A stretch of DNA of 64,000 bases from a virus: the IMG/VR virus record IMGVR_UViG_3300045988_133735, one strand, 5' to 3'. The notes below the pieces were generated by a model. The model did not search any database and was not told the DNA's origin. It worked only from the letters and a program-made list of their open reading frames with translations. Of the stretch, positions 1 through 64,000 are shown in pieces (positions within the stretch are counted from its first letter, which is position 1; every line of letters begins with the position of its first letter). The position numbers and the translations under genes were made by a program.

Positions 1-1
1 A

Positions 2-232
2 GAATGGTGGAGCATCTGCGGCAAAACCTACAACGCATGTGAGCGGCCTGCATCGAGTTACGGCGACCTCAGCAGAACCCCGTGGTGCTATCTGAAAAAA
101 CGCTGGTTCATTGATCATCTGAACAAAAAGGGCATTCCTTATGATGATCTGGTCGTGGATGATGTTACCGGTGTTACCTTCTACGAGAGCCAGAAAAGAA
201 CGTCCCAAGCCTATATGAGAAAGCTGCGGTAA
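2..232 (+). CDS. C-terminal part of a hypothetical protein (5' end outside the window)
   Basis: Frame is open from base 2 to TAA 230-232 (EWWSICGKTYNACERP...QAYMRKLR*). Same strand and spacing as the following genes. No family recognised. Confidence 0.4.
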   Translation, partial: EWWSICGKTYNACERPASSYGDLSRTPWCYLKKRWFIDHLNKKGIPYDDLVVDDVTGVTFYESQKRTSQAYMRKLR

Positions 233-247
233 TAGGAGAATAATTAT

Positions 248-466
248 ATGAAAGCTTATGACGCATTAACTGCTGTACTTAGAACCGTTGAAGCGAATCA
301 TGCCAAATTACGCGAAGAACCTGATTCTGACGGCGATACCCATGATAAATGGGAAGCGGAAGAAGATGTTCTGTGCGAATTGGAGGAGGCGCTTGAAGAA
401 GCTATTGATCGATACGAAGAAGCGATGGAAGTGCGAAAGAGTTTGCGAGTTGCAATATTGAAATAA
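248..466 (+). CDS. small, strongly acidic hypothetical protein (72 aa)
   Basis: ORF track. RBS taGGAGaataattatATG. D/E-rich helical sequence. No family recognised. Confidence 0.6.
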   Translation: MKAYDALTAVLRTVEANHAKLREEPDSDGDTHDKWEAEEDVLCELEEALEEAIDRYEEAMEVRKSLRVAILK

Positions 467-491
467 CAACCAAGAAGTTTAAATTAGGGGG

Positions 492-520
492 TTGAATATT
501 AAGACATAATATGGTAGAAT
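492..520 (+). promoter_or_regulatory. sigma70-like promoter (TTGAAT-N17-TAGAAT, TG-extended -10)
   Basis: TTGAAT at 492-497, a 17-nt spacer ending in TGg, and TAGAAT at 515-520. It sits upstream of the 581 gene. Confidence 0.45.
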
Positions 521-580
521 AACAACTGAAAATAGTAATACCGCAGAATTCAATGTGAATTTCGGTTGTATTTGGAGGTC

Positions 581-904
581 ATGATGATAAAAACTTTTAC
601 TGCGGAGGAGTTTTTTAGCTACATCCGGTCTTTTGAAAAAATGTATGTGTGGTGCGGTTCGGATGGAAACAGCGGATTGTTTATTCGGGCAAATCCAAAA
701 CGCGCTGCTATCATGAAAAGAAAAAATGGGTATGAGATATCTTGCATGATCACTCAGAAAGGAGCAATGTTTTGCGAGGAAGGCGGGTTGATACTTTACG
801 GCAATGAATTTCAATGTGATATTGAAACAGATTGCGCTAGATATGAGGTGGCTGTAAAATCCGATAAGATGGCTGGCCTGATGAAAATCATTTTACAAAC
901 ATAA
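581..904 (+). CDS. hypothetical protein
   Basis: ORF track frame 566..904. ATG 581 is preferred because GGAGG lies 5 nt upstream (tttGGAGGtcATGATG). No family recognised. Confidence 0.6.
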   Translation: MMIKTFTAEEFFSYIRSFEKMYVWCGSDGNSGLFIRANPKRAAIMKRKNGYEISCMITQKGAMFCEEGGLILYGNEFQCDIETDCARYEVAVKSDKMAGLMKIILQT

Positions 905-930
905 CTTAAAAATAAAATAAATAAAAACGC

Positions 931-959
931 TTGACAAGTAAGGTTTGAGGTGATATAAT
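931..959 (+). promoter_or_regulatory. consensus sigma70 promoter (TTGACA-N17-TATAAT with TGn extension)
   Basis: TTGACA at 931-936, a 17-nt spacer, then tgaTATAAT with TATAAT at 954-959. It lies 40 nt upstream of the MazF-like ORF. Confidence 0.6.
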
Positions 960-1000
960 GATACCATAGAGAACAAGCCATAGACAAGGAGGTCGTAAAT

Positions 1001-1417
1001 ATGTTCGTGGCTGGAAAGAGCATCCCGAAGATCGGCGAAATCCGTTTTGGATACGCCAGTGACGATGAAAGTCGACTAAGTACTCATAAATACGTCGGCG
1101 TCCATCCGTATCTCGTCGTGTCAAACAATACTTACAATAAGACTTCTGGACAGTGCGAAGTTATTCCGTTTACCACAAAGCGGATCGGCAAGTACAATCC
1201 AGTTCACGTTGAGTATAAGGCGGGCGAGGTAAGTGGGTTAATCAAAGATTCCACTCTAATCATTGAGGGAAGAGACACGCTACGAAATTGCCAGCTTAGC
1301 GAACCGGTGGGCGAGTTCACGGAAGGAAACTGGGAGCGTGTTGTGGAAGCAATGAAAGTTCAGTGCCCTTTCCTGAGAAAAGAATCAACAGATAGCCCTG
1401 TTTTGACAATTGCATAA
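1001..1417 (+). CDS. MazF/PemK-family-like endoribonuclease toxin
   Basis: HPYLVVSNNTYNKTSGQCEVIPFTT...PVHVEY...DSTLIIEGRDTLRNCQL..VGEF....ERVVEAMKV aligns by eye with the MazF/EndoA pattern (RPVLVxxND...xVxPxTS...PxHVxx...SVxLxEQIRTID..RL..xxG.L). Confidence 0.65.
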   Translation: MFVAGKSIPKIGEIRFGYASDDESRLSTHKYVGVHPYLVVSNNTYNKTSGQCEVIPFTTKRIGKYNPVHVEYKAGEVSGLIKDSTLIIEGRDTLRNCQLSEPVGEFTEGNWERVVEAMKVQCPFLRKESTDSPVLTIA

Positions 1418-1428
1418 ATTATTGTCTA

Positions 1429-1457
1429 TTGAAAAAATTCCTTACATAGTGTAAAAT
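1429..1457 (+). promoter_or_regulatory. sigma70-like promoter (TTGAAA-N17-TAAAAT, TG-extended)
   Basis: TTGAAA at 1429-1434, a 17-nt spacer ending in gTGt, and TAAAAT at 1452-1457. Confidence 0.5.
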
Positions 1458-1485
1458 ATTATAAAAACACCTTCACTATGTAAGG
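1440..1485. promoter_or_regulatory. perfect 12-bp inverted repeat bridging the -10 region and the RBS (operator or RBS-sequestering hairpin)
   Basis: ccttacatagtg (1440-1451) and cactatgtaagg (1474-1485) are exact reverse complements. The right arm overlaps the RBS taAGGAGtgaatATG. Confidence 0.5.
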
Positions 1486-1492
1486 AGTGAAT

Positions 1493-2557
1493 ATGATGGA
1501 TAGTACAATGTACAACCACGATCGCAAAGCTGCTTTCATGGAATTTTATATCAATGGTGGAAGAAATGAAAACACCATTAGGTATAGGCAAAGGGATGCA
1601 GTAACTGCGTTGAATAAGGTTGCGATTGTTGAAACAAAATACAATAAAGATTTCTGTGAATTTAAAAGCGGCTCAACAGAGATGAATGATCTTTGTGTTT
1701 TGTGGCTTAACAATTTGGCGGATCAAAGAAGAGTAAGAATGACATCTATTTTAAGAGCCTATCTTAAATGGTGTTATCAAAACGATTATATCAACGCCGA
1801 ACAATATTATAGTCATGATATGACTGGCACAGTATCTAGAAGTTCAAATAAAACCGACGTCTGGTCTTCGATGTTGATTAAACAGATGGAGGTTGCAAGC
1901 GAAAACGAAACAAACTCTCTAGACTCTGACTTTATTTTTGAAGATAAGGAGTCCTTTATAGAATATGTTTCGACTGTGCTTGGTCATGAAAAATATACAA
2001 TGCCGGCAGCTTTAATGATCCTGCTTTATTATCAGTTTGAATCTACAGCTGTAACGAAAATATTAAAGGCAGAAGTAGATGCTGCTGGACATACAGTGCA
2101 AAACGTTTATATTGATGACGAAACAGCATTTAATATTATTTATCGTGCAAAAGTCATTGATAGTTATAGCACAACGTTTGAAAGAAATAATAAAAATTAT
2201 GATCGAATAGAGTATTATGCTGATTCTCCATACTTGTTAAGAAATACTTCAAGAGGAAGAAAAAAAGAACAAGAAGCTGATCAGCAAGTGCCATATTCGT
2301 TTGTAAAAAAGGTTATGGAAGTGGAACGAAAAGCGAATAAAGAACTTCCAGAAGATTCTCCGTATAAAAATGTTATTATAAAGGGCGCAACAATTTCAAA
2401 ATTAAAACTGTTCCACGAGATGAGAGTGGACGAAAAAAAGTACGGATTAGAATTTGTAAAAGAAAACATAATAGATGGAAAGTATGGTAATTATACAGTT
2501 CCGCAAACGGTATATAGAGAGTATTGTTTGATGGCGTCCAAAGCACGAAAAATTTAA
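1493..2557 (+). CDS. hypothetical protein (about 354 aa)
   Basis: ORF track 1487..2557. ATG 1493 is preferred for its spacing to AGGAG. No family confidently recognised. Confidence 0.65.
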   Translation: MMDSTMYNHDRKAAFMEFYINGGRNENTIRYRQRDAVTALNKVAIVETKYNKDFCEFKSGSTEMNDLCVLWLNNLADQRRVRMTSILRAYLKWCYQNDYINAEQYYSHDMTGTVSRSSNKTDVWSSMLIKQMEVASENETNSLDSDFIFEDKESFIEYVSTVLGHEKYTMPAALMILLYYQFESTAVTKILKAEVDAAGHTVQNVYIDDETAFNIIYRAKVIDSYSTTFERNNKNYDRIEYYADSPYLLRNTSRGRKKEQEADQQVPYSFVKKVMEVERKANKELPEDSPYKNVIIKGATISKLKLFHEMRVDEKKYGLEFVKENIIDGKYGNYTVPQTVYREYCLMASKARKI

Positions 2558-2566
2558 AAAGATACT

Positions 2567-2595
2567 GAGCCGAAAGGCTCTTTATCTTTCGGTTT
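2567..2595 (+). terminator. rho-independent terminator
   Basis: gagcc-gaaa-ggctc hairpin followed by tttatctttcggttt. Confidence 0.6.
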
Positions 2596-2637
2596 ACAAA
2601 CATGACTTAAATATACATATAGTAAGAAGGTGATAAG

Positions 2638-3243
2638 ATGAAGCGGATAATTGCGGCGTGTATCTCAACGATTATGGTTGCGTGTATAGCTATTTCGGCT
2701 GCAGCTGATGATCCAATTGGGATATACGACAGTTGGAAGCCGGATTTAAAAGAATACACTTCACAAGTCTGCGATGAATATGGAGTCGATTATAGTTTGG
2801 CTCTTGGCGTGATATATAATGAAAGCCGATTTAAAAGCGGACTGACTCATATGAACTCAAACGGAACAACCGATTATGGGCTGATGCAAGTCAATGAGGT
2901 TAATTTCAAATATTTGAACAAGACGCTCGGCATTACATCAATGAATCAGCTGTTGGATGATCGAGTCGGAATTAGATGTGGAGTTCACCTGCTTGCCTAT
3001 CATAAGAATGCAACAGGAAATGACTCCGCAGCTCTCCTACGATATCAGGTGGGAGAAGGTACATATAGAAAGTATATAAAACGTGGTAAGTACACAAACG
3101 ATACTCATGGTCGGGTATGGCAGTACAGAAACATCTATCATGAATATCTGAATCAAACGATCGCTGAATCAAAACTAGATGGATTTGCGAAGAGAGATCC
3201 GATTGAATCCATTTTAAATACGTGGGCAGAAATGCTCACTTGA
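2638..3243 (+). CDS. lytic transglycosylase (SLT domain) with N-terminal signal or anchor
   Basis: Hydrophobic N-terminus. SLT signature ...GVIYNESRF...TDYGLMQVN... (catalytic E-S, GLMQ motif). Confidence 0.75.
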   Translation: MKRIIAACISTIMVACIAISAAADDPIGIYDSWKPDLKEYTSQVCDEYGVDYSLALGVIYNESRFKSGLTHMNSNGTTDYGLMQVNEVNFKYLNKTLGITSMNQLLDDRVGIRCGVHLLAYHKNATGNDSAALLRYQVGEGTYRKYIKRGKYTNDTHGRVWQYRNIYHEYLNQTIAESKLDGFAKRDPIESILNTWAEMLT

Positions 3244-3246
3244 TAA

Positions 3247-3321
3247 GCTGGTGTAGCTCAGAGGCAGAGCACGGTACTTGTAATGCCGGGGTCGAGATTC
3301 CGAAATTCTCCATCAGCTCCA
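3247..3321 (+). tRNA. tRNA-Thr (anticodon TGT), CCA encoded
   Basis: Hand-folded cloverleaf. Acceptor GCTGGTG/CATCAGC, D arm GCTC..GAGC, anticodon arm CGGTA-CTTGTAA-TGCCG. The T arm is slightly irregular. Confidence 0.7.
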
Positions 3322-3372
3322 TTGAACGGCGGTAGCCGCATTAAAGATTACATATTTTAAAGGAGTAAGATT

Positions 3373-4014
3373 ATGACTACTGAAACTATGACAATTCATC
3401 GCGGTCTGGCAGAGTTGAAGGTTATTGAAGATCGCATCAACAAGCTTCTTCGTGAAGCTAAGTTTTGTGCACCAGCTAAAAAGAGTATGAAGAAGTTGGA
3501 TGGTGTGGATATCGATGAGTTTAAAACAAATGCTCAGTCCGTTTTCGATAAGATCACTGCACTGATTTCAAAGCAGGCAGCACTTAAGCGAGCGATTTCC
3601 GAATCCAACGCAAAGACTTATGTTACTGTGGCCGGGGTCAATTTTACCGTTGCAATGGCAATTTGGATGAATCAGCATGGCATTGATTTCCAGAGTGCAC
3701 TGCTTAATGTAATCGATCGCCAGTACTCTAATGCCACTGCCGTAATTGAAAATGCAAATGCTCGTCTGAGTGATCGTGCTGACGCTTTTGTGAGCGCTAC
3801 GAATTCCGCTTCAGATAAGAACAACATGGATGCTGAGACTCTGAAGGAAATCCGCCAGGATTACATGGATCGCGAGACTATGGCCCTGGTTGATGGTATC
3901 GATGTTAAGAAGGTAAAGAGCGAACTGGCTGATAAGATCGATAAGTTCAAGGCCGAAGTCGATGCGGCACTGTCTGCTTCTAATGCTGTGACTGAGATCA
4001 CGATTGAATACTAA
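3373..4014 (+). CDS. hypothetical coiled-coil protein
   Basis: ORF track. RBS aAGGAGtaagattATG. No family recognised. Confidence 0.65.
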   Translation: MTTETMTIHRGLAELKVIEDRINKLLREAKFCAPAKKSMKKLDGVDIDEFKTNAQSVFDKITALISKQAALKRAISESNAKTYVTVAGVNFTVAMAIWMNQHGIDFQSALLNVIDRQYSNATAVIENANARLSDRADAFVSATNSASDKNNMDAETLKEIRQDYMDRETMALVDGIDVKKVKSELADKIDKFKAEVDAALSASNAVTEITIEY

Positions 4015-4205
4015 GTTGTAACACCGCAAGGTGTCTACATAGTCATTGTTTATCGAAAACGACAAACCGTAATTGTTCGCTTTTGTTTATAGGGACTTGC
4101 TTAAGCGAAATCAAAATATAAAAAGCTAACACCTATATAAAAGTGGCCTTATAAGCCTTCATGATGAAGAACAAGTTTATATTAGATTATAAATAATACT
4201 TGATT

Positions 4206-4277
4206 TTCTGATTTGCTAAATGGTTAAAGCGACAGACAGAAAATCTGTAATTGTAGGTTCGAATCCTGCATCAGAGA
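4206..4277 (+). tRNA. non-canonical tRNA-like gene (GAA anticodon position, but A at position 33)
   Basis: Acceptor TTCTGAT/ATCAGAG (T1.G72). T arm GTAGG-TTCGAAT-CCTGC. Anticodon arm ACAGA-CAGAAAA-TCTGT, which lacks the near-invariant U33. Confidence 0.45.
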
Positions 4278-4551
4278 ACAAAATCGATCAGTAAGCGGAA
4301 TCAACCCAAGGGAAGATACGAGCTGATCAAATTCATCCGGAAAGGTTAAAGTTTACGATTAAAGGTTAAAGGTTGAAAGTTCAAAGCTTAAACTTCTAGC
4401 TAAAGATTAACGTATAACGAATACAGGTCAAAGAATATTAAAATCCATGAGTTTGTGTTTGTGGATCAATTACGTAAGTCCCGTCGTTTACCACATGGCT
4501 GATAAATGGTGAACGCCTTGGCAGGGGCGTAACAATACCTGCCGTTTATAT

Positions 4552-4630
4552 GGAGCGATAGCTTAAAAAGGGAAAAGTGCTGGTGGCTACGATTCACCAG
4601 AGATGCAGGGTTCGAACCCCACTCGCTTCA
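4552..4630 (+). tRNA. tRNA-Arg-like (anticodon ACG), non-canonical geometry
   Basis: Acceptor GGAGCGA/TCGCTTC. Anticodon arm GGTGG-CTACGAT-TCACC, extendable to 7 bp. T loop TTCGAAC, but only 3 WC pairs in the T stem. The D region is long. Confidence 0.45.
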
Positions 4631-4719
4631 AAATTATGTCTACTATTCCTTGTCCTATGTAGCGGGGAGGTACCCCCTGCGAGAATCATAGTAGTGGCAT
4701 AAAAAGGCAAGGTAAATAT

Positions 4720-4794
4720 GGTTCTGTAGCTCAGTCGGTAGAGCAGCGGATTGAAGCTCCGTGTGCGCCTGTTCAATTCAGGCCGGGACCACCA
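4720..4794 (+). tRNA. tRNA-Phe (anticodon GAA), CCA encoded
   Basis: GGTTCTG-TA-GCTCAGTCGGTAGAGC-A-GCGGA-TTGAAGC-TCCGT...GCCTG-TTCAATT-CAGGC-CGGGACC-A-CCA. Confidence 0.85.
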
Positions 4795-5250
4795 ATGTGC
4801 AAGTTGATTTGATGATTGAGTTTGAGTTCATAATTCCCTCCGATTGATAATGCGTTTTCCGTCTGAGATAAATCCACAGACCCAAATGATGTTATCAATG
4901 AAATTTGCAACAGGATTAGCGAGGCAGTCACACTCCTGATCAGGGGTCGATGTAGCAAGCTTGGTCAAACTGCGTGCCCTGACGATGTAAGATCCGCATT
5001 CCGAGCGCAACTGTGCGTGAGTCTCACCAGCTCGAAAACAGTGAGAGGTGAAGGAATAACACTGAAAAACCTTATGTAGCGCGGCTATAACCCGGGAGAG
5101 GCTTGACCCAAAAGGATGATCGAGTTTGAGAACCGCAGTGGATAAGCATATCGCCAATAGTGCTCTGAAGAGTAACGGTAAATGCCGGACGCCTGACCCG
5201 TTAAAGCCAGGACGAGGACCACAGGTGACATCCCTCTGTGGTCGTTATAT
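4795..5250 (+). ncRNA. candidate structured non-coding RNA (class unknown) between tRNA-Phe and tRNA-Tyr
   Basis: About 455 nt with no credible ORF on the transcribed strand. It has several perfect local stems (for example gaccacag/ctgtggtc and tctcac/gtgaga) and a 16-nt direct repeat, gatgatYgagtttgag, at 4811 and 5115. Confidence 0.25.
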
Positions 5251-5338
5251 AGGTCAGTGTGCTGAATGGTTGAAGGCAGCAGGCTGTAAACCTGTGACAC
5301 CAGAAACGTTGTAGGTTCGAATCCTACCTGACCTACCA
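5251..5338 (+). tRNA. tRNA-Tyr (anticodon GTA), long variable arm, CCA encoded
   Basis: Acceptor AGGTCAG/CTGACCT. Anticodon arm GCAGG-CTGTAAA-CCTGT. Long variable arm. T arm GTAGG-TTCGAAT-CCTAC. Confidence 0.85.
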
Positions 5339-5464
5339 AGTAAGTGATTCTTAAATTGCGCAGAACAAAGGATTAGCCTTTTAGGGGCTGTTACTATTAT
5401 AATGGCAGCCCTGATTATCGGTGATGATGCCAACTCGCGAGGGTGCGTAAGCCGACTTTTATAT

Positions 5465-5540
5465 GCGACTGTAGCCAAGTGGTATGGCATACGACTTTTA
5501 ATCGTAAAATCGTCGAGTTCAATTCTCACCAGTCGCACCA
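5465..5540 (+). tRNA. tRNA-Lys (anticodon TTT), CCA encoded, weak T stem
   Basis: Acceptor GCGACTG/CAGTCGC. Anticodon arm TACGA-CTTTTAA-TCGTA. T loop TTCAATT with only 3 WC pairs in the T stem. Confidence 0.6.
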
Positions 5541-5675
5541 CGCGGTAAGTAGTTTTCGAGTTGCAACTATTGTAGCCAGCATTAGCGCGTACGGCTGATG
5601 TGATGGTATTGTTAGTAGTTCTGCGGAAGGAACAAAAACATAAACCGATGGCGGCTGGAAAGACAGCAATCATAT

Positions 5676-5748
5676 AGGCCCATAGCTTAATTGGTTAAAG
5701 TTGCGGTCTCCAAAACCGTCGATTTCCGTTCGAGTCGGAATGGGCTTG
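5676..5748 (+). tRNA. tRNA-Trp (anticodon CCA)
   Basis: Acceptor AGGCCCA/TGGGCTT. Anticodon arm GCGGT-CTCCAAA-ACCGT. T arm TTCCG-TTCGAGT-CGGAA. Confidence 0.8.
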
Positions 5749-5777
5749 CTACATACAAATGACAAGGAGATGATTCT

Positions 5778-6107
5778 ATGAACGTCGTGAAATTCAAACC
5801 AGAGGACTACGCAAAGAGTTCTTGTTCGACTGAATTCTATAAAGCAGTCGGTTTGTTCGACATCATCAAGGCCGGCGCTGTAACAAACGTTCATCAGATG
5901 AAAATCAATCCGAAGACTTACAAGGAAGTAGATGAGAAGCTGTGCTCAAACTGGAAACGGAATAAAGTCACAAAACGGCTTCGACAAGACAAAGCTCAAT
6001 CGATGATCTCATTTGACTGGATGAATTATTCGCCTGTACAAGATGAAATCGTTCCTGAAAATGAAATCTGGTGGGAGACTGCAAATGAAACAGCAGCAGA
6101 CGTATAA
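5778..6107 (+). CDS. hypothetical protein
   Basis: ORF track. RBS acAAGGAGatgattctATG. Confidence 0.6.
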   Translation: MNVVKFKPEDYAKSSCSTEFYKAVGLFDIIKAGAVTNVHQMKINPKTYKEVDEKLCSNWKRNKVTKRLRQDKAQSMISFDWMNYSPVQDEIVPENEIWWETANETAADV

Positions 6108-6258
6108 AGGGCTTTTTGATAGTTGGCACTATGAAGACTGGCCGCATTATCAATATAAGCCAGACAAAAAATTTGATCGTAAATTAGCAAAAGCTCGTCT
6201 AAAACGTATTGAGCTGGAACAAATCAAAAAGGAGATCGAACGTTATGGCAATGATTGA
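6085..6258 (+). CDS. hypothetical small protein
   Basis: Frame of track ORF 6043..6258. The internal ATG 6085 is preferred (MKQQQTYKG...) and overlaps the end of the previous gene. Confidence 0.45.
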   Translation: MKQQQTYKGLFDSWHYEDWPHYQYKPDKKFDRKLAKARLKRIELEQIKKEIERYGND

Positions 6259-6529
6259 TCCGCACGATGATGACTTCGGTGTCATTTGTAATTGTGCTGT
6301 TCGATACGCAGTCGGGCGCAGAACATATATGCCTAGTCTTGTGATCGATTTCATTACACCGCATCTGAGCGAGTTGACAGATAAAACGCTATGGTGCTTT
6401 CAGCGAGATCTATATCAACGTCTGGATGAAGGGTTTGATTTTGGAGATGAATTTGAGCTTCAAAACTGGATGAGCTTTCTGGAAGATGTTGATAAAGAGA
6501 TCGAGAAAAGAAAAACAGAGGGCGAATAA
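6245..6529 (+). CDS. hypothetical protein
   Basis: Frame of track ORF 6209..6529. ATG 6245 is preferred (RBS aAGGAGatcgaacgttATG). Confidence 0.55.
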   Translation: MAMIDPHDDDFGVICNCAVRYAVGRRTYMPSLVIDFITPHLSELTDKTLWCFQRDLYQRLDEGFDFGDEFELQNWMSFLEDVDKEIEKRKTEGE

Positions 6530-6539
6530 CCCTCTTTTA
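6517..6539 (+). terminator. rho-independent terminator
   Basis: agaggg-cgaataa-ccctct hairpin running into tttt. It overlaps the stop codon of the 6245..6529 gene. Confidence 0.55.
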
Positions 6540-6542
6540 TAT

Positions 6543-6590
6543 GGCAGTGTGTCCGAGTGGTTTAAGGAAATAGTCTCACAAATTAGAATT
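6543..6590 (+). pseudogene. 5'-half tRNA fragment (type II-like acceptor plus D arm) with no matching 3' half
   Basis: GGCAGTG-TG-TCCGAGTGGTTTAAGGA resembles the acceptor and D arm of Ser/Leu-type tRNAs. No T arm and no CACTGCC acceptor 3' strand were found downstream. Confidence 0.35.
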
Positions 6591-6667
6591 TTATCATTCG
6601 CGCCAAGGACAATTGATTTGAAATTTAATAGAAAGGGGTTAGCAATTGCGCTAATAACAGGTGGTTA

Positions 6668-7087
6668 ATGAATGAAGTATGTAAAGTGTGTGGCAAAAAA
6701 CTTAAGCAAGGGAATTCGACGGGGTATTGCCATGATTGTCTAGTGAAACATCGGCAAGAAGAGAAATTAAAAAGTTGGCTATCAACTGGTAAAACAGGAT
6801 ATACAGTTGACACAACAATCAGAGGAGTTATTCGAAATTATATACTTGATGAACAAGAACATAAATGTGCTATTTGCGGTTTGCCAGATTGGTGGAATGG
6901 TGGGCAGTTGCATTTTATCTTGGACCATATAGATGGGGATGCGGGTAACTCTTCAAGAGGAAATTTAAGATTGATTTGCCCAAATTGTGATAGCCAACTT
7001 GATACATACAAGTCTCGAAATAAAAATTCTGCCAGAAGACTAAGAAAAGAATTTCTAAAAAATAATACAGCAAAAACAATTACATAA
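6668..7087 (+). CDS. HNH endonuclease (free-standing, inside the tRNA array)
   Basis: CAICG...HFILDHIDGDAGNSSRGNLRLICPNCDSQLD carries the HNH/zinc-finger signature. N-terminal CxxC...CxxC. Confidence 0.75.
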   Translation: MNEVCKVCGKKLKQGNSTGYCHDCLVKHRQEEKLKSWLSTGKTGYTVDTTIRGVIRNYILDEQEHKCAICGLPDWWNGGQLHFILDHIDGDAGNSSRGNLRLICPNCDSQLDTYKSRNKNSARRLRKEFLKNNTAKTIT

Positions 7088-7092
7088 TATAC

Positions 7093-7187
7093 GGCTAGTT
7101 ACCGAAGTGGTCATAACGGCCTGGACTTGAAATCCTGTGTGTCGGCTTGAATCCGGCGCGAGAGTTCGAATCTCTCACTAGCCGCCA
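7093..7187 (+). tRNA. tRNA-Ser (anticodon TGA), long variable arm, CCA encoded
   Basis: Acceptor GGCTAGT/ACTAGCC. Anticodon loop CTTGAAA, with one T.T mismatch in the stem. Long variable arm. T arm GAGAG-TTCGAAT-CTCTC. Confidence 0.75.
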
Positions 7188-7294
7188 ATCCAGATTGAAT
7201 TAGGAATCACTTATGGCGGAGAGTTAAATCCACCTACCCAGGAGACAAGATAATGCTTTCAATCGGCAAAAAGGCTTAGGTCTCTATTTTATAT

Positions 7295-7366
7295 GGCCTG
7301 TTAGTCAAGAGGTGAAGACGCTGCCTTTTCACGGCGGAAACATCGGTTCGATTCCGGTACGGGTCA
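7295..7366 (+). tRNA. tRNA-Glu (anticodon TTC)
   Basis: Acceptor GGCCTGT/ACGGGTC. Anticodon arm CTGCC-TTTTCAC-GGCGG. T arm ATCGG-TTCGATT-CCGGT. Confidence 0.8.
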
Positions 7367-7399
7367 TTTTTTGAAAATTAAATATTATGAGGTATCAAA

Positions 7400-7630
7400 A
7401 TGAAAACAAGTGATTGGATCTCTGTAAAAACCTTCTTACCACCTAAAGAAGATAAGAAATGGGCTTCGAGTGATGTCGTTTGGGTTTATGACGAAGAATG
7501 TGGACAGCGCAAAGGTTATCTTGATGATGACAACCAGTGGTGTGATGCAAATGAATGCTGGTATTTAAATCATGTTACACATTGGATGCCTCTGCCGGAT
7601 GACCCGCCAAAGGAGAAAAACGAATTATGA
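7400..7630 (+). CDS. DUF551-like phage protein
   Basis: WISVKTFLPP...VTHWMPLPDDPP matches the characteristic DUF551 termini. The stop overlaps the next start (ATGA). Confidence 0.65.
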   Translation: MKTSDWISVKTFLPPKEDKKWASSDVVWVYDEECGQRKGYLDDDNQWCDANECWYLNHVTHWMPLPDDPPKEKNEL

Positions 7631-8379
7631 AAACAACGAAGAAAGATTGGATCTATCGTGTGATTCTTCTGATTCTGTTGGCGATTATCTGGGACATTGG
7701 CGCGGCTTTGACTTCGCCAATTTTTGTTCCCCAGAAAGGCGCTGTGTTTCGTGAATTCTTTCTGCTGATTCAGAACGGAACGATGTTGAAGGCGTTTCGA
7801 TATTCATTGATTCGCATCACAGCAGCAGCTCTTCTGAGTGCCGGTGTCGCAGTTCCACTTGGTTGTCTGATGAAAATCTGTCATCCGATTCAAAACCTGT
7901 TGTATCCGGCGATTCGAGCGATGAGATTCCTACCGGTGACCGCTTTCTATCCACTGCTTACGATGTGGTTCGGAATTGGTGAGAAGATGAAAATCGCCTT
8001 CTTGTTTGTAGCCAGCTTCGTGTTTATGTTGCCAAGTGTATTGATTGCTTTGGATGATGTTTGCGATGACGTGATCGAGGCAGCTAGTATTGACGGGGCA
8101 GGGAAGTTTAACACGGTCACACGAATTATTCTTCCGATGGCAGCACCGTCCATCTGTCAATCCTTTGCTACAATGTACGCCATTGGTTGGACATATATCG
8201 CGGTAGCGGAAACGGTGAATGCAAAGTATGGTATCGGGTATCTGATCTATACTTCGTCTGCTCGTGGTCGCACAACGTTGGTATTTGTTGGAATTCTGGC
8301 GATTGTGATTTTCAGTATTCTATTTGACTGGATTACGAGCGTCTGTATCAAGAAGATTTTTAAGTGGAAATTTTCATAA
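7627..8379 (+). CDS. ABC transporter permease, NitT/TauT (SsuC/TauC-like) family
   Basis: Six hydrophobic segments. EAA-loop signature VIEAASIDGAGKFNTVTRIILPMAAPSI. LLTMWFGIGEKMKI motif typical of SsuC/TauC. Confidence 0.8.
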   Translation: MKTTKKDWIYRVILLILLAIIWDIGAALTSPIFVPQKGAVFREFFLLIQNGTMLKAFRYSLIRITAAALLSAGVAVPLGCLMKICHPIQNLLYPAIRAMRFLPVTAFYPLLTMWFGIGEKMKIAFLFVASFVFMLPSVLIALDDVCDDVIEAASIDGAGKFNTVTRIILPMAAPSICQSFATMYAIGWTYIAVAETVNAKYGIGYLIYTSSARGRTTLVFVGILAIVIFSILFDWITSVCIKKIFKWKFS

Positions 8380-8388
8380 GGAGGACAT

Positions 8389-8565
8389 ATGACACACGAA
8401 ATCGAAATAGATGGCTGTCTGAACGTTCCAACCACTGTCAGTTTGAATGACGTTGTAGATGAATTCTTAGCATTTATAGAAAATCGCGGCTGGTATTTTG
8501 GTGGTGGCTTTAATGAATTTAAAGACGACCACTATGAATCAATAGATGTCAGAGAAGAAGATTAA
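8389..8565 (+). CDS. small hypothetical protein (58 aa; below the ORF-track cutoff)
   Basis: Hand-translated MTHEIEIDGCLNV...SIDVREED*. Strong RBS taAGGAGGacatATG. Confidence 0.5.
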   Translation: MTHEIEIDGCLNVPTTVSLNDVVDEFLAFIENRGWYFGGGFNEFKDDHYESIDVREED

Positions 8566-8578
8566 AGAGGAGAAAATT

Positions 8579-9181
8579 ATGGCAAAGAAAAGTTTTTTCG
8601 AGAAGCTCGGTCTTGTTGAGTCGGAAGTAACTTCTGAGTATGAAATGCCAGAAGTAGCAGACGTGAATGTTGGTGTCTCTTTTGGACCTAATATCGAACA
8701 GCCGACTCCTGTGCAGGCCGAAGTTCCGGAGGGTGACACGATTGACATCGGAGCTGTCTACGAAGCCAATAGTATGAATCCTGCCGACTCTGTTACTGTC
8801 TACAAAATCAAGGACGTGATTGATACATTCCCGTCTGAGATGCCAACCAAGACAAAGCGAGCAACAGTTAAGAACCTGATGATGACGCTGGGTTATGATG
8901 CGGTCGCAATTATGTCCGACGCAGAGCAGCGCAAAGAGCTTCTTCGGACGGTTGGTAATGACAAGATGAATGCGTTGTTTGACGAAATGAAGAGCAACGA
9001 CCAGCAGATTGAATCCATGAAGGAACAGATTGAAGCGCTGACTAATCGCAACGTTGAAGCTGGTGCGGCAATTGAAAAGATCACCAATACAGTTCAGGAC
9101 GAACTCAAGATGATTTCTTCTATTGAGGAATTTATCGAAGAGGATAAGACGGAGCCCGCCGGGAAGGAAGGTGCTCAGTAA
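8579..9181 (+). CDS. hypothetical protein with C-terminal coiled coil, translationally coupled to the PspA-like gene
   Basis: Frame of track ORF 8546..9181. ATG 8579 is preferred (aaGAGGAGaaaattATG). Its stop TAA overlaps the next ATG (TAATG). Confidence 0.6.
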   Translation: MAKKSFFEKLGLVESEVTSEYEMPEVADVNVGVSFGPNIEQPTPVQAEVPEGDTIDIGAVYEANSMNPADSVTVYKIKDVIDTFPSEMPTKTKRATVKNLMMTLGYDAVAIMSDAEQRKELLRTVGNDKMNALFDEMKSNDQQIESMKEQIEALTNRNVEAGAAIEKITNTVQDELKMISSIEEFIEEDKTEPAGKEGAQ

Positions 9182-10011
9182 TGTTTTCTTTTACAATTCC
9201 TGAGTTTACGCTTATCTGTGTTGGTGTTGTTGCGGTTGGCAGTTTGATTCTATTTCCGTCATTCCGCCAGCAGATTAAAGCATTAGCCGGTGGTTTCTTA
9301 CAGGTTTTCGTGCAGGATACAGCCAAAACTCCAGATGGTGCCCGTGCTATCTATGCTCAGAAGATCGATGAGATGACAAAGAAATACACAGACGCCTGCA
9401 ATACTCTGCGAGACCTGACTGGAAAGCTCAAGACGATTCAAGATAACTATGCTGTCTGTCAGAAGCAGGCAAAGACATATGATGAACAATCAAAGGCAGC
9501 CATGAGTCACGGCGATGTGGAATCTGCACGAACCTACGCTCGACTGTTACAGGAGGAAATCGATAAAGCTGAGAATCTGGCTGATCAGTTCCAGAAGATG
9601 AAGCCTGCTGCGGAAGAAGTCAAGGCAATCAAGGAAAAGCTTGAAAATCAGTTGGCAGCCCTGAAGCGTGAGAGCAAGGATGTTGTGGCTGAGTTAAAGG
9701 CGAACGAGCAGGTTGCTGATGTATATTCCAATCTGGACCGTCTGCGTGCATCTACCGGCACTGATAAAATGCTCAATGCTACTCGCGATGGACTTCAGGA
9801 GAGTCGTGAAAAGGCAGCGGGCGCAAAGGTTTTGTATCAGACCAGTCGAGAGGGAAAGCTGGACAGGGCGGACGCAAACACTGCTGATTATAAAGTGAGT
9901 TCGTATTTAGAGAGTCTGAAAAAGAGCAATCCGAATGTGGTTACATATAATATTCCTGACCTGAATGCGTTTTCTAAGTCGTCTGGATTGAATACTCAGT
10001 CCAAGAAATAA
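9181..10011 (+). CDS. PspA/IM30 (ESCRT-III-superfamily)-like coiled-coil protein with an N-terminal transmembrane segment
   Basis: N-terminus FTLICVGVVAVGSLILFPSF. The rest aligns by eye with the PspA layout (..IDEM..., ..AMSHGDVESARTYARLLQEEI.. versus AL..G.EDLAR.AL, then long heptad helices). Confidence 0.5.
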   Translation: MFSFTIPEFTLICVGVVAVGSLILFPSFRQQIKALAGGFLQVFVQDTAKTPDGARAIYAQKIDEMTKKYTDACNTLRDLTGKLKTIQDNYAVCQKQAKTYDEQSKAAMSHGDVESARTYARLLQEEIDKAENLADQFQKMKPAAEEVKAIKEKLENQLAALKRESKDVVAELKANEQVADVYSNLDRLRASTGTDKMLNATRDGLQESREKAAGAKVLYQTSREGKLDRADANTADYKVSSYLESLKKSNPNVVTYNIPDLNAFSKSSGLNTQSKK

Positions 10012-10040
10012 AATCAAAAAATTAAATAGGAGAGAATAAC

Positions 10041-10262
10041 ATGTCTAAGTTCAAATTGACTAAGGCTGGCCGCGCTGTTGTTGGCGTGGTGCTTGCTGTG
10101 GCTGTTGCTGTTGGTGTTGTTGGCGGCATTAAGGGCGGCGTGATCAAGTTCGATAAAAAGAAACCGACCACCTCAAAGCCGAGCACTTCTATCAGTACAG
10201 ATAAGCCGTCTAATTCCGCTGGGGACGACACGATCAATCTGTCTCTGGATGAGTGGGCAGGT
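10041..10262 (+). CDS. exon 1 of a split gene: TM anchor plus start of an NMT1-type substrate-binding domain
   Basis: TM helix VVGVVLAVAVAVGVVGGI and a Ser/Thr/Pro linker. It ends ...INLSLDEWAG at the predicted 5' splice site. The first intron codon is TAA. Confidence 0.65.
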
Positions 10263-11503
10263 TAAAGTTAGCCCCTTCATATGAGTAATCATGTGATGGA
10301 ACTTCTTTGAATTGCTGGAACAACTCAACCTGATTTTGTTAGGAGATTAGGTTGCCCTAAAGCTGATTGAGCTACAGTGCAATGATGAAATATGCATAAG
10401 TACGAATGCGGCGAAAGCAGAAAAAATCAATCAGATGACATAAGCTGAAATAAAACCATATTGCAAAATATGTGCTAAGTGTTTTCAACAATGGGAAATC
10501 AGCAGCCAAGCCTCGAATAGAGGAAGGTTCAACGACTAAGATCCTTTGAATTCGTAAAGGACTGTGAAGAAGCACCCTGCAATATGGGTGGTGATATAGT
10601 CTATTCTACATTGAAAGATGTAGGGATAAAGGATTGGATAGGAGCGTTGAAGATGAATAAATGTATCTATAAAATCACGAACAATATCAATGGTAAAATC
10701 TATATCGGTCAAACAAATAATCTAAAAAGGCGACTTCAAGAACATAAGCACGATAAGAGAATGAACCATCCCATACATAATGCTATTGTAAAATATGGTT
10801 GGGAAAATTTCTCTGTAGAAGTCTTATATTATGGAGATTGTTATAACGGGTTAGAAAAATATTTTATTCGTCAATATCGATCAAACGAAAAGGAGTTTGG
10901 ATATAATATTCAAAACGGTGGACAAGATAGCGGTGGAGAAAACAATCCTGTCGCCATCTTGAAACAAACAGAGATCGATAATATGATTCAGGATCTAATA
11001 AATACTGATCTCTCTTATGATGAGATTGCTCAAAAATACGGAGTAAATCAAAAATATGTTACAAATGTAAATAAGGGCGCATCTTGGAGAGATACAGATT
11101 TATATGAATATCCGCTTCGTAGAATGATAAGAAGAATGGATGACGAATCAATAAATGAAGTTATTAAATTGCTTCAAAATCCAGATATACCATTTGACGA
11201 TATTGAAAAACTGACTGGTGTAAAACGATATACAATTAGAGATATAAATAATGGCACCCATTGGCGCAGACCAAACGTTTCCTATCCGATAAGGGAATTC
11301 GGGTTGCCATCAAAAACTCGTGATAAAATTATAGACTTTTTAAAATCTTCAGAACTTACCGTACAAAAAATAGCAAACGAATGTGGTATTGATCGCGGAG
11401 AAGTATACAGAGTTAATTCTGGTCGATATCATAGGCGAATCGATTGTACATATCCAATTAGAAATCTATCCACCAAGCGTAACGAACTTGGTCAATATGA
11501 AAG
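10263..11503 (+). mobile_element. group I intron (td-like, subgroup IA) carrying a GIY-YIG homing endonuclease ORF
   Basis: Conserved core strings ggttcAACGACTAag (10526-10540) and GATATAGTC (10593-10601), as in the T4 td intron. P9 hairpin ctacat-tgaaag-atgtag. The guide AAGTTAGCC (10665-10673 minus 400, that is 10265-10273) pairs over 9 contiguous positions with the ligated junction GGT|TGGCTT. G at 11503. Confidence 0.7.
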
Positions 11504-11519
11504 TGGCTTTCAATCCTAA
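10653..11519 (+). CDS. GIY-YIG homing endonuclease (intron-encoded)
   Basis: MNKCIYKITNNINGKIYIGQTNNLKRRLQEHK is the GIY-(10)-YIG motif. The C-terminal half has repeated NUMOD/HTH-like segments. The track start 10584 is rejected because it lies in intron core P7/P9. The last 16 nt overlap predicted exon 2. Confidence 0.8.
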   Translation: MNKCIYKITNNINGKIYIGQTNNLKRRLQEHKHDKRMNHPIHNAIVKYGWENFSVEVLYYGDCYNGLEKYFIRQYRSNEKEFGYNIQNGGQDSGGENNPVAILKQTEIDNMIQDLINTDLSYDEIAQKYGVNQKYVTNVNKGASWRDTDLYEYPLRRMIRRMDDESINEVIKLLQNPDIPFDDIEKLTGVKRYTIRDINNGTHWRRPNVSYPIREFGLPSKTRDKIIDFLKSSELTVQKIANECGIDRGEVYRVNSGRYHRRIDCTYPIRNLSTKRNELGQYESGFQS

Positions 11520-12868
11520 CGGCAAATGGTGGTCTTACTACTCAGCCCGGTTCTGTGTTTGATCAGCTTGGCATCAAGGTGAATATCAATGTCATCAACG
11601 ATGCGACTGAGTCCAGTAACGCACTAATCTCTGGTGATCTGCAGGCCGCTGGTTATACTACGAATCGCGTAGCATTCCTGTCTCAGAAGTTTACTGACGC
11701 TGGTAAGAATGTCATCATGCCGATTTTTACCAACTACAGCTATGGCGGTGACGGTATCATCGCTTCTACTAAGTTCGCTGATGTGAATTCGTGGGTCAAT
11801 GCCAAAATCGGTGTCCCTGAGTTCTCTGAGGCTGAGACTCTGGTTGCTTGGTTCGTTAATAATTCCAGTCTGTCTGATGCTGACAAGGCAACTATCATGA
11901 ACAATCTGATTATGTTCGGCACCGCAGACGATACCGCTAAGGCATATTTCGCTGGTCAGATTGATGTTGCTGCAACATGGGAGCCCTATTTGACTCAGGC
12001 CAAGACTTACACCAATAGTACTGTCGTGTTTGATACGAAGTCATCCTCCTCTCTGGTTATGGATGGCATTGTGTTTGATGCAGATTGGGCAGCGGCTCAT
12101 GAAGATACCGTTAAGAAGTTCGTTCAGGGCATTCTGATGTCTTATGACCAGCCTATCAATCACAATGCAGCTCGTGAAGTGTTCCCGATGTACTCTACTT
12201 CTTCTGATGCCGATATTGATGCGACTTATGCAAATGCTAAGATGGCAAGCTGGAAGGACAACTACAATATTCTGAATGATACTGCTCCGATGATTTATAA
12301 CCAGATGTGCGACATTTGGGAGGGTCTTGGTGAAACCGTTAATCGTGATCTCGTAAATACGCTGTTTGATACTACATATATCGATGCGCTCAAGAGTGAT
12401 TTCAAGTCTACTTCTGCTGCAAATGCTACTACGAAAGTAACTGTGAGCGATGAGACTCGTGCAAACATCACTCAGCAGGTCACTGGAAATCTGGACTATG
12501 ATTCGATGCTGAGCAAGACTGCGAATGTAACTTTTGTGCCGGATTCTTCCGTGTTTACCGATCAGGCCAGCGCTGCTTCTGTTCTGAACGATTTCGTGAA
12601 TATCGCTAAGACTCTGGATGGCACTATGATTGTTATCAACGGTAATATTAATGCGAATAACCAGACCGAGTTTGGCGTGCAGCTTTCTGCTAACCGTGCT
12701 CAGACCGTTGCAAATTATCTGGCATCTCAGGGTATTGATCAGAATCGACTAATTGTCACTGGTTCCGGCAATGCAAAGTATCAGGCTGATAAGGCGGCTG
12801 GCACTTTGAGTAGTGATGCAAGCGTGTATCAGTCCACGGATATCAGTTTCATGCGAATCGAGAACTGA
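11504..12868 (+). CDS. exon 2 of the split gene: NMT1/SsuA-like substrate-binding domain fused to a C-terminal OmpA-like domain
   Basis: The frame is open from 11501. WLSILTANGGLTTQPGSVFDQLGIKV... continues the DxWxGW motif of SsuA/NMT1 binding proteins. C-terminus ...FGVQLSANRAQTVANYLASQGIDQNRLIVTGSGN matches the OmpA_C pattern (LS..RA..V..YL...G+...R+...G.G). Confidence 0.65.
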   Translation, partial: WLSILTANGGLTTQPGSVFDQLGIKVNINVINDATESSNALISGDLQAAGYTTNRVAFLSQKFTDAGKNVIMPIFTNYSYGGDGIIASTKFADVNSWVNAKIGVPEFSEAETLVAWFVNNSSLSDADKATIMNNLIMFGTADDTAKAYFAGQIDVAATWEPYLTQAKTYTNSTVVFDTKSSSSLVMDGIVFDADWAAAHEDTVKKFVQGILMSYDQPINHNAAREVFPMYSTSSDADIDATYANAKMASWKDNYNILNDTAPMIYNQMCDIWEGLGETVNRDLVNTLFDTTYIDALKSDFKSTSAANATTKVTVSDETRANITQQVTGNLDYDSMLSKTANVTFVPDSSVFTDQASAASVLNDFVNIAKTLDGTMIVINGNINANNQTEFGVQLSANRAQTVANYLASQGIDQNRLIVTGSGNAKYQADKAAGTLSSDASVYQSTDISFMRIEN

Positions 12869-12879
12869 GGTGATTCAGA

Positions 12880-12984
12880 TTGATCTGGATTGAAATCAGT
12901 AAAGCAATTTGGATTGTGGGCGGATTGATGTTAGCTTCTTTTGCGGCTGGCTATCTCTTCCATGGTCCAACTCCTAAGATTTAA
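12880..12984 (+). CDS. possible 34-aa single-pass membrane peptide
   Basis: TTG start 8 nt after GAGGTG. Hand translation MIWIEISKAIWIVGGLMLASFAAGYLFHGPTPKI*. Short, therefore uncertain. Confidence 0.3.
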   Translation: MIWIEISKAIWIVGGLMLASFAAGYLFHGPTPKI

Positions 12985-13029
12985 AACTCCCGGCGGTGCT
13001 CAGGTAGCACTGGGTGCCGCCTTATATAA

Positions 13030-13104
13030 TGCGTTGTAGCCAAGCGGTAAAGGCCGGGAGCTTTGACCTCCCTATCGTGTGTTCAACTCACACCAGCGCA
13101 ACCA
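13030..13104 (+). tRNA. tRNA-Gln (anticodon TTG), U1-A72, CCA encoded
   Basis: Acceptor TGCGTTG/CAGCGCA. Anticodon arm GGGAG-CTTTGAC-CTCCC. T arm GTGTG-TTCAACT-CACAC. Confidence 0.8.
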
Positions 13105-13138
13105 GAAAATATATATTAAAATGGAAGGAGAAAGCCAA

Positions 13139-13318
13139 ATGACATCTCCAAAAGATTTAGAAGTTGCATTATTGGATTTTATTAATGAATGCACAACGAA
13201 CGAAGATAGTTGCGACGACTGTATGTATCGCGAATTTTGCATTAGATTCTATACTCCACACTGCGACTCCCCAAATGAGTGGGAGATTTTAGAAAAGTCA
13301 GGAGGTATTCCATGCTAA
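13139..13318 (+). CDS. hypothetical small Cys-containing protein
   Basis: Frame of track ORF 13079..13318, whose 5' part overlaps tRNA-Gln. ATG 13139 is preferred (GGAAGGAGaaagccaaATG). Confidence 0.55.
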   Translation: MTSPKDLEVALLDFINECTTNEDSCDDCMYREFCIRFYTPHCDSPNEWEILEKSGGIPC

Positions 13319-13473
13319 CAGTAGAACAAATCAAGTCTATCTATAAAGAACTCGTAGCTGTTTGCGTTGAAAGAAGCGGAAACGGACTAGACTGTTCTGG
13401 ATGCAAATACGAAAACAACTGTGATGATATATTGAAAGAGGTGTTTAAACTTGAGTGTTTACATGACAGGTGA
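13312..13473 (+). CDS. hypothetical small protein
   Basis: Frame of track ORF 13279..13473. ATG 13312 follows cAGGAGGtattcc. Confidence 0.5.
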   Translation: MLTVEQIKSIYKELVAVCVERSGNGLDCSGCKYENNCDDILKEVFKLECLHDR

Positions 13474-14182
13474 TATTCATGGTAATCCAAGTCGGTTTTA
13501 TGATTTGAAATATTTCTGTCTCGACCATCCTGACATTGAATGGGTTGTATGTTTGGGTGATGTGGGTCTGAATTACTATGGCAAGGATTATCCAAGAGAA
13601 ATGTTCATCAAAAATGTTGCCGATTCAATTCCTGCAAAACTGTTTTGTATCCACGGCAACCATGAACGTCGGCCGAGTGAGACAGAAGGGTATCAAGAAA
13701 TCGAAGTTACAGATGGTGCAATTCGTGGTCCGATGCTGTGGAGTCACGAGCATCCTAACCAGTATTTTGCGATTGATGGTGCGATTTATGTAATTCAAAC
13801 ATCGGAACGAACATTGAATGCGCTTGTTTGCGGTGGCGCTTATTCGGTTGACAAATATTACCGATTGCAACGCGGTTGGAATTGGTGGCCAGATGAGCAG
13901 CCAAGCGAACTTACAAAAGGTCTCGTGCGTCTTATGGCAACCAGATATCCAATTGATATTATGTTGACCCATACTTGCCCGCTGCGGTTTGAACCTAAAG
14001 AACTGTTCTTGAACGGCATTGATCAGAGTACGGTCGATACATCAACAGAAGAGTTTTTTGATGACCTTTATGAGCAATTCCCGGCGGATCATAAGCCGAT
14101 GTGGTATTTTGGCCACTTTCATGGAGATAAATACACTGACGATTATGTGATGTTGTATCGAGACATCATAGAACTGAAGTGA
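13463..14182 (+). CDS. metallophosphoesterase (calcineurin-like Ser/Thr phosphatase family)
   Basis: Motifs MTGDIHGN, CLGDVGLNYYG and IHGNHERR (GDxHG / GDxxDR-like / GNHE). Confidence 0.75.
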   Translation: MTGDIHGNPSRFYDLKYFCLDHPDIEWVVCLGDVGLNYYGKDYPREMFIKNVADSIPAKLFCIHGNHERRPSETEGYQEIEVTDGAIRGPMLWSHEHPNQYFAIDGAIYVIQTSERTLNALVCGGAYSVDKYYRLQRGWNWWPDEQPSELTKGLVRLMATRYPIDIMLTHTCPLRFEPKELFLNGIDQSTVDTSTEEFFDDLYEQFPADHKPMWYFGHFHGDKYTDDYVMLYRDIIELK

Positions 14183-14286
14183 GTTTATAAATAAAAAAGG
14201 AAAGGGGAACAGAGATGCTGTATGGACGAGCTTCTCCCAATTTGATGCGATAATAAGCGAAAATCAAATTAGATAGGAGAAATAAT

Positions 14287-14544
14287 ATGCTTTGCAATTT
14301 TTGTGGTAAGACGCTGGACCCCTGCGATGAAGCAAATCTGGGTGATTTGACTGTACGGTTCTTTTATGGAAGCAAACGCGACGGAGACCGGATGAAGTTT
14401 TCCATGTGTTCTGATTGTGTTGATAAGCTAACGGACGAATTTATTGCCCGTTGTAAGCATAAGCCGACAATTGAAGCAGGTGGCATCCCTAATAGTAGTA
14501 TCCCTGTCTGGGAGTCTAAAACCACTGAAGAAATCGATTACTAA
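14287..14544 (+). CDS. hypothetical zinc-ribbon-like protein
   Basis: CNFCG...CSDC pairs. RBS atAGGAGaaataatATG. Confidence 0.55.
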   Translation: MLCNFCGKTLDPCDEANLGDLTVRFFYGSKRDGDRMKFSMCSDCVDKLTDEFIARCKHKPTIEAGGIPNSSIPVWESKTTEEIDY

Positions 14545-14568
14545 TGTTGATATACATAGGAGGTACAT

Positions 14569-15681
14569 ATGGCAGAGAAGAACATTTACCCTCGTTTTAA
14601 TTTTTGTGGTGATATCGTCATTCCGAAGCGGAACAACCCTTGGGTAAAGCGCGATACTTATAACAACTCTGAAAAGATTAGCCTGAATATGGGCATCAAG
14701 AACGGCATGAATTGCGTTTATGTGTCTGCTCAGGGTTTCAAGAATGACATCATTAAGACCAAGAATGTCGACAACGAGGATATCGAGATTGATTGGGACG
14801 ATCGTTTCGATAAGGACACTGTCGATATGGTGTCTAGTATGCGAAAATATGTTGTGAATCTGGGCGAGCGCAAGGAGTTCATTACCGCATGGGATATGAT
14901 CGAGTATCTGGAATCTGCTCTGACTGGTTATGCTGAGCCGATCGTTGTGGCTGGTATTTACAAGCTGCGTCCCGGCACTGGTGCATATAAGGATCGCATT
15001 TTTGAGGAGTTTCAGATTCAGAATGTGTATGCAGCAGTTGACGGCAAAGACACTCCGCATCTAACTATGAATATGGATCTGTATTATGACAAGAACAGTA
15101 TCGATCGTTCCGAGGAGAAGTCTGAAGGTAAGATCTTCATGAATTGCTACACTCCGATGTGGTCGGCCGCAGATGCCGCTCAGAAGATGTTTCCTGTGAG
15201 CGCCGTGTTTAACACTTCTGTTTTGGATATGACCAAGGAGAAGCACAAGCGGATTTATGACCTGAAGATGCGCTACCTCGAAACCAAGTCCAAGAATCCC
15301 GTTCATATGAACTGGGCAATCGGTGTTGTGAATGGCGCAGAAGAGAAGGAGTTCGATGAGAGCTGCCTGACTGATGTCCAGCGTGAATTCATCGAGGCTG
15401 GTCTGAATAAACTGGAGGATTTCAAGCCGCGTGGGAATATCTATGGCGAGAAGGTTCATGAACTGCGCTTAATCAAGCCGCTGATTAAGGATGAATTCAA
15501 GGAGTGCATGACCGCCGCAGACTCTGGCATGACCGCTCGCGAGTTTGAGGATATGATTTATTCTCCGTCTGAGGACGAAACCGTTGACGACATGGTGAAG
15601 AAATCCTACAAGAAGCCTGCAACAAAGGCTGCTAAGCCTACTGAGGTGGAAGAGGACGACGGTATTGATACTCTGTTCTAA
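14569..15681 (+). CDS. hypothetical protein, candidate phage single-stranded-DNA-binding protein
   Basis: The acidic C-terminal tail ...EVEEDDGIDTLF resembles the SSB tip DDDIPF. It lies directly upstream of the recombinase-like ATPase. No OB-fold motif could be verified by eye. Confidence 0.4.
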   Translation: MAEKNIYPRFNFCGDIVIPKRNNPWVKRDTYNNSEKISLNMGIKNGMNCVYVSAQGFKNDIIKTKNVDNEDIEIDWDDRFDKDTVDMVSSMRKYVVNLGERKEFITAWDMIEYLESALTGYAEPIVVAGIYKLRPGTGAYKDRIFEEFQIQNVYAAVDGKDTPHLTMNMDLYYDKNSIDRSEEKSEGKIFMNCYTPMWSAADAAQKMFPVSAVFNTSVLDMTKEKHKRIYDLKMRYLETKSKNPVHMNWAIGVVNGAEEKEFDESCLTDVQREFIEAGLNKLEDFKPRGNIYGEKVHELRLIKPLIKDEFKECMTAADSGMTAREFEDMIYSPSEDETVDDMVKKSYKKPATKAAKPTEVEEDDGIDTLF

Positions 15682-15734
15682 TTTTTTGCACACACAAACA
15701 GGACTTAAAAATACTTGAATAAGGAGAATGCATA

Positions 15735-16865
15735 ATGGCGCGTAAATATGGCAAGAAAGTTGATATTAGTTTAAACCCTCTTGATTATAGCCTTTATCTT
15801 ATGGGTGAGTCAGGTATTGGTAAAACTACCGTAATCAAACAGATGTGCGAAAAGCTTGTTGGAGATGAAGGGTATCTGTTTTTGACTTGCGGCAAAGAGT
15901 CTGATCGAGCAACTATTCAAGGCATTGAATGTGAACCGATTTGGGATTGGGAAAAGTTTGATGACGTCACTCTTGATATTATCGAAAACCGTTTTTCTGA
16001 TTATCAGGATTTGAAAGTCGTTGTCATTGATACCATCGACGAACTTATGAAAATGGCAGAAGATGAAACCCTGCGAATCTGGAATCGCGATAATCCGGAT
16101 AAAAGGGCTAAGACCTTCCGTGCAGCTTTTAACGGATTCTCTGGACCATTTGATAAAGCAGTCGAGCTGGTAACAGATAGAATGTGGGAATTAAAGCGTG
16201 TTGGTGTTAGTCCGATTGTTATCGGACACACCAAGAAGACTGATATTACTGACCCGGTTACTCTGACTACTTATTCGATGTTGTCTACTAATATGGAAAA
16301 GCGTTATTTCAATGCTTTGAAAAACAAAGTTGATATCGTTGGTGTCGCATATATTGATCGTGACATTGATCAAGTGAAAACAGGTCGTAAAAACGTCGTA
16401 ACAAAGAAAGAAGAAGTTATTGGCCGTGTCAGGGAAGAGCGTCGAGTGATTTGTTTCCGTGACGATAATTTCTCTGTTGATGCTAAGAGTCGGTTCGCGG
16501 ATATTGTCGATCGAATTCCTCTGAACGCAGACGAACTTATCAAAGCCCTAACAGACGCAATTAAGGCAGAACACGATAAGAGCGGTCGTTCGTATGAAGC
16601 TGACCTGAAGAAGCAGGCAGCTGAGAAGAAAGAGGTTGAATCCGTGCAGGCCGAGCGTGCAAAACAGTATGTCGGGGCAGCTCAGGATGAAGAGGATGAA
16701 CAGTATCGTGCCGAGTGGATTAGTGCAATTCAGAATAACTATAAGAGCGCATCTGATGATGTAAAAGCGAAGGTTGCTGAAGTGCGTAACAACATCGGTA
16801 AGAAGTTCTCAGATCCGGAGTTCCCGATTGCAGAACTGAAGAAAGTTTATTCTTTTGTCGTATAA
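15735..16865 (+). CDS. P-loop ATPase, AAA_24 / Sak4-like recombination protein
   Basis: Walker A LMGESGIGKTT and Walker B VVVIDTIDEL. The position beside helicase and primase is typical of Sak4-like proteins. Confidence 0.6.
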   Translation: MARKYGKKVDISLNPLDYSLYLMGESGIGKTTVIKQMCEKLVGDEGYLFLTCGKESDRATIQGIECEPIWDWEKFDDVTLDIIENRFSDYQDLKVVVIDTIDELMKMAEDETLRIWNRDNPDKRAKTFRAAFNGFSGPFDKAVELVTDRMWELKRVGVSPIVIGHTKKTDITDPVTLTTYSMLSTNMEKRYFNALKNKVDIVGVAYIDRDIDQVKTGRKNVVTKKEEVIGRVREERRVICFRDDNFSVDAKSRFADIVDRIPLNADELIKALTDAIKAEHDKSGRSYEADLKKQAAEKKEVESVQAERAKQYVGAAQDEEDEQYRAEWISAIQNNYKSASDDVKAKVAEVRNNIGKKFSDPEFPIAELKKVYSFVV

Positions 16866-16890
16866 ACGTAACTTAAACATATAAACAGCA

Positions 16891-16905
16891 GGGTGGGTTG
16901 GTGGG
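16891..16905 (+). promoter_or_regulatory. G-tract motif GGGTGGGTTGGTGGG (copy 1 of 3)
   Basis: Intergenic, followed after 5 nt by TATTATG. The same layout occurs at 30654 and 35940. Confidence 0.4.
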
Positions 16906-16926
16906 AATTTATTATGAGGAGTAAAT

Positions 16927-17517
16927 ATGGCTAAGCCGGTAATGGTTACATGTATGGCCACAGGCGTCAAAGGCCCAAGAGATCAGTATTATAAAGCGCC
17001 TAACAAACGGTATTTTCAGTCTGAAGCGGTTTATCAAGCGTGGCTGGCTGGTCGTAGAAAAGAAAAAGCTCTGAGGAACAAGCCGAAACATTATGACAAG
17101 CCGGGCAGAACTCCTGAATCGTACAAGAAACTCTGTGATACCATTGCAGATTTCCTTGGTTATGAGCGAGGTGGAGCGCAGCCGATGCCGACGATTGTGT
17201 TTCGACGACTAAAAGAACTTGATTTTTACTCAGACGAAATTATTCAGCAAACATTGGATGAAAGTGCAGATGCAGTTCAGTGGGCGATGCAGAATAAAAA
17301 CTTCGAAGATGATGCTGGCGCGGCGAGTTATTTGATGGCAATTGTTCGCAATAAAATCAAAGGCGTATATGATCGCGAGAAAAATAAAACAAGGAAGACC
17401 GCAAGAGAAGATTCTAGACCGGATCTCGATACAATGGTTGACCTGTCAAATATTGGAACAGTACATAAAGGAAATGATGTTAGCAGCTTGCTAGGAGGTG
17501 ACGATTTATGGATTTGA
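16927..17517 (+). CDS. hypothetical protein (possible replisome organiser or helicase loader, by position)
   Basis: ORF track. It overlaps the start of the DnaB-like gene by 10 nt. No motif recognised. Confidence 0.55.
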   Translation: MAKPVMVTCMATGVKGPRDQYYKAPNKRYFQSEAVYQAWLAGRRKEKALRNKPKHYDKPGRTPESYKKLCDTIADFLGYERGGAQPMPTIVFRRLKELDFYSDEIIQQTLDESADAVQWAMQNKNFEDDAGAASYLMAIVRNKIKGVYDREKNKTRKTAREDSRPDLDTMVDLSNIGTVHKGNDVSSLLGGDDLWI

Positions 17518-18977
17518 ACAAAGCTATTGCGAGAATCGAAGAAAATCGAGTACGTGCCGAAGCAAGCTTTGTTTTTTGTTTGTGGAAAGATCCTCAGCGA
17601 TACGATGATTACAAAAACGTCAATGAGGGAACGGATAAGACTCTGATTTGTGAAGATCAGGTGTTTTATTTCATGATTGGACGTGGCATCCGTCGGCAAG
17701 GATTTGCGAACATTGACAACATCACGCTTGACACATATCTGGCCGACAAGCCCTCTCTCCGTAAGCATTATGAGGAATTGAATGGCTGGCGTGCCTGTGT
17801 AGCTATGATGGATTTGATTGATCCTGAAAACACGGATAGCTATTACAACCAGATCTCTAAGATGAATACGCTTAAAATCTTGGCGACCAAGTATGACGAG
17901 CTGCTTAGTCATCCAGAGCGGTTTGATGATGCAACAAATGAAGATGTGTATAACACTTTTGAGTTGCTCAATAATCAGGCGGCACTTATTACAGGACAGG
18001 ATTCCAAGGTTGAGGATTTGGTCGTCGATGAAAAGTATTTGCAGCAATGTAATGAAGGACAAGACCAAGGAATTAGTTATGCGGCTGGCGCTCCTATTTT
18101 GAATTATCTGACACTTGGTGCACCCGTTGGAGATATGTATATGCTTGCCGGGCATAGCGGTGCGGGCAAGTCGAGCCTGATATTTGAATTGATGGTACTT
18201 CCGTTCGCCGAACAGGGAAATCAGGTGGCTATAATTTCAAACGAAATGATGTCAAAAGCATATAAAAATATGTTGCTGGTTCATATTCTTACGAAAGATT
18301 TGAATTATTGGAAAATCACACGTAAGAAATTAAAAATAGGGCATTTTAATGAAGAAGAATGGAAGATGCTTCGTAAGGCTGCACAAATCACAAAAGAAAA
18401 ATACTCCAATATTCGTTTCATAAAAATGTTCGAGAACGACACTGGAAAACTGTTGAAACATATAAAGCGGTTGGCAAGAACAGGAACGAAAGTTGTTGTG
18501 TACGATACTCTCAAAAGTGATGATAGCGTAGATGATAACATGTGGCAAGCATTGCTTATGAACAGTCGTCGTATTTTCAATGTGGTCAACAAAGAACAAA
18601 TCGCATTTGTCAGTACTTTTCAGCTTGCGTTACATACGACAAACCAGCGATGGCTTGATGCTTCTTGTTTATCAAATTCAAAGCAGATAAAAGAGGTTAT
18701 TAGCGAGCTTGTGATGGTTCGCAGACTGTGGCAGGACGAATATACTGGAGAAAAATACGATTGTGACCCGTATTACCGTTCAAAAGAAAATCCAAAAATC
18801 AAAGTTCCAATTGTTTTAGATAAAGATAAAACATACGTTGTTGCATTTTTAAATAAAACAAGAAACGACGAAGACGGGCAAACGATTCTTTTCCAGTTTG
18901 ATGGCGCATGGAACTGTTGGCGAGAGTTGGGGTATTGCACCATCATAAATGATCACGGCCAGTATGATCGAAGATAA
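17508..18977 (+). CDS. dnaB: DnaB-like replicative DNA helicase
   Basis: RecA-fold C-terminal domain with Walker A LAGHSGAGKSSL, Walker B-like VVVYDTLK, and a DnaB-type N-terminal domain. Confidence 0.75.
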   Translation: MDLNKAIARIEENRVRAEASFVFCLWKDPQRYDDYKNVNEGTDKTLICEDQVFYFMIGRGIRRQGFANIDNITLDTYLADKPSLRKHYEELNGWRACVAMMDLIDPENTDSYYNQISKMNTLKILATKYDELLSHPERFDDATNEDVYNTFELLNNQAALITGQDSKVEDLVVDEKYLQQCNEGQDQGISYAAGAPILNYLTLGAPVGDMYMLAGHSGAGKSSLIFELMVLPFAEQGNQVAIISNEMMSKAYKNMLLVHILTKDLNYWKITRKKLKIGHFNEEEWKMLRKAAQITKEKYSNIRFIKMFENDTGKLLKHIKRLARTGTKVVVYDTLKSDDSVDDNMWQALLMNSRRIFNVVNKEQIAFVSTFQLALHTTNQRWLDASCLSNSKQIKEVISELVMVRRLWQDEYTGEKYDCDPYYRSKENPKIKVPIVLDKDKTYVVAFLNKTRNDEDGQTILFQFDGAWNCWRELGYCTIINDHGQYDRR

Positions 18978-19002
18978 ATAAAGAAGGGAGGACTCGGTAT
19001 GA

Positions 19003-20022
19003 ATGGATGTAAATGCTTTGCAGTCTAAGCTTGAAAATCAGCCAGACAAAATCATCCAAATTCTTGAAGCTCTTGGCTTTGAAAATATCAGGTTCAATCC
19101 TCAAAAAAACAATCTGAGATTTGCTCGCGAAGAACAAAGAAACCCGACCAGCTGTCTGGTGGATTGTGCAACGTTACGATTCTTTGTCTTTTCTACGAAT
19201 CAAAAAGGAAACATATTCAGCCTGATTATGGATGTCAAACGATGTTCATTTCCTGATGCGTTAAAGTTCGCCGCAATTAAAGCCGGTTTGTCGTTGGAAG
19301 AGTTAAATATTAAAACTCGCTGGCCATTTGGTGGTTTCTTTTTAAAACTGTTGCCGAATTACGAAGAAGAAATGGAAGAATTGGAAACATATCCAGAAGA
19401 GATTTTGGAACCGTATGCAAATAAGTTCAGTATTCAATTCGTCAAAGACGGCATCAGTTTGAGAACACAAGAAAAATTCGGCATTGGATATGATGTCGAC
19501 TCAAATAGAATCACAATTCCAGAGCGTGCGATAGATGGTTCATTAGTCGGAATTATGGGACGTGCCAATTATGAATGCGATCACGACAAACGATGGTTCC
19601 CATTGATATCTTGTCCGCGAAGCAAGACGTTATTTGGGTATGACAAGAATTATCGGCGCATTCAAGAGACGCAAAATCTGGTTCTGTTTGAATCTGAAAA
19701 GGCGGTTCAGCAATGTGATTCATTCGGCAGTAATATCGCTCTTGCAACGTGTGGCTGTCATGTGTCAGAAACTCAAGCAAAATACATAAAACGACTTCTT
19801 CCAAAGAAAATTCTTTTGGCTTACGATGAAGGGCTTGAAGAAGAACATCTGGTTAATGAGTGCAAAAAGCTAATTGTGAATAATCCGATCCTGAAAACAA
19901 AGGTTGGATATATATGGCCTGATGGGCTAATTCCAGAGGGGTCTAAAAAGAACGTTGCCGACCTCGGACGCGAAGCTTATCAAGAAGGATTAACAAAATA
20001 TGTGAAATGGGTAGAGGAGTGA
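19003..20022 (+). CDS. DNA primase (TOPRIM domain)
   Basis: TOPRIM-like LVLFESEKAVQ...LLAYDEG. Located between helicase and nuclease. Confidence 0.55.
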   Translation: MDVNALQSKLENQPDKIIQILEALGFENIRFNPQKNNLRFAREEQRNPTSCLVDCATLRFFVFSTNQKGNIFSLIMDVKRCSFPDALKFAAIKAGLSLEELNIKTRWPFGGFFLKLLPNYEEEMEELETYPEEILEPYANKFSIQFVKDGISLRTQEKFGIGYDVDSNRITIPERAIDGSLVGIMGRANYECDHDKRWFPLISCPRSKTLFGYDKNYRRIQETQNLVLFESEKAVQQCDSFGSNIALATCGCHVSETQAKYIKRLLPKKILLAYDEGLEEEHLVNECKKLIVNNPILKTKVGYIWPDGLIPEGSKKNVADLGREAYQEGLTKYVKWVEE

Positions 20023-20027
20023 TGTAA

Positions 20028-21128
20028 ATGGGTCAAAGAGTTGTTGCCCCAGAACTACAGGCGTTGTACGACAAAGGGGCGCAAGTGTACAGCTATTCAA
20101 AGCTCGGCACGATTCATGATTGTCCATATAATGCGTATCTTACATATATTGAAAAGCGCGAACAGTGCCAGAATGTGTATTCATATCTCGGTGGAACCTG
20201 TCATGACGTTCTCGAAGGAATCATTGAGGGCAAGAACACAGAAGCAGATATTAAACCAGCACTTCAAAATGCCTTAGATGAGCTCGATATGCTTGGTATT
20301 GATTTTCCAAAGACACGAGATGGCGGCAATGGTATCAGAGATCGCTGGGTTGGCAATATGATGTGCATGGCTCGAGATTATATCAGTCCAAAAGGTAAGT
20401 TCGAAGTTGAGAAGCTACTGATTCTTAAATTGAGAGAGGATAGGTACTTACAAGGTTACGCTGACTTGATTCGAGTTTTGCCAGATGGTCGGCTGCAGGT
20501 GTTAGATATCAAGACGTCGAGTCAGTTTCAGGATAAAGACCTTTTGCATTATGGGCGGCAGTTGGTTGCGTATACTTTGGCACTGGAACAGGCCGGATTT
20601 ACAGTGGCTGGAGCGGCATGGATTATGGTCAAGTATTGCAAGGTCGTTTATGAGATCGGTACTGGTAAGCGTGCAAAGTTAACAGAGAAAATACTCGACC
20701 GGTGCAAAGTCGGTTACACGTTACGGTCTACGGTTCGTTCCAAGATGAAGGCTGCTGGGTATGACAGTGAACAAATTGAAAACGTCACACAGGCATTTAT
20801 TGAATCAAACGACATAAATGATTTGCCAGAAGATATCCGTTGCCAGTTCAGATTGACTACATATGTTCGCTCGTATCATATCACAGACGAGCTGCGCAAG
20901 GAATGTATCGATTACATAAACGAAACGGCAGATGAATTCGAAGAGCGAAAGAAAACAGGTGAATGGCCTGCGCGTGAGATTGAAGAGAAGAATGGTAATC
21001 CAAACTTCTTCTGTACCAATCTGTGTGGGCATCGTAAAACCTGTGAACCGCTACGAGACTGTATCAATAAGAAGCCGTTTTATGCAGCAAAAGATCCGAG
21101 CGACGCAGCGATGAATGAATTGTTTTAA
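20028..21128 (+). CDS. PD-(D/E)xK nuclease, Cas4/RecB-exonuclease-like with Cys cluster
   Basis: GYADLIRVLPDGRLQVLDIKTS (D..D-x-K). One N-terminal Cys (HDCPYNAY) plus C-terminal FFCTNLCGHRKTC, as in Cas4/AddB Fe-S nucleases. Confidence 0.6.
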   Translation: MGQRVVAPELQALYDKGAQVYSYSKLGTIHDCPYNAYLTYIEKREQCQNVYSYLGGTCHDVLEGIIEGKNTEADIKPALQNALDELDMLGIDFPKTRDGGNGIRDRWVGNMMCMARDYISPKGKFEVEKLLILKLREDRYLQGYADLIRVLPDGRLQVLDIKTSSQFQDKDLLHYGRQLVAYTLALEQAGFTVAGAAWIMVKYCKVVYEIGTGKRAKLTEKILDRCKVGYTLRSTVRSKMKAAGYDSEQIENVTQAFIESNDINDLPEDIRCQFRLTTYVRSYHITDELRKECIDYINETADEFEERKKTGEWPAREIEEKNGNPNFFCTNLCGHRKTCEPLRDCINKKPFYAAKDPSDAAMNELF

Positions 21129-21137
21129 GGAGGAGTT

Positions 21138-24100
21138 ATGGAGCAAAACTACTGCGTATATCATATCCACGACGATAAAGGTTCGCTCCTTGATTCTTGT
21201 ACAAAATGGGAAGACTATGTTGATCTCGCTGCTTCTTATGGAATGAAAGCAATCGCCTCTACCAACCATGGTTACAACCTTAACTGGACTGCAAAGAAAC
21301 AGTATGCAGAAAAGAAGGGATTGAAGTTTATCGTTGGTTGTGAGGTATATCTTACTTCTGAAATGTACCACTATCCAGAGATTCCAGACGAGGTTTATGA
21401 ATCTTATCAAGGCTGGGACCCACAGGAAGCACAAGAGGAAATCGGTAAAATGATGGATGCCGGACGCTATAAAGTTCGCGACAACTTCCATACGATTCTT
21501 CTTTGCAAAAATGCTCGTGGCGTTTTGGAGTTAAATAAGGTAATGGGCGCATCTTATGATGCTGACCATAAGTATTATAAGCCGCGCATTACTTTTGAAG
21601 AGTTCTTTGGTCTGTCTGATAACATCATCAAAATCTCTGCTTGTCTGGCAAGTCCGCTTCGTAAATACACGCCAGAATGTGATGGATTTCGTCAGGAAGT
21701 CTATGACAAACTATGCGAGACCTATGATTATTATGAGATTCAATATCACGATTGTGACGATCAAAAGGAATATAACCAGTATCTCTGGGAGCTTTCCAAA
21801 AAATATCACAAGCCACTAATTGCTGCAACTGATACTCACAGTCTGAATGCGTATAAAGCAGAATGCCGCAAGATCCTTATGATGGGCAAGGGAATCGAGT
21901 TCACTGGCGAGGACGAATTCGACCTGACATTCAAATCTTATGATCAACTTGTTAGTGCATTTGAAGTTCAAAATTCACTCCCACGCGAAGTCTGGATGGA
22001 AGCAATCAGGAATACGAACCGGATGGCTGATAGTGTCAAGGATTTTACTTTAAACACAAAAGCAAGATATCCAATTTTGACAGGGTCTACAGAATCAGAC
22101 GAAAAGGAATATATCAGTCGTACCCACAGGATGTTTAACGATAAGGTCAAACGCAAAATTATTCCAGAGAACGAAATTGAGCAGTTTAAAGCAGATATTG
22201 AAGAAGAGCTAAAGGTTTTTAAAAAGACCAATATGCTGGGTTTTATGTTATCTATGAGCGACCTGATGATTTGGGGCAAGAACGATGGAATTCCGTTCGG
22301 TCCAAGTCGCGGTTCTGTTGCTGGATCTCGATGTGCATTTATTACTGACATTATCGATGTGAACCCTGTTCGCTGGAATCTTGTGTTTTCTCGTTTTTGT
22401 AACGAAAATCGAGTAGAGATTGGCGATATTGATATCGATGTTCCAGATGCTTATCGTTCCAAAATTTATAACCATATTTTTGAATCGTTCGGTCGTGAGA
22501 AGTGTGCGTATGTTCTGGCTATGGGTACTCTGGCAGGAAAGGCGACAATCGACGAGATTGGACGAGCTCTTGCTAAGGTCTGGAAGCGAAAAAATCAGAG
22601 CACAGATGAGTCTGAGAACCCTTATTCTCTTGATCGAATTGCAAAAGTGAAAAAGGAATACGACGCCGATGCTGAAAAGTGCCGTGCAGACCATCCTGAT
22701 ATCTTCTACTATTTCGATGGATTGCAGGGGACAATTGTATCGCTGTCTCACCATCCGGCTGGCGTTATCATCGCTCCAATCGACCTCTATAAAAGGTATG
22801 GTGTATTCCAAGATAAAGACGGTCTGCCCATTCTGTGTCTTGACATGGAAGCGTCTCATGCAGTCGGTCTGGCAAAGTACGATATCCTCGGTCTTGATAC
22901 AGTATCTGTTATTGATAAGACTTGTAAGCTGGCTGATATTCCGTACCCACACACATGGGAAATGAACTTCGATGACCAACAGGTTTGGGCAGACATGAAA
23001 AAATCTCCTGTTGGTATTTTCCAGTTTGTTGAGGATTTTGCATTTGATTCGCTCAAAAAATACGATGTCCACAGCATTGCAGATCTGAGCTTGGTCACAG
23101 CAGCCATTCGACCCGGTGGTGCTTCTTACAGAGATAAACTCTTCCGGCACGAAGCAAATCACAACCCATCGCCTGAAATTGACGAGCTGTTAAAAGATAG
23201 CTTGGGTTGGCTTGTTTTTCAGGAACAGACTATTGCATTCCTTCAACAGTTCTGTGATATGAGCGGCGGTGATGCAGATAGTGTTCGTCGTGCAATCGGT
23301 CATAAGAACAAGGCGGAGTTGGATGCGGCAATGCCTCGTATCCTGAATGGTTATTGTAATCACTCGACAAAATCAAGAGAAACTGCTGAGACAGAAGCAA
23401 AAGAATTCCTACAGGTTATTGAGAACTCCGCCTCGTATCAGTTTGGTTTGAACCATGCTACCGGCTACTCAATTCTTACATATTATTGTGCGTATTATCG
23501 TTACTACTACACACATGAGTTTATCACGGCGTTGCTTAATACAGCAGATACGCAAGATAAAATCATTAAAGCAACTCAATTGGCTGGCGAGCGTGGAATT
23601 CAAATTATGCCAATCAAGTTCAGGCATTCAAGAGATGAATATGTCTACGACAGAAGCGACAAAAGGATCTATCAAGGCATGGAATCTATCAAGTATCTAA
23701 ACAAACGGCTAAGTCGTGAATTCTACAAGCTACGCAATACCAAGTTCGATTCCTTTGTTGATCTGCTTGTTATGAATCAGAAGAAAAAAATTGCCGACAG
23801 CCGCCAGATGGATATTCTTATCAAGCTTGACTTCTTCTCTGAGTTTGGCAATCCGAATCAGCTTCTGGAGCAGGTAAAAATCTTCAGTGAATTCTATGGC
23901 GCAAAGCAGCTTAACAAGCTTGATATGGATGAGCTACTGCCACATGACACAATGCTCAAACTGTGCGAAAAAGAAACTGAAAAGAAGTATGTCAATGTCG
24001 ATTGGCTAAGAATTGTCCAACTACTTTGTATAAAAACGTCCGACATTAAAACTTCCATTACCGATCGAATCCAGTATGAAGCTGATTGCCTTGGATATAT

Positions 24101-24386
24101 CCAACTCACTATTCCGAAATTGAATCCTTCTTATATCTACATCCTAGATATCGATGGTAAATTCTCTAACAAAACAGTTCTGGGATATGTCTTACAAAAT
24201 GGTCAGCAGCGCCGGCTTAAAGTCAAAGCTCGCACACTGGAAACTGATCCGATTGAAAAAGGAGACATCCTCCGTATCGATGAAGAACGAGAAGAGGGGC
24301 GTTGGTCAAAGGACGAGCGCGGTCAATGGGTTCAGTCGAAGACAGATAAGGAAACAATTCTTCGTAAATACGCTCATGTGCGGTAA
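21138..24386 (+). CDS. dnaE: DNA polymerase III alpha subunit (DnaE-type, N-terminal PHP domain)
   Basis: PHP motif YHIHDDKGSLLDS...STNHG. Palm and fingers motifs GPSRGSVAGS, EIGDIDIDV, KYDILGLDT, AAIRPG, LVFQEQ. Confidence 0.85.
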   Translation: MEQNYCVYHIHDDKGSLLDSCTKWEDYVDLAASYGMKAIASTNHGYNLNWTAKKQYAEKKGLKFIVGCEVYLTSEMYHYPEIPDEVYESYQGWDPQEAQEEIGKMMDAGRYKVRDNFHTILLCKNARGVLELNKVMGASYDADHKYYKPRITFEEFFGLSDNIIKISACLASPLRKYTPECDGFRQEVYDKLCETYDYYEIQYHDCDDQKEYNQYLWELSKKYHKPLIAATDTHSLNAYKAECRKILMMGKGIEFTGEDEFDLTFKSYDQLVSAFEVQNSLPREVWMEAIRNTNRMADSVKDFTLNTKARYPILTGSTESDEKEYISRTHRMFNDKVKRKIIPENEIEQFKADIEEELKVFKKTNMLGFMLSMSDLMIWGKNDGIPFGPSRGSVAGSRCAFITDIIDVNPVRWNLVFSRFCNENRVEIGDIDIDVPDAYRSKIYNHIFESFGREKCAYVLAMGTLAGKATIDEIGRALAKVWKRKNQSTDESENPYSLDRIAKVKKEYDADAEKCRADHPDIFYYFDGLQGTIVSLSHHPAGVIIAPIDLYKRYGVFQDKDGLPILCLDMEASHAVGLAKYDILGLDTVSVIDKTCKLADIPYPHTWEMNFDDQQVWADMKKSPVGIFQFVEDFAFDSLKKYDVHSIADLSLVTAAIRPGGASYRDKLFRHEANHNPSPEIDELLKDSLGWLVFQEQTIAFLQQFCDMSGGDADSVRRAIGHKNKAELDAAMPRILNGYCNHSTKSRETAETEAKEFLQVIENSASYQFGLNHATGYSILTYYCAYYRYYYTHEFITALLNTADTQDKIIKATQLAGERGIQIMPIKFRHSRDEYVYDRSDKRIYQGMESIKYLNKRLSREFYKLRNTKFDSFVDLLVMNQKKKIADSRQMDILIKLDFFSEFGNPNQLLEQVKIFSEFYGAKQLNKLDMDELLPHDTMLKLCEKETEKKYVNVDWLRIVQLLCIKTSDIKTSITDRIQYEADCLGYIQLTIPKLNPSYIYILDIDGKFSNKTVLGYVLQNGQQRRLKVKARTLETDPIEKGDILRIDEEREEGRWSKDERGQWVQSKTDKETILRKYAHVR

Positions 24387-24398
24387 GTCGCTAGAGCT

Positions 24399-24986
24399 AT
24401 GGAAGGAGGTGAATTAGTGACATATAACGAAATCACTCAAGTTCTTAAATCTATGGTTATCGTTGTAGATGACCGAGAAAAAGATACTCCACTCCTACAT
24501 CAACGGTTGACTTCATTTCCATGTGCGTTTATGCGTAAGCGGTTGGACTTTGGAGATTATACCGCAGAAGTGACACTTCCGAATGGCGAAAAGTTCTCGC
24601 TTGCAGACAAAGTAGTGGTCGAAAGAAAATACGACTTGACAGAAATCTGCGGTAACTTCACAACAAATCGAATCCGGTTTGCTAAGGAGTTCGACAGAGC
24701 TGCAGCCGCTGGGGCAAAGACATACATACTTATTGAAAATGGCTCATGGGAGAAGATTCATAAAGGTGCTTATCGTAGCAAAATGACTCCTGCTTCACTG
24801 CTTGGCAGTCTAACCACATGGCTTGCTCGATATAATTGTCAGATCATTTTCTGCGAATCAACTTCAACCTCGTGGCTAATCCATGCGTTTCTTCTCCACG
24901 AAATGCGCGAAGCGCTGACCCATTATGAAATGCCACAGAAACCCAAAAGAACAAGAAAGAGTGCAGAAGAAGACATTATTAAATAA
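24399..24986 (+). CDS. ERCC4-type nuclease (Mus81/XPF-like fold)
   Basis: VVDDREK...FGDYTAEV...VVVERKYDLTE matches DxRE / GDY / ERKxxD. The start may instead be GTG 24417 (GGAGGTGaatta). Confidence 0.5.
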   Translation: MEGGELVTYNEITQVLKSMVIVVDDREKDTPLLHQRLTSFPCAFMRKRLDFGDYTAEVTLPNGEKFSLADKVVVERKYDLTEICGNFTTNRIRFAKEFDRAAAAGAKTYILIENGSWEKIHKGAYRSKMTPASLLGSLTTWLARYNCQIIFCESTSTSWLIHAFLLHEMREALTHYEMPQKPKRTRKSAEEDIIK

Positions 24987-25000
24987 GGAGAATTTGCCAT

Positions 25001-25237
25001 ATGTATTATCTTATCAATAATGAAATGGATCAATCCAGATCTATTTATAAACATCCGAGAATGGGACGTTTTTATCGTGGTGAATTTACAGGATTAAACG
25101 GCAGATATGATGGTATGAAAGTTTATACTTGCAAAACTTTAAAAAGAATTCTGAGTCTCCGTGAAGCTGTACATAATTATTCAGGCGAGTGGTTCGATGT
25201 TTATGATGAAAATGGACAGGTAAACATTGATGAATGA
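25001..25237 (+). CDS. hypothetical protein
   Basis: ORF track. RBS aAGGAGaatttgccatATG. Confidence 0.55.
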   Translation: MYYLINNEMDQSRSIYKHPRMGRFYRGEFTGLNGRYDGMKVYTCKTLKRILSLREAVHNYSGEWFDVYDENGQVNIDE

Positions 25238-25469
25238 TCTTCAAAAATTGGCTATTCCAAAAAAGGAACGACTCGAAGTTCAACTTATTGATGGAACCGA
25301 AGAACATAATGTCAAATACGTCATCACGTCGCTGGCAACTATCAAAGGTGACGATATCTTTAAGAATTTCCGATTGTACTCAGTTGGCGACGATGGGCGA
25401 CTGACTCAGATAGAAAAACGGGATAGTGATCCATATTTTAGCGCATTGAAAGGAACAGAGTTCGAATGA
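25227..25469 (+). CDS. hypothetical protein
   Basis: ORF track. It overlaps its neighbours by a few nt, an operon-style arrangement. Confidence 0.5.
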   Translation: MMNDLQKLAIPKKERLEVQLIDGTEEHNVKYVITSLATIKGDDIFKNFRLYSVGDDGRLTQIEKRDSDPYFSALKGTEFE

Positions 25470-25672
25470 AACCATATGTACCAGCAGGCGAAACATTCCA
25501 CAGCTACTATAAACCTGACGATTCTGAGTATGAATGGATGATAACTTATAAAGAAATCCCAATCAGTGGCGGTTTCTACACCAGATATTATCTATATAGA
25601 ATCAAACACAACGGCAAAATGAAATGCGTGGAAGAAAAAGATGGATCGCCACTTTTCGAAACAACATGGTGA
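25466..25672 (+). CDS. hypothetical protein
   Basis: ORF track. ATGA overlap with the previous stop. Confidence 0.5.
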   Translation: MKPYVPAGETFHSYYKPDDSEYEWMITYKEIPISGGFYTRYYLYRIKHNGKMKCVEEKDGSPLFETTW

Positions 25673-25679
25673 GGAGTGT

Positions 25680-25880
25680 ATGAATAATGATGAACGAACC
25701 AAAAGTGGACTCAAAGGAGATCTCGAAGAACTTAAAGTTGCTTGGAATCACTTTGAGTTTTGTGAGCCTGAGTATATCGATCGTGCAATTGATGATCTCC
25801 GAAACGCTGAGGAAGCTCTCTCAGGAACGTTAAGGAGAGCACGTCATGAAAAGTTGGAAGCGTCGATATCTAAAACTTAA
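25680..25880 (+). CDS. hypothetical protein
   Basis: Frame of track ORF 25641..25880. ATG 25680 follows GAGGAGtgt. Confidence 0.5.
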   Translation: MNNDERTKSGLKGDLEELKVAWNHFEFCEPEYIDRAIDDLRNAEEALSGTLRRARHEKLEASISKT

Positions 25881-26049
25881 TTATCAAGACGAAAATTTAT
25901 GCTGGAGGCTCCGCTACGGAAATCGATATGAAATTGTAGCAGAGTTGGACGAAATCTATTTCTTATGGGCACACGGCACGATGGTCGCATTCCCCAAATA
26001 TTGGAAATATGATTACGACGTAGAAGTCGAAATAGTAAATACAGAATAA
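25846..26049 (+). CDS. hypothetical protein
   Basis: ORF track. RBS tAAGGAGagcacgtcATG. Confidence 0.5.
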   Translation: MKSWKRRYLKLNYQDENLCWRLRYGNRYEIVAELDEIYFLWAHGTMVAFPKYWKYDYDVEVEIVNTE

Positions 26050-26067
26050 GAAGGGAGGTGGGGCCTT

Positions 26068-26262
26068 GTGGTTTCAGGAATTGACCAAAGAGAGTTGGGT
26101 CGCAAAGAACGCGCCACAGCAGAATATTATCGTCAGTTACGGCGATACAGTTACGAATGTGGCGAGGTTATTACATATAAATTATCGCCAGAACAGATGA
26201 AACAGGTGCTGACGGGCGAAAAAACAGTAGATGATTTTATAAGGGAGGGTGTAAATGACTGA
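26068..26262 (+). CDS. hypothetical protein
   Basis: ORF track. GTG start after GGGAGG. Confidence 0.45.
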   Translation: MVSGIDQRELGRKERATAEYYRQLRRYSYECGEVITYKLSPEQMKQVLTGEKTVDDFIREGVND

Positions 26263-26473
26263 TTTACTTGAAAAAGAAATCCATGTTGGTGATACGGTTC
26301 TTCGGGCAAGAACATACAAGAGTACGGGAGTTCTTTGGAGTATTCATAAAGTCGTAGGCATTATGAACGTAATGATCAAAGTTCAAGATGGGGAAAACAC
26401 AACAAACGTGGCACCTCGTAATTGTATCGTAATTGACGAGAATGATATTCCAGAAAACTGGCGCGATGAATAA
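26255..26473 (+). CDS. hypothetical protein
   Basis: ORF track. RBS GGGAGGgtgtaaATG. Confidence 0.5.
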   Translation: MTDLLEKEIHVGDTVLRARTYKSTGVLWSIHKVVGIMNVMIKVQDGENTTNVAPRNCIVIDENDIPENWRDE

Positions 26474-26487
26474 GGAGGATTTCGAAA

Positions 26488-27177
26488 GTGGAAGTTAAGT
26501 TGATTTCATATTCACAACCAGTCAATTCAGATGGAGATAAAAATCCGTTGTCGATTGCAGAGCTGGCAGCGAGTGTCTGTTATGATTCTGAACCGACAGA
26601 TACATATCGAATCGTAAAGGGATGCAAAGCGACGGGTCATCGGAGTGTGCTTGAACACATTTCGTTTACGTTTGAAGTAAGCGGCGTCAGTCGAGCACTG
26701 TTGGCACAGTTAAGTCGTCATCGTCATATCAGCTTGAGTGTACAGTCACAGAGATATGTTTCCATGGACAATTTTGATTATGTCAATCCGTTCAATGGAG
26801 AAGACGCGGACGTGTTTAATAACATGATGGCAGACGCTGCAAACAACTACAGAATTCTCAAAGAGTATCACAACGCTGCCAATGAAAACGCCCGCGCTGT
26901 TCTGCCAAACGCTTGTTGTACCAAGTTGTACGTCACAATCAATGCGCGGTCACTAATTGAAATGAGCCATCTACGTCTTTGCACTCGAGCACAAGGTGAA
27001 ATCCGGTCGATGTTTCAGTTAATCAAGAGTCAAGTCGCCACAGTTTGCCCTGAACTTGCCGCATGGATGGTTCCGTCCTGTGAAGCAAATCCCAAGTATC
27101 CGTTCTGTCCTGAAGGTAACCGCTGCTGTGGCCGTCACCCAAAGTTGGCAGATATATATAAAACCGTAGAGAAGTAA
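26488..27177 (+). CDS. thyX: flavin-dependent thymidylate synthase ThyX
   Basis: ThyX signature ...HRSVLEH... and LSRHRHISLSVQSQRY (RHRxxSxxxxSxR). Confidence 0.85.
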   Translation: MEVKLISYSQPVNSDGDKNPLSIAELAASVCYDSEPTDTYRIVKGCKATGHRSVLEHISFTFEVSGVSRALLAQLSRHRHISLSVQSQRYVSMDNFDYVNPFNGEDADVFNNMMADAANNYRILKEYHNAANENARAVLPNACCTKLYVTINARSLIEMSHLRLCTRAQGEIRSMFQLIKSQVATVCPELAAWMVPSCEANPKYPFCPEGNRCCGRHPKLADIYKTVEK

Positions 27178-27188
27178 GGAGAGTACAT

Positions 27189-28154
27189 ATGAACATTAAC
27201 AATTGCGATATCCTGTTTGAGGGCGGCCGCCTGCGTCTGGTTTACGATATGCCGGGTTTTAATTTTCCGATGACTTTGGTTCATGCGCGTTCCAATCACG
27301 AACTGAACGAAAAAGCTATGAAGATCTTCGAGCCGAAGGAATGGATTCATTATTTGGCTGAACAGGGCGCTGGCAAGACCATTTCTCCCGTACACCCTTT
27401 GCTCGCAGATGCTTACAAGAACCACAAGGAGGATTATATGGCTGTTTTGAATAGTATCAAAGACGAAAAGATTGAACCTGAAACCTGTGACTGCCCCGAC
27501 TGCGATGATGATGAACTGGTTGGAACTGTTGTTGTGACTGCCACAGGCGAGGTTGACGAAGAGACTGGGCATCGCCTTGGACGACTGGAGATTGGCTGCC
27601 TGAAAGAAATGGACACAGATGCACTGCGGGCGTTGGCGGATGATCTTGACATCGATGGCTTCGATACCATGCCCCGTCTGTCTCTGATTTTTGCGATTCA
27701 TGAGCAGGATATCGATATGGACGACTCCGAGTGCGACTACGATTGCGAAAATTGCGAGTATGGAGAGATGATTGGCGACGGCGATTGCATCTGTCACTAT
27801 GAAGAAGATGACTCCGTTGAAGACGAAAAAGAAAACGACGATGCTGACGATTGTGATGGCGATTGCGAGAACTGTGAGTACGCAGACCTAAACGATCACG
27901 AAGATGAGTCCGAGGACTCTGCCGATTACGAGTATGTAGATGGTCCCGCTCACTATCATGGCACTGAGTGCATCGAAAAAATGCGTAAGTTGTACGGCGA
28001 CGATGCTGTTCGCTGGTTCTGTATCTGCAATGCCTACAAATATCGTTTCCGTAATGGCTCTAAGCCAGGTGTGACCGCAGAGCAGGATGAAGAAAAGGCT
28101 CGTTGGTATGAGAATTACGCCGCAAATATGATGGGTGAGCAGCGGTACTATTGA
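27189..28154 (+). CDS. acidic Cys-rich protein with C-terminal DUF3310-like domain
   Basis: C-terminus HYHGTECIEKMRKLYGDDAVRWFCICNAYKYRFRNGSK resembles the DUF3310 phage family. The middle part has duplicated C-D-x-D-C-E-N-C-E-Y motifs. Confidence 0.5.
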   Translation: MNINNCDILFEGGRLRLVYDMPGFNFPMTLVHARSNHELNEKAMKIFEPKEWIHYLAEQGAGKTISPVHPLLADAYKNHKEDYMAVLNSIKDEKIEPETCDCPDCDDDELVGTVVVTATGEVDEETGHRLGRLEIGCLKEMDTDALRALADDLDIDGFDTMPRLSLIFAIHEQDIDMDDSECDYDCENCEYGEMIGDGDCICHYEEDDSVEDEKENDDADDCDGDCENCEYADLNDHEDESEDSADYEYVDGPAHYHGTECIEKMRKLYGDDAVRWFCICNAYKYRFRNGSKPGVTAEQDEEKARWYENYAANMMGEQRYY

Positions 28155-28171
28155 TAAGGAGGTAATGGAGT

Positions 28172-30634
28172 ATGGAGTATGTAATCAAACGCAATGGCGT
28201 AAAAGCTCCGTTCGACAAGTCTAAGATCGTAAATGCGATTGAAAAGGCGATGAACGATTCCTCTGATTCGGTTAATCACAAATTGAGCGAGCAAATTGCA
28301 AATGAAATCGCAGCTATCAACCAGCCGATGGATGTTGAAGCGATTCAGAATGCCGTAGAAAATCGATTGATGCAGAGCTGCCATTATGAAACCGCTCGCT
28401 GCTACATGAATTATCGCTATCTGCACGGTATTGCCCGTAATAAGTACAAAGAGCTGATGGATACGGTCGATGAAAAGCTAATGGGTAAGAAGATCGACAA
28501 TCAAAATGCCAATGTTGATGAAGCATCTTTCGGTGGTCGTACTGGTGAGATGAGCCGTGTTGTTTCTAAGCGTTATGCGCTGGATTATTGTATGTCAGAT
28601 CTCGCAAAGAAGGACCATGAGAACAACGAAATCTACACTCATGACCTCGATAATTATGCTGTCGGCGATCACAACTGTACGAGTTGCAATATAGATAAGC
28701 ATTTGGCTAAGGGATTTAAGACTCGTCAGGTTGATATTCGTCCTGCTCAGTCTATCAATACGGCATATCAGCTTGTGGCAGTTTTGTTCCAGATCCAGTC
28801 ACTTTCCCAATTTGGTGGGATTGCAGCAACACACTTCGATTTCAGTATGATGCCTTATGTTCGGAAGAGCTTCACAAAGCATCTTCAGGATGGTCTGGTT
28901 TACATCAAAAAGAAATCCACATATAAAGCCGATCGTTTCAGAAAGTGGCTTGAGCACGATGAAAATCATCCAGACGGTACTATCCATTTTGATGATGCAG
29001 AATTTCAGGCACAACATCCTGATGCTTGGGATTACGCAATGGAGATGACTCGTCGTGAATGTAAGCAGGCAACTGAGGGTCTGCTCCACAATTTGAACAG
29101 TCTACAATCTCGTAGTGGCAATCAGCTTCCATTCAGCTCAATCAACTTTGGCCTTTGTACCGAAGAAGAAGGACGAATGGTCACGAGGGAATTCCTAGAA
29201 GGTCTGATTCGCGGCACTGGAAAGTATCATCGGACGAGTATTTTCCCATGTGCTATTTTCCAGAAAAAGATTGGCGTAAACCAGAAACCTGGCGACCCAA
29301 ACTATGACCTGTATCGTCTGGCTTTGAAATCGACTGCACAGCGGCTGTATCCAAATTACTGCAACTGCGATTGGAGCAATCAGAAGGCGGCTGTTCAGTA
29401 TGACCGTAAAGTAAAGCAAGAAGTTCTGGACGCACTGAACCCTGCAGAAAAGAAACGTCTGTATGATGTATTGTCAAAAGATAACGACCTTGCCAATAAG
29501 CTGTATATTGTCGCTTATAAGGGCGACTTGATGATTAACAAGGAGTACGAAGCTCCATTTGAAATCAGCAGTACAATGGGTTGTCGAACTTGGAATTCCT
29601 ATGATATTAACTTCAAAGAGGTATATGAGGCTAATATTCAATCAGTTATTAAAACTGGTCGGTTACGATTTGACGATCTGCTGTCGGCTGCTCAGAAGGA
29701 CGGTCGTGGTAACATCTGTCCTGTGACTATTATTCTTCCGACACTGGCAATGGAAGCCGAACATGCGGTTTCTGTGCGGGATTATCACGATTGCCGAGAT
29801 ACAGTCACAGAATTTATGAAAATCCTCGACCAGAAGTTACATGAAGCAAAGCAGATTTTGATTGAGCGGTTTGATTGGATTTGTTCTCAGTCTCCTGCAT
29901 CTGCAAAGTTCATGTGGGATAACGGAGTTCTTGCTGGGTATGACGGTGTCGATATCCGATCTGCTATGAAACATGGAACTCTGGCAATCGGTATGCTTGG
30001 TATGGCTGAAACACTTCAGATTCTGATTGGTAAAAACCAGCTTGATCCGTATGGTATGGAAGTTGCAAAAGAGATTTGCCAGCTGTACAAGGATCGTTGT
30101 GAGGAATTTAAGAACGAAACATCGTTAAACTTCGGCGTATACTTTACCCCCGCAGAAAATCTGTGTTTCACAGCTATGACGAAGTTCAAAGAAAAGTATG
30201 GTGAGATTCCAAACGTGTCTGACAAGAAATTTTTTACAAATAGCGTTCACGTACCAGTGTGGGAAGAGGTGACACCGTTTGAAAAAATCGATGTCGAGTC
30301 TCAGCTGGATTCGTATTCTAGTGCAGGCTGTATCTTGTATACAGAATTTGACGCGACTGTAAAACACAATATCAATGCACTTGAGACTGTTGTAAATTAT
30401 GCAATGGATCACGATGTTCCATATTTTGCAGTGAATGTTCCGAACGATACCTGTGTTGATTGTGGGTACTGCGATGAGATAAATGATACTTGTCCACAGT
30501 GTGGTAGTCGTAATATTGAGAGACTGCGTCGTGTGACAGGTTATATTACCGGGAACTATACAACAGCTTTCAACCTTGGCAAACAACAAGAAGTTGAGTT
30601 GCGTGTTAAGCACAACCGGGTAGTACATAAATAA
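28172..30634 (+). CDS. nrdD: anaerobic ribonucleoside-triphosphate reductase NrdD (class III RNR)
   Basis: N-terminal ATP-cone (VIKRNGVKAPFDKSKI). C-terminal Zn ribbon CVDCGYC...CPQCG followed by the glycyl-radical motif RRVTGYITG. Confidence 0.85.
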   Translation: MEYVIKRNGVKAPFDKSKIVNAIEKAMNDSSDSVNHKLSEQIANEIAAINQPMDVEAIQNAVENRLMQSCHYETARCYMNYRYLHGIARNKYKELMDTVDEKLMGKKIDNQNANVDEASFGGRTGEMSRVVSKRYALDYCMSDLAKKDHENNEIYTHDLDNYAVGDHNCTSCNIDKHLAKGFKTRQVDIRPAQSINTAYQLVAVLFQIQSLSQFGGIAATHFDFSMMPYVRKSFTKHLQDGLVYIKKKSTYKADRFRKWLEHDENHPDGTIHFDDAEFQAQHPDAWDYAMEMTRRECKQATEGLLHNLNSLQSRSGNQLPFSSINFGLCTEEEGRMVTREFLEGLIRGTGKYHRTSIFPCAIFQKKIGVNQKPGDPNYDLYRLALKSTAQRLYPNYCNCDWSNQKAAVQYDRKVKQEVLDALNPAEKKRLYDVLSKDNDLANKLYIVAYKGDLMINKEYEAPFEISSTMGCRTWNSYDINFKEVYEANIQSVIKTGRLRFDDLLSAAQKDGRGNICPVTIILPTLAMEAEHAVSVRDYHDCRDTVTEFMKILDQKLHEAKQILIERFDWICSQSPASAKFMWDNGVLAGYDGVDIRSAMKHGTLAIGMLGMAETLQILIGKNQLDPYGMEVAKEICQLYKDRCEEFKNETSLNFGVYFTPAENLCFTAMTKFKEKYGEIPNVSDKKFFTNSVHVPVWEEVTPFEKIDVESQLDSYSSAGCILYTEFDATVKHNINALETVVNYAMDHDVPYFAVNVPNDTCVDCGYCDEINDTCPQCGSRNIERLRRVTGYITGNYTTAFNLGKQQEVELRVKHNRVVHK

Positions 30635-30653
30635 ATAGTTCGCGTAAAGCGAA

Positions 30654-30668
30654 GGGTGGGTGGGTAGG
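30654..30668 (+). promoter_or_regulatory. G-tract motif GGGTGGGTGGGTAGG (copy 2 of 3)
   Basis: Intergenic after nrdD. It is preceded by a ttcgc-gtaaa-gcgaa hairpin and followed by tttgTATTATG. Confidence 0.4.
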
Positions 30669-30677
30669 ATTTGTATT

Positions 30678-30899
30678 ATGGAAGTTCGTAAAAGTTTAAG
30701 AGATATCGTAATGTTCGCGTCATTGAACTTTGGAGACCCTTTCTGGTTTTGTGACAGACTTTATATTAAGGCTGAACCATGGGAGAACGAAGATGGCGAT
30801 CATGTGAATACAGGAGTCGATATCTTAAATGGTAAAGCTTCAATATTTTTAAGCGATCAAAAAGTAGAAATTGCTCATGTACATGCACAGGAAGATTGA
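30678..30899 (+). CDS. hypothetical protein
   Basis: Frame of track ORF 30660..30899. ATG 30678 is preferred (MEVRK...). Confidence 0.5.
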   Translation: MEVRKSLRDIVMFASLNFGDPFWFCDRLYIKAEPWENEDGDHVNTGVDILNGKASIFLSDQKVEIAHVHAQED

Positions 30900-30912
30900 G
30901 GGGGTATCATTT

Positions 30913-31122
30913 ATGAGTTGTTTTGAATCAGGACCGATTACACAAGAACAACAAGAACGTATCAATGGTATTGTTCACGATGCCGCTTGGCTTGAGAAAT
31001 GTATTGATACAAACTGCAAACCAAGCCGTGAGAAAGCATTAGCACTGAACGCACTTGAAGAATGTGTGATGTGGGCCAATAAATCCATTTCGCATGAGGA
31101 GGTCAAAGTTGCAAGTGACTAA
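30913..31122 (+). CDS. hypothetical protein
   Basis: Frame of track ORF 30871..31122. ATG 30913 follows GAGGGGGtatcattt. Confidence 0.5.
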   Translation: MSCFESGPITQEQQERINGIVHDAAWLEKCIDTNCKPSREKALALNALEECVMWANKSISHEEVKVASD

Positions 31123-31276
31123 ATTCACAACTAATAAAATCAGCTTCGATGACGGTAAAACATGGTCAGATGCGTGCTTTATTGATGAATCAAAATACCC
31201 AGCGCCTGAGATTCATCCAACTGGCGGGTGGGGAAATCCAATCAATATTTCGAACAGTCAGGAGGTTTTAAAATGA
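31109..31276 (+). CDS. hypothetical protein
   Basis: Frame of track ORF 31094..31276. TTG 31109 lies 6 nt after GAGGAGG. The start is uncertain. Confidence 0.4.
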   Translation: MQVTKFTTNKISFDDGKTWSDACFIDESKYPAPEIHPTGGWGNPINISNSQEVLK

Positions 31277-31473
31277 AGGTGTGGCAAAAATTTCTAGGAG
31301 TGCTGTTATTCCTTATCGTTCAATATTTTATTTCTTGGGCGTTTACTGCTGGTACCCTGTGGTGCATTTTCGCTCTGCTTGACAAACCATTCTCGCTCAA
31401 GGTAGCAACTGGTATTTGGCTTGCAGCAGTTCTTATTCAAAGCGTTATCAGAGGAACCATTAAGGGGAAGTAA
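31273..31473 (+). CDS. small two-TM membrane protein
   Basis: Frame of track ORF 31228..31473. ATG 31273 follows cAGGAGGttttaaa. Two hydrophobic helices. Confidence 0.5.
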   Translation: MKVWQKFLGVLLFLIVQYFISWAFTAGTLWCIFALLDKPFSLKVATGIWLAAVLIQSVIRGTIKGK

Positions 31474-31485
31474 TAGGGTGTCAAT

Positions 31486-31590
31486 ATGAAAAATAAAAAG
31501 CTAACGCTGCAACAATCTTTTTGGGCTATCACACTTGCAACGATTACCACATGGGTATTGATTGCTGGCATCGTATACTTGGTTCTGTAA
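31486..31590 (+). CDS. possible 34-aa single-pass membrane peptide
   Basis: Hand translation MKNKKLTLQQSFWAITLATITTWVLIAGIVYLVL*. The RBS is weak. Confidence 0.3.
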   Translation: MKNKKLTLQQSFWAITLATITTWVLIAGIVYLVL

Positions 31591-31633
31591 AGCAGGGATG
31601 GTGATATACATAGATATTCAAAGACAGTGGGCG

Positions 31634-32116
31634 ATGCCCAGCAAGAATACATTTGATATCAAGCCTATTAAAGAATTGATTCAGTCAGAACTAACTAACG
31701 GGACATGGATTGACCCGTTTGCGAATCAGAATAAGTTGGCAGCTATTACAAATGACTTGAATCCAGATTTTGATACGGACTATCACATGGATGCACTCGA
31801 TTTCTTGAAAACATTTCAAAATGAATCAGTTGATGGTGTGTTATATGACCCGCCATATTCTCCGCGTCAGGTGACAGAGTGTTATCAGGGAGTCGGCATG
31901 AATGTGACGAGCGAAACAACACGGGCATCATTCTGGGGAAATCAGAAGAAGGAAATATCCAGAATTGTAAAACCCGGCGGAAAGGTCATTACATTCGGTT
32001 GGAACTCCGGTGGCATAGGGCGTAAGTATGGGTTTGAAATCACTCGTATTCTTTTGGTCCCACACGGTGGCTGGCACAATGATACGATTTGCACAGTTGA
32101 AATAAAAGTAGCATGA
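31634..32116 (+). CDS. DNA methyltransferase (DPPY motif; N6-adenine or N4-cytosine class)
   Basis: VDGVLYDPPYSPRQV (motif IV) followed by IVKPGGKVITFGW. The start could also be ATG 31598. Confidence 0.6.
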   Translation: MPSKNTFDIKPIKELIQSELTNGTWIDPFANQNKLAAITNDLNPDFDTDYHMDALDFLKTFQNESVDGVLYDPPYSPRQVTECYQGVGMNVTSETTRASFWGNQKKEISRIVKPGGKVITFGWNSGGIGRKYGFEITRILLVPHGGWHNDTICTVEIKVA

Positions 32117-32131
32117 AAGGAGCACGGTGGT

Positions 32132-32410
32132 ATGACAATTGAACGCGCAATTGAAATCCTTGACCCAGAACATCGTGAACATTACGAATCTATTGACCCT
32201 GTTAACGATGCTTGTCGTATGGGAATGGAAGCACTTGAAAAAGAAATCCCTATGAAGCCAGAACACCTTGGTCCTGTAAATGATTGGATTGAGAATCTGT
32301 ATTGTCCAAGGTGTGGGAATTATTACGATATATACAATGCTGTGAAAATGCCAAACAAACGTTGTGGCACATGCGGACAAGCAATAGATTGGAGTGAATA
32401 TTATCATTAA
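32132..32410 (+). CDS. hypothetical zinc-ribbon protein
   Basis: CPRCG...CGTCG. RBS aAGGAGcacggtggtATG. Confidence 0.5.
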   Translation: MTIERAIEILDPEHREHYESIDPVNDACRMGMEALEKEIPMKPEHLGPVNDWIENLYCPRCGNYYDIYNAVKMPNKRCGTCGQAIDWSEYYH

Positions 32411-32424
32411 AGGAAGTGATGTAA

Positions 32425-32625
32425 ATGTTAGCTGATATTGTTTGGTTTATGACCAAAGCTTATATTATTTTGATTTTCACAGCAGCTGTGATTCGCTCTG
32501 AACAGATTCTGTATAATACTTCTACATATGTTTTCCGAGGCGACAAAAAGAATGGAATGTATGGCTGTGTCGCACTGAATGTTTTTATTATCGCTTGTGC
32601 GAGTCTATGGACGGTGATGTTTTAA
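32425..32625 (+). CDS. small membrane protein
   Basis: ORF track. Two hydrophobic segments. Confidence 0.45.
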   Translation: MLADIVWFMTKAYIILIFTAAVIRSEQILYNTSTYVFRGDKKNGMYGCVALNVFIIACASLWTVMF

Positions 32626-32904
32626 ATGAACTATATGAAACTAGTTAATGCTGATGGATTAAAGGATTGTCTTTTGCTGGAAGGAAATCTTGGACATATC
32701 AAAACTCTAAAAGATGTTGAACGAGTTATTGATTTTCAAGTAGATCGCCAGCCAACAACTGTATTTGAGTTCGTAGATAATTGTGAGAGCTCGGCATGGG
32801 TGTGTGATTATTGTGGTGGCGGAATTAAAGGGCAAGAGTCGCCCGAAAGCCTTGGCTATAATCGTTGCCCGTTCTGCGGTCTTTTAATCGAGGTGGGAAA
32901 ATGA
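32626..32904 (+). CDS. hypothetical zinc-ribbon protein
   Basis: CDYCGG...CPFCG. The stop overlaps the nrdG start (ATGA). Confidence 0.5.
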   Translation: MNYMKLVNADGLKDCLLLEGNLGHIKTLKDVERVIDFQVDRQPTTVFEFVDNCESSAWVCDYCGGGIKGQESPESLGYNRCPFCGLLIEVGK

Positions 32905-33395
32905 ATTACATGAAAATCATCCCTTGTGATATAGCCAATGGCGAAGGTGTGCGTGTGACTATTTTTGTTTCTGGATGCAATCATCATTGCCCCGGTTGTC
33001 AGAATCCTACCACATGGGATGCAGCTGCCGGCAATCCGTTTGTTGAAGATACAATGCAAGAACTGCTTGATCTGCTTCGGCCTGATTATATTCGCGGTTT
33101 GACGTTCAGCGGGGGAGATCCACTTTTCATTCAGAACCGATTGATTGTTGGCTACATCTGTGAGCGAGTTCGCAAAGAGTTTGGATACACTAAAGACATC
33201 TGGACGTGGACTGGATACGAGTGGGATCAAATCAAAGACTGGGATCACTTGCATTATATAGATATGCTTGTGGATGGTCCATATGTCGAAGCCGAGCGCG
33301 ATATTTCATTGCCGTGGGCTGGAAGCCGAAATCAGAGAGTTATTGATGTAAAGAAAAGTCTTGAGAAAGGAGAAGTTGTGTTATGGCAAAAATGA
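32901..33395 (+). CDS. nrdG: anaerobic ribonucleotide reductase activating protein NrdG (radical SAM)
   Basis: DIANGEGVRVTIFVSGCNHHCPGCQN (CxxxCxxC cluster) and GLTFSGGDP. ATG 32901 is preferred over track start 32865 (GAGGTGGGaaa upstream). Confidence 0.8.
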   Translation: MNYMKIIPCDIANGEGVRVTIFVSGCNHHCPGCQNPTTWDAAAGNPFVEDTMQELLDLLRPDYIRGLTFSGGDPLFIQNRLIVGYICERVRKEFGYTKDIWTWTGYEWDQIKDWDHLHYIDMLVDGPYVEAERDISLPWAGSRNQRVIDVKKSLEKGEVVLWQK

Positions 33396-33622
33396 AGTAT
33401 GAGGCGAAAATAACAATCGAACTTGATATCAATGAACATTTGCTAGATGGTGAAACTCTGGACGAATTTATCAAACATTATGGGTTAACCGAATTCGTTC
33501 TGGCTAACGATTTGGAGTCTTATATCAAAGATGAAGCGGAATATTATCCAAATGTCGAGTACGATAATCCGCGAATCCGTGTTGAAACAATCAAATTGAA
33601 TATTGAAAAGGAGAATAAATAA
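33383..33622 (+). CDS. hypothetical protein
   Basis: ORF track. RBS aAGGAGaagttgtgttATG. Confidence 0.5.
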   Translation: MAKMKYEAKITIELDINEHLLDGETLDEFIKHYGLTEFVLANDLESYIKDEAEYYPNVEYDNPRIRVETIKLNIEKENK

Positions 33623-33623
33623 T

Positions 33624-34112
33624 ATGTCATCTAAAAAAGAATACGTTTATTGTATTTGGGCACACAGTAAAGTGAATGGCCCAAGTCCATACATTTATCG
33701 AATGGTTGCCACAAGTAAAGCAGATGTGAAAAGAAAATGGGCGGAGTCATTTTATTGGCATTTGACGATTGATCATATTGAAAAGGCCGATATTACTCCG
33801 GAATATTTGAATCGCCCATATGACTTTGATGATGATAACGATGATAGACTTATTGGTCAATATATCACTGTTGATCCTAATGAGTCACCACGTCGTACAG
33901 AATTAAGGGATTACGATAAAATGCTTGTTAAAATGTATGAAGATAGTATTAAATCAACATTTGATAATCCTGAAAAAACAGCTTTAGAAACAGCAAAGGC
34001 TTTTCATTATGGAGAACTTATAGATGAAATTTATGAGAGTTGCGGGTTGAAATATACTGGTAATTATGGTCTTGACGATGAAATGCTGGATAAAATGTTA
34101 AAAGGAGAATAA
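33624..34112 (+). CDS. hypothetical protein
   Basis: Frame of track ORF 33603..34112. ATG 33624 follows aAGGAGaataaataat. Confidence 0.5.
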   Translation: MSSKKEYVYCIWAHSKVNGPSPYIYRMVATSKADVKRKWAESFYWHLTIDHIEKADITPEYLNRPYDFDDDNDDRLIGQYITVDPNESPRRTELRDYDKMLVKMYEDSIKSTFDNPEKTALETAKAFHYGELIDEIYESCGLKYTGNYGLDDEMLDKMLKGE

Positions 34113-34116
34113 AATT

Positions 34117-34650
34117 ATGGATTTAGGAAATACGGATATTCATATTAAAGATGGTGGCATTCATAAAGCATATCATCCGCAAGTGAAAATCAACAAGATC
34201 TATGATGATGCACATCTGCCGACCTATGGTTCTAAGTGCGCTGCGTGTGCTGATGTATATGCTTATATTCCTGCAAATCAAGCCGATCTGTTTGATGAGC
34301 ACGGCAATCCCATCATCTATATGCGTCCGCACGAGACTCGTATGATTGGCACTGGCTTGCGTTTTGCTCCGGCTGAAGGTTGGGCAATTCTTGGTTATGC
34401 ACGCAGCGGTCTGGCTACTAAGAGGGGGTTGGCACCGGCAAATTGCGTTGGCGTTATTGATCAAGACTACCGGGGAGAGGCTATGGTTCCACTTCATAAC
34501 CACTCTGATATGCCGCAAGAGATTGTTCATGGTGACCGTATTGCCCAGTTTATGTTCGTTCCGTATTATCAGGCGCAGTTTAATGTGGTTGAGGAACTGG
34601 ATGAGACGGAGCGTGGAGTCGGAGGGTTTGGAAGTACGGGAGTGAAGTAA
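34117..34650 (+). CDS. dut: dUTP diphosphatase (trimeric dUTPase)
   Basis: Motifs ARSGLATKRGL, GVIDQDYRGE and ERGVGGFGSTG. Confidence 0.85.
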   Translation: MDLGNTDIHIKDGGIHKAYHPQVKINKIYDDAHLPTYGSKCAACADVYAYIPANQADLFDEHGNPIIYMRPHETRMIGTGLRFAPAEGWAILGYARSGLATKRGLAPANCVGVIDQDYRGEAMVPLHNHSDMPQEIVHGDRIAQFMFVPYYQAQFNVVEELDETERGVGGFGSTGVK

Positions 34651-35123
34651 TGGAGGAAGTTATGGGAAAGACGATTGATACGTCAGAGCTTCTGTATCGG
34701 ATGGGCAAGTACGCAGAAATCGATGTCGGAGAAGAAAGCCATGATGCGTTTATGCACTTCATGCTTCTTTTGACTCGCACAATTGAGAAGATGCCGAATG
34801 CTGCGCTAACGCATAAGAATCCGATTGATGATGAGATTATGAAGAATCAGTACAAGCTGGTGAACGCAATCTCACTGGTAACCGGTCGCACTCGAAACGA
34901 TGGCTGGTATCCTACTTGGATTGGCATGACTATGAAAATTGTGCGTCTGAAGGTCGATGAGTCTGCTGGTTTCCGGTACATCAAAGACAATGAAGGGCAT
35001 GACTATCCGGGCGCAATGCATACGTCTCATGTTACCGATTATTACATCTCGGATGACAAGAAGAATGTTATTGTTCAGACCGAAAACACTATTTTTAAAT
35101 TTGAAAAGGTTGAGGAGGACTAA
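34650..35123 (+). CDS. hypothetical protein
   Basis: ORF track. The start could be ATG 34662 (GGAGGaagtt upstream). Confidence 0.5.
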   Translation: MEEVMGKTIDTSELLYRMGKYAEIDVGEESHDAFMHFMLLLTRTIEKMPNAALTHKNPIDDEIMKNQYKLVNAISLVTGRTRNDGWYPTWIGMTMKIVRLKVDESAGFRYIKDNEGHDYPGAMHTSHVTDYYISDDKKNVIVQTENTIFKFEKVEED

Positions 35124-35126
35124 ATT

Positions 35127-35432
35127 ATGGCTAAGTATTTTTACGTTTACAATATCGCCGGTGTAGAGGATTCTATTGTAAAGATGTTCAACACTGATAC
35201 TGGTGCAATGGGCGAGAAAAGCGTCAAGAAGGATCATATGGATGGGTTTATTGATGGTATCAAGACGAGCGGCTTTGTTTTGAACAAGGAGCTGGCAGAT
35301 GCTGATGTTGCAGAGGCCGAAGCAAAGCGTGTTCTGGCAGAGAAAATGACCGCTTATCAGGCAGCTCGCGATAACTATCATAGCAAGAGTGAAACCTTGA
35401 AGAAGGTCAAGGCTAAGTACGGCATTAAGTAA
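35127..35432 (+). CDS. hypothetical protein
   Basis: ORF track. RBS GAGGAGGactaaattATG. Confidence 0.55.
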   Translation: MAKYFYVYNIAGVEDSIVKMFNTDTGAMGEKSVKKDHMDGFIDGIKTSGFVLNKELADADVAEAEAKRVLAEKMTAYQAARDNYHSKSETLKKVKAKYGIK

Positions 35433-35456
35433 AAGATGAATTTTACGGAGGATAGT

Positions 35457-35927
35457 ATGATTATTGTTGGATATCCGTGCATCGGGAAAAGCACATACGC
35501 TGTTAGTCACAAATACAAGGCAATCGACCTCGAAAGTAGCAATTTTATCAAAGACGGCAGTTGGGTCGAATCATATTGTAATGTGGCTATCGGTTTATCA
35601 GAACAGGGTTATGATGTGTTCGTATCTTCTCATGATGATGTTCGTAAGCAGCTTTTAAAAAGTGGTTATAAGAATATCTTTGCAATTTATCCATCACCTG
35701 AAATCAAAAACAAATGGCTTGAGAAGCTTAGTTATAGATTTTGGATCACAGACCTTGACAAGGACTATCGTGCATGGCAGAGGGCTTTGCATCACTACGA
35801 TGAGGATGTTGCTTCCTTTAAGGAAGATGCGAAACACTTCTATGGATTTTATGAAATCGGTCATGAACCAGAAGGTGAGTCGTATGACATTGCATCCGTT
35901 CTTGATGAATTTAAGTATGGCTGTTAA
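35457..35927 (+). CDS. P-loop NTPase or kinase-like protein
   Basis: MIIVGYPCIGKSTYA is a Walker A-like loop at the extreme N-terminus, as in small nucleotide kinases. ATG 35457 follows acGGAGGatagt. Confidence 0.45.
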   Translation: MIIVGYPCIGKSTYAVSHKYKAIDLESSNFIKDGSWVESYCNVAIGLSEQGYDVFVSSHDDVRKQLLKSGYKNIFAIYPSPEIKNKWLEKLSYRFWITDLDKDYRAWQRALHHYDEDVASFKEDAKHFYGFYEIGHEPEGESYDIASVLDEFKYGC

Positions 35928-35939
35928 TTAAAATTTAAC

Positions 35940-35954
35940 GGGTGGGTGGGAGGA
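35940..35954 (+). promoter_or_regulatory. G-tract motif GGGTGGGTGGGAGGA (copy 3 of 3)
   Basis: Intergenic after the 35457..35927 gene. It is followed by ataaaaatTATTATG. Confidence 0.4.
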
Positions 35955-35966
35955 ATAAAAATTATT

Positions 35967-36197
35967 ATGCATAAGACTGATAGTTTGAAAAATCCAGTAA
36001 TCGTATTTCCATGCAAGAACTGTGGTTGTACAACTAAGATTCGAGTAGCCTCTTTTGAAAATCCTGATTTGGATATTCCTGAGAATAATGTGATTGCGTG
36101 TTATAGATGTAGAGCGGAAGTTGCTGGATCTGAGTTTGTTTCTTGGAAAGAAGCAACAAAAACTATTTTTACCGTGGAGGTGCCCGATGGCAATTAA
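35967..36197 (+). CDS. hypothetical zinc-ribbon-like protein
   Basis: Frame of track ORF 35946..36197. CKNCGC...CYRC. The start is uncertain (GTG 35946 or ATG 35967). Confidence 0.45.
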   Translation: MHKTDSLKNPVIVFPCKNCGCTTKIRVASFENPDLDIPENNVIACYRCRAEVAGSEFVSWKEATKTIFTVEVPDGN

Positions 36198-36417
36198 AAT
36201 TATCAAACATAAAATAGAACAAGAAAAACTGGCTTATAAATTTTCATGTGATTGTGGTTGTGAGTTTTGGTCTGACGCAGATAGCGTGATAGAAGTTAGC
36301 TCATGCGGACATATTTTTCTTTATCAAACCAAATGTCCAGAATGTGATTGCACTGTTAGTATGGTGCCGAATCTTGGGCTTAATATAATGCCTAGAAATA
36401 AGATTTTCGAAGAATAA
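36187..36417 (+). CDS. hypothetical Cys-rich protein
   Basis: Frame of track ORF 36094..36417. ATG 36187 follows GGAGGTGcccg. CDCGC...CPECDC. Confidence 0.5.
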   Translation: MAIKIIKHKIEQEKLAYKFSCDCGCEFWSDADSVIEVSSCGHIFLYQTKCPECDCTVSMVPNLGLNIMPRNKIFEE

Positions 36418-36446
36418 AATTGTATGTTTTAATGAGGGTAAATAAT

Positions 36447-36782
36447 ATGACTTATACGCTTATGTCTGTTCCAGAAGATAAAGAAGTCTGGTGCACTGGA
36501 TTTCGATTTGATGATATGAAGGCCGGCATCAATTGTAAGCCGGTACAAGGGACTATTCATGACAATGATTATTGGAAGTCGAAGTTTAAAACAAAAAATC
36601 GCACAATCAGTGTGAATACAAATCAATCGTATTATGCGTTTGCTGATACTTACGAAGAAGCCGCACATATTTATAATGAGATGATAAACACATTTCTTGT
36701 TGAGCTTGATAATAGATACCACAAAATTGCAAGCTCATTAGAGGGCTGCTATCTATCGAATGATCACGGTATTATGTTTTAG
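36447..36782 (+). CDS. hypothetical protein
   Basis: Frame of track ORF 36420..36782. ATG 36447 follows tGAGGGtaaataat. Confidence 0.5.
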   Translation: MTYTLMSVPEDKEVWCTGFRFDDMKAGINCKPVQGTIHDNDYWKSKFKTKNRTISVNTNQSYYAFADTYEEAAHIYNEMINTFLVELDNRYHKIASSLEGCYLSNDHGIMF

Positions 36783-36810
36783 AAACCAGACTTTTATGAA
36801 GTGGTGAATT

Positions 36811-36999
36811 ATGATTGAACGCGAAGAATTTTATGTGGTAAATAATCTCATGGTTGTTGCACACGACTATGAACGTATAGATGGGTATGGCCGTATGTGG
36901 AGCAGACTGCCCGTAGATAAGAATTGCCTTGAAACTTATTGCCAAGCTCTAAAAGACTGTGGATATAAAGATACTACGGAGAATTTCAAAAATGATTGA
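36811..36999 (+). CDS. hypothetical protein
   Basis: ORF track. The C-terminal YCQALKDCGYK motif is shared with the 37247 ORF. Confidence 0.45.
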   Translation: MIEREEFYVVNNLMVVAHDYERIDGYGRMWSRLPVDKNCLETYCQALKDCGYKDTTENFKND

Positions 37000-37216
37000 A
37001 GAATATATAAAAATTATATGTGATCGGTGCTGCAAAGATACGTTTGTTAAAAAGAATGGATTCCCAAACAATGTCGCAAGTTATTACGTTCCTGATGATA
37101 AAAAATGGAGCTTGAAAGGCGAAGATGCTATCTCGGATTTATGCCCACAGTGCCGACGCGAATACGAAGAGATGCTCCATAAATTCTTTTGCGAGGGACT
37201 AAAACATAACGATTGA
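36992..37216 (+). CDS. hypothetical zinc-ribbon protein
   Basis: Frame of track ORF 36959..37216. ATG 36992. CDRC...CPQC. Confidence 0.5.
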   Translation: MIEEYIKIICDRCCKDTFVKKNGFPNNVASYYVPDDKKWSLKGEDAISDLCPQCRREYEEMLHKFFCEGLKHND

Positions 37217-37246
37217 AGAATTAGGGTTTTATAAAGGAGAATGCTA

Positions 37247-37417
37247 ATGAAGGATTTTGACTTTTATAGAGCTAAATATATTCGCGATGGGAAATGGCGA
37301 ATTGAGTTTTTTGATAAAGACAAAAAGTACGTTGGCTCTATTTATAAAGTAGAGTCGGACGGCGTCCGTGGGTATTGCCAGTGTTTAAATGATCTTGGCT
37401 ACAAAGCAATTTTATAA
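37247..37417 (+). CDS. small hypothetical protein (56 aa; below the track cutoff)
   Basis: Hand translation MKDFDFYRAKYIRDGKWRIEFF...GYCQCLNDLGYKAIL*. RBS aAAGGAGaatgcta. Confidence 0.45.
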   Translation: MKDFDFYRAKYIRDGKWRIEFFDKDKKYVGSIYKVESDGVRGYCQCLNDLGYKAIL

Positions 37418-37446
37418 AACTTGGATTCTTATAAAGGAGGTTCACA

Positions 37447-38274
37447 ATGATTATTGATTGCAAATCTATTGCACAAGATATCAAAGATAAAATCAAGAAT
37501 ATTATCGCAGAAGCTGACTATGCTCCTGTTTTATATATTTATCAAGTAGGGGACAACCCTGCGTCTAACGCTTATATTCGCGGCAAGTTGCGTGACTGTG
37601 AAGAGGTGGGAATCGAAGCAGAACTTATCAAACTGCCGGAAGATATTACAGAGGATGAATTAAATAACAAGATACTAGAAGATTATAATTGGGAATATGT
37701 GGACGGCATCATTGTCCAACTTCCGCTTCCAAAACATATCAATCCCAAAAACATCTACATTCCAGACGCAGTTGATGTTGATGGTTTTAATTCTACCTCT
37801 CTGTTTCAGCCTTGCACTCCGCTGGGCGTTATGAAGATTTTCGACGCGATTGATTACGATCTGGATGGCAAGAATGTGCTTGTGTGCGGTCAGTCTGATA
37901 TCGTAGGTCGTTCGTTGGTCGATATGCTGATTAAGCGGCATTGCAATGTTATCTCTGTGAATAGTACAGGTTCCGCCATGAAAGCCACTGCCATCGGATT
38001 TGGAATAGTCAATGTTATTATTTCCGCCGTTGGTAAGCGTGACTTTATTTCGACGTTTGATTTATTTGATACGGATGTTTGCATCGACGTTGGTATCAAC
38101 TATGATGAGAACGGAAGGCAGCACGGCGACTGCACTGATGCTGTTTATGATATGAAGGATGTCAAAGTAACACCTCGTATCGGCGGAGTTGGCCTTATGA
38201 CTCGCGCTATGCTCTTATATAATGTATGTGTGGCGAAATACGGGGCAGAGAAGATGGAAGAGGTGATTGAATGA
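37447..38274 (+). CDS. folD: bifunctional methylenetetrahydrofolate dehydrogenase/cyclohydrolase FolD
   Basis: YIRGKLRDCEEVGIE...VDGIIVQLPLPKHIN...GQSDIVGRSL...GGVGLMT are the classic FolD motifs. Confidence 0.85.
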   Translation: MIIDCKSIAQDIKDKIKNIIAEADYAPVLYIYQVGDNPASNAYIRGKLRDCEEVGIEAELIKLPEDITEDELNNKILEDYNWEYVDGIIVQLPLPKHINPKNIYIPDAVDVDGFNSTSLFQPCTPLGVMKIFDAIDYDLDGKNVLVCGQSDIVGRSLVDMLIKRHCNVISVNSTGSAMKATAIGFGIVNVIISAVGKRDFISTFDLFDTDVCIDVGINYDENGRQHGDCTDAVYDMKDVKVTPRIGGVGLMTRAMLLYNVCVAKYGAEKMEEVIE

Positions 38275-38501
38275 AAGAACAGAAAATTCCGCTTGAACAG
38301 CAACTTGTATATAACGTAGAAGAAGTAGCAACCATCTTGAAAACTACACGCCCTGTGGTATACTCTTTAATAGAAAAGGGTTATCTTCCGAGCATTGTTC
38401 TTGGCAGACGGAAAGTGACGAGGAAGGCACTACTTACATTTCTTGATAAGAACGAGAACACTAATTTTAGCCAAATCTTGAAATCAAAACAACTATCGTA
38501 A
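38271..38501 (+). CDS. xis: excisionase-family helix-turn-helix DNA-binding protein
   Basis: YNVEEVATILKTTRPVVYSLIEKGYLPSIVLGRRKV is a MerR/Xis-type HTH. It lies directly upstream of the attP-like region and the integrase. Confidence 0.6.
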   Translation: MKEQKIPLEQQLVYNVEEVATILKTTRPVVYSLIEKGYLPSIVLGRRKVTRKALLTFLDKNENTNFSQILKSKQLS

Positions 38502-38513
38502 GCCATTTGGTCG

Positions 38514-38564
38514 TGCCCACAAAATTGCCCACATTTTATTTTCTGTGGGCAAACCGTGGGCAAA
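38514..38564. repeat. left cluster of 4 TGTGGGCAA-type sites (2 inverted, 2 direct)
   Basis: tgcccacaa 38514-38522 (-), ttgcccaca 38525-38533 (-), tgtgggcaaa 38544-38553 (+), cgtgggcaaa 38555-38564 (+). Confidence 0.7.
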
Positions 38565-38613
38565 TCGACAATTTGTTTCCAAAGAATGACGTACACACGC
38601 CAAAACTTTATAG

Positions 38614-38688
38614 ATGGCAAAGGATGAAGCCCGTCACGGCCGCGGCTTCGAGGGCCTGCTGAAGCGTTACTTCAACACCGAAGTCTGA
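38614..38688 (+). other. 75-nt GC3-rich mini-ORF inside the att region, possibly a host-gene 3'-end mimic or attP core
   Basis: ATG..TGA encodes MAKDEARHGRGFEGLLKRYFNTEV*. About 59% GC by hand count with almost all codons ending in G or C, unlike the A/T-ending codons elsewhere. An in-frame TAG lies immediately upstream. Confidence 0.35.
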
Positions 38689-38755
38689 CGAAAAACACTA
38701 AAAAATACAATTGCACAACGCGAAATTTTAAGCTGTTCACGGAATAATCTGTTCA

Positions 38756-38799
38756 AATCTGTTCTTAACTGTTTTTATCGGTTGAGAACAGATTTTTTT
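38756..38799 (+). terminator. 10-bp perfect hairpin plus T-run (terminator and/or core-type inverted repeat)
   Basis: aatctgttct (38756-38765) pairs with agaacagatt (38785-38794), followed by ttttt. A third direct copy of aatctgttc lies at 38746-38754. Confidence 0.45.
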
Positions 38800-38803
38800 G
38801 TAT

Positions 38804-38939
38804 TGTGGGCAAATTGTGGGCAAACCCTGCCGATTTGGCCGCTTTTTACCTCTTTTTTTGAAATTGCCCACAAAAAGTCTGAAAGTTGGCTTGTGGCCTA
38901 GAAAAATCGGCTGTTAAAAATTTTTTTTATGTGGGCAAA
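38804..38939. repeat. right cluster of 4 TGTGGGCAA-type sites
   Basis: tgtgggcaaa 38804-38813 (+) and 38815-38824 (+, an 11-bp tandem), ttgcccacaa 38864-38873 (-), tgtgggcaaa 38930-38939 (+). Confidence 0.7.
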
Positions 38940-38943
38940 TTAT

Positions 38944-38972
38944 TTGACGGTTAAAACAATATGTGGTAAAAT
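38944..38972 (+). promoter_or_regulatory. sigma70-like promoter for the integrase (TTGACG-N17-TAAAAT, TG-extended)
   Basis: TTGACG at 38944-38949, a 17-nt spacer ending in TGg, and TAAAAT at 38967-38972. It lies 5 nt downstream of the last TGTGGGCAAA site. Confidence 0.5.
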
Positions 38973-39013
38973 CATGTTGTAAGAATAGAACTCTTTGACG
39001 AAGGAGTAAAAGT

Positions 39014-40336
39014 ATGGGTACAGTCAGAAAAAGAGGCGGCAAGTGGTCATATCGCGTTGACTTCACCGGGACCGATGGGAAACGTGTCCAAAAAGAAAAA
39101 GGCGGGTTTGCGACCAAGAAGGAAGCTAACGCCGCGATGACGGCTATTGAGAACGATCTTTTAAAGACGGGTGAATATATAGAACCTAATCAAAGAATCA
39201 CCATGCAGCAGCTTTTTGAGGAGTTTATAACAGAAGAAGCTCCTGTAACTAGAAAGTACGCAACGATTGTTAGATACAAATCACTCTATCGAAATCAGAT
39301 TGGTCCTGAATTTGGAGTGAATTATCTCTATCAAATATCGACCGATCGAATTCAAAAATTCCTCAATTATAAAATACAAGAAGAAAAAAGCAAAATGTCA
39401 GGACATACAGAGCAGGGACTTAGTGCCTCATATGTACGCAGCCTTTATAATTTTCTTCTCGTGCTTTTCACTTATGCTAGAAAAAAGAAAAAATATATTC
39501 GCAACGATCCCATGGAAGAAGTTGTTCCTCCAAAAGATTATCGCGCTTACGGTAAGGAAATAAGATATTATACACAAGATCAGATTGAATGGATGGATAA
39601 GAGATTTCAATCTACCAACTTATATACGGCTTATCTTCTTGGATTATATCTTGGCGTTCGCGTAGGAGAATGTTTTGCCTTGCGGTTTAGTGATATCGAT
39701 TGGAATAAAAGGACAATCAAAGTTGGAGCACAACTTCAATTCCAAAACAAAGTGTGGAGTCTGGTATATCCTAAAACGCCCAACTCTATACGCGAAGTGA
39801 AGATGAATCAAAAGCTGGTTGACTATCTGAAGAGCCTTCAAAAAAAATATAGTGAAAACAAGGAGTTATTTGGAGGCGGTTGGAAAGGCGAGAATAAGGT
39901 TATGGATCGACGGCCTGAATTTTATGGTAATCCGGGAGTAATGCTAACCGTAGAAGATTTTATCAACGTTAAACCTAACGGTGAAATGTATGTAACCAGT
40001 TCGGATAAAACACTCTCTCGTATATGTAAAAAAGAAGCGGGATTTGATTTCAAATTCCATTATCTGCGTCATACTCATGCAACTATATTGGCAAGTAAAG
40101 GCGTTAATCCTCGATACGTTATGGATCGCTTAGGGCATGGCAAAATTGATGTCACTCTCAAATACTATACGCATGTAACGGACGAGATGCACGACCAAGT
40201 GGCTGCTATTATGGATACCGTTATGGGTGATCAAGAATTGTATGATAAAAATAATATAATTCAAGATGGTACGGATATTTCTCAAATGGCTGTCTTAGAG
40301 GGCACAGAAGACGCCGGTGAAGATAACGAAGAATAA
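39014..40336 (+). CDS. int: tyrosine recombinase / phage integrase
   Basis: N-terminal arm-binding-type domain (MGTVRKRGGKWSYRVDF). Catalytic region ...RVGECFALR...HYLRHTHATILASKG...LGHGKIDVTLKYYTHV (R, HxxR, Y). Confidence 0.85.
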   Translation: MGTVRKRGGKWSYRVDFTGTDGKRVQKEKGGFATKKEANAAMTAIENDLLKTGEYIEPNQRITMQQLFEEFITEEAPVTRKYATIVRYKSLYRNQIGPEFGVNYLYQISTDRIQKFLNYKIQEEKSKMSGHTEQGLSASYVRSLYNFLLVLFTYARKKKKYIRNDPMEEVVPPKDYRAYGKEIRYYTQDQIEWMDKRFQSTNLYTAYLLGLYLGVRVGECFALRFSDIDWNKRTIKVGAQLQFQNKVWSLVYPKTPNSIREVKMNQKLVDYLKSLQKKYSENKELFGGGWKGENKVMDRRPEFYGNPGVMLTVEDFINVKPNGEMYVTSSDKTLSRICKKEAGFDFKFHYLRHTHATILASKGVNPRYVMDRLGHGKIDVTLKYYTHVTDEMHDQVAAIMDTVMGDQELYDKNNIIQDGTDISQMAVLEGTEDAGEDNEE

Positions 40337-40395
40337 TATTTACAATACACTTGAACACGGATTGAAATCAATATGTTGTAAATTATAATAATAAA

Positions 40396-40632
40396 ATGAG
40401 GGGACTTGCAAAAACAATGAATAATCCAGCAATACTTGATATCGCACTTGGTTTCGTTCTGCATAAACATAGCAAGGACGAATTTGGTCGTAAAAATAAT
40501 AAAACGCAAGCCATCCGTGAATTGTCTGACGAAGAACTTGCCGCACTCTTAAGCGAGCTTGTCGCACAGCAGGATAACTGCCCAAATACTGTGAGCGGAT
40601 GGAAAGAATGGCTCAGTGAAGAAATAAAATAA
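40396..40632 (+). CDS. hypothetical protein
   Basis: ORF track. It has its own promoter-like TTGAAA-N16-TATAAT upstream. Confidence 0.5.
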   Translation: MRGLAKTMNNPAILDIALGFVLHKHSKDEFGRKNNKTQAIRELSDEELAALLSELVAQQDNCPNTVSGWKEWLSEEIK

Positions 40633-40636
40633 AATG

Positions 40637-40690
40637 CTAAAAAATGGGGTACTGGTCCAATTAAAGATCAATACCCCATTTATTTTTATT
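40637..40690. terminator. bidirectional rho-independent terminator at the convergence point of the two transcription blocks
   Basis: aatggggta (40643-40651) pairs with taccccatt (40672-40680). An A-run lies upstream and a T-run downstream. Confidence 0.6.
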
Positions 40691-41438
40691 CTGCTATTGA
40701 GTCAAGAACTGCGTTTACAACATCTAAGTTTATCTGCCCGGGAGCACTCGAGTCTCCAACACTTGCAAAAGTCATTGCAGACCCAAATACTTCTCCACAC
40801 AATCGGCTGGCGACACCAAGCTTTCCCATACTGATTGTAATAATAGGAGTAGCAAAATATTTGTCTTTCATTTCAACCGTAGCGGCCAGTAAAGTCAACA
40901 CATCCGTGCTGTCGTGCGGCATAACTGCTACTTTTGGCAAATCAGCGCCAACCTGTTGCATTTTAACCATACGAGAAACGAGCTCATTTTTATCAGGCGT
41001 CTTTTGGAAATCGTGACTTGAACATACAACCACAACTCCAGAAGAATGTGCATTGTCTATCAGTTCACGAATATCATCTCCGGCTGTAAAGAACTCAATG
41101 TCAATAAGGTCAGCACAGTCCGCATCTATTATCATGTTGATGAAATCCAAATATTCTTGGTGAGTCAGAGACGCTTCTCCGCCTTCGTTTTCGGTGCGGA
41201 ACGTCACTAACAAAAGCTTGTCCTTTAATGCCACACGAAGTTTTTGCAAGCAAGACACCACAGAACGTGCATCAATGCATTGCTCAAACCAATCAACACG
41301 CCACTCCACACAGTCAATACGAAGCCTTGAAAACTCAAATGCGCGTTCTAAAATCTTTGACTCGGTTTTTTCAACGATTGGAATTATGACCTTGGGTCTA
41401 CCTTCGCCAATATGACAGCCACGAACAACAATAGACAT
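40686..41438 (-). CDS. aroD: type I 3-dehydroquinate dehydratase (AroD)
   Basis: GEGRPKVIIPIV..., ...VVVCSSHDFQKTP..., ...LPKVAVMP (Schiff-base Lys context). ATG 41438 is preferred over track start 41486 (AAGGAGtgatatc upstream). Confidence 0.8.
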   Translation of the reverse strand: MSIVVRGCHIGEGRPKVIIPIVEKTESKILERAFEFSRLRIDCVEWRVDWFEQCIDARSVVSCLQKLRVALKDKLLLVTFRTENEGGEASLTHQEYLDFINMIIDADCADLIDIEFFTAGDDIRELIDNAHSSGVVVVCSSHDFQKTPDKNELVSRMVKMQQVGADLPKVAVMPHDSTDVLTLLAATVEMKDKYFATPIITISMGKLGVASRLCGEVFGSAMTFASVGDSSAPGQINLDVVNAVLDSIAE

Positions 41439-41463
41439 GATATCACTCCTTGGAATAATAATA

Positions 41464-41718
41464 TCAATGTCCATTCGTATTGTCAACTAATTCAATATCG
41501 CTCGGTTCAACATAACCCGATACATTTACTGAAATTGGATACTTGCCAATGCGGCTCCCAAGGTTTGTCACTCGATAGCGACCATTGACTAGTTTTCCAT
41601 CATAGATAAACCATTCTCCCCGGCGGCGCATACCGCAGTGAGTCTGGCTGTTTGAAAATAATACTCCGTCTAATTTAATTTTGTCTCCTGCACGAAATGT
41701 ATTCTGGTTGCCTGCCAT
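41464..41718 (-). CDS. SH3-like / cell-wall-binding-like small protein, translationally coupled to the endolysin
   Basis: Frame of track ORF 41464..41733. ATG 41718 shares its A with the endolysin stop (TGATG). GDKIKLDG...GEWFIYDGKLVNGRYRVTN...GYV resembles bacterial SH3 binding modules. Confidence 0.5.
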   Translation of the reverse strand: MAGNQNTFRAGDKIKLDGVLFSNSQTHCGMRRRGEWFIYDGKLVNGRYRVTNLGSRIGKYPISVNVSGYVEPSDIELVDNTNGH

Positions 41719-42365
41719 CAAAACGAACTCCATGTTGCCATTCCGCAGATGCCGTCAGCCGCCAATCCATGTGCTTTCTGCCATTCTACCAGCTTAGCTT
41801 TTGTGCCAGCGCCAAAGATGCCATCTACCTTCAAACCTAAATGCCGTTGCAATACAGTCACAGCATAAGACACGCCGCCAGTGCAGTCCTTAGAGCCCTG
41901 ACGAATCGTGGGCATGATTTTACTCACGACCTGATATGCAGTACCACTTTTACTGACCCAACGGCTATGAGTCTCACGCACATCAACATGAACAAAGCCA
42001 CCCGTCACCTGTGCTCGACTATAATAGCCAATACCGCCATGTTTCTGGAAGTAGGGAAGGGAGGCCACGTACAGTGCAATACGAATTGGGTCAACACCAT
42101 TGATGTGAATATCCGCTGCTGTGCCCAGACAATGCTGACTGCGAGAACTGCCCCCGATTGAAATGTTATATGCAGGAGTACGGTAGGCAGAGCTGATTAG
42201 AACCGGCTTTCCAAAGTGGTCACGAATCTGCTGCAGAGTCTCTACCAGCTCAGTTGCCACCTTGAACTCATCGCTCCGGTCATTGCAAGCAAATTCATAG
42301 GCACAGAAGTTCTTGGACAGCTTCTTGTTCCAGTCCTTCTTCATAGAATATGTAATAATGCTCAT
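41718..42365 (-). CDS. endolysin: peptidase M15 (D-Ala-D-Ala carboxypeptidase-like) plus PG_binding_1 domain
   Basis: SAYRTPAYNISIGGSSRSQHCLGTAADI...GGFVHVDV (Zn ligands H, D, H). C-terminus LQRHLGLKVDGIFGAGTKAKLVEWQKAHGL is a peptidoglycan-binding repeat. Confidence 0.75.
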   Translation of the reverse strand: MSIITYSMKKDWNKKLSKNFCAYEFACNDRSDEFKVATELVETLQQIRDHFGKPVLISSAYRTPAYNISIGGSSRSQHCLGTAADIHINGVDPIRIALYVASLPYFQKHGGIGYYSRAQVTGGFVHVDVRETHSRWVSKSGTAYQVVSKIMPTIRQGSKDCTGGVSYAVTVLQRHLGLKVDGIFGAGTKAKLVEWQKAHGLAADGICGMATWSSF

Positions 42366-42377
42366 AGAGCCACACCT

Positions 42378-42698
42378 TCAATCCTTCTTAAGTTCTGCAT
42401 TGATTTTCTCGTTCTGGATATCCATCTCCTTGACTGCGGCCTCAATCATCATCTCGATAGTGGGAGTAATCTTGATATTCATCTTCTCCAATGCAGCAAT
42501 AACATACTTCTTCTTGTCAGCTTTCTTGATTGCGCCGGTAACACCCAACTTCTCGGCGGCACGCACAGCCATCTGGACAATCTTATACATACCGATCTGC
42601 TTCAGGTAGGGGATGCCATAGGTCATAAATGCGGTGCCAGCAACAGTGATAACCAGCTTCACAATAACAGAGACGATCTCATTAACAATACTTGCCAT
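42378..42698 (-). CDS. holin (LL-H-like family)
   Basis: A single N-terminal TM, then ...AVRAAEKLG..GA.KK...ITPTIEMMIEAAV, typical of LL-H-type holins. ATG 42698 follows cAGGAGGtattact. Adjacent to the endolysin. Confidence 0.6.
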   Translation of the reverse strand: MASIVNEIVSVIVKLVITVAGTAFMTYGIPYLKQIGMYKIVQMAVRAAEKLGVTGAIKKADKKKYVIAALEKMNIKITPTIEMMIEAAVKEMDIQNEKINAELKKD

Positions 42699-42758
42699 AG
42701 TAATACCTCCTGTTTTGAATAAAAAATAAAGCCCGGCACACACGTACCGAGCTATGTA

Positions 42759-43265
42759 TTAAATGTCTTTTAGATTTTGTCCGTCAATCAGGTAACTTTC
42801 AAGAGCAGCCTTAGCTTCCTTCATGGGGTCGATAGCATTACCATCAATACCGTGACTGAGTAGAGCCAGTAGGGCTTTCATCATAACATTGATACCATGT
42901 TCACTCTTATTTACACGCTGTTCCACGCCAGCGATTTTTCGTCCATGGTCTTCAACTACAATGTCCTGTTCCTTCTGGTGCTCTTCAATAGACAAAAGCT
43001 TGGAGCGATATAAATCCAAAACCTCTTTATCATTCTTGAGCTTGCGGTCGATATCTTCCAAATGCTTATCGTGTTCAATCAACTTCAGGTTCTGTTTCGT
43101 GTCGGGCTCTTTTACCTTCTTGATTGCATTTACAATAACAACAACAGCAGCTGAAATAGCCGTAATGCCACCAGCAATACTTAAAATCATTTTCCAAAGC
43201 TGTTCTATTGTAAAGCTGATAACACCCGGAGCATGAGTTGGTGCGGCAGTCAACAAACCAATCAT
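42759..43265 (-). CDS. single-pass membrane protein with coiled coil (lysis-cassette associated)
   Basis: Frame of track ORF 42759..43325. ATG 43265 follows cGAGGTGatgaa. TM ILSIAGGITAISAAVVVIV, then heptad-rich sequence. Confidence 0.5.
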   Translation of the reverse strand: MIGLLTAAPTHAPGVISFTIEQLWKMILSIAGGITAISAAVVVIVNAIKKVKEPDTKQNLKLIEHDKHLEDIDRKLKNDKEVLDLYRSKLLSIEEHQKEQDIVVEDHGRKIAGVEQRVNKSEHGINVMMKALLALLSHGIDGNAIDPMKEAKAALESYLIDGQNLKDI

Positions 43266-43437
43266 TTCATCACCTCGATTCTGTATTGACAAAAAATTCA
43301 CACTATGATAAAATAGGTATGTCAAAAATTCATCGAGCGAATTTATGACGTCCTATCTTTGTATAGGTGTGTGGCGGGAGAGCTCTGGGTGTAACAGCCC
43401 GGGGCTCTTTCTGTTTTTACATATACTTTTAGTTTGT

Positions 43438-43896
43438 TTACTGCTTCGGCTTACATACCTTACACCAGTGATAGTGCGGCTTGTCCTCGTGAAACATGAT
43501 ATAGCGCATCCAGTCATCTACATAAATGCACAACAAGGCAAGGAAAAACCATAGTACAGTAAATGGCAGACAGATTTGACCAAGCAGATTGAATGGCATG
43601 GAAGAGTAGTCCCAGATGTGTAATCCCATCATCAGATTCAATGGAATGCCGACAACAAGCTCCATACCAGTCACAAATAACGCACCGACAAAACCCTGTT
43701 CCCACATGGGCATTTCCCACGGAATATAATTGTTCAACCCACCAATGACCACAAAGCAAATGCCGCCTACTACAGCCATAGTCCAGTGTGAGTGACCACG
43801 CCATAAAATCTCGATGCAATAATAAAGCGCTCCTCCTATCAAAAATAGAAGCGCACATTTCAATAATTCTTTATACTTCTTTACGATTTTGCTCAT
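43438..43896 (-). CDS. four-TM membrane protein
   Basis: ORF track. Four hydrophobic helices and a YYCIEILWRGHSHW motif. Family not confidently recognised. Confidence 0.55.
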   Translation of the reverse strand: MSKIVKKYKELLKCALLFLIGGALYYCIEILWRGHSHWTMAVVGGICFVVIGGLNNYIPWEMPMWEQGFVGALFVTGMELVVGIPLNLMMGLHIWDYSSMPFNLLGQICLPFTVLWFFLALLCIYVDDWMRYIMFHEDKPHYHWCKVCKPKQ

Positions 43897-44513
43897 TCAG
43901 CGGCCTCCTTCTGCCCGGCGGTCTCAAGATATTGCTTCAGAACAGGGTCGTAGTTGATTTCAATTGCGTTCAGCTCTTCCATTGTAGTACAAGCCTTGAT
44001 AGCAATTTCTAATTCCTGCTGACGCGATACAAAGGGTTTTACATATGTACCGATTGCCAATGCAAGTGCAGCCAGTTCTTCATAAGTCCATTCTACACAT
44101 TCGTCGCCGGTTGAGTTCCATGTCAGCTTGAACGGTTGCCCGGCGGATGCAGAAATTTGATACAGCGCCAAATTCGAAGTCAACAATGCCTGTTTTTCAC
44201 TGGTAACACTGTAGTACTTTCCATCGGACCATTGAAGCGGATGCGAGGCTAGATATGCGGAGAGAGCAGTCTTAGACTCAGAAATTTTATTGTTTTTGAT
44301 TGGTTCCAAACTTTGTTCTTCACTTGGAACAGTTCCGTCCGATACGACTTCGTAGCAATCTTCTTGTTCCTTAACAGTCCACAATTCTTCACCCGGTTTT
44401 GCTGCGGCATTGTGATTACTCAGTTCTTCAACCATTGATGAATACAACTCACACTCTTCTGTCGTAATTATTGGTTTAGATATCTGATATCCAATTTTTA
44501 TTTTTTGATTCAA
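43893..44513 (-). CDS. tail-fibre accessory or chaperone-like protein (DUF4376-like C-terminus)
   Basis: It lies immediately downstream of the large fibre gene. The C-terminal part (...WNSTGDECVEWTYEELAALALAIGTYV...) resembles DUF4376. Confidence 0.4.
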   Translation of the reverse strand: MNQKIKIGYQISKPIITTEECELYSSMVEELSNHNAAAKPGEELWTVKEQEDCYEVVSDGTVPSEEQSLEPIKNNKISESKTALSAYLASHPLQWSDGKYYSVTSEKQALLTSNLALYQISASAGQPFKLTWNSTGDECVEWTYEELAALALAIGTYVKPFVSRQQELEIAIKACTTMEELNAIEINYDPVLKQYLETAGQKEAAE

Positions 44514-44524
44514 TTGTATTCACC

Positions 44525-47500
44525 TCATTTCCATCGACCAATTGCAATATAAGAGTTTTCATATCCACTCCATTCAACACCAACTGTAAAACCAGTAGTC
44601 GTTCTATTATCTATGTTCAACCAACAATAGCCGCCACTAAAGGCTATAGCATAATTTATATCAGCAAACGGAAGTAAGAAAGTTCTGTTTCGAGTCCTTT
44701 TCATTGTAAACCAGCAAATCTGTACTCCGTTACCAAAACGAACTGCACCAAAATAACCATCGGTAGTAACCTTTGTTTGGAAATCGACAGTACCATTTCC
44801 CGCCGTCGTGGCATAATTCACATTGAAATTGCTCGGATTGTATACATACATATCACCAGAGTCATTGCCGCCCCATAGCCATGTGGGTTGACCTTTCTGA
44901 CCAGACCAGTGGAACTTCATATATTTATCATCATTATTCAAACACTGGGCATTTGTAGCCAATCCCGCACTCGTAGCATAATTCACACTTTTATTTTTGT
45001 CCGCAGTATTATCTACGTTACCAAGCCCAACCTCAGCCTTGGTGTAGCTTGGTTTTGTAGCTGCTTTAGCCCATGCATATACATCACTTGCAGGCATAGA
45101 ACTTGGAAAATCCGTTATTTGAGACTTTGTATGCTTATGTGAAGTAGGTGCTTTACCATCAACTAATGCTTTCAAAGCTTTACCCTGTGCCGCACTAAGG
45201 CTCTGATCTGTACTATCACTTGTCAAATTATTCTGGATTCCGCGCCATGTGTTTGTATCAGTAAACTTAGCATCCGCTGGGACACTCTTGGCGATTGTGT
45301 ACCCGATTGCAACGGGCTTACCACCAGAGAAGTAGACGGGTTGATTATTGGAGCCAGCATTAGAGGAAAGCTTTGTAGCTGTTGTAGCGTTTGTTGCATT
45401 CGTTGCGTTCGTGGCATTTGTAGCGTTCGTGGCATTGCCCGCCCTATTAGCGTAATTAACAGACTGACTGCCGATAGTAGCACTTGTAATGATAGTACCG
45501 GCTTGAGCGGGGAGATAGACTTGTTCAGTGCTGTTATTGCCAGCATTATAGTTCGCGTCAGTTGAATAATTGAAAATCAGGTTCTCATTGCCGCCAAGGT
45601 TACCCATAGTCCAGTAACCGTTCTTTGTCGCCATAGCAGCAACGGCACCATAAGAATTATCACCCGCATAGCTACTCTTTACTGCAGCGCGGTCCCTATC
45701 ACCAATCCAAGAGCCGCCAGTGGATTTTGTAATTTGACCACTCATCGTACCACCGATAAGAGGTAGATAATTCCCCAAACCAATCCAACTTTTCAGAACA
45801 TCCTTGGACACATCTTTGATTTTTGTGCCATTGTCTGTATAGCCTGCAATATGAGTTAAATTTTCTGAAGTCAAGCCAGCGCCAGCGAAACCAATTTGGA
45901 TAGTTCTATTAGCGTCGTTGTAGTCTTTTACACCGTTGGAGGTTGTCGCGCTATCAGCAGTACCGGAACTTGTGGCGTACTTGACCGATTTGTTTGCGTC
46001 GGCCGTGTTATCCACATTGCTAAGACCTACTTGTGCTTTTGTATGAGTATGTGAAGCTTTTGCAAAAGTTCCTGTTGACATCGCCTTTATCTTCTTGCCA
46101 TCGGACGACCAAGCTGCGAGCCATGAACTACTGTTTAAATCAACAGAACCGCTCCATTCGGGTGCCACTCCATTTGCACTTCCTGCATTCGTTGCATAAT
46201 CAGCTGAGCTTGCATGGTCGGCGTTTGGGTGGTAGTTTTCAGTATAAAGTCGATTCCATCCATTCCATTCCGTTGAGCCATTTCTCCAATAAACGCCGGT
46301 GTTGTTGAATGCTAATTCGTGTGAATTACCACCAGACGAATCATTCCATCCACGAAGACCTAATAGGTACGAATATGTATCAGAAGACGGAGAGTTGATT
46401 TTGCTATTATCTTTTAATCCTTGGAAAATGAACGTATTTCTATAATCATTCGGCGTTGTGTTAGTATTTCGGTTGTCTGCTACCGTTGTGATACTATAAT
46501 GAGAATGATTTGAATTTGCTTTTCCGCTTAATTTCGAGTCGATCTCACTTTCCGTGTAATAACGATCATCGTGGGTATGCCCAGTATTTGATTTACCATC
46601 AAGTTTAGCATTTATCTCCGTCTCGGTATAATAGCGATCGTCGTGAGTGTGCGCTGAAGGAGTATAGGTAGATGGTTTACCTGTGATAGAAGCAAAAGAA
46701 TGAGTGTGTCCAGCAGTTGCATAATCTCCACTATTCTTAGTCACAATCGTGCCAAATCTACCACGGTCACAGTATTGCAGATTAGAACTTCCACTACCGC
46801 TAAAAGCACCATTCCAGAACGCCATGAAAGCCATTGTAGGGACGTAACCATCGTCGGTGGATTGATTTTGCCAGTCGGAATGTCCTACAGCGGACAGGCT
46901 CTGAACTTTCTTGTAGGCAGATGCTCCTAAATCTAGCCAACTTTGTAACACACCCTTTGAGACGTCTTTGATTACCGTCTGGTTGCCGTCTTTTGCGTAC
47001 CCAGCAATATGCGTTAAGTTGTCCTTTGTCAAGCCAGCACCATTAAATCCGACTTTTATAGTTGCGCCAGCAGCATTCCCATAATCTACAATGCCGGTAG
47101 AACTACCATTAAACTTTGTCGCAGTCACCTGAGCTGGAAAGTGTACGTTTTGATTTGCGTCCCAATTATAAATATGGTCTTTTTCCATCATACTATTAGG
47201 TACACCCCATGCGCTTGGTCCGTACATACGAATATCCATTACGCTAACAGAACCTTTGCCATCTGCTTTATTCTTGAACGTAAAGCGATAAGCATAAGCA
47301 TTGCTTGTTTGCGTTGAGCCGCCGCCAAAAGTTCCACCACTAAATCTAATTTCATTTGGACCACTCCAACCAGAAATTGGAACGTCTGTGCGAACGTCTG
47401 TAAAAGTTTCCTTGGCACCAATAGTAGAACGCGAAATATTCACAGTTGCTGATGTACCAGCAACAGATACCCAAAGATAAAGCATATTTACAGACGCATA

Positions 47501-48382
47501 TCTGTCAACCGGTGTGACCGTAACTCTAAGCTGATCTTTTGTTGTACACTCGTCTGCTTTTGTATGCTTGCCAGTATAAAATGAAGCAGCAGAACCCATC
47601 CGCATTGCAAATAGTGATGCTTTTTGAGCGTCGTTGGCACCATAATCAACCCATGTTGTACCACCATCAACAGAATATTCAACCTTAACGCCAGATGCCG
47701 GTAAAAATGCAAGACGGTTTGCACGTAAAACATCGATGTGAGCAGATTCAATAGGACCAGCATAACCGGAATAGTTCACATTGCCGCCATAAATTTCCGA
47801 AGTTGGATGGGCATGATCTGCGATAGCAAACTGGTTTTTATTGACAGCCCTCAGCTCATATCCATTCCAGCCTGCAAGCCAACTGTAATCTCCATAATTC
47901 ATACCGTCTTTTGAGTAGGCAAATGTAGTAGGTTTATTACTTCCAATATCATTCACATTTTTATGCGTATGATCTGTATTGCTTTTCCCGGCGAGTTTGG
48001 TATTCATCTCGGCCTCGGTATAATACCTGTCGTCATGGGCGTGTCCACTCGCCGCGTAACTACCCTTTGGCTGATATACTCCATCTGCTTTACCTTTGAT
48101 GTAGCTCCATATCGTAGAAAACTTTACGCGACCAAAACTGTTTCCTCCTCCTGTATCTTGCCGCATAAAATAGGTGTCATCAGTAGGAGTGGCAGTCCAG
48201 ACAGAGAGCTTTGAAAGCAGTCCATTTGCTCCAGCTTCGTTATTGTTCACCTTGCTGTTCAGCTTACCATCCATCTCGGATTCCGTATAATACCTATCAT
48301 CGTGGCTGTGGCTCTTCGGAGCGAACTTTTCTTTCAGCTTGCCCCACAGATACTGTAAACCAGCATAATCTAAATATCCCAT
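44525..48382 (-). CDS. tail fibre protein (1285 aa) with repeated H-x-H-DDRYYTE modules
   Basis: Four copies of (S/T/A)H(S/T/A)HDDRYYTE(S/A/T)E(M/I)(D/N).KL.GK(S/A)N. Repeated VGLxNVDNTAD and GAGLT..NLTHIAGY blocks. An N-A-T repeat run. Confidence 0.75.
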   Translation of the reverse strand: MGYLDYAGLQYLWGKLKEKFAPKSHSHDDRYYTESEMDGKLNSKVNNNEAGANGLLSKLSVWTATPTDDTYFMRQDTGGGNSFGRVKFSTIWSYIKGKADGVYQPKGSYAASGHAHDDRYYTEAEMNTKLAGKSNTDHTHKNVNDIGSNKPTTFAYSKDGMNYGDYSWLAGWNGYELRAVNKNQFAIADHAHPTSEIYGGNVNYSGYAGPIESAHIDVLRANRLAFLPASGVKVEYSVDGGTTWVDYGANDAQKASLFAMRMGSAASFYTGKHTKADECTTKDQLRVTVTPVDRYASVNMLYLWVSVAGTSATVNISRSTIGAKETFTDVRTDVPISGWSGPNEIRFSGGTFGGGSTQTSNAYAYRFTFKNKADGKGSVSVMDIRMYGPSAWGVPNSMMEKDHIYNWDANQNVHFPAQVTATKFNGSSTGIVDYGNAAGATIKVGFNGAGLTKDNLTHIAGYAKDGNQTVIKDVSKGVLQSWLDLGASAYKKVQSLSAVGHSDWQNQSTDDGYVPTMAFMAFWNGAFSGSGSSNLQYCDRGRFGTIVTKNSGDYATAGHTHSFASITGKPSTYTPSAHTHDDRYYTETEINAKLDGKSNTGHTHDDRYYTESEIDSKLSGKANSNHSHYSITTVADNRNTNTTPNDYRNTFIFQGLKDNSKINSPSSDTYSYLLGLRGWNDSSGGNSHELAFNNTGVYWRNGSTEWNGWNRLYTENYHPNADHASSADYATNAGSANGVAPEWSGSVDLNSSSWLAAWSSDGKKIKAMSTGTFAKASHTHTKAQVGLSNVDNTADANKSVKYATSSGTADSATTSNGVKDYNDANRTIQIGFAGAGLTSENLTHIAGYTDNGTKIKDVSKDVLKSWIGLGNYLPLIGGTMSGQITKSTGGSWIGDRDRAAVKSSYAGDNSYGAVAAMATKNGYWTMGNLGGNENLIFNYSTDANYNAGNNSTEQVYLPAQAGTIITSATIGSQSVNYANRAGNATNATNATNATNATNATTATKLSSNAGSNNQPVYFSGGKPVAIGYTIAKSVPADAKFTDTNTWRGIQNNLTSDSTDQSLSAAQGKALKALVDGKAPTSHKHTKSQITDFPSSMPASDVYAWAKAATKPSYTKAEVGLGNVDNTADKNKSVNYATSAGLATNAQCLNNDDKYMKFHWSGQKGQPTWLWGGNDSGDMYVYNPSNFNVNYATTAGNGTVDFQTKVTTDGYFGAVRFGNGVQICWFTMKRTRNRTFLLPFADINYAIAFSGGYCWLNIDNRTTTGFTVGVEWSGYENSYIAIGRWK

Positions 48383-48413
48383 AATCGACCTCCTGTCTCA
48401 GTAAAAACTGAAA

Positions 48414-49457
48414 TCAGCTTGCCAAAACAGTGTCGATTTCAGTATTTGTGATCTTTGTAATAGTAAAAATTTCGCCCAACGCGTCCCATGCAGAACCATT
48501 CCATGCATAGTTCATACCATTGCCAACGTCATACACGTCACCAATGGTCTGACCGCTCGTGGGCAGCTTGTCCGTAGAAGCGACGGAGCCCTTATAACGA
48601 TACATTGCGGTAATGTCACTCTTGAGTGCATAAGTGCTTGCCGCGCCAAATCCATCTAGCTTTTGTTTATCGGCAGTACTCATCAGGCCGTGGACGCTCT
48701 GTGTTGCGTCATTGTATGTTGTATTGGTTGGAGTAGCCCAAATACCATCGCCACGCAAATATTGACTCTGCTTGCCAGCCGCCGGAGCAGGAACCAGACC
48801 AGAACCACCAGCAGCCGAAGCAGTAGCGGCTTTAAAATCAGAATAAGTAGTATTATAGTCGGGTCCCCAAGTAGCAGAACCATCACCACTCCATCTTAGA
48901 ATTTGACCAGACTGACCGCCAGCCGGAATATGTTTATTGCCAGCAGAAGTCGGGTGTGTATAGTTGTTTGCGTTTGCAGCAATACCATCCAGCTTTGCTT
49001 TATCTCCGGCGCTCATCAAGCCAGCAGATCCAGAGGTTGCGTTGTTATAGGTTGTATTTAATGGGGTTGCCCATGTACCATCGCCCTTCAAAAACTGACC
49101 AGCATTATTAGCAGCAGGGGCGGGGACAAGGCCTGAGCCACCGGCTGCGGCACTGGTTGCACCCTTAAATGCACTATAAGTTGTGTTGTTATCAGCGCCC
49201 CACTGTGCTTCACCATCTTTACTCCAACGCAGAATCTGACCAGCAGAACCACCAGACGGAATATGCTTATTACCAGAACTTGTCGGGTGAGAATAATTGT
49301 TTGCGCCAGCCTCGATACCAGCCAGCTTATTCTTTTCGGCGGCAGTAAAATCATTGGAGGACAGCCCCTTGCCTTCGACTTTATCAACCTTGTCATTTAG
49401 CTTTGCCTTTATCTTTTGCCAGAAGTAAAGCAGGCCGTCATAATCTAACCAAGCCAT
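48414..49457 (-). CDS. tail fibre-like protein with internal tandem duplication of about 110 aa
   Basis: N-terminus MAWLDYDGLLYFWQKIK parallels the 1285-aa fibre (MGYLDYAGLQYLWGKLK). Two copies of ANNY(S/T)HPTS.GNKHIP.GG..GQILRWS.DG...WG.D.NTTYS.FK.AT..AAGGSGLVPAPA. Confidence 0.7.
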   Translation of the reverse strand: MAWLDYDGLLYFWQKIKAKLNDKVDKVEGKGLSSNDFTAAEKNKLAGIEAGANNYSHPTSSGNKHIPSGGSAGQILRWSKDGEAQWGADNNTTYSAFKGATSAAAGGSGLVPAPAANNAGQFLKGDGTWATPLNTTYNNATSGSAGLMSAGDKAKLDGIAANANNYTHPTSAGNKHIPAGGQSGQILRWSGDGSATWGPDYNTTYSDFKAATASAAGGSGLVPAPAAGKQSQYLRGDGIWATPTNTTYNDATQSVHGLMSTADKQKLDGFGAASTYALKSDITAMYRYKGSVASTDKLPTSGQTIGDVYDVGNGMNYAWNGSAWDALGEIFTITKITNTEIDTVLAS

Positions 49458-49469
49458 GTGTTTCCTCCT

Positions 49470-49940
49470 TTATGTTGAAAGTATCTTGTCTATATCTGAA
49501 TTCGTTAAAGCCTCCATGTACATAGATGGATCGCCAGTATTCACAACCAACTCGCCATTCTCATCTGTCATAACGGTGGTGATACCCGTGCCCTTGATGG
49601 ATACAGAACTTTGTTTTGCACCATCCAGCGTAATTTTTGCTTTGCCATTAAGTGCGCTCTTATTTGCACCTAGTGAGAAATTGTTGTCGTTTAACAGTGT
49701 CCAGTTGCCGCCCAAGTACGCATACAGCTTATCAGGTTTCAGATAATAGATTTTTTCGGCTAGAGGAGCCAATGGTAAGTCGCTCACAACCTCTAAATCG
49801 CTTCCGATTTTTACGTGAGCCGTAGCAGTGTCTCGATAGGCGTTTCCGGTGTCAAGGCAGACAATAAGCTGTCCGTCGATCACTGGAGTCTTGTCGAGTT
49901 GAGATTGTGCAATCTCTAAAAGTGATAATTTTGACATCAT
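49470..49940 (-). CDS. fibre or baseplate-associated hypothetical protein
   Basis: ORF track. The motif ...IYYLKPDKLYAYLGGNWTLLN is shared in type with neighbouring fibre-like ORFs. Confidence 0.5.
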   Translation of the reverse strand: MMSKLSLLEIAQSQLDKTPVIDGQLIVCLDTGNAYRDTATAHVKIGSDLEVVSDLPLAPLAEKIYYLKPDKLYAYLGGNWTLLNDNNFSLGANKSALNGKAKITLDGAKQSSVSIKGTGITTVMTDENGELVVNTGDPSMYMEALTNSDIDKILST

Positions 49941-49952
49941 GAAACTCCTTTT

Positions 49953-49991
49953 CGATAAAAATAACCCTGCACTCTGTAATGGAGTGTAGGG
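49953..49991 (-). terminator. rho-independent terminator after the 368-aa structural gene
   Basis: On the - strand: cccuacacuc-cauuaca-gagugcaggg followed by uuauuuuua. Confidence 0.55.
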
Positions 49992-50006
49992 ATTTATGTT
50001 AGATTA

Positions 50007-51113
50007 TTATGTCTCAGCGTTTGCGCCGGAATCATCAATAGCCTTCCAAGTCAGAGCACCTTCGACACTCTTGACACGATTATCCATAGCAGTATTCAGA
50101 CCATCTGCATAGGTTTTAGCAGTATCGCGAGCGGCATCCGCCTTTTTAGTAGCATCGGCAGCAGCGGCAGAAATTACTTCTGATTTCGCGGCGGTCAGCT
50201 CATCCTGAGATACCTTTGCATTCCAAGTGTTGCGCTCTTCGGCGGTAATGTGCACCACGGCATCCTTGGAATGACCGTCTAGCTGGTCTTGCACCTTTTT
50301 GATTTTTGCGTCAGTCTCAGCCTTGGTATAAGCATCAGGCACAGCCACATACAAGCCATCCTCTTCAATTGTAATAGAGTTATTGGCTTTTGCGGACACA
50401 CGCACATCAACACTGATTTTATTATCATCAGAAACGGTCACAGTTGCAGTAGAAGTTGCCACGCCGATATAAATATCAATCAGGGAGCCAACAGGAATCT
50501 TAATGACCTCGCCGGTGGTAATAGTCAGCTCGATCTCATGAGTCTCGGTGTTATAGATACCACTCTTTACAACCAAGTCCTTGCCCAACGCAATCGTCAG
50601 AGTGTCGCCGCCAAATACAGGCAGCTTGATAGTGCGAGTTTCTACATCATAAGTAGGCTCATGAACAATACCAGTCATGGTAGTGGTAACAGGTTCGTCA
50701 CCCTTTGCCACACTCAACACACCAGCATTATAAGTAACATCTGTAACAAACTTACCTTTAATACCTTCCACCGCTGCAACCTTGGCATTAACATAGTCAG
50801 CGACAGCCTTGGTGGTCGGAATATCATCGTTGGTAGCATCTGCAGGAATCTGAGTAACGGTTGTTTTGTTCAGCTGCACAAACTCCACACCATTCCAAAT
50901 ATGCATGGTGTAGTCTGTCATGCGGAAATAAATAATGCCCTGCACCTGACCCGCTGCGGGCAGGGAAGACACCATCTTAGTGCTCTTAGTGTACTCAGTT
51001 GTACCCTTAAACAATTGCAACGTATCGGTCGTAAAGTACAGTGTGTCCATGTCTTTTGGAGCAAGGGCATCGTACCGTGCTTTCGTACCATACGCAAATT
51101 TTACTTGTGCCAT
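50007..51113 (-). CDS. structural (fibre- or decoration-like) protein
   Basis: N-terminus VKFAYGTKARYDAL...DTLYFTTDT.QLFKG is typical of phage fibre N-termini. The remainder is Thr/Val/Ala-rich and looks beta-strand-like. Confidence 0.5.
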   Translation of the reverse strand: MAQVKFAYGTKARYDALAPKDMDTLYFTTDTLQLFKGTTEYTKSTKMVSSLPAAGQVQGIIYFRMTDYTMHIWNGVEFVQLNKTTVTQIPADATNDDIPTTKAVADYVNAKVAAVEGIKGKFVTDVTYNAGVLSVAKGDEPVTTTMTGIVHEPTYDVETRTIKLPVFGGDTLTIALGKDLVVKSGIYNTETHEIELTITTGEVIKIPVGSLIDIYIGVATSTATVTVSDDNKISVDVRVSAKANNSITIEEDGLYVAVPDAYTKAETDAKIKKVQDQLDGHSKDAVVHITAEERNTWNAKVSQDELTAAKSEVISAAAADATKKADAARDTAKTYADGLNTAMDNRVKSVEGALTWKAIDDSGANAET

Positions 51114-51127
51114 ATTTTTCCTCCTTA

Positions 51128-51490
51128 TTAGAATTCAGTCCATTGGAAATTTGTAGATTGAGTTTGAAAAGGCTCGACGAAGAACCGACCTGACTCCGCA
51201 CTTTGCTGCACGACCCACGGTTCATATTTGTCGTCTTTGCCTCGTATCATTACGGTCTGACCTGCATAAGTCGCGTCATTCTGGTTGATTGCCTCATTTG
51301 CCGCCGGAATACTATCAAAACAAAGCGTCCGAGGCGCTACCTTTTGAATAGATAAGTCGTCCCGGACGTATATGAATTCTGATGTATCTTTTGTGATAAT
51401 AATGTCTTTGCCATCAATCAACCCAAGCGCAATCGCGGCTTCTACGTCTTCTGCGTTACCGTAACCAAGCTTCGAGTATTTGTATGCCAT
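51128..51490 (-). CDS. hypothetical structural-module protein
   Basis: Frame of track ORF 51128..51499. ATG 51490 follows cGAGGTGaaaaga. Confidence 0.5.
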   Translation of the reverse strand: MAYKYSKLGYGNAEDVEAAIALGLIDGKDIIITKDTSEFIYVRDDLSIQKVAPRTLCFDSIPAANEAINQNDATYAGQTVMIRGKDDKYEPWVVQQSAESGRFFVEPFQTQSTNFQWTEF

Positions 51491-51516
51491 TCTTTTCACC
51501 TCGCTTTAAACGATGG

Positions 51517-52152
51517 TTAGAATGGGACAACACGCATACTACCATCTTCAGTTTCCACAGTTTCAGTCGTAATCTTAATAGCGTTACCAATGGGTTTGCC
51601 CTCGGAGGTAAGCTGAATACGATGCTCTTCATCGTAAGTGATGTTATCAGCCTTGTTAGCCAGACTAGTGTTGAAGCGGTCGGTCATTGCCTTGTTCAGA
51701 GCCTCCAGCGCAATAATACGCTGATCCAGTGTGCTCAGTGCTTCATCAGGGATCAAATCAGACCACTTGCTGATAGGAATAATATGTACAACGCCAGGGC
51801 CAGCCTTACGCACGCGCTGAATCGTCTGTCCTTCAGAGTCCATCTCGACATGAATGAAGGTCAGCTGGAATTCAATGTCTCCAGCCTCACTAGTCAAACC
51901 CGTATCAAATGGCAGAAGATATTCCAACCGGTTCTTGTACAAGTCTTTTGACTTTTGTAGAATTTCAGTTTTATAGCGTTTGCTTACAGGCAAAACATAC
52001 TCCAGCATAACAGTGTAATCGCTAATATCTACACCCTTGTAAGTCTGGTCGGCAAGAAAGTGCAGATTATCCACCAGCTTGCTCCGCTGCATGATGCGCT
52101 CAGTCAGACTCGCTGTGATAGTGTTATCCTCGTTAATCAAAAAGGTATACAT
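51517..52152 (-). CDS. hypothetical structural-module protein
   Basis: ORF track. RBS aAAGGAGGTGtgat precedes the ATG. Confidence 0.55.
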   Translation of the reverse strand: MYTFLINEDNTITASLTERIMQRSKLVDNLHFLADQTYKGVDISDYTVMLEYVLPVSKRYKTEILQKSKDLYKNRLEYLLPFDTGLTSEAGDIEFQLTFIHVEMDSEGQTIQRVRKAGPGVVHIIPISKWSDLIPDEALSTLDQRIIALEALNKAMTDRFNTSLANKADNITYDEEHRIQLTSEGKPIGNAIKITTETVETEDGSMRVVPF

Positions 52153-52153
52153 A

Positions 52154-52303
52154 TCACACCTCCTTTCCGTTCACGATGTACAGGTAGTCATCCAAAGAAA
52201 TCTTCTTTTGTTCAAGCAGGTTCTCCACGAACTTATCCTGTACCATTCCATTCTTATAGAGTCGATGCATACTCTCGACGAACTCAGTAAAAATCTTCTC
52301 CAT
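52154..52303 (-). CDS. small hypothetical protein (49 aa; below the track cutoff)
   Basis: Hand translation MEKIFTEFVESMHRLYKNGMVQDKFVENLLEQKKISLDDYLYIVNGKEV*. Its start overlaps the upstream stop (TGATG). RBS cAAGGAGGtctgctgtg. Confidence 0.45.
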   Translation of the reverse strand: MEKIFTEFVESMHRLYKNGMVQDKFVENLLEQKKISLDDYLYIVNGKEV

Positions 52304-52626
52304 CACAGCAGACCTCCTTGAATTAACGTCAAAGTATAAGCATCAATAATAGCCTCGGGAGTTGTACCTCCCAAGGCTTTGATTTGGTCATATTCATATT
52401 TGTCAATCGGCTCAAGCGTTACAGTGTCATATTCCGGGGATGGAATCAGGTAATAGCCTTCAACGTGCCAGATATACTTGCCGTTGCTGCTGATAATACC
52501 CTGTGCGTCATCTTCGGTGCAATTCACCATAATATCGTGCTTAGGCTGATACTTTACAAACTGAAGGCGGTCAAGAGCATCGATCACTCGACCGTCTTTA
52601 AGTACCTTATAATACACTCTCAACAC
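52303..52626 (-). CDS. hypothetical structural-module protein
   Basis: ORF track. RBS tAAGGAGGTGttgagagtgt region upstream. Confidence 0.5.
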   Translation of the reverse strand: MLRVYYKVLKDGRVIDALDRLQFVKYQPKHDIMVNCTEDDAQGIISSNGKYIWHVEGYYLIPSPEYDTVTLEPIDKYEYDQIKALGGTTPEAIIDAYTLTLIQGGLL

Positions 52627-52630
52627 CTCC

Positions 52631-55600
52631 TTAAATACTGAACATAATGGTTACACCCAGCTGCTCGGACGGATAGTGGAAGCCATACAGCTCACCAGTC
52701 TCCTCGATTGCATAGAAGTATCCATCGTAAGTTGCAAACGGGGTACGCAACCAATACTTAGTCGGCTTGCCCTCTGCATTGTGCTTAATGCGAGACTCAT
52801 TGCCAGTCATGTAGCTGATGGTCTGACCTTCGTAGATATAAGGCTCATCGATCATTGCAGAGTTCACTTCAATCGCAGAAGGAATGAAGAAATAACAATC
52901 CGAAGTCACGATTTCCTTGCTCTTATTACCGGCAGAGCTTGGCACTTTAACTTTCTTGATAAGCTGTTTCCAACCAATGGGCAAAGCATCAACCAACCGA
53001 GAATCAAGATACTCGCGCAGGGAAGTGTTGCCCCAACCGCCAGCATTGTTGGAAGAAGAACTCAGCATCATATCCTGACCCAGAGTGTCTTTTTGCAAGA
53101 ACGTCATGGAACAACGCTTATTGGAATTGTCACTCAGGTAGTAGTTCTTAAAGCTTGCTACTTCAACAATCAGATTATCGTGTGTCCATGCAGCCAGCTC
53201 ACGGCAAGCAGCATCACCAAGGTCTGCGTACCAAAGCTTAGACCAATAAACCGTACCTTTAGCGTGGCGCTCGTAAGCACCATCGTCTGCCTTTGCACAA
53301 CCAAACACCAGTGTAGCGTTCGTCTTTGTGGAGCGGGTGCGAGTAATCTTTGTGTAATTCAGTGCGGAGCCATAGATATTAGAAGAGTAGACATACAAGC
53401 CATTGTCGCCCTTGATGTGCCGAATAACAGTCATATCGCGAGTGCCAGCTGCCACCCCATTTGCAGAGTCGATACCCCAAGTTGTCTTCACGCCAGTAGA
53501 ATTCCACAGCCGGATACCATTCATGCCGTTCTGCTCAAAGCACTGCATCAGAACAGTGTTATTTGCATTTGTGACATCCATCTTATAGTCAACAGCCAGC
53601 ACAAAATCTCTGTCCTCTTCAAACAGCTGAATGTTGGTGTCAATATAGTTCTTGCCATCAAACACCTGCGGCTCGCTGACAAGAATCTTTTCAGTGATAT
53701 CCTCATAAGAGAAATCATTGCCAAGCTGGATGGAGACTGCATCCTTTGCCGTAGCAATGTTCTGTTCAACACCAACCTTGTTCATTGCATAGATCTCAAC
53801 AGGGCGAAGCTGACCGATTTCCTTACCATCAAAGTAGGTAGAAGAATATTCACAGCTATCATAAACAGCATTGATATCCTTATCGCCGGTGACGTAGCCG
53901 CCCTTGTCCCAACCACTGAACAGGTAATACTTAAAAGCACTTTCCTCAGAGGTGTAAGTGGGAGTGTCACCATCATACAGAACCATAGAGCCATACGGAG
54001 CAACAGTTTCCTTCAGCACGGCTCCACGATTCATGTAGCGAACAGTGTACTTGCGCACTGATTCGGTATAGGTTGCTGTAATAGTCTGATTGCTGAAAAC
54101 GGCAACAAATTCAGTATCCCAACCGCTGAAAGTAAAGTCCGTAGAAATCGTACTCTCGGCAGTAGGTGTCTGGATCGGATTCTCTTTGCGTGTAACAGGA
54201 TCAACTGCCTTATCACCCTTATCAATGTACTGAACATCCAGCACCGTGCCATCCTTATTCACGAATGTCCAGACGAACTGTTGAACCAGCGTGTTATAAG
54301 TAATATTCAAGTCAGGCCACTGTGCGTTATAATCAGCCAACTGACGCTCACGCATAATGGGCACATGAACGCTGCCCTCGATAACAGAGTGGTCAGTATT
54401 GTAACCATTCTCGTCCAAACCGGTCATCTTCAGCAGACGTTCCAGCAGGGAAGTATCATCCAGTTCCCACTTTACGCCAGTCAGACGCACACGGTTCAGG
54501 CTCGTACACTTTGCCAGCATTCCAATCAGGTCGATGGTTGGGCAGTTCTCAACTGTCAGTGTGGTGATATTCTTATAATCTGTAACCTTCAGGTCGGTCA
54601 GATAATTCAGGTTCTTAGCGCTCAGACTGGCAATCGCAGGCAGCTCAGCCTTCTTAATCTTGCCGCCCTTAGCAAACGCGACACCAGTAATACCAGAGCC
54701 ACCAGCATAGAACTCTTCCAGATTCGTACAGCCAGTCAAACTGATGGACTTCTTCAGGTTTGGCACGTTTTGCAGGTTCAAATGCTCAAGCAGTGTGTTG
54801 TTACCAACCGCGAAGTCAGTCATATTCGTATTCTTGTAACCCTCGACGGCGGAGCCAATCTTCAGGTCAGTCAGTTTTACACCATGGCTGAAATCAACAT
54901 AGCCTGGATAGAAGCCAGAGATATCACCAATACTCTGGATAATAGAAGCATTGTAAACGTAAACTTCGGTATCGTTCATTGCCGCAATCGGGCACTGAAT
55001 CTCGTAAGTTTGACCACGCTTACCACGCACCTTTACAGGGTTAGAACCATACCGTACAGAGACATAAGTATCAGCGTAGGGGACAATATGGAAAGTACCA
55101 TCGGGCTTCACGCCTGTCCAGTTTGTCGGAGTGTAACCACGAATGGTCATATCATCAGAGGTGCAAGCAGCGCCTGTATACTTTGATGCCATGTATTTTT
55201 CCTGATAACGCTGGAACTGACGCCGCTGGTGGCGTTTATTGCCGTGCATCATAGGCAGATAGCTAGTTGTGCCATTGTCCTCATAAGTACGGAAATACTT
55301 GCGCCGCATATCCATAATCCACAGCTTTTCAGGCTTTACATCCTGATAGTCTTCGAACTTCTTCAGGATACGGGTAGAGCTCCATGCCAGAGCACTCTCA
55401 CGGCTCAGGAACATCTTTGCGAGATCGTCTGCAAACAGGTCACGAATCTTACACCACAGCTTAGAATCATGTGCGTTAAACACACTCTTTGTGCCGATAG
55501 TGTCCATGTCCTCGTAGCCGTAACTCAGGGTCAGACCACCTTCATTGTCGTTACCCATAGCGGTATCGTTGTCGTAGTCAAAACAAAAATCCCAGTGTAC

Positions 55601-58600
55601 GAGGTCAGTAGTGTGTGGGAATACGTTCTTTGCACGGTTATCAACCATGGTATGGCGCTCAGTAAACAGATAGTGGAACAGGGCAGAATCCTTGATAAAG
55701 TAGTTTTCAAAATTCTTCTTGAACTCAGCATCATCTGCATTCACGACCCAGTTCTGTACCCGAATCCATGCGTCTTTAGCTGCCTGAACCTCTTCCTCAG
55801 TACAAGCCTTATTGATGTAACGGAATTCAAAGCTGTGGTCGCCATCCCAAGTCTCCTCGGAGAAGTCGCCACTCAGGAAGCGTGCCTGTGCATCGGTGTT
55901 ATTGTCAATCTCAATGATAACTTCCTTGTGATTGTTCGGGTCCATACCCATGGTGTCACTATTCTTCTTTGAGTTACCAAAATCGCCGCAAGCATAGAAA
56001 TGCCACTGACCATCCTTGAAGACAGTTGCGTTTGTGGTGTCGGTCTCCTGAATAAAAACGACACAGGGGTAGAATGCCATGGTGTCGCGTACCTTCGGGT
56101 TGTCCTTGCGAGCTTGGCGAATGTACGGGTTGAACTCATTAAACTCGTCTGCCAGCAGAGCGTTATTTGCATTCTCAGAAGAGGCAACATTGACTTTGAT
56201 GTTAAAATACTTCTCACCAACACTGTTTTCTGTAAATGCATACTTGCTGCCAGTGCTCTCATCACCAAAGGTGAAACCACCAGAGCAGTTGATATCAATA
56301 TTACGACCAGATTCACCGTATGCATTAGAGCTAGTGCCCTGTCCCTTGTGTGAACCAATGGCGATCCAGTTGTCTTCCACAGCGCGGCCATTTTTGTAAA
56401 TGTGCTGGATGGTCGTATTCGGAACTTCGTTCTTTTTGCCAGTCGTAAAGGTTGGAGCAGAGATCTTGATAATGCGCAGGTCTGGGCACTTCTCAGCCAG
56501 TAGGTCAGGATTCAGCTCGCCGCTCACATCCGTAATATCATTGCGGGTGTAGCGCTCAATCATTTCCTCTGCATTCTTTGCGTCTGCAATAAAGTTATCA
56601 AGGATCTCGTCGTCCGTCAGATTCATCATATAGGACTTCATGCGGTAAACCAGCACGTCACAATCAGGAGAACCAATCGTAATGCCTACCGGAGAAGCCT
56701 GTGTAAAGTTGTCGCTTGCGTCATACAGCTCAACACGACAGGGAATACCATCCAACCATAGAACCATTTCCTTATACTGACTGTCTGGCAGAATGTTGAA
56801 TTCGAACTCCATAAAGTCATCTTCACAGGTCGGCAGGGAAATGCTATTCTGCTCACTGGTCAGTGTGACTTTTTGTGCCTGAATGTTCAGACCGATGCCG
56901 CCGTTCAAACAGGTCAGCGCCGTAGCATCGTAGTTCTTGACATTCGTAGTCTTAAACACAAGTTTAAAGTTCTTACCTAACTTCTTTGCGTCATCACCAA
57001 ACAGCTTGTAGCTGATATTTGCAGTCGTGCCAGCCTTTACACAGAAGTAGGTATCACCATCTTCATCCAGCTGATAACCACCATTAGACCAGTCGAAGTT
57101 GTTGCTGACGGTCAGCTTTGTATTGCCGTCAGTCCACAAACGAGTCTCGTCAGCGTTTGTCTTGCCAGCTGGATTGAAGTCAAAAGCCAGATTTGTCTTA
57201 ACAGGTTCAATCGTAATGCCGAGCTTTTCAATGTTAACTTTGATTTCTTTACTCACAGAACCACAGACGATCTTCAGCGTATGAGCACCGATTTCAGCGG
57301 ATTTCCATGTCCAAGTCTGCATTGTGCGTCCAACGGTCAGAGTAGCAGCCTTAGTGCCATCGACTTCCAACGTCACGGTGGTTGTAGAGCTGGAAGGGTC
57401 ATAAACGGTATAGTTAATTGCGACGTTGCTGTACTGCTTTGCACTTGCTGTCTTTGTGGCACAGCTGATAATGGGAGTTGTATTGCCTTCGACCGCCCAC
57501 ATGATATCCTTTTTAATTGTGTTGCTGGTCACGGTTTTTCCATTGATTTCTGCGGTCATGGAGACTTCTACCAAATGTGCGCCGTGGGTCTGTGCAGGAA
57601 TAGCATAAGTCAACTGTCTGCCGGTAACGCTGCTTGTGGTAGAGCCAAGAATCTTTCCATCAATCGTAAAGTTGATAGTTTTTGCAATATTGCCATACGG
57701 AGTGTAGCGGAAGGTTACCTCTCCACTATAAACCAGCGTATCATCAAAAGAACTCTCCAGATAGAACTCAACAACATTGACAGTCCAAGTCTTTGTACCA
57801 ACACTGCCCACGCTATCGGTCACCTGTAGCTTAACAGTATTGTCACCGCTGTGCAGATACTGGGTTGCGTCAAAGCTGTTCTTTCCCTGGATAACGGTCT
57901 GCGTGCCAACTTTTGTATTGCCGACATACCAGACGCCAGTAGCAGAACCAGTGTCATCGCCAGAATTGTCCACAGAAGAGAACTTGAAATTGATAATAGC
58001 TGAGTCACCAGCAATCACAGTTAGCGCAGAGCCATCCAGACGCTCGATCTTGATAACACTTGTACTGCCGCCAGTGCCACCGCCTCCACCACCTTGGATG
58101 ACAACTTGTGTTTTCACAGTGCCATTTTCCAACAGGCTCAGCTTTGAATCCTCGTAAGTAATATCATACTCACGCCCAGAATTCGGGTCAGGCTTCACAT
58201 TTTTCAACTGCTCCTGAATTTCAGAAATATCGCCATTGATAGTGTCAATACTATTCTGCAAACCAGAAGCAGTATTTTTTACCACAGTCAAATCATTTGC
58301 CACGGTCTCAACGCTGGTCTTTTCAGCCTTTGCTTCTAACAGCTTGTTGATTGCCTGTTTGTTGTAATAATCACTTTGCAAGGTCTCAGGCAAGTTACCA
58401 ACGCTATCCTGTAGATTTTTTACAGCAGCATCATTGCTGGTCTTGTACTCGGTCAGTTCAGTCTTAACGGGCGCAATCTTCTCATCAATTTTTGCTTCAA
58501 CGGTCTTATTAAAGGCTGTCACCCATTCAGCACTCGGGTCGGTGTTCAATGTAATGGTCTTGATAACCTTTTCGCCATTTAAGAACTTGACCGTCTGTGT

Positions 58601-59434
58601 TTCAGCATCATACTGGACATCAAACTTTGCCAGACCGTCAACCCTGGCGATATCATCCCGAAGCAGGGTAACAAAACCGTCAACCTGTTCCTTGGTGTAG
58701 TAGTTTGCCAGTGTGTCAGCCAGACCATCTACGACAGCCTGTGCTTCTTGTGCGCTCTGTGCAGCCTGAGTGGCAGCAGTCTGTGCCTCACCAACCTTCT
58801 GGCTCATCGTAGCCAAGAACTGAGTATACCAGTCATCGCCGGTCGGATCGGTCATTGCGGTGCCGGTAAGTGCTTTCAAAACATTCAGCTTTTCGTTCGG
58901 CTTTGTACGCCACAGATAATTCTTCGATTCACCGCTGCTAGGTACGGTAATTGCACCAGTCGCCATAATTTCAAACTTCAGCACACCCTCTTTGATGGTG
59001 GCATAGTTGCTGACCATCCAGTAGAACCGGATTCTATCACTGCTATAGCTCACATTGATAGGTGCGGTATAGTTTTCAGCATTATTGGCGTTTACATAGT
59101 GAATTTGAATCGTCATAGTCATCAAGTCAACGCCATCGTAATAACGCGGCATCTCAAACGGAATTACCTGACTGTTGTTTTCCTGTGTGATATTTACCTG
59201 AGTCGGACTCAGTGTGATTTCTTTATTGGTATCAACCGTAGAAAAATCATTGTCCGAGAAGGTATCAAACCACGTATAGTTACCACTTCTAGTGAAATTC
59301 TGGTCTTCCACAGAGAAGGTTGCCACATCCTCATCACAATCAACCACTGGACTAGCATCTTCCACGGAAGCCTCCATCGTCATTGCGGGGCTTGCAGCGA
59401 CCATACGTTTGGATTCTTCAAATGATAATGCCAT
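52631..59434 (-). CDS. giant (2267 aa) mosaic tail, host-recognition or adhesin-like protein
   Basis: A single uninterrupted ORF. By eye it contains an N-terminal coiled coil, a Gly run (GGGGGTGGS), Ig-like beta-rich segments and a CotH-like core (GQGTSSNAYG..., ...HWDFCFDYDNDTAMGNDNEGG). It also has leucine-rich repeats (LNLQNVPNLKKSISLTGCTNLEEF...), two F/YxFSGWD Listeria-Bacteroides-type repeats, a LamG-like segment and a ...KYWLRTP C-terminal module. Confidence 0.7.
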   Translation of the reverse strand: MALSFEESKRMVAASPAMTMEASVEDASPVVDCDEDVATFSVEDQNFTRSGNYTWFDTFSDNDFSTVDTNKEITLSPTQVNITQENNSQVIPFEMPRYYDGVDLMTMTIQIHYVNANNAENYTAPINVSYSSDRIRFYWMVSNYATIKEGVLKFEIMATGAITVPSSGESKNYLWRTKPNEKLNVLKALTGTAMTDPTGDDWYTQFLATMSQKVGEAQTAATQAAQSAQEAQAVVDGLADTLANYYTKEQVDGFVTLLRDDIARVDGLAKFDVQYDAETQTVKFLNGEKVIKTITLNTDPSAEWVTAFNKTVEAKIDEKIAPVKTELTEYKTSNDAAVKNLQDSVGNLPETLQSDYYNKQAINKLLEAKAEKTSVETVANDLTVVKNTASGLQNSIDTINGDISEIQEQLKNVKPDPNSGREYDITYEDSKLSLLENGTVKTQVVIQGGGGGGTGGSTSVIKIERLDGSALTVIAGDSAIINFKFSSVDNSGDDTGSATGVWYVGNTKVGTQTVIQGKNSFDATQYLHSGDNTVKLQVTDSVGSVGTKTWTVNVVEFYLESSFDDTLVYSGEVTFRYTPYGNIAKTINFTIDGKILGSTTSSVTGRQLTYAIPAQTHGAHLVEVSMTAEINGKTVTSNTIKKDIMWAVEGNTTPIISCATKTASAKQYSNVAINYTVYDPSSSTTTVTLEVDGTKAATLTVGRTMQTWTWKSAEIGAHTLKIVCGSVSKEIKVNIEKLGITIEPVKTNLAFDFNPAGKTNADETRLWTDGNTKLTVSNNFDWSNGGYQLDEDGDTYFCVKAGTTANISYKLFGDDAKKLGKNFKLVFKTTNVKNYDATALTCLNGGIGLNIQAQKVTLTSEQNSISLPTCEDDFMEFEFNILPDSQYKEMVLWLDGIPCRVELYDASDNFTQASPVGITIGSPDCDVLVYRMKSYMMNLTDDEILDNFIADAKNAEEMIERYTRNDITDVSGELNPDLLAEKCPDLRIIKISAPTFTTGKKNEVPNTTIQHIYKNGRAVEDNWIAIGSHKGQGTSSNAYGESGRNIDINCSGGFTFGDESTGSKYAFTENSVGEKYFNIKVNVASSENANNALLADEFNEFNPYIRQARKDNPKVRDTMAFYPCVVFIQETDTTNATVFKDGQWHFYACGDFGNSKKNSDTMGMDPNNHKEVIIEIDNNTDAQARFLSGDFSEETWDGDHSFEFRYINKACTEEEVQAAKDAWIRVQNWVVNADDAEFKKNFENYFIKDSALFHYLFTERHTMVDNRAKNVFPHTTDLVHWDFCFDYDNDTAMGNDNEGGLTLSYGYEDMDTIGTKSVFNAHDSKLWCKIRDLFADDLAKMFLSRESALAWSSTRILKKFEDYQDVKPEKLWIMDMRRKYFRTYEDNGTTSYLPMMHGNKRHQRRQFQRYQEKYMASKYTGAACTSDDMTIRGYTPTNWTGVKPDGTFHIVPYADTYVSVRYGSNPVKVRGKRGQTYEIQCPIAAMNDTEVYVYNASIIQSIGDISGFYPGYVDFSHGVKLTDLKIGSAVEGYKNTNMTDFAVGNNTLLEHLNLQNVPNLKKSISLTGCTNLEEFYAGGSGITGVAFAKGGKIKKAELPAIASLSAKNLNYLTDLKVTDYKNITTLTVENCPTIDLIGMLAKCTSLNRVRLTGVKWELDDTSLLERLLKMTGLDENGYNTDHSVIEGSVHVPIMRERQLADYNAQWPDLNITYNTLVQQFVWTFVNKDGTVLDVQYIDKGDKAVDPVTRKENPIQTPTAESTISTDFTFSGWDTEFVAVFSNQTITATYTESVRKYTVRYMNRGAVLKETVAPYGSMVLYDGDTPTYTSEESAFKYYLFSGWDKGGYVTGDKDINAVYDSCEYSSTYFDGKEIGQLRPVEIYAMNKVGVEQNIATAKDAVSIQLGNDFSYEDITEKILVSEPQVFDGKNYIDTNIQLFEEDRDFVLAVDYKMDVTNANNTVLMQCFEQNGMNGIRLWNSTGVKTTWGIDSANGVAAGTRDMTVIRHIKGDNGLYVYSSNIYGSALNYTKITRTRSTKTNATLVFGCAKADDGAYERHAKGTVYWSKLWYADLGDAACRELAAWTHDNLIVEVASFKNYYLSDNSNKRCSMTFLQKDTLGQDMMLSSSSNNAGGWGNTSLREYLDSRLVDALPIGWKQLIKKVKVPSSAGNKSKEIVTSDCYFFIPSAIEVNSAMIDEPYIYEGQTISYMTGNESRIKHNAEGKPTKYWLRTPFATYDGYFYAIEETGELYGFHYPSEQLGVTIMFSI

Positions 59435-59450
59435 CTACTCACTCCTCTCA

Positions 59451-62258
59451 TTAAGTATCTTTCTTATTATCGATATATTTTTCTTTGAGGACATTCTCAT
59501 AAGTGATATAGGGATAATACGGATAATAGCGGCTCAATGTAACATTCATTGTGCCTTCTCCAATGTTTTTATCTATCTTTTTTATAATCCACTCAACTGC
59601 AATATCAGACTTTAAGTACTTTGCTGCATACTTTACCTTTTCATTTACGTCAAGCCACGGAATCATGTGCATACTTAATGTGATAGAATCCGTCAGTCGG
59701 CAATTTTTCCATAGCGTGTATTTACATACCGTCATGGTTGATTCGTCCGATGTATATCCGTCAAACTCACTACCCGAGCACACAAGGTTTCTTCGCCCGA
59801 TTTTATCAATCGTCAACCGACTATTGTATAAGTCATCAATGCGGTTTGGGTCATTTACGACAACGTACTCAAGGTTGTCACATGCCTCCGCAATCTTGTC
59901 TGCCTCAATTTGTTTTGCGGTCGGCATTGCATCCACAAACTTCGTCATAGCATGAGACTGAGACTGACCAATAAAATAGACCCGGCTCTCAATAAGAAGA
60001 GCAGGGTCTGATATCTGGATCTCTGTATTCGTTGCTGGATTATACTTCACATACACGGTGTCATAATTTTTCGTGGATGGATTATAGATTTGTTTCGGGT
60101 AATAGCGCACCTGTGGATCACGCTGTTCTTTTTCGTATTTGCCTGTAAGTGCGTTAAACTTATATGTGAATGCACCATCAGTTGCCTGATTTAACCAGTG
60201 CTCACCATATTTTATGACGTAATAACGCCCTTTCTTTAGTAGAGAGGTATCTTCTGGTTCGTCCTCTCCTTTTTCGTTGGTAACAGCCTTAAACAACATC
60301 ATAGGTCCATACACTGCACGTGTCGTTTCCCGATACTGTCCTTCTCCAGTCGGATTCGATTTAATTGTCGTAACAAGGTTCTCAACACAGATTCTTGCAT
60401 TTATCGCAATATCTTCTGGGCAAATAAACGAAAATCTTGTACCGTCCTGAATACTTGCTTGTTTTAATTTTAACAATAAAATAGACGCGCCGGTATCATT
60501 TGGGTTCATGTTGTAGCTCATATTCAATTTATTATCTTTAAGCAGCGTAACAACATCATTCCATTCTTTTGTTCCTTTTTTACAATACACGACCTCGCCA
60601 GTACCGTCTGGGTCATTTTTTTCAAGTTTATCCTTACAGAAATAGTCGCTGGAGTTTGATGCACCCCATACCTCTACACAGTTATGGATCTGACCGTAAT
60701 CGACGCTGGCATCTTCGCTGATAACCATACTCTTAAATGTATCCTCGTCCAGAACAACGGGGTCGTCGTAGCCAGATGGAATTTCTTTGCACACAAAAGT
60801 ATCGTCGTCAAAATACATCTCGAAAGGAAAGTAGAGGTCTCTCAACTCCGTCAAAATGTTCCAGATGGTCGTGCCAGTATTATATTCTAGGTCGTGCGGA
60901 ATTCGCCGCACCCAGTAATCTACCATACTCTTTGTCAGTCCTGAAAGTTCAAATGTCTCCTTAATGGAATCGCGAACATAGTGCGGCTTCTTTTTGTCAT
61001 CTTCGTAATAGTTGACCCCATCCTTAACCACGAGCTTGCGGTCATACATCGGAATGCGCGTTGCGTATCCGGTCAGTGTTCCACCAAGCGTGCCGTCAAG
61101 CAAACAGGTCATATCAAGGCAAGAAAGGCTTAGTTTGTTCGTTGTGGCATCATAACTGTATCCATTTTGCTGTATTGCATATACGCCAGCGCCATACCAG
61201 TGTACACCATCTGTATCCACAAAGTTCGTGCCAGTTCGTATTTCAGCCTCACCAGAGTATAAAGCGTGATAGAAGTTATATATCTGAGTTAAACCATCTT
61301 TCAATTCCCATATCGTTCCTTGAATATCGTGCATTGAATAGCCAACAAATACACTTGTGTCATGGAAATATTTATCAAGCTCTTCTTTGGTACAGCCAGC
61401 AATCGCTGCAACATCGGCTGCAGATAATATCCTTCCTGCTGCGATACCACCCTCTACAGCAGCAATCATATTCTTTACACGTATTGTTTTCCCATAAATC
61501 GTACAGTCAACACCAAAACTATCAAGTTCAAGTATTTTACTTTGTAAAGTTGAACCATCTCTTTGAACTGCATCACAAGCTGCATTGAAAATCACTTCAA
61601 TATAAGACCTGATATCTGCATTCAGCAGCGGAATAACAACATCTCCTCCGCCTATCAGTAGTGGAGTGTATGCAATCTCATACGTCTTGCCATTTGTTGT
61701 ATAACCATCTGAAGATGCAACAACGGTCGAATATGTTCCAACATCTCCTTGCTCTTTCACAAAAGATGCATATTTCTCTTTATTTTCATCTGTCCAAATA
61801 ATACGCTTACGGTTTATATTTTCGATATTGCCATACTGTTCATAACCGCCAACCTTATATCTCCACTTTGCTTGCCTTAACTCTGTGTCCTTTTCTTTGT
61901 ATATCGCACTATTTTTGATTTTTGCATCGATCTCTTCTTCTGGTATTCTTACCGCGTCCGCCCCAACAAGCGGCATACTTGTTGGAGCTTTCATACCAAT
62001 CTGTAAGCGCAGCATCTTGCTCGTCCACTCCTCTGTGGAGAACTGAGAAATAGAGAATCCACTCTTCGGGAAGATATCAAGATTAAAAGTGCGCCGTGTA
62101 TCTGAGTCTGCGTCAATCGAGTTAGAACCACTTAACGCAAGTCCTTCGATCGTATCAATAATCTGGTAGTCTTTATTCAGCAGTTCAATACGACAATATA
62201 ATCTTTTTGACCGGCTTTTCAGTAAGGCCAGATCTTCTTCTGTAGGTAAGTAAGTCAT
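59451..62258 (-). CDS. tail-associated / baseplate hub protein (Tal-like, 935 aa)
   Basis: Size and position (after the Dit-like gene, before the receptor-binding genes). N-terminus ...LYCRIELLNKDYQIIDTIEGLALSGSNSIDADSDTRRTFNL resembles the prophage tail endopeptidase/Tal N-domain. Confidence 0.55.
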   Translation of the reverse strand: MTYLPTEEDLALLKSRSKRLYCRIELLNKDYQIIDTIEGLALSGSNSIDADSDTRRTFNLDIFPKSGFSISQFSTEEWTSKMLRLQIGMKAPTSMPLVGADAVRIPEEEIDAKIKNSAIYKEKDTELRQAKWRYKVGGYEQYGNIENINRKRIIWTDENKEKYASFVKEQGDVGTYSTVVASSDGYTTNGKTYEIAYTPLLIGGGDVVIPLLNADIRSYIEVIFNAACDAVQRDGSTLQSKILELDSFGVDCTIYGKTIRVKNMIAAVEGGIAAGRILSAADVAAIAGCTKEELDKYFHDTSVFVGYSMHDIQGTIWELKDGLTQIYNFYHALYSGEAEIRTGTNFVDTDGVHWYGAGVYAIQQNGYSYDATTNKLSLSCLDMTCLLDGTLGGTLTGYATRIPMYDRKLVVKDGVNYYEDDKKKPHYVRDSIKETFELSGLTKSMVDYWVRRIPHDLEYNTGTTIWNILTELRDLYFPFEMYFDDDTFVCKEIPSGYDDPVVLDEDTFKSMVISEDASVDYGQIHNCVEVWGASNSSDYFCKDKLEKNDPDGTGEVVYCKKGTKEWNDVVTLLKDNKLNMSYNMNPNDTGASILLLKLKQASIQDGTRFSFICPEDIAINARICVENLVTTIKSNPTGEGQYRETTRAVYGPMMLFKAVTNEKGEDEPEDTSLLKKGRYYVIKYGEHWLNQATDGAFTYKFNALTGKYEKEQRDPQVRYYPKQIYNPSTKNYDTVYVKYNPATNTEIQISDPALLIESRVYFIGQSQSHAMTKFVDAMPTAKQIEADKIAEACDNLEYVVVNDPNRIDDLYNSRLTIDKIGRRNLVCSGSEFDGYTSDESTMTVCKYTLWKNCRLTDSITLSMHMIPWLDVNEKVKYAAKYLKSDIAVEWIIKKIDKNIGEGTMNVTLSRYYPYYPYITYENVLKEKYIDNKKDT

Positions 62259-62269
62259 GGCCCACCTCC

Positions 62270-63625
62270 TTAAATCAAACCAGCGTTCTTCATGTCATCG
62301 CTGCTATTCAAATCGCCAGTCTCTACAAAATCAAATGAGATTTCTACCTTATCCGGATGCTCATCATCTGAGTAAGAAACATTTCCATTCACATTCATCA
62401 GCCATGCGCGGCCATCGTACATCTTCAATGCTTTTGGCTTTTTGTTCGTTAGCCAATTGATAAAAGTCTCCCGATAGTCAATAGACCCATCAAAATCAAA
62501 CTCATCATTGTTGCGATCCCACTTGATAATAACACCAGAGAAGTTGCCGCTATAATAATTTGCCTCACTACCATAGAATACGATGGGATACTTGCTTCCC
62601 AATGTCGTCTCCACAGACGCTTCTTGATTGCGCGTAATATTCGTGACAGCTGGCTCAAGACCAACATAATATGATATGTCTTTATCCATTAGCCATGCTC
62701 CGTCAAAATCGCTTACGGCACTTGTAGATGTGTACACTTGTTCAATTTCATCCACAACAGGAACTGCCATATACTGATACTTCGTTTTTCTGCCACGTGC
62801 GAATTTGTCATAGCATACAATCAAAATAGGTTCAACGGAACTTATGATCTTCTTTTCATAAATCGTAATCCAGTCGTATTTGCCAAACTCTCTACGTTTT
62901 ACGCGAATAGAATCAAAATTATTAGGCTCGTCCGCGCTTTTCGTAACGGTAAGCTTGATTCTACCTTCTCTTTTTTCATTCTCTGCCACAATTTTAAGTT
63001 TCTGCAGTTGTCCGTCATACTCAATTCTGAATGCGCAAAAATCCGTGTCCAGAACATATCCATTCACAGTTTCTCCAACCGCTCGCACATAATACACCTT
63101 ATTATTATCAAGGCTTTCTACGTTGAACGCATGTGAAATAGATCCGTGGTATATCTCCTCATGTAGCAAAGTCTTGTCTGAATCATAAAGCTGATATTTA
63201 TAAAGATTCAGTGTCTCGCCCTCTTCTTCGATGTTTTTATACTCGACATTAAAAGAAAAAGCAGGGAAGGGAATTGTCTTTTCAGCGCGCGCTTCCACAT
63301 CAACAAACTTTAACACCGGTTTTTCATGGCAATAAAAAAGAACGGCATCGCTTAAATCACTTGTCTTGCCGTTCTGATTTGTTACTGCAATTTTAAGATA
63401 GTAGGGGAGTAGTCTGTTGCGTACAAGGTTCGCTGGCAGCATAAACATACGTACAGAAGATGAACCACTGGTTTTCACTGTCTGGTCAACAATACTATTG
63501 CCGGAGGCGTTGTCGTAGATAATATACTCCACTTCATTGATCGTGTCATCGTAACATGTGTACCGCACGATATTTTCCTGCGTAGCGTCTATTACGGAAA
63601 ATTTTGAAATTATCGGTTTCGCCAA
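62270..63625 (-). CDS. distal tail protein (Dit-like, 451 aa)
   Basis: It lies upstream of the Tal-like gene in siphovirus-type order. No motif verified. Confidence 0.45.
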   Translation of the reverse strand: MAKPIISKFSVIDATQENIVRYTCYDDTINEVEYIIYDNASGNSIVDQTVKTSGSSSVRMFMLPANLVRNRLLPYYLKIAVTNQNGKTSDLSDAVLFYCHEKPVLKFVDVEARAEKTIPFPAFSFNVEYKNIEEEGETLNLYKYQLYDSDKTLLHEEIYHGSISHAFNVESLDNNKVYYVRAVGETVNGYVLDTDFCAFRIEYDGQLQKLKIVAENEKREGRIKLTVTKSADEPNNFDSIRVKRREFGKYDWITIYEKKIISSVEPILIVCYDKFARGRKTKYQYMAVPVVDEIEQVYTSTSAVSDFDGAWLMDKDISYYVGLEPAVTNITRNQEASVETTLGSKYPIVFYGSEANYYSGNFSGVIIKWDRNNDEFDFDGSIDYRETFINWLTNKKPKALKMYDGRAWLMNVNGNVSYSDDEHPDKVEISFDFVETGDLNSSDDMKNAGLI

Positions 63626-63637
63626 TTTAACACCTCC

Positions 63638-64000
63638 TTATTTTACGCCATATATCTCACATGGAATAATCAAATCGTTGTTTGTTGTAATGGCCGTCTC
63701 ACCAGAGCTTTGTGCGTCAAAGAATGTAATTTCAGTGCAATATTTATTATTCTTTTCATATGCTTTTACATAGAACGGACGGAAAGCGCTTTTTATATTT
63801 GTGTCAGAATTGTATGATACACTTGGAGTAGAATTGTCGCCAGCGCTCAAATCATAAATCATACACAGCTTCGGCGTATTCATAGTGACGCAGTGATATT
63901 CTGCACCACTCCATTCACCTGCGACCGGTTTCGACACAATAACAGAAACTTTGCTCAAATATTCGAGCACCCGTTTTGTTGCGGCACTCTCTGGATCAAT
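63638..64000 (-). CDS. C-terminal part of a structural protein (5' end outside the window; possibly the tape measure C-terminus)
   Basis: The frame stays open to the window edge upstream of track start 63970 (...IDPESAATKRVLEYLSKV...). Positioned before the Dit-like gene. Confidence 0.4.
   Translation of the reverse strand: MDPESAATKRVLEYLSKVSVIVSKPVAGEWSGAEYHCVTMNTPKLCMIYDLSAGDNSTPSVSYNSDTNIKSAFRPFYVKAYEKNNKYCTEITFFDAQSSGETAITTNNDLIIPCEIYGVK

Follow-up and report, generated by a model that had tools for sequence, protein, structure and literature searches.

Non-coding cassettes between the tRNA genes of a human gut phage lineage include a candidate structured RNA

Introduction

Clusters of tRNA genes in phages are usually read as a codon supply or as an anti-defence measure, and the DNA that intervenes between the tRNAs is ignored. 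The tRNA cluster of phage T4 also encodes RNAC and RNAD (species 1 and 2), which are roughly 100-200 nt long and are thought to mature together with the tRNA precursors. GOLLD (RF01998) and ROOL (RF03087) are likewise non-coding and lie near tRNA genes in Bacillota phages and prophages; each is a single RNA of ~550-800 nt. In mitochondrial tRNA punctuation and in the MALAT1/mascRNA system, the ends of neighbouring non-tRNA RNAs are set where RNase P and 3'-processing enzymes cut at tRNA or tRNA-like structures.

T4 RNAC and RNAD were detected by northern blot and are RNAs without known function (PMC9697503). Theta ribozymes, which are HDV-like, are often found at tRNA 3' ends in gut phages with suppressor tRNAs, and an encoded CCA is rare among the tRNAs associated with them (Kienbeck et al. 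2024, PMC10879173). A literature search for RNAs described inside phage tRNA arrays returned only T4 RNAC/RNAD and the theta ribozymes.

Results

A non-coding segment within a co-oriented tRNA array

The stretch of DNA analysed here (the window, 64,000 nt) belongs to a phage of ~145 kb from the human gut, which carries genes for DnaB, a PolIII-alpha-type polymerase, NrdD and an integrase (39014-40336). Its host is probably a member of the Bacillota, because among cultured phages the closest polymerases come from those of Clostridioides difficile, at 38% identity, and of Bacillus, at 34%. ARAGORN called ten tRNAs across the window, six of them on the + strand within an array at 4205-5749 that is flanked by a gene for a 213-aa tail-fibre-like protein (PHROG 1491) and comprises ~1076 nt of spacer versus ~470 nt of tRNA. 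The original prediction, which proposed a large structured RNA at this site, started from the premise that spacers in tRNA clusters are short; this fails for the present lineage, as the spacers of the array all measure 88-456 nt. Between tRNA-Phe and tRNA-Tyr lies a non-tRNA segment of 456 nt (4795-5250), and both of its borders, tRNA-Phe ending at 4794 and tRNA-Tyr starting at 5251, were reproduced with ARAGORN and the Rfam tRNA model:

4720-4794, + strand: tRNA-Phe(GAA) with encoded CCA, called by ARAGORN, 64.5 bits with the Rfam tRNA model; the segment begins directly after its 3' end
5245-5250, + strand: ttatat leader, directly 5' of tRNA-Tyr
5251-5338, + strand: tRNA-Tyr(GTA), called by ARAGORN; the segment stops directly before its 5' end

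The ORFs in or across 4795-5250 are mechanical only, with lengths of 25-109 aa and mostly TTG or GTG starts, and several overlap tRNAs. Among them are:

4828-5157, - strand: ORF of 109 aa
5085-5339, - strand: ORF of 84 aa
5126-5314, + strand: ORF of 62 aa

A small protein encoded on one of the two strands, for which these three ORFs are the candidates, is extremely improbable. Their TTG starts and overlaps with tRNAs speak against it, as do searches of the segment ORFs against Pfam and PHROG, which gave no matches; every ORF frame is disrupted in relatives by single-base indels in several alignment columns and by the insertion of a further cassette, C (described below), and inspection of the + strand of cassette B (likewise below) revealed stop codons in all three frames. 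The segment is non-coding, with no protein-coding signal, and the earlier statement that it holds no plausible + strand ORF stands. The combination of operon location and non-coding sequence of which T4 RNAC/RNAD are examples is found here, with six + strand tRNAs in 4205-5749 and no conserved ORF.

The segment matches no known RNA family

GOLLD, ROOL, HEARO, tmRNA and RNase P had been named as classes to which the segment might belong, with a search of Rfam models as the check. The whole window, at the gathering thresholds of Rfam 15, yielded tRNAs only; cmsearch of 4000-5800 returned nothing within 4795-5250 even at E<=10, and with 4780-5265 (486 nt) at E<=10 the sole match was a 15-bit chance hit to a plant-virus pseudoknot. 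ARAGORN found no tmRNA in the window or in 4000-5800, so that none of the proposed memberships was borne out; GOLLD, ROOL, HEARO, tmRNA, RNase P, 6S and T-box RNAs are excluded as far as Rfam covariance models can see. No additional tRNA was detected in 4795-5250 by ARAGORN at thresholds of 80-85% or with introns allowed, and no cloverleaf by the Rfam tRNA model at E<=10. When the ARAGORN threshold was lowered to 70%, one call fell in the segment (5162-5262), overlapping tRNA-Tyr and standing among six extra calls that are evidently spurious.

Theta ribozymes were sought with a self-written scanner based on the published layout (P1/P2/P3/L3/P1.1/J4-2), with one mismatch allowed in each of P1 and P2. 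Such ribozymes are nested double pseudoknots placed at a tRNA 3' end: P1 opens with a G where cleavage occurs, P2 is accompanied by a 3-bp P3, L3 contains a U as well as the P1.1 dinucleotide, and a catalytic C opens J4/2. The scan gave 0 theta or HDV-like matches on either strand of the 64 kb and recovered a published theta sequence as control. The segment thus matches no known RNA family, ribozyme motif or cloverleaf, and the alternative that had been offered, an unrelated new structured RNA, came close to the mark, given this result and the compensatory changes in cassette B.

Modular make-up of the segment in related phages

BLAST of the segment against INPHARED/GenBank phages, in near and distant modes, gave no match, and a scan of GTDB genomes for a prophage copy gave 0 hits. 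Relatives were retrieved from IMG/VR through the flanking 213-aa tail-fibre-like gene (74 contigs of ~110-150 kb) and from human-gut metagenomes through a DNA pattern (50 more contigs), ~120 contigs in total; when IMG/VR was scanned for the A2 and B cores, as exact or as degenerate patterns, only the lineage already found by the flanking gene was recovered. BLASTN against these relatives, a search for homologues that the original prediction had set as its check, found related arrays in which the segment is conserved yet modular. The 456 nt split at fixed points, the spacer after tRNA-Phe ranges from 126 to 824 nt (58 arrays), and block alignment from MAFFT and BLASTN maps gave clean boundaries for three cassettes, with the extra cassette C elsewhere:

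4795-4909, + strand: cassette A1, a predicted long hairpin with a swappable tip
4910-5042, + strand: cassette A2, the core
5043-5046, + strand: "gaga", the junction of A2 with B; relatives have here ttatat and the following tRNA, ttatat and C, or "aa"
5047-5244, + strand: cassette B, a putative structured RNA of ~198 nt

Cassette C (~150 nt) has no copy in the window and is found in relatives between A2 and B. It starts with ttatat and continues as a tRNA-like sequence with good acceptor stem, D arm and T arm and an aberrant anticodon arm, and ARAGORN calls it at 70% stringency only; in one C variant, and in a second kind of tRNA-like unit (the L027 type), a GAAA tetraloop replaces the anticodon arm. 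Among the 58 arrays, 19 including the window have A2+B, 8 have A2 alone, 13 have A2+C+B, 14 have A2+C and 4 have neither; B was never seen without A2, C stands after A2 in 27, and A1 is absent altogether from "short" arrays. The last element of the spacer in relatives is ttatat, followed by tRNA-Tyr, -Lys or -Trp, and 3' of B itself tRNA-Lys or tRNA-Trp can stand in place of tRNA-Tyr. Taken across these alignments, the segment is best described as three separately inherited non-coding cassettes, A1, A2 and B. Covariance models of B and A2 found no second copies in the window and no homologues in those more distant relatives that likewise have 230-440 nt between some tRNAs of their arrays; A2 and B are therefore narrow families, confined to one phage lineage.

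This modularity bears directly on the original prediction of one large RNA. A single ornate RNA of ~455 nt, whether GOLLD/ROOL-like or of a new class, would suit a tRNA-adjacent site in a phage whose relatives infect Bacillota; in the window A1, A2 and B are uninterrupted by a tRNA-like element, one 456-nt processing product is plausible, and a 16-mer is common to A1 and B. We nevertheless regard it as very unlikely. The three cassettes come and go independently and are divided in many relatives by the ~150-nt tRNA-like cassette, and one large RNA domain is incompatible with this pattern because the cassettes assort independently; by our reading of the relatives, independent assortment has already largely refuted it. 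No Rfam match was obtained, as described above, and no long-range pairing between cassettes is supported: inverted repeats between them are short ones only, judged compatible with chance, and the proposed tctcac/gtgaga helix is not conserved, its 3' arm spanning the A2/B junction, where relatives carry ttatat or aatgaa.

Folding energy points the same way, the minimum free energy of the whole segment being -122.8 kcal/mol versus -123.0 in shuffles (z = 0.04). The description of the segment as stem-rich is by this measure no better than chance; the A1 hairpin, in its window form, alone reaches z = -2.4, and the values for A2 and B are +1.84 and -0.60, respectively. What survives of the structured-RNA claim is cassette B, through its compensatory changes, and not the whole segment as one RNA.

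Conservation of the cassettes relative to tRNAs and flanks

Identities were calculated as medians relative to the window sequence, across related arrays:

Cassette A2: 95-96%, minimum 88%
Cassette B: 95-97%, minimum 91%
Spacer sp4: 98%
Spacer sp5: 95%
Spacer sp1: 87%
tRNA-Phe: 84%
tRNA-Tyr: 77-90%
tRNA-Lys: 69-78%
tRNA-Ser: 65%
tRNA-Glu: 92%
Upstream CDS: 71%
Non-coding stretch upstream of the array (sp0): 74%

On these medians, the non-tRNA cassettes A2 and B exceed both their neighbouring tRNA genes and the flanking CDS in identity, and non-tRNA cassettes are the most conserved portions of the array. Such high identity could reflect strong constraint, or phages may have exchanged the cassettes recently. 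Of the unpaired columns of B 29% vary, versus 34% of the paired ones, and this equal invariance fits recent recombinational spread as well as it fits constraint.

Cassette B varies in a manner that preserves base pairing

An alignment of 37 distinct B homologues, low in sequence diversity (94% mean column identity), yielded 44 pairs with RNAalifold, 6 of them with two-sided changes. A revised model consists of 38 pairs in seven helices:

5047-5050/5060-5063, + strand: H1; G-C to A-U in four sequences
5075-5080/5084-5089, + strand: H2; barely varies
5100-5106/5120-5126, + strand: H3; five pairs vary, nearly always preserving pairing by wobble
5161-5164/5171-5174, + strand: H4; GCTC/GAGT, TCC/GGA and TTCC/GGAA versions, all pairing
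5175-5178/5198-5201, + strand: H5, aacgg/ccgtt; barely varies
5192-5195/5208-5211, + strand: H6; C-G to U-A in four sequences; crosses H5
5217-5225/5235-5243, + strand: H7, gaccacag/ctgtggtc; C-G to U-A at two positions

In the revised model, 99.1% of cells are paired versus 95.7% in shuffles; two-sided changes occupy 60 cells versus 20.4 +/- 4.1 in shuffles, a count that 0 of 500 shuffles reached, and the covariation score is 0.152 versus 0.085 (0 of 500), and does not exceed 0.048 once the partners are shifted by 1-3 columns. The number of pairs with any two-sided change, 7 versus 5.1, was reached in 44 of 500 shuffles and so is not above shuffles. The two-sided changes sit in H1, H4, H6 and H7, and the alignment argues that B is an RNA structure backed by compensatory changes in four of its seven helices. 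Its fold is specific to the + strand RNA, because G-U pairs are invariant or frequent in H1, H2, H3, H4 and H7. The crossing of H5 and H6 would make a possible pseudoknot, in which H6 covaries and H5 is invariant.

Two of the helices had been picked out beforehand by eye. The gaccacag/ctgtggtc pairing (5217-5224/5236-5243) is real, being kept through C-G to U-A changes, and lies 7 nt from tRNA-Tyr rather than abutting it as had been stated; aacgg/ccgtt is present as H5, its sequence is invariant in the alignment, and it therefore shows no covariation. A search within the window for targets of invariant B segments found matches at chance level only. Several of the changes in B that count as compensatory may each be a single event, or one swapped hairpin inherited widely.

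Plausible structures in A2 and A1

For A2, 58 distinct homologues were aligned (94% mean column identity), and the fold drawn from them is a proposed four-way junction followed by 3' hairpins:

4913-4921/4995-5002, + strand: closing stem of the proposed four-way junction (RNAalifold)
~4922-4937, + strand: hairpin, with AGG/CCT, AGCC/GGCT and AGC/GCT in three variants; seen by eye and dependent on gap placement (one base)
4940-4945/4977-4982 plus 4951-4955/4970-4974, + strand: long arm
4984-4986/4992-4994, + strand: hairpin
5005-5009/5014-5018 and 5019-5022/5030-5033, + strand: 3' hairpins

In this fold 99.0% of cells are paired; a single pair, 4944/4978, changes on both sides (G-C to U-G in 13 sequences), and the other changes are one-sided wobble. 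The previously noted hairpin cgca-actg-tgcg (5006-5017) is conserved, with changes that are only wobble-preserving, whereas the palindrome cctgatcagg was not kept, its 3' half (4940-4945) pairing with 4977-4982 instead. By eye, the ACUG hairpin loop of A2 may pair with a downstream CAGU, an arrangement with which the L027-type paralogue is also compatible.

A1 is modelled with an outer stem (4798-4805/4902-4909) and a second stem (4809-4816/4891-4898), and the minimum free energy fold contains the same two in the window form and in the forms of two relatives (L008 and L030). Stem positions vary G/A or C/U only, so that pairing is kept as G-U or A-U; conservation extends over the first 30 and the last ~30 nt of the cassette, and the apical ~60 nt are swapped for unrelated sequence in most relatives. 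We regard the modelled A1 and A2 structures as plausible. A promoter and terminator consensus scan of 3900-5900 showed no excess of sites over shuffled sequence; A1 contains one promoter-like site (4822-4851), which is unremarkable.

The 16-nt direct repeat reported earlier, GATGATYGAGTTTGAG, is confirmed at 4811-4826 and at 5115-5130; no other site in the 64 kb matches it without mismatch:

4811-4826, + strand: copy 1, GATGATTGAGTTTGAG, forming the 5' arm of the second stem of A1; degenerate in relatives (GATRATTGARTTTGRG)
5115-5130, + strand: copy 2, GATGATCGAGTTTGAG, holding the 3' strand of B H3; kept in essentially all B copies

Both copies lie in stems, the one in B conserved and the one in A1 degenerate, so that the 16-mer looks like a paralogous hairpin motif.

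We also considered whether A2 and B are decayed or highly derived tRNA genes that have lost the cloverleaf. The slot that they occupy is filled in relatives by tRNA-like elements with aberrant anticodon arms (C and the L027 type), and immediately downstream of the L027-type element stands GCGTA-ACTA-TACGC, a covarying counterpart of the A2 3' hairpin GCGCA-ACTG-TGCGT; a four-way junction is one way of drawing A2, which is D-arm-like by eye at 4950-4972, and 13 of 15 positions of B at 5174-5188 agree with the D-loop region of tRNA-Gln. This origin is nonetheless quite unlikely. The Rfam and ARAGORN searches of 4795-5250 described above speak against it, the T-loop and acceptor stem are both missing, the A2 covariance model has no match in the tRNA-like units, and the cassettes are more conserved than real tRNAs, the opposite of decay. 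The decayed tRNA genes that had been named beforehand as the finding to overturn the prediction are thus not seen in the window; tRNA-like pseudo-elements fill the slot in relatives.

A shared leader motif and proposed processing

The motif (t)tatat directly precedes most tRNAs of this phage, including the isolated tRNA-Gln at 13030. In related loci, tatat occurs <=7 nt upstream in 146 of 437 tRNAs versus 0.5% of background windows, a ~65-fold enrichment, and every cassette ends in ttatat in relatives. Bacterial RNase P prefers U at -1 and A at -4 of the leader, and UUAUAU has both.

By analogy with the systems outlined above, we consider it somewhat probable that the segment supplies lineage-specific small stable trans-acting RNAs, co-transcribed and co-processed with the tRNAs. 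The segment would be transcribed together with the tRNAs in a one-directional operon of tRNA genes and non-tRNA spacers; its 5' end would be made by 3' maturation of tRNA-Phe, and the 3' end of B by an RNase P cut at 5250/5251, after the UUAUAU leader of tRNA-Tyr, with the H7 hairpin, 7 nt from the cut, shielding that end. In C-bearing relatives, tRNA-processing enzymes would separate A and B at the tRNA-like cassette C. In the window, where the junction is "gaga" only, one product of ~456 nt would be expected unless another nuclease cuts. The released products would be small stable RNAs that act in trans, like T4 RNAC/RNAD; for their accumulation as discrete RNAs processed from the tRNA precursor, the ttatat leader at the 3' boundary and the conserved terminal hairpin are indirect support.

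The same cassettes could instead be cis-acting leaders, trailers or insulators that aid tRNA folding and processing, or neutral passengers spread by recombination, in which case exchange among co-infecting phages at shared ttatat/tRNA junctions would explain the high identity; the two together we hold to be unlikely. Either would account for the presence/absence mosaic with clean junctions, for the confinement of the cassettes to one lineage and for the high similarity of all internal spacers of the array, sp4 and sp5 among them; the lack of thermodynamic signal in A2, B and the whole segment, and unpaired positions as invariant as paired ones, are in keeping with both. However, the three H4 sequences and the two-sided changes in H1, H6 and H7 all pair, which is unexpected for neutral passengers, and a conserved structure of 200 nt far exceeds the needs of a leader. 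The same tRNAs are also present in arrays that lack A2 or B, so the cassettes are dispensable for tRNA processing.

The proposal of trans-acting RNAs can be extended to the array as a whole, in a tentative reading that we hold to be rather unlikely. It might operate as a production line for ncRNAs, in which tRNAs and anticodon-less tRNA-like elements serve as punctuation and release trans-acting RNAs (B, A2 and other conserved spacers) that are more constrained than the tRNAs, for example as decoys or regulators of host translation, RNA turnover or tRNA-directed defence.

Comparison with known systems

The non-tRNA cassettes of this array exceed its tRNAs both in total bases and in conservation; they are shuffled as units, and one of them has a supported fold. 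Should they be stable trans-acting RNAs, new RNA families would be added to gut phages.

As in the gut phages that bear theta ribozymes, small non-coding elements lie directly 3' of tRNA genes in a human-gut tailed phage, and relatives of the present phage carry CUA suppressor tRNAs, as many theta phages do. In contrast to those systems, the present window is without a theta motif, and its tRNA-Phe encodes CCA. With the systems of tRNA punctuation the locus shares, in relatives, anticodon-less tRNA-like elements between cassettes; those precedents are eukaryotic or organellar, whereas the present case is known from sequence alone. Like GOLLD and ROOL, the segment is non-coding and beside tRNAs, but it differs from them in consisting of three separable units (115, 133 and 198 nt) and in having no Rfam match. 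If the cassettes are spacers only, they caution against taking long gaps in tRNA arrays for ornate RNAs.

The closest likeness in location is to T4 RNAC/RNAD, which are also non-tRNA and non-coding and lie inside a co-oriented phage tRNA cluster. Unlike the T4 RNAs, the present cassettes are mobile within the array, non-tRNA bases outnumber tRNA bases, and the cassettes are more conserved than the tRNAs. If the proposal of trans-acting RNAs is true, the question of what RNAs of the T4 RNAC/RNAD type do would be revived, with natural presence/absence variants for comparison.

Spacers and tRNA genes of the array

Within the array (4205-5749), sequence outside the tRNAs outweighs tRNA sequence, at approximately 1076 nt against approximately 470 nt, and is distributed over four further spacers besides the non-coding cassettes between tRNA-Phe and tRNA-Tyr:

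4280-4550, spacer of 271 nt
4632-4719, spacer of 88 nt
5339-5464, spacer of 126 nt
5541-5675, spacer of 135 nt

In BLASTN-based maps of related arrays these spacers appear as separate blocks, as do cassettes A2 and B; they are likewise conserved in relatives, the 271-nt spacer at 87%, the 126-nt spacer at 98% and the 135-nt spacer at 95%. When tRNAs of the same anticodon at matching positions were compared between the window and related arrays (L001-L053), median identity was 65-92%, and across this set the tRNAs were far more divergent between related phages than the spacers that separate them. The 88-nt spacer and the 5' part of B have in common a 28-nt motif (TATGTAGCG...GAG, 71%), and short direct repeats (variants of aaaggttaaag) form a run at 4338-4400, inside the 271-nt spacer. 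The only match of the array to a GenBank phage was over 4338-4700, to MT835544 (93%).

Upstream of the array, directly after a tail-fibre-like gene, lies a weak Rfam match to RAGATH-27 (4042-4137) which, at 30 bits against a gathering score of 76 (E 0.14), is below threshold and probably due to chance.

tRNA-like elements

The array opens with a tRNA-shaped element whose slot is also occupied in related loci:

4205-4279, + strand, first tRNA-shaped element, read by ARAGORN as tRNA-Phe (gaa)
about 6800-6905 in L001-L074, orthologous slot in relatives

Relatives keep its acceptor, D and T arms, whereas hypervariability marks the anticodon loop: the identities assigned to the copies by ARAGORN are Phe(gaa), Tyr(ata), Tyr(gta), His(atg), Gly(gcc), Ser(tga) or Leu(taa), and in some copies a 6-nt loop leaves the anticodon unassignable. 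Two readings are plausible: a decoder that evolves fast, or no decoder at all but a tRNA-like signal for processing.

Relatives also carry tRNA-like cassettes that the window lacks, either between A2 and B or replacing both:

L050 7626-7782
L001 7657-7813
L028 about 7627-7774
L027 7382-7597

In these the acceptor, D and T arms are well formed, and the place of the anticodon arm is taken by a GAAA tetraloop or by an unusual stem. ARAGORN called cassette C, the unit of approximately 150 nt starting with ttatat, only at the 70% threshold, and gave no call for the L027-type unit.

An A2/B locus on a long contig

One A2/B locus is borne by metagenome contig VOFB01000498.1 (574,840 bp), much longer than the phage genomes of approximately 145 kb. 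This locus could be a misassembly, or a copy integrated in a host chromosome, a reading which draws on the presence of an integrase gene in the phage:

39014-40336, integrase

Amber suppressor tRNAs

The last slot of the array differs among relatives:

5676-5749, + strand, tRNA-Trp (CCA)
L008 8041-8117, L048 7695-7772 and L029 7889-7964, the same slot in relatives

In many relatives, the tRNA-Trp(CCA) is replaced by a tRNA of related backbone with a CUA anticodon (an amber suppressor), which suggests that recoding of TAG differs among close relatives of this phage.

Follow-up and report, generated by a model that had tools for sequence, protein, structure and literature searches.

A conserved gene set of a large gut phage combines a PspA-family protein with putatively wall-anchored importer parts and has lost the ATPase

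Results

The DNA analysed here (the window) is a stretch of 64,000 nucleotides from a large gut phage with a genome of about 145 kb. The module genes lie at 7627-12868, encode five products, the last from a split gene (SBP::OmpA, for a solute-binding protein that continues into an OmpA-like domain), and are packed like an operon throughout (Table 1). An earlier note, made from the sequence of the window, had described six ORFs between two tRNA genes. The placement of these ORFs and of both tRNAs is confirmed, while the membership of the set requires two corrections. The first ORF, encoding a DUF551 protein whose stop codon overlaps the permease start (ATGA), is a variable neighbour outside the conserved module; it occurs in some relatives only and is missing from others (L001, L018, L064). 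A seventh ORF, the intron homing endonuclease, had been missed. The two tRNA genes likewise flank the gene set in L001, L005, L008 and L022, and among the loci checked this bracket is restricted to the window's own clade.

Table 1. Features of the locus, positions counted from the first nucleotide of the window
Feature	Position	Strand	Evidence and remarks
tRNA-Glu (UUC)	7294..7367	+	Upstream boundary in this phage clade; ARAGORN; Rfam tRNA, 58.1 bits
DUF551 small protein	7400..7630	+	Pfam DUF551, E 7.5e-8; variable neighbour
NitT/TauT-type ABC importer permease, 250 aa	7627..8379	+	Pfam BPD_transp_1, E 5e-20; PHROG 6743
58-aa small protein	8389..8565	+	Occupies the slot of the sister-lineage ABC ATPase gene
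Cytoplasmic coiled-coil partner protein, 200 aa	8579..9181	+	Start backed by 200-aa homologues
Membrane-anchored PspA/IM30 (ESCRT-III superfamily), 276 aa	9181..10011	+	Pfam PspA_IM30; PHROG 33389, E 2e-45
SBP::OmpA exon 1	10041..10262	+	TM anchor, low-complexity linker, start of binding domain (...INLSLDEWAG)
Group I intron, 1241 nt	10263..11503	+	Rfam RF00028, 56 bits (gathering score 50), E 4e-13
GIY-YIG homing endonuclease, 288 aa	10653..11519	+	Pfam GIY-YIG, E 6e-10; PHROG 7168
SBP::OmpA exon 2	11504..12868	+	TauA/SsuA/NMT1-like binding domain, linker, C-terminal OmpA-like domain
tRNA-Gln (UUG)	13030..13104	+	Downstream boundary in this clade; ARAGORN and Rfam

The permease has the textbook EAA coupling loop that had been reported for it (motif EAASIDGAGKFNTVTRIILP; loop VIEAASIDGAGKFNTVTRIILP). 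Its nearest NCBIfam models are SaoP, TauC and SsuC, every one below its cut-off, and as the NCBIfam matches of the transporter lie far below the equivalog cut-offs, they do not allow the substrate to be inferred.

At the N-terminus of the coiled-coil protein lies a conserved peptide, FFEKLGLVE; its further parts are a disordered, acidic linker, a small domain of helices and a single helix of about 83 residues, and the AF2 model (pLDDT 74) predicts helices at residues 57-104 and 108-190. It matches no Pfam family, has no PDB match by sequence or fold, and shows no homology to the PspA-like protein, whose gene it invariably adjoins. The overlap of its stop codon with the PspA start (TAATG), taken earlier as translational coupling, is borne out. 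The assignment of the downstream product as a TM-anchored PspA/IM30-like protein also stands: it scores 35.4 bits against PspA_IM30 (Pfam cut-off 33.9), a profile of ten homologues matches solved Vipp1/PspA chains (E 1.2e-6) over Vipp1 residues 14-177, and one N-terminal TM helix is predicted at residues 9-27.

The proposed exon junction of the split gene (10262|11504) proved exact, since the spliced sequence DEWAG|WLSILTANGG aligns colinearly with the alleles of L001, L008 and L010, which have no intron. The spliced product has 528 aa, and its domain calls (TM helix, SsuA/NMT1-like, OmpA-like) agree with Pfam, the TM scan and fold matches. The TM helix is predicted at residues 12-30; the 11555-12868 region matches NMT1 (E 9.5e-6) and OmpA (44.3 bits) in Pfam, and exon 2 falls into PHROG 25518 (E 1e-142). 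Modelled with AF2, the closest homologue (P0001, 97% identical) has its best matches in TauA, Thi5, PqqT and SsuA, with TauA (6ssy) as the top Foldseek match (E 3e-14), and the OmpA part resembles solved OmpA-like domains (E 2e-13). In the window's clade, this domain has Asn in place of the DAP-binding Asp (GNIN versus canonical GxTD) and YQS where NRR is conserved; owing to these substitutions, we treat peptidoglycan binding as an assumption.

The intron is a separate selfish element, sited where the SBP gene is most conserved. The Rfam match spans 10253-10623, the ribozyme core covers approximately 10263-10623, and the endonuclease ORF lies in the 3' part. U at 10262 closes the 5' exon and G at 11503 closes the intron; the final 16 nt of the endonuclease ORF, stop codon included, fall within SBP exon 2. 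The endonuclease scores 77.5 bits against the NCBIfam model TIGR01453 "group I intron endonuclease" (cut-off 56.05). The 1241-nt insert is found identical in L044 and L056, and alleles that are about 50% identical at the protein level carry a homologous core at this position.

All frames of the 64 kb window are free of LSGGQ-type signatures. Its two Walker A motifs are those of an AAA_24 protein and of a DnaB-like helicase, and searching the six-frame translation with a profile of the ATPase of the module gave no match. The region thus lacks an ABC ATPase, as had been noticed; the search covered the window and about 8 kb of flanks in 61 relatives. This absence, however, is specific to the lineage and not general to the module. 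Sister lineages of the phage, prophages and chromosomal loci encode a standard ABC ATPase of 203-225 aa between the permease and coiled-coil genes, with Walker A, LSGG signature, Walker B and H-loop all intact. The approximately 64 loci that lack it comprise every surveyed locus with an SBP at least 65% identical to that of the window, while L161 (60%) retains it. The ATPase gene was apparently lost once, in the clade of the window.

The 58-aa protein in the vacated slot matches nothing in Pfam, PHROG or NCBIfam. An exhaustive profile search placed it with 200 representative clusters of proteins of 40-130 aa, some of them fused to HD_4 or HicB and one weakly matching YggL_50S_bp. It belongs to a small independent domain family, which is possibly YggL-like. 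A reading of this protein as an ATPase remnant was rejected, the two being unrelated. Its ORF is present in one or two copies in the clade and absent from L051, L162 and L163.

The window set goes back to a module of five genes in the order permease–ABC ATPase–coiled-coil–PspA–SBP::OmpA. This order is present in L002-L004, L070-L074, L077, L078 and L161 and is kept across deep divergence. The full, intact set is found in 79 of the 80 other large IMG/VR phage contigs that were recovered with the ATPase profile, in isolate prophages of Oscillospiraceae and Lachnospiraceae and at a few chromosomal loci of Clostridia. One of the chromosomal loci (L075) is rearranged with all five genes kept and is flanked by EngA, GpsA, Pta and AckA; L078 has metabolic flanking genes. 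PspA and the coiled-coil protein accompany the transporter at all complete module-type loci (91 with the ATPase, 64 without), the divergent chromosomal locus L076 being the exception. The SBP domain shows the highest identity across clades (49-52%), PspA reaching 18-32% and the coiled-coil protein 20-23%. Whether or not they have the ATPase, relatives carry the module in the same place, upstream of AAA_24/PDDEXK/PolIII-alpha replication genes, which contradicts a recent insertion of the set as a cargo island. In relatives, Band_7 and LemA genes are found close to the module, in keeping with a membrane theme, as are genes for NAD salvage and other metabolism. Of the earlier refuting condition, by which homologues would always include an ATPase and sit in ordinary sulfonate or nitrate operons, only half is borne out: there are homologous loci with an ATPase, but none is an ordinary sulfonate or nitrate operon.

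The module ORFs are intact in about 60 relatives, and all remaining genes are under purifying selection within the ATPase-less clade (dS approximately 0.6), which is strong for the permease and the SBP. The dN/dS values are 0.044 (permease), 0.045 (SBP), 0.07-0.09 (PspA), 0.12 (coiled-coil protein) and 0.26 (58-aa protein); saturation makes the estimates for ATPase-bearing loci noisy. In the window's clade, the permease coupling helix has exchanged (D/E)T(G/A)..G(M/F/V) for the textbook EAAS.DGA. All 89 readable ATPase-bearing permeases have (D/E)T(G/A)xTxG(M/F/V) and all 59 readable ATPase-less ones have EAAS(I/V)(D/E)GA (two and five further loci, respectively, being unreadable), so that the motif type splits perfectly by presence or absence of the ATPase. 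This correlation counts as one observation and not as 150, because the loss of the ATPase is a single evolutionary event. We know of no role of the coupling helix besides ATPase docking.

Discussion

The closest published system is an operon noted computationally by Ravi et al. 2024 (mSystems, PMC11237479, section 18, Table S3) for example in Candidatus Handelsmanbacteria (OGG56892.1), with the order PspA -> SIG+PBPB+OmpA -> TM permease -> ABC-ATPase -> TM+Snf7 -> AAA+; the authors proposed a function similar to the one preferred below, with wall binding by the OmpA domain and handling of the transported solute by the binding domain. Contrary to the earlier supposition, the gene combination is therefore not undescribed. 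Likened by gene content, both systems place an ESCRT-III-superfamily gene next to an SBP-OmpA fusion and an ABC permease, and in both one ESCRT-III-like protein is TM-anchored. The published operon differs in having two ESCRT-III-like genes (soluble PspA and TM+Snf7), compared to one recognisable PspA and an unrelated coiled-coil protein here, and a two-domain AAA+ ATPase, for which neither the module nor the precomputed Pfam annotation of its flanking genes has a counterpart. Its ABC ATPase has a counterpart only in the sister lineages, not in that of the window. The published case is located on a bacterial chromosome, whereas the present copies are mostly on large phages and prophages. A module with PspA and an importer is hence already known in kind, and the phage lineage without ATPase, its other parts under strong selection, is a variant of it.

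The importers TauABC, SsuABC, NrtABCD/CmpABCD and ThiXYZ share the BPD_transp_1 permease with EAA loop and the TauA/SsuA/NMT1-fold SBP and, with the sister lineages, the standard ATPase. They differ from the window in that the latter has no ATPase gene, a TM-anchored and OmpA-fused SBP, and a constant linkage to PspA and the coiled-coil protein. In the Psp (PspA/PspBC), Lia (LiaH/LiaI) and Vipp1/IM30 systems, a PspA-family protein likewise acts with membrane partners at the cytoplasmic face of the membrane, and the profile of the phage protein aligns over Vipp1 helices alpha1-alpha5. The phage PspA, by contrast, has a TM helix of its own, N-terminal to the alpha0-like segment, is phage-encoded and linked to an ABC transporter, and lacks the partners PspB, PspC, PspF, LiaI and LiaF. 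Cyanophages with PstS also provide part of an ABC importer and leave the remainder to the host; the window phage differs in providing permease and SBP with only the ATPase missing, and its ancestral phage form was complete.

Taken together, the domain calls and the local absence of the ATPase in the earlier interpretation hold, while the view that the combination is undescribed does not; the lack of an ATPase is specific to the lineage, and the set is no recent insertion. The envelope-directed role which it suggested for a phage-borne module is a reasonable idea. The window set is a derived phage copy of an envelope module shared by gut Clostridia and their large phages. Our own preferred reading of its function is tentative: it may be a device for membrane maintenance and import that in the window lineage probably borrows a host ATPase. 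The binding protein would be situated outside, held between membrane and wall by its TM anchor and OmpA-like domain, and would pass a small ligand on to the permease. On the inner side, polymerised PspA, tethered by its TM helix, would act together with the coiled-coil protein to stabilise or remodel the membrane at the transporter site; gene order suggests that this pair is physically coupled to the transporter. In the ancestral form, the module's own minimal ABC ATPase would have powered the transporter, while in the window lineage the permease would most likely dock an ATPase of the NitT/TauT family of the host, the use of a host ATPase having been proposed before. The phage would probably gain an intact, energised host membrane during infection and possibly the supply of one solute.

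It is conceivable, if unlikely, that the phage simply carries an auxiliary nutrient importer powered by a host ATPase, in which the extra SBP and permease raise the uptake of one solute (such as taurine, a sulfonate, nitrate or a vitamin precursor), much as cyanophages do with PstS, and in which PspA and the coiled-coil protein act independently, their genes being no more than neighbours. The canonical EAA loop, the TauA/SsuA-type fold of an SBP domain that is the best conserved part of the module, and the neighbouring NAD-salvage and other metabolic genes in relatives are consistent with such an importer. The PspA and coiled-coil genes, however, adjoin the transporter genes at 91 + 64 module-type loci, including the rearranged L075, they are translationally coupled to each other within a set packed like a single operon, and the SBP is invariably fused to an OmpA-like domain that ordinary importers lack. 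Rather improbable in our view is an ATP-independent envelope scaffold or sensor, in which the wall-stapled SBP and the permease position the PspA polymer and nothing is transported. Membrane partners are known to recruit PspA-family proteins (LiaI-LiaH, PspBC-PspA), and a clade of at least 64 loci succeeds without the ATPase, its other genes staying constrained; against this, the coupling helix did not drift, but adopted the consensus of the family and does not vary within the clade.

A device for superinfection exclusion, defence or counter-defence is a doubtful candidate as well. Here the wall-bound SBP::OmpA, exposed at the surface, would bar the entry of competing phages, or the PspA polymer would shield the membrane against pore-forming effectors of abortive infection or against a holin acting too early. 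PspA-family proteins do counter membrane leakage, the products are predicted to be located at membrane and wall, and the module is common in prophages with integrase and PemK/MazF-like genes. Yet the PADLOC defence models match no component beyond generic coiled-coil or P-loop similarity, chromosomal copies are surrounded by housekeeping genes, and a simple blocking protein does not need a strongly conserved solute-binding fold. Least of all do we expect a decaying transporter fragment, acquired by chance and heading for loss. The absent ATPase gene, the unrelated small ORF filling the gap and the intron interrupting the SBP gene might be read as decay, a reading that the selection and conservation data already contradict: the ORFs are intact in relatives, dN/dS is 0.04-0.12, the intron is excised in frame, and the set is fixed in its position in the phage backbone.

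The intron resembles phage introns of the T4 td/I-TevI type in its self-splicing core with a GIY-YIG ORF within a highly conserved coding stretch and in its patchy occurrence among close relatives. It differs from these in residing in a gene for an envelope protein rather than one for nucleotide metabolism or a polymerase, and in the extension of its endonuclease ORF into the downstream exon.

Loss of the ABC ATPase in one phage lineage

An earlier note on this DNA had seen no ABC ATPase beside the permease, and this is borne out across the 64 kb window. None of the frames contains an LSGGQ-type signature. Two Walker A motifs are present, one in an AAA_24 protein and the other in a DnaB-like helicase, and a search of the six-frame translation with a profile of the ATPases from the module itself gave no match. 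In 61 close relatives, the flanking sequence likewise lacks an ABC ATPase near the permease.

More than 1,300 relatives of the spliced binding protein are present in the databases. One of these (P0100, approximately 50% identity) is surrounded by a permease, an ABC_tran ATPase of 203 aa, a 176-aa protein, a PspA_IM30 protein and the NMT1+OmpA fusion, and its ATPase retains intact Walker A (GESGCGKTT), signature (LSGGMRQR), Walker B and H-loop motifs. The survey covered 163 loci from IMG/VR, GTDB genomes and metagenome assemblies. In 91 of them the order is permease–ATPase–coiled-coil protein–PspA–SBP::OmpA (the last a solute-binding protein fused to an OmpA-like domain), and these 91 include 79 of the 80 best viral contigs that a search with the ATPase profile brought up. 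The ATPase is missing in 64 loci, which are exactly those with a binding protein at least 65% identical to that of the window. At the lower end of this range (L162 and L163, 65%; L051, 71%) the order is permease–coiled-coil protein–PspA–SBP with nothing between the first two genes; in the group of 87-99% identity the ATPase slot is filled by the 58-aa ORF, single or in two copies, or by a 72-aa and a 58-aa ORF. Locus L161, at 60% identity, retains the ATPase. It also has a permease (ORF at 3309-4064); its "permease-less" appearance in the precomputed gene table was rejected as an artefact of the gene caller, which took an ORF on the opposite strand. The pattern of identity and ATPase presence is consistent with a single loss basal to the window's clade.

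The genomes carrying these genes belong to Oscillospiraceae, Lachnospiraceae and other Clostridia; among cultivable lysogens, Hominicoprocola fusiformis CLA-AA-H269 and Dysosmobacter segnis BX15 have the form with the ATPase. In the Clostridiales MAG locus L075 the five genes are rearranged as coiled-coil protein–PspA–SBP–permease–ATPase and flanked by EngA, GpsA, a patatin-like phospholipase, VanW, Pta and AckA; L078 and L076 have metabolic flanks as well. Profile searches of the flanking ORFs of these three loci revealed no additional PspA-like or coiled-coil-like genes. A chromosomal variant is seen in L076 (sheep-gut Clostridia MAG, 9526-16549), where two SBP::OmpA paralogues flank the permease, the ATPase and a 225-aa protein with a hydrophobic N-terminal region and a helical, acidic C-terminal part, in which PspA similarity was not detected; an SBP_bac_11::VWA fusion protein comes next.

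Permease, coupling helix and selection

The permease has the EAA-x3-G-x9-I-x-LP coupling loop of type I importers of the NitT/TauT type. The coupling helix is the part of such a permease on which the ATPase docks. In the ATPase-bearing loci it reads (D/E)T(G/A)xTxG(M/F/V) in 89 of 89 readable permeases (two loci were unreadable), including two chromosomal loci with a permease only 35-36% identical to that of the window. In the ATPase-less clade it reads EAAS(I/V)(D/E)GA in all 59 readable permeases (five loci unreadable). The helix has thus moved to the consensus of the whole family and has since been strictly conserved, as would be expected of adaptation to a different, generic ATPase and not of a loss of function. 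With a single loss behind it, the correlation between motif and ATPase counts as one evolutionary observation.

The ATPase-less module is maintained under purifying selection and is not decaying. Pairwise dN/dS values (Nei-Gojobori) within this clade, at a mean dS of about 0.6, are 0.044 for the permease, 0.045 for the binding protein, 0.07-0.09 for PspA, 0.12 for the coiled-coil protein and 0.26 for the 58-aa ORF. The ATPase-less permease is no more relaxed than its counterpart in ATPase-bearing phages, for which noisy estimates lie at 0.16-0.21. Substrate assignment from NCBIfam equivalogs is not possible, as all scores fall far below the cut-offs.

The PspA-like protein and its small neighbours

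Within the ESCRT-III family of membrane-repair proteins, PspA/IM30 proteins are the branch found in bacteria; to our knowledge, their recruitment and regulation outside Proteobacteria and Bacillus are largely unknown. Residues 56-248 of the PspA-like protein align with positions 26-216 of the PspA_IM30 profile (PF04012), a marginal match as a single sequence. A profile of ten homologues matches Vipp1/PspA structures with E-values of 1e-6 to 8e-5, from Vipp1 residues 10-14 to approximately 177, and membership in the PspA/IM30 family can, on these alignments, be regarded as sound. A hydropathy scan predicts one TM helix at residues 9-27, an N-terminal addition ahead of the alpha0-like segment that is aligned from Vipp1 residues 10-14. 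The protein is thus predicted to be integral, unlike peripheral family members in which alpha0 is the only membrane anchor.

The coiled-coil protein belongs to a small family of 211 clusters without a Pfam domain. In its AF2 model (pLDDT 74) an acidic region is disordered, and the helical part consists of three short helices and a long one of about 83 residues. We considered it as a second ESCRT-III/PspA protein and rejected this on present evidence: it has no match among PDB sequences or by Foldseek, and its comparison with the PspA-like family profile yields an hhalign probability of 1.4%. Neither this nor the 58-aa protein has a TM helix in a simple hydropathy scan.

The 58-aa ORF was likewise considered as a remnant of the ATPase. 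It has no similarity to the module ATPase, represents a separate small-protein family found in other contexts and is absent from L051, L162 and L163; this candidate was therefore rejected. Very small proteins in about 200 representative clusters make up the family; in some cases they are the C-terminal part of an HD_4 or HicB-like protein, and one relative has a weak YggL-like (50S-binding) similarity. In relatives the ORF is often duplicated in tandem (second copies in L021-L068). We interpret it as a filler or accessory gene and no stand-in for the ATPase.

The fused binding protein

The binding domain has the NMT1/SsuA/TauA fold (Pfam NMT1, E 9.5e-6; Foldseek TauA, E 3e-14, target TM-score 0.71). 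The fold was obtained from an AF2 model of the closest homologue (P0001, 97% identical; pLDDT 75.5), whose best Foldseek matches are TauA, Thi5, PqqT, SsuA, ThiY and CmpA/NrtA; a profile of the whole fusion searched against PDB sequences returned OmpA-like domains only. One TM helix is predicted by hydropathy at residues 12-30.

The OmpA-like domain (PF00691) scores 44.3 bits against 27.2, and its family profile matches solved OmpA-like domains with an E-value of 2e-13. In work on A. baumannii OmpA, the Asp of GxTD and the Arg of LSxxRA reportedly contact diaminopimelate in solved complexes. The ATPase-less clade keeps the Arg of LSxxRA (LSANRAQTV), but has Asn in place of the Asp of GxTD (GNIN) and YQS in place of NRR, where more distant relatives have GNTD...NRR. 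Binding of this end to the cell wall is therefore plausible, if unproven.

Relation to described systems and possible function

The earlier note did not recognise the gene combination as a described system. That it is undescribed is not supported, since an operon of the order PspA–PBPb::OmpA–permease–ABC ATPase–TM-Snf7–AAA+ is listed by Ravi et al. 2024 (PMC11237479, Table S3), who suggested that membrane remodelling and solute transport are linked; the combination has thus been noted computationally before. The window and more than 140 related loci share with that operon a PspA-family gene beside a binding protein::OmpA fusion and an ABC permease; the likeness to the published example (OGG56892.1 locus) is one of architecture only. 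By contrast, the present module is mostly phage-borne and lacks the two-domain AAA+ ATPase; no AAA+ gene was found in the module or among the precomputed Pfam families of flanking genes. It has one recognisable ESCRT-III-type protein with an unrelated coiled-coil partner, where the published operon has a second ESCRT-III-like gene (TM+Snf7), and the window's clade in addition lacks the ABC ATPase. Searches of the literature for PspA encoded by phages, or for PspA–ABC modules on phages, returned nothing beyond Ravi et al., which is weak evidence given that the searchable literature is partial. What is new is the phage setting and the ATPase-less, re-tooled permease.

In relatives, further genes of membrane organisation, Band_7 (stomatin/flotillin-like) and LemA, occur within a few kb of the module (L003/L004, 4068-4946; L162, 8793-9350); Band-7 proteins are linked to PspA by Ravi et al. 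(PMC11237479) too.

The envelope theme proposed earlier, and the idea that a host ATPase is used, are reasonable. In the likeliest mechanism, the binding protein would span the distance from membrane to wall and pass a small ligand to the permease. On the cytoplasmic side of this membrane patch, a polymer of the TM-anchored PspA protein would be at work, together with the coiled-coil protein as its partner. A host ATPase of the NitT/TauT type would replace the one lost in the window's lineage. The phage would gain a stable, energised membrane during infection, and perhaps one solute. At its most far-reaching, this reading would have large Clostridia phages carry an ESCRT-III-type (PspA) machine of their own, anchored in the membrane and physically coupled, by way of a coiled-coil adaptor, to an ABC importer stapled to the wall. 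The present lineage would have given up the motor of this complex and would parasitise a host ABC ATPase via a re-engineered coupling helix, and the phage would use the complex to keep the membrane of the infected cell sealed and energised; we consider this unlikely. Protection, for instance against pore-forming abortive-infection effectors or early holin leakage, is part of the same proposal and shares its low probability. If true, it would be a phage-encoded system of membrane repair and counter-defence of a kind not yet described.

Other explanations compete with this one. The module may be a plain auxiliary importer with unrelated neighbours, or the ATPase-less form may act as an ATP-independent scaffold or sensor. 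The ATPase-less clade, in which the ATPase was lost, the helix rebuilt and the permease constrained, is a natural experiment on whether an importer permease can swap its ATPase partners, and it also bears on whether transport is needed at all for a PspA-linked function. Decay of the locus is contradicted by the data, the low dN/dS values among them. A function in exclusion or counter-defence is a further rival. No component matched a defence-system model of PADLOC-DB, apart from generic coiled-coil (JetC, LmuB) and P-loop similarities, and a known anti-phage defence system thus finds no support there.

The module ties a PspA protein to a defined, putatively wall-anchored ABC transporter. It is present on at least 140 IMG/VR contigs and is widespread on large gut phages, which points to phage-run membrane maintenance in abundant gut Clostridia. 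Its practical value lies in a small, testable gene set, the basic architecture of which is already in the literature.

A group I intron in the binding-protein gene

The gene of the binding protein is interrupted between 10262 and 11504. The default Rfam run at gathering threshold with fast filters missed the intron, which E-value mode on the local stretch recovered above the gathering score. The 5' exon ends with U at 10262 and the intron with G at 11503; joining 10262 to 11504 yields a 528-aa protein in frame (...LSLDEWAG/WLSILTANGG..., the slash marking the junction). Intron-less alleles in MT835556.1 (...DEWAGWLSCITANGG...) and many IMG/VR contigs are colinear with the spliced ORF. The exon coordinates proposed earlier are exact. 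Covariance score, splice-site bases and in-frame ligation all fit a group I intron with a GIY-YIG endonuclease, the splicing of which is predicted.

The endonuclease ORF ends 16 nt into exon 2 (11504-11519) in a frame different from that of the SBP gene, and the C-terminus of the endonuclease and the SBP protein therefore share bases. The same intron, with an endonuclease homologous to this GIY-YIG protein, is inserted at the same codon, after ...LSLDEW(A/I)G, in SBP alleles only about 50% identical in protein. Besides the window (10263-11503), the carriers are L044, L056, L062 and L041, and L099, L100, L107-L110, L114, L117-L119 and L157; the intron occurs in 4 of 61 viral loci that lack the ATPase and in 11 of 80 that have it. 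Rfam finds nothing in the L108 insert, even in E-value mode; this insert aligns to the core of the window's intron and encodes a homologous endonuclease. Beside the junction, exon 2 reads TGGCTTTCAATCCTAACG in intron alleles versus TGGCTGAGTTGCGTTACG in intron-less alleles.

Layout and genomic setting

The ORFs reported earlier between tRNA-Glu and tRNA-Gln are all present and co-directional (see table). Permease, PspA-like protein and fused binding protein fall into PHROGs families 6743, 33389 and 25518, all of unknown function. A scan for promoters and terminators gave counts near shuffle expectation.

Features of the module region and its upstream flank in the window
Feature	Position	Evidence or remark
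PemK/MazF-like toxin ORF and MrpR-like recombinase ORF	1001-2557	upstream of tRNA array
Nine-tRNA array	3247-7367	upstream of module
Putative HNH/Endonuclease VII-like ORF	6668-7087	between tRNA-Trp and tRNA-Ser
tRNA-Glu	7294-7367	left boundary of module region
DUF551 protein	7400-7630	Pfam
BPD_transp_1 permease	7627-8379	Pfam E 5e-20; loop EAASIDGAGKFNTVTRIILP
58-aa ORF	8389-8565	without family match
Coiled-coil protein	8579-9181	weak coiled-coil noise only in family search
PspA_IM30 protein	9181-10011	35.4 bits vs cut-off 33.9, marginal as single sequence
SBP::OmpA, exon 1	10041-10262	
Group I intron match (RF00028)	10253-10623	Rfam E-value mode, 56 bits vs gathering score 50, E 4e-13
GIY-YIG endonuclease, 3' part of intron	10653-11519	Pfam E 6e-10; NCBIfam TIGR01453 "group I intron endonuclease", 77.5 vs 56.05 bits
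SBP::OmpA, exon 2	11504-12868	
NMT1 + OmpA domains	11555-12868	Pfam
tRNA-Gln	13030-13104	right boundary of module region

In the window the module lies between an early region (PemK/MazF-like toxin, MrpR-like recombinase, SLT transglycosylase, tRNA array) and replication genes (AAA_24, DnaB-like, PD-(D/E)XK, PolIII-alpha). A matching neighbourhood surrounds the ATPase-bearing locus of the isolate Hominicoprocola fusiformis, with NAD salvage genes, methylases, PD-(D/E)XK, primase-helicase, PolIII-alpha and ThyX, and the neighbourhood of L161 matches that of the window too. The module is therefore an old backbone part of this large-phage group and no recent island, and the cargo module proposed earlier is not supported in this respect; ATPase-bearing relatives have it in the same genomic place. 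The tRNA-Glu/tRNA-Gln bracket is confined, among the loci checked, to the window's clade.

Genes for NAD+ salvage and synthesis (nicotinamidase-like, NAPRTase, NMNAT-like, NAD synthase, PRPP synthetase-like) lie near the module in ATPase-bearing prophages (L002, 18601-21584; L070, 415-3526), in agreement with a published account of NAD+ pathways in large gut phages (PMC11662467).

The toxin and recombinase ORFs upstream of the tRNA array are kept in relatives (L005) and suggest a temperate or plasmid-like lifestyle. The array itself contains two copies of tRNA-Phe(GAA) and an 81-nt tRNA-Arg(ACG) with an Rfam score of only 31.8 bits. Its tRNA content varies among the close relatives L005, L008 and L022. 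A tRNA with a CUA anticodon, absent from the window, is present in the same array of close relatives (L001, 507-584; L022, 4556-4630); it is labelled "Pyl" by ARAGORN and is a possible amber suppressor.
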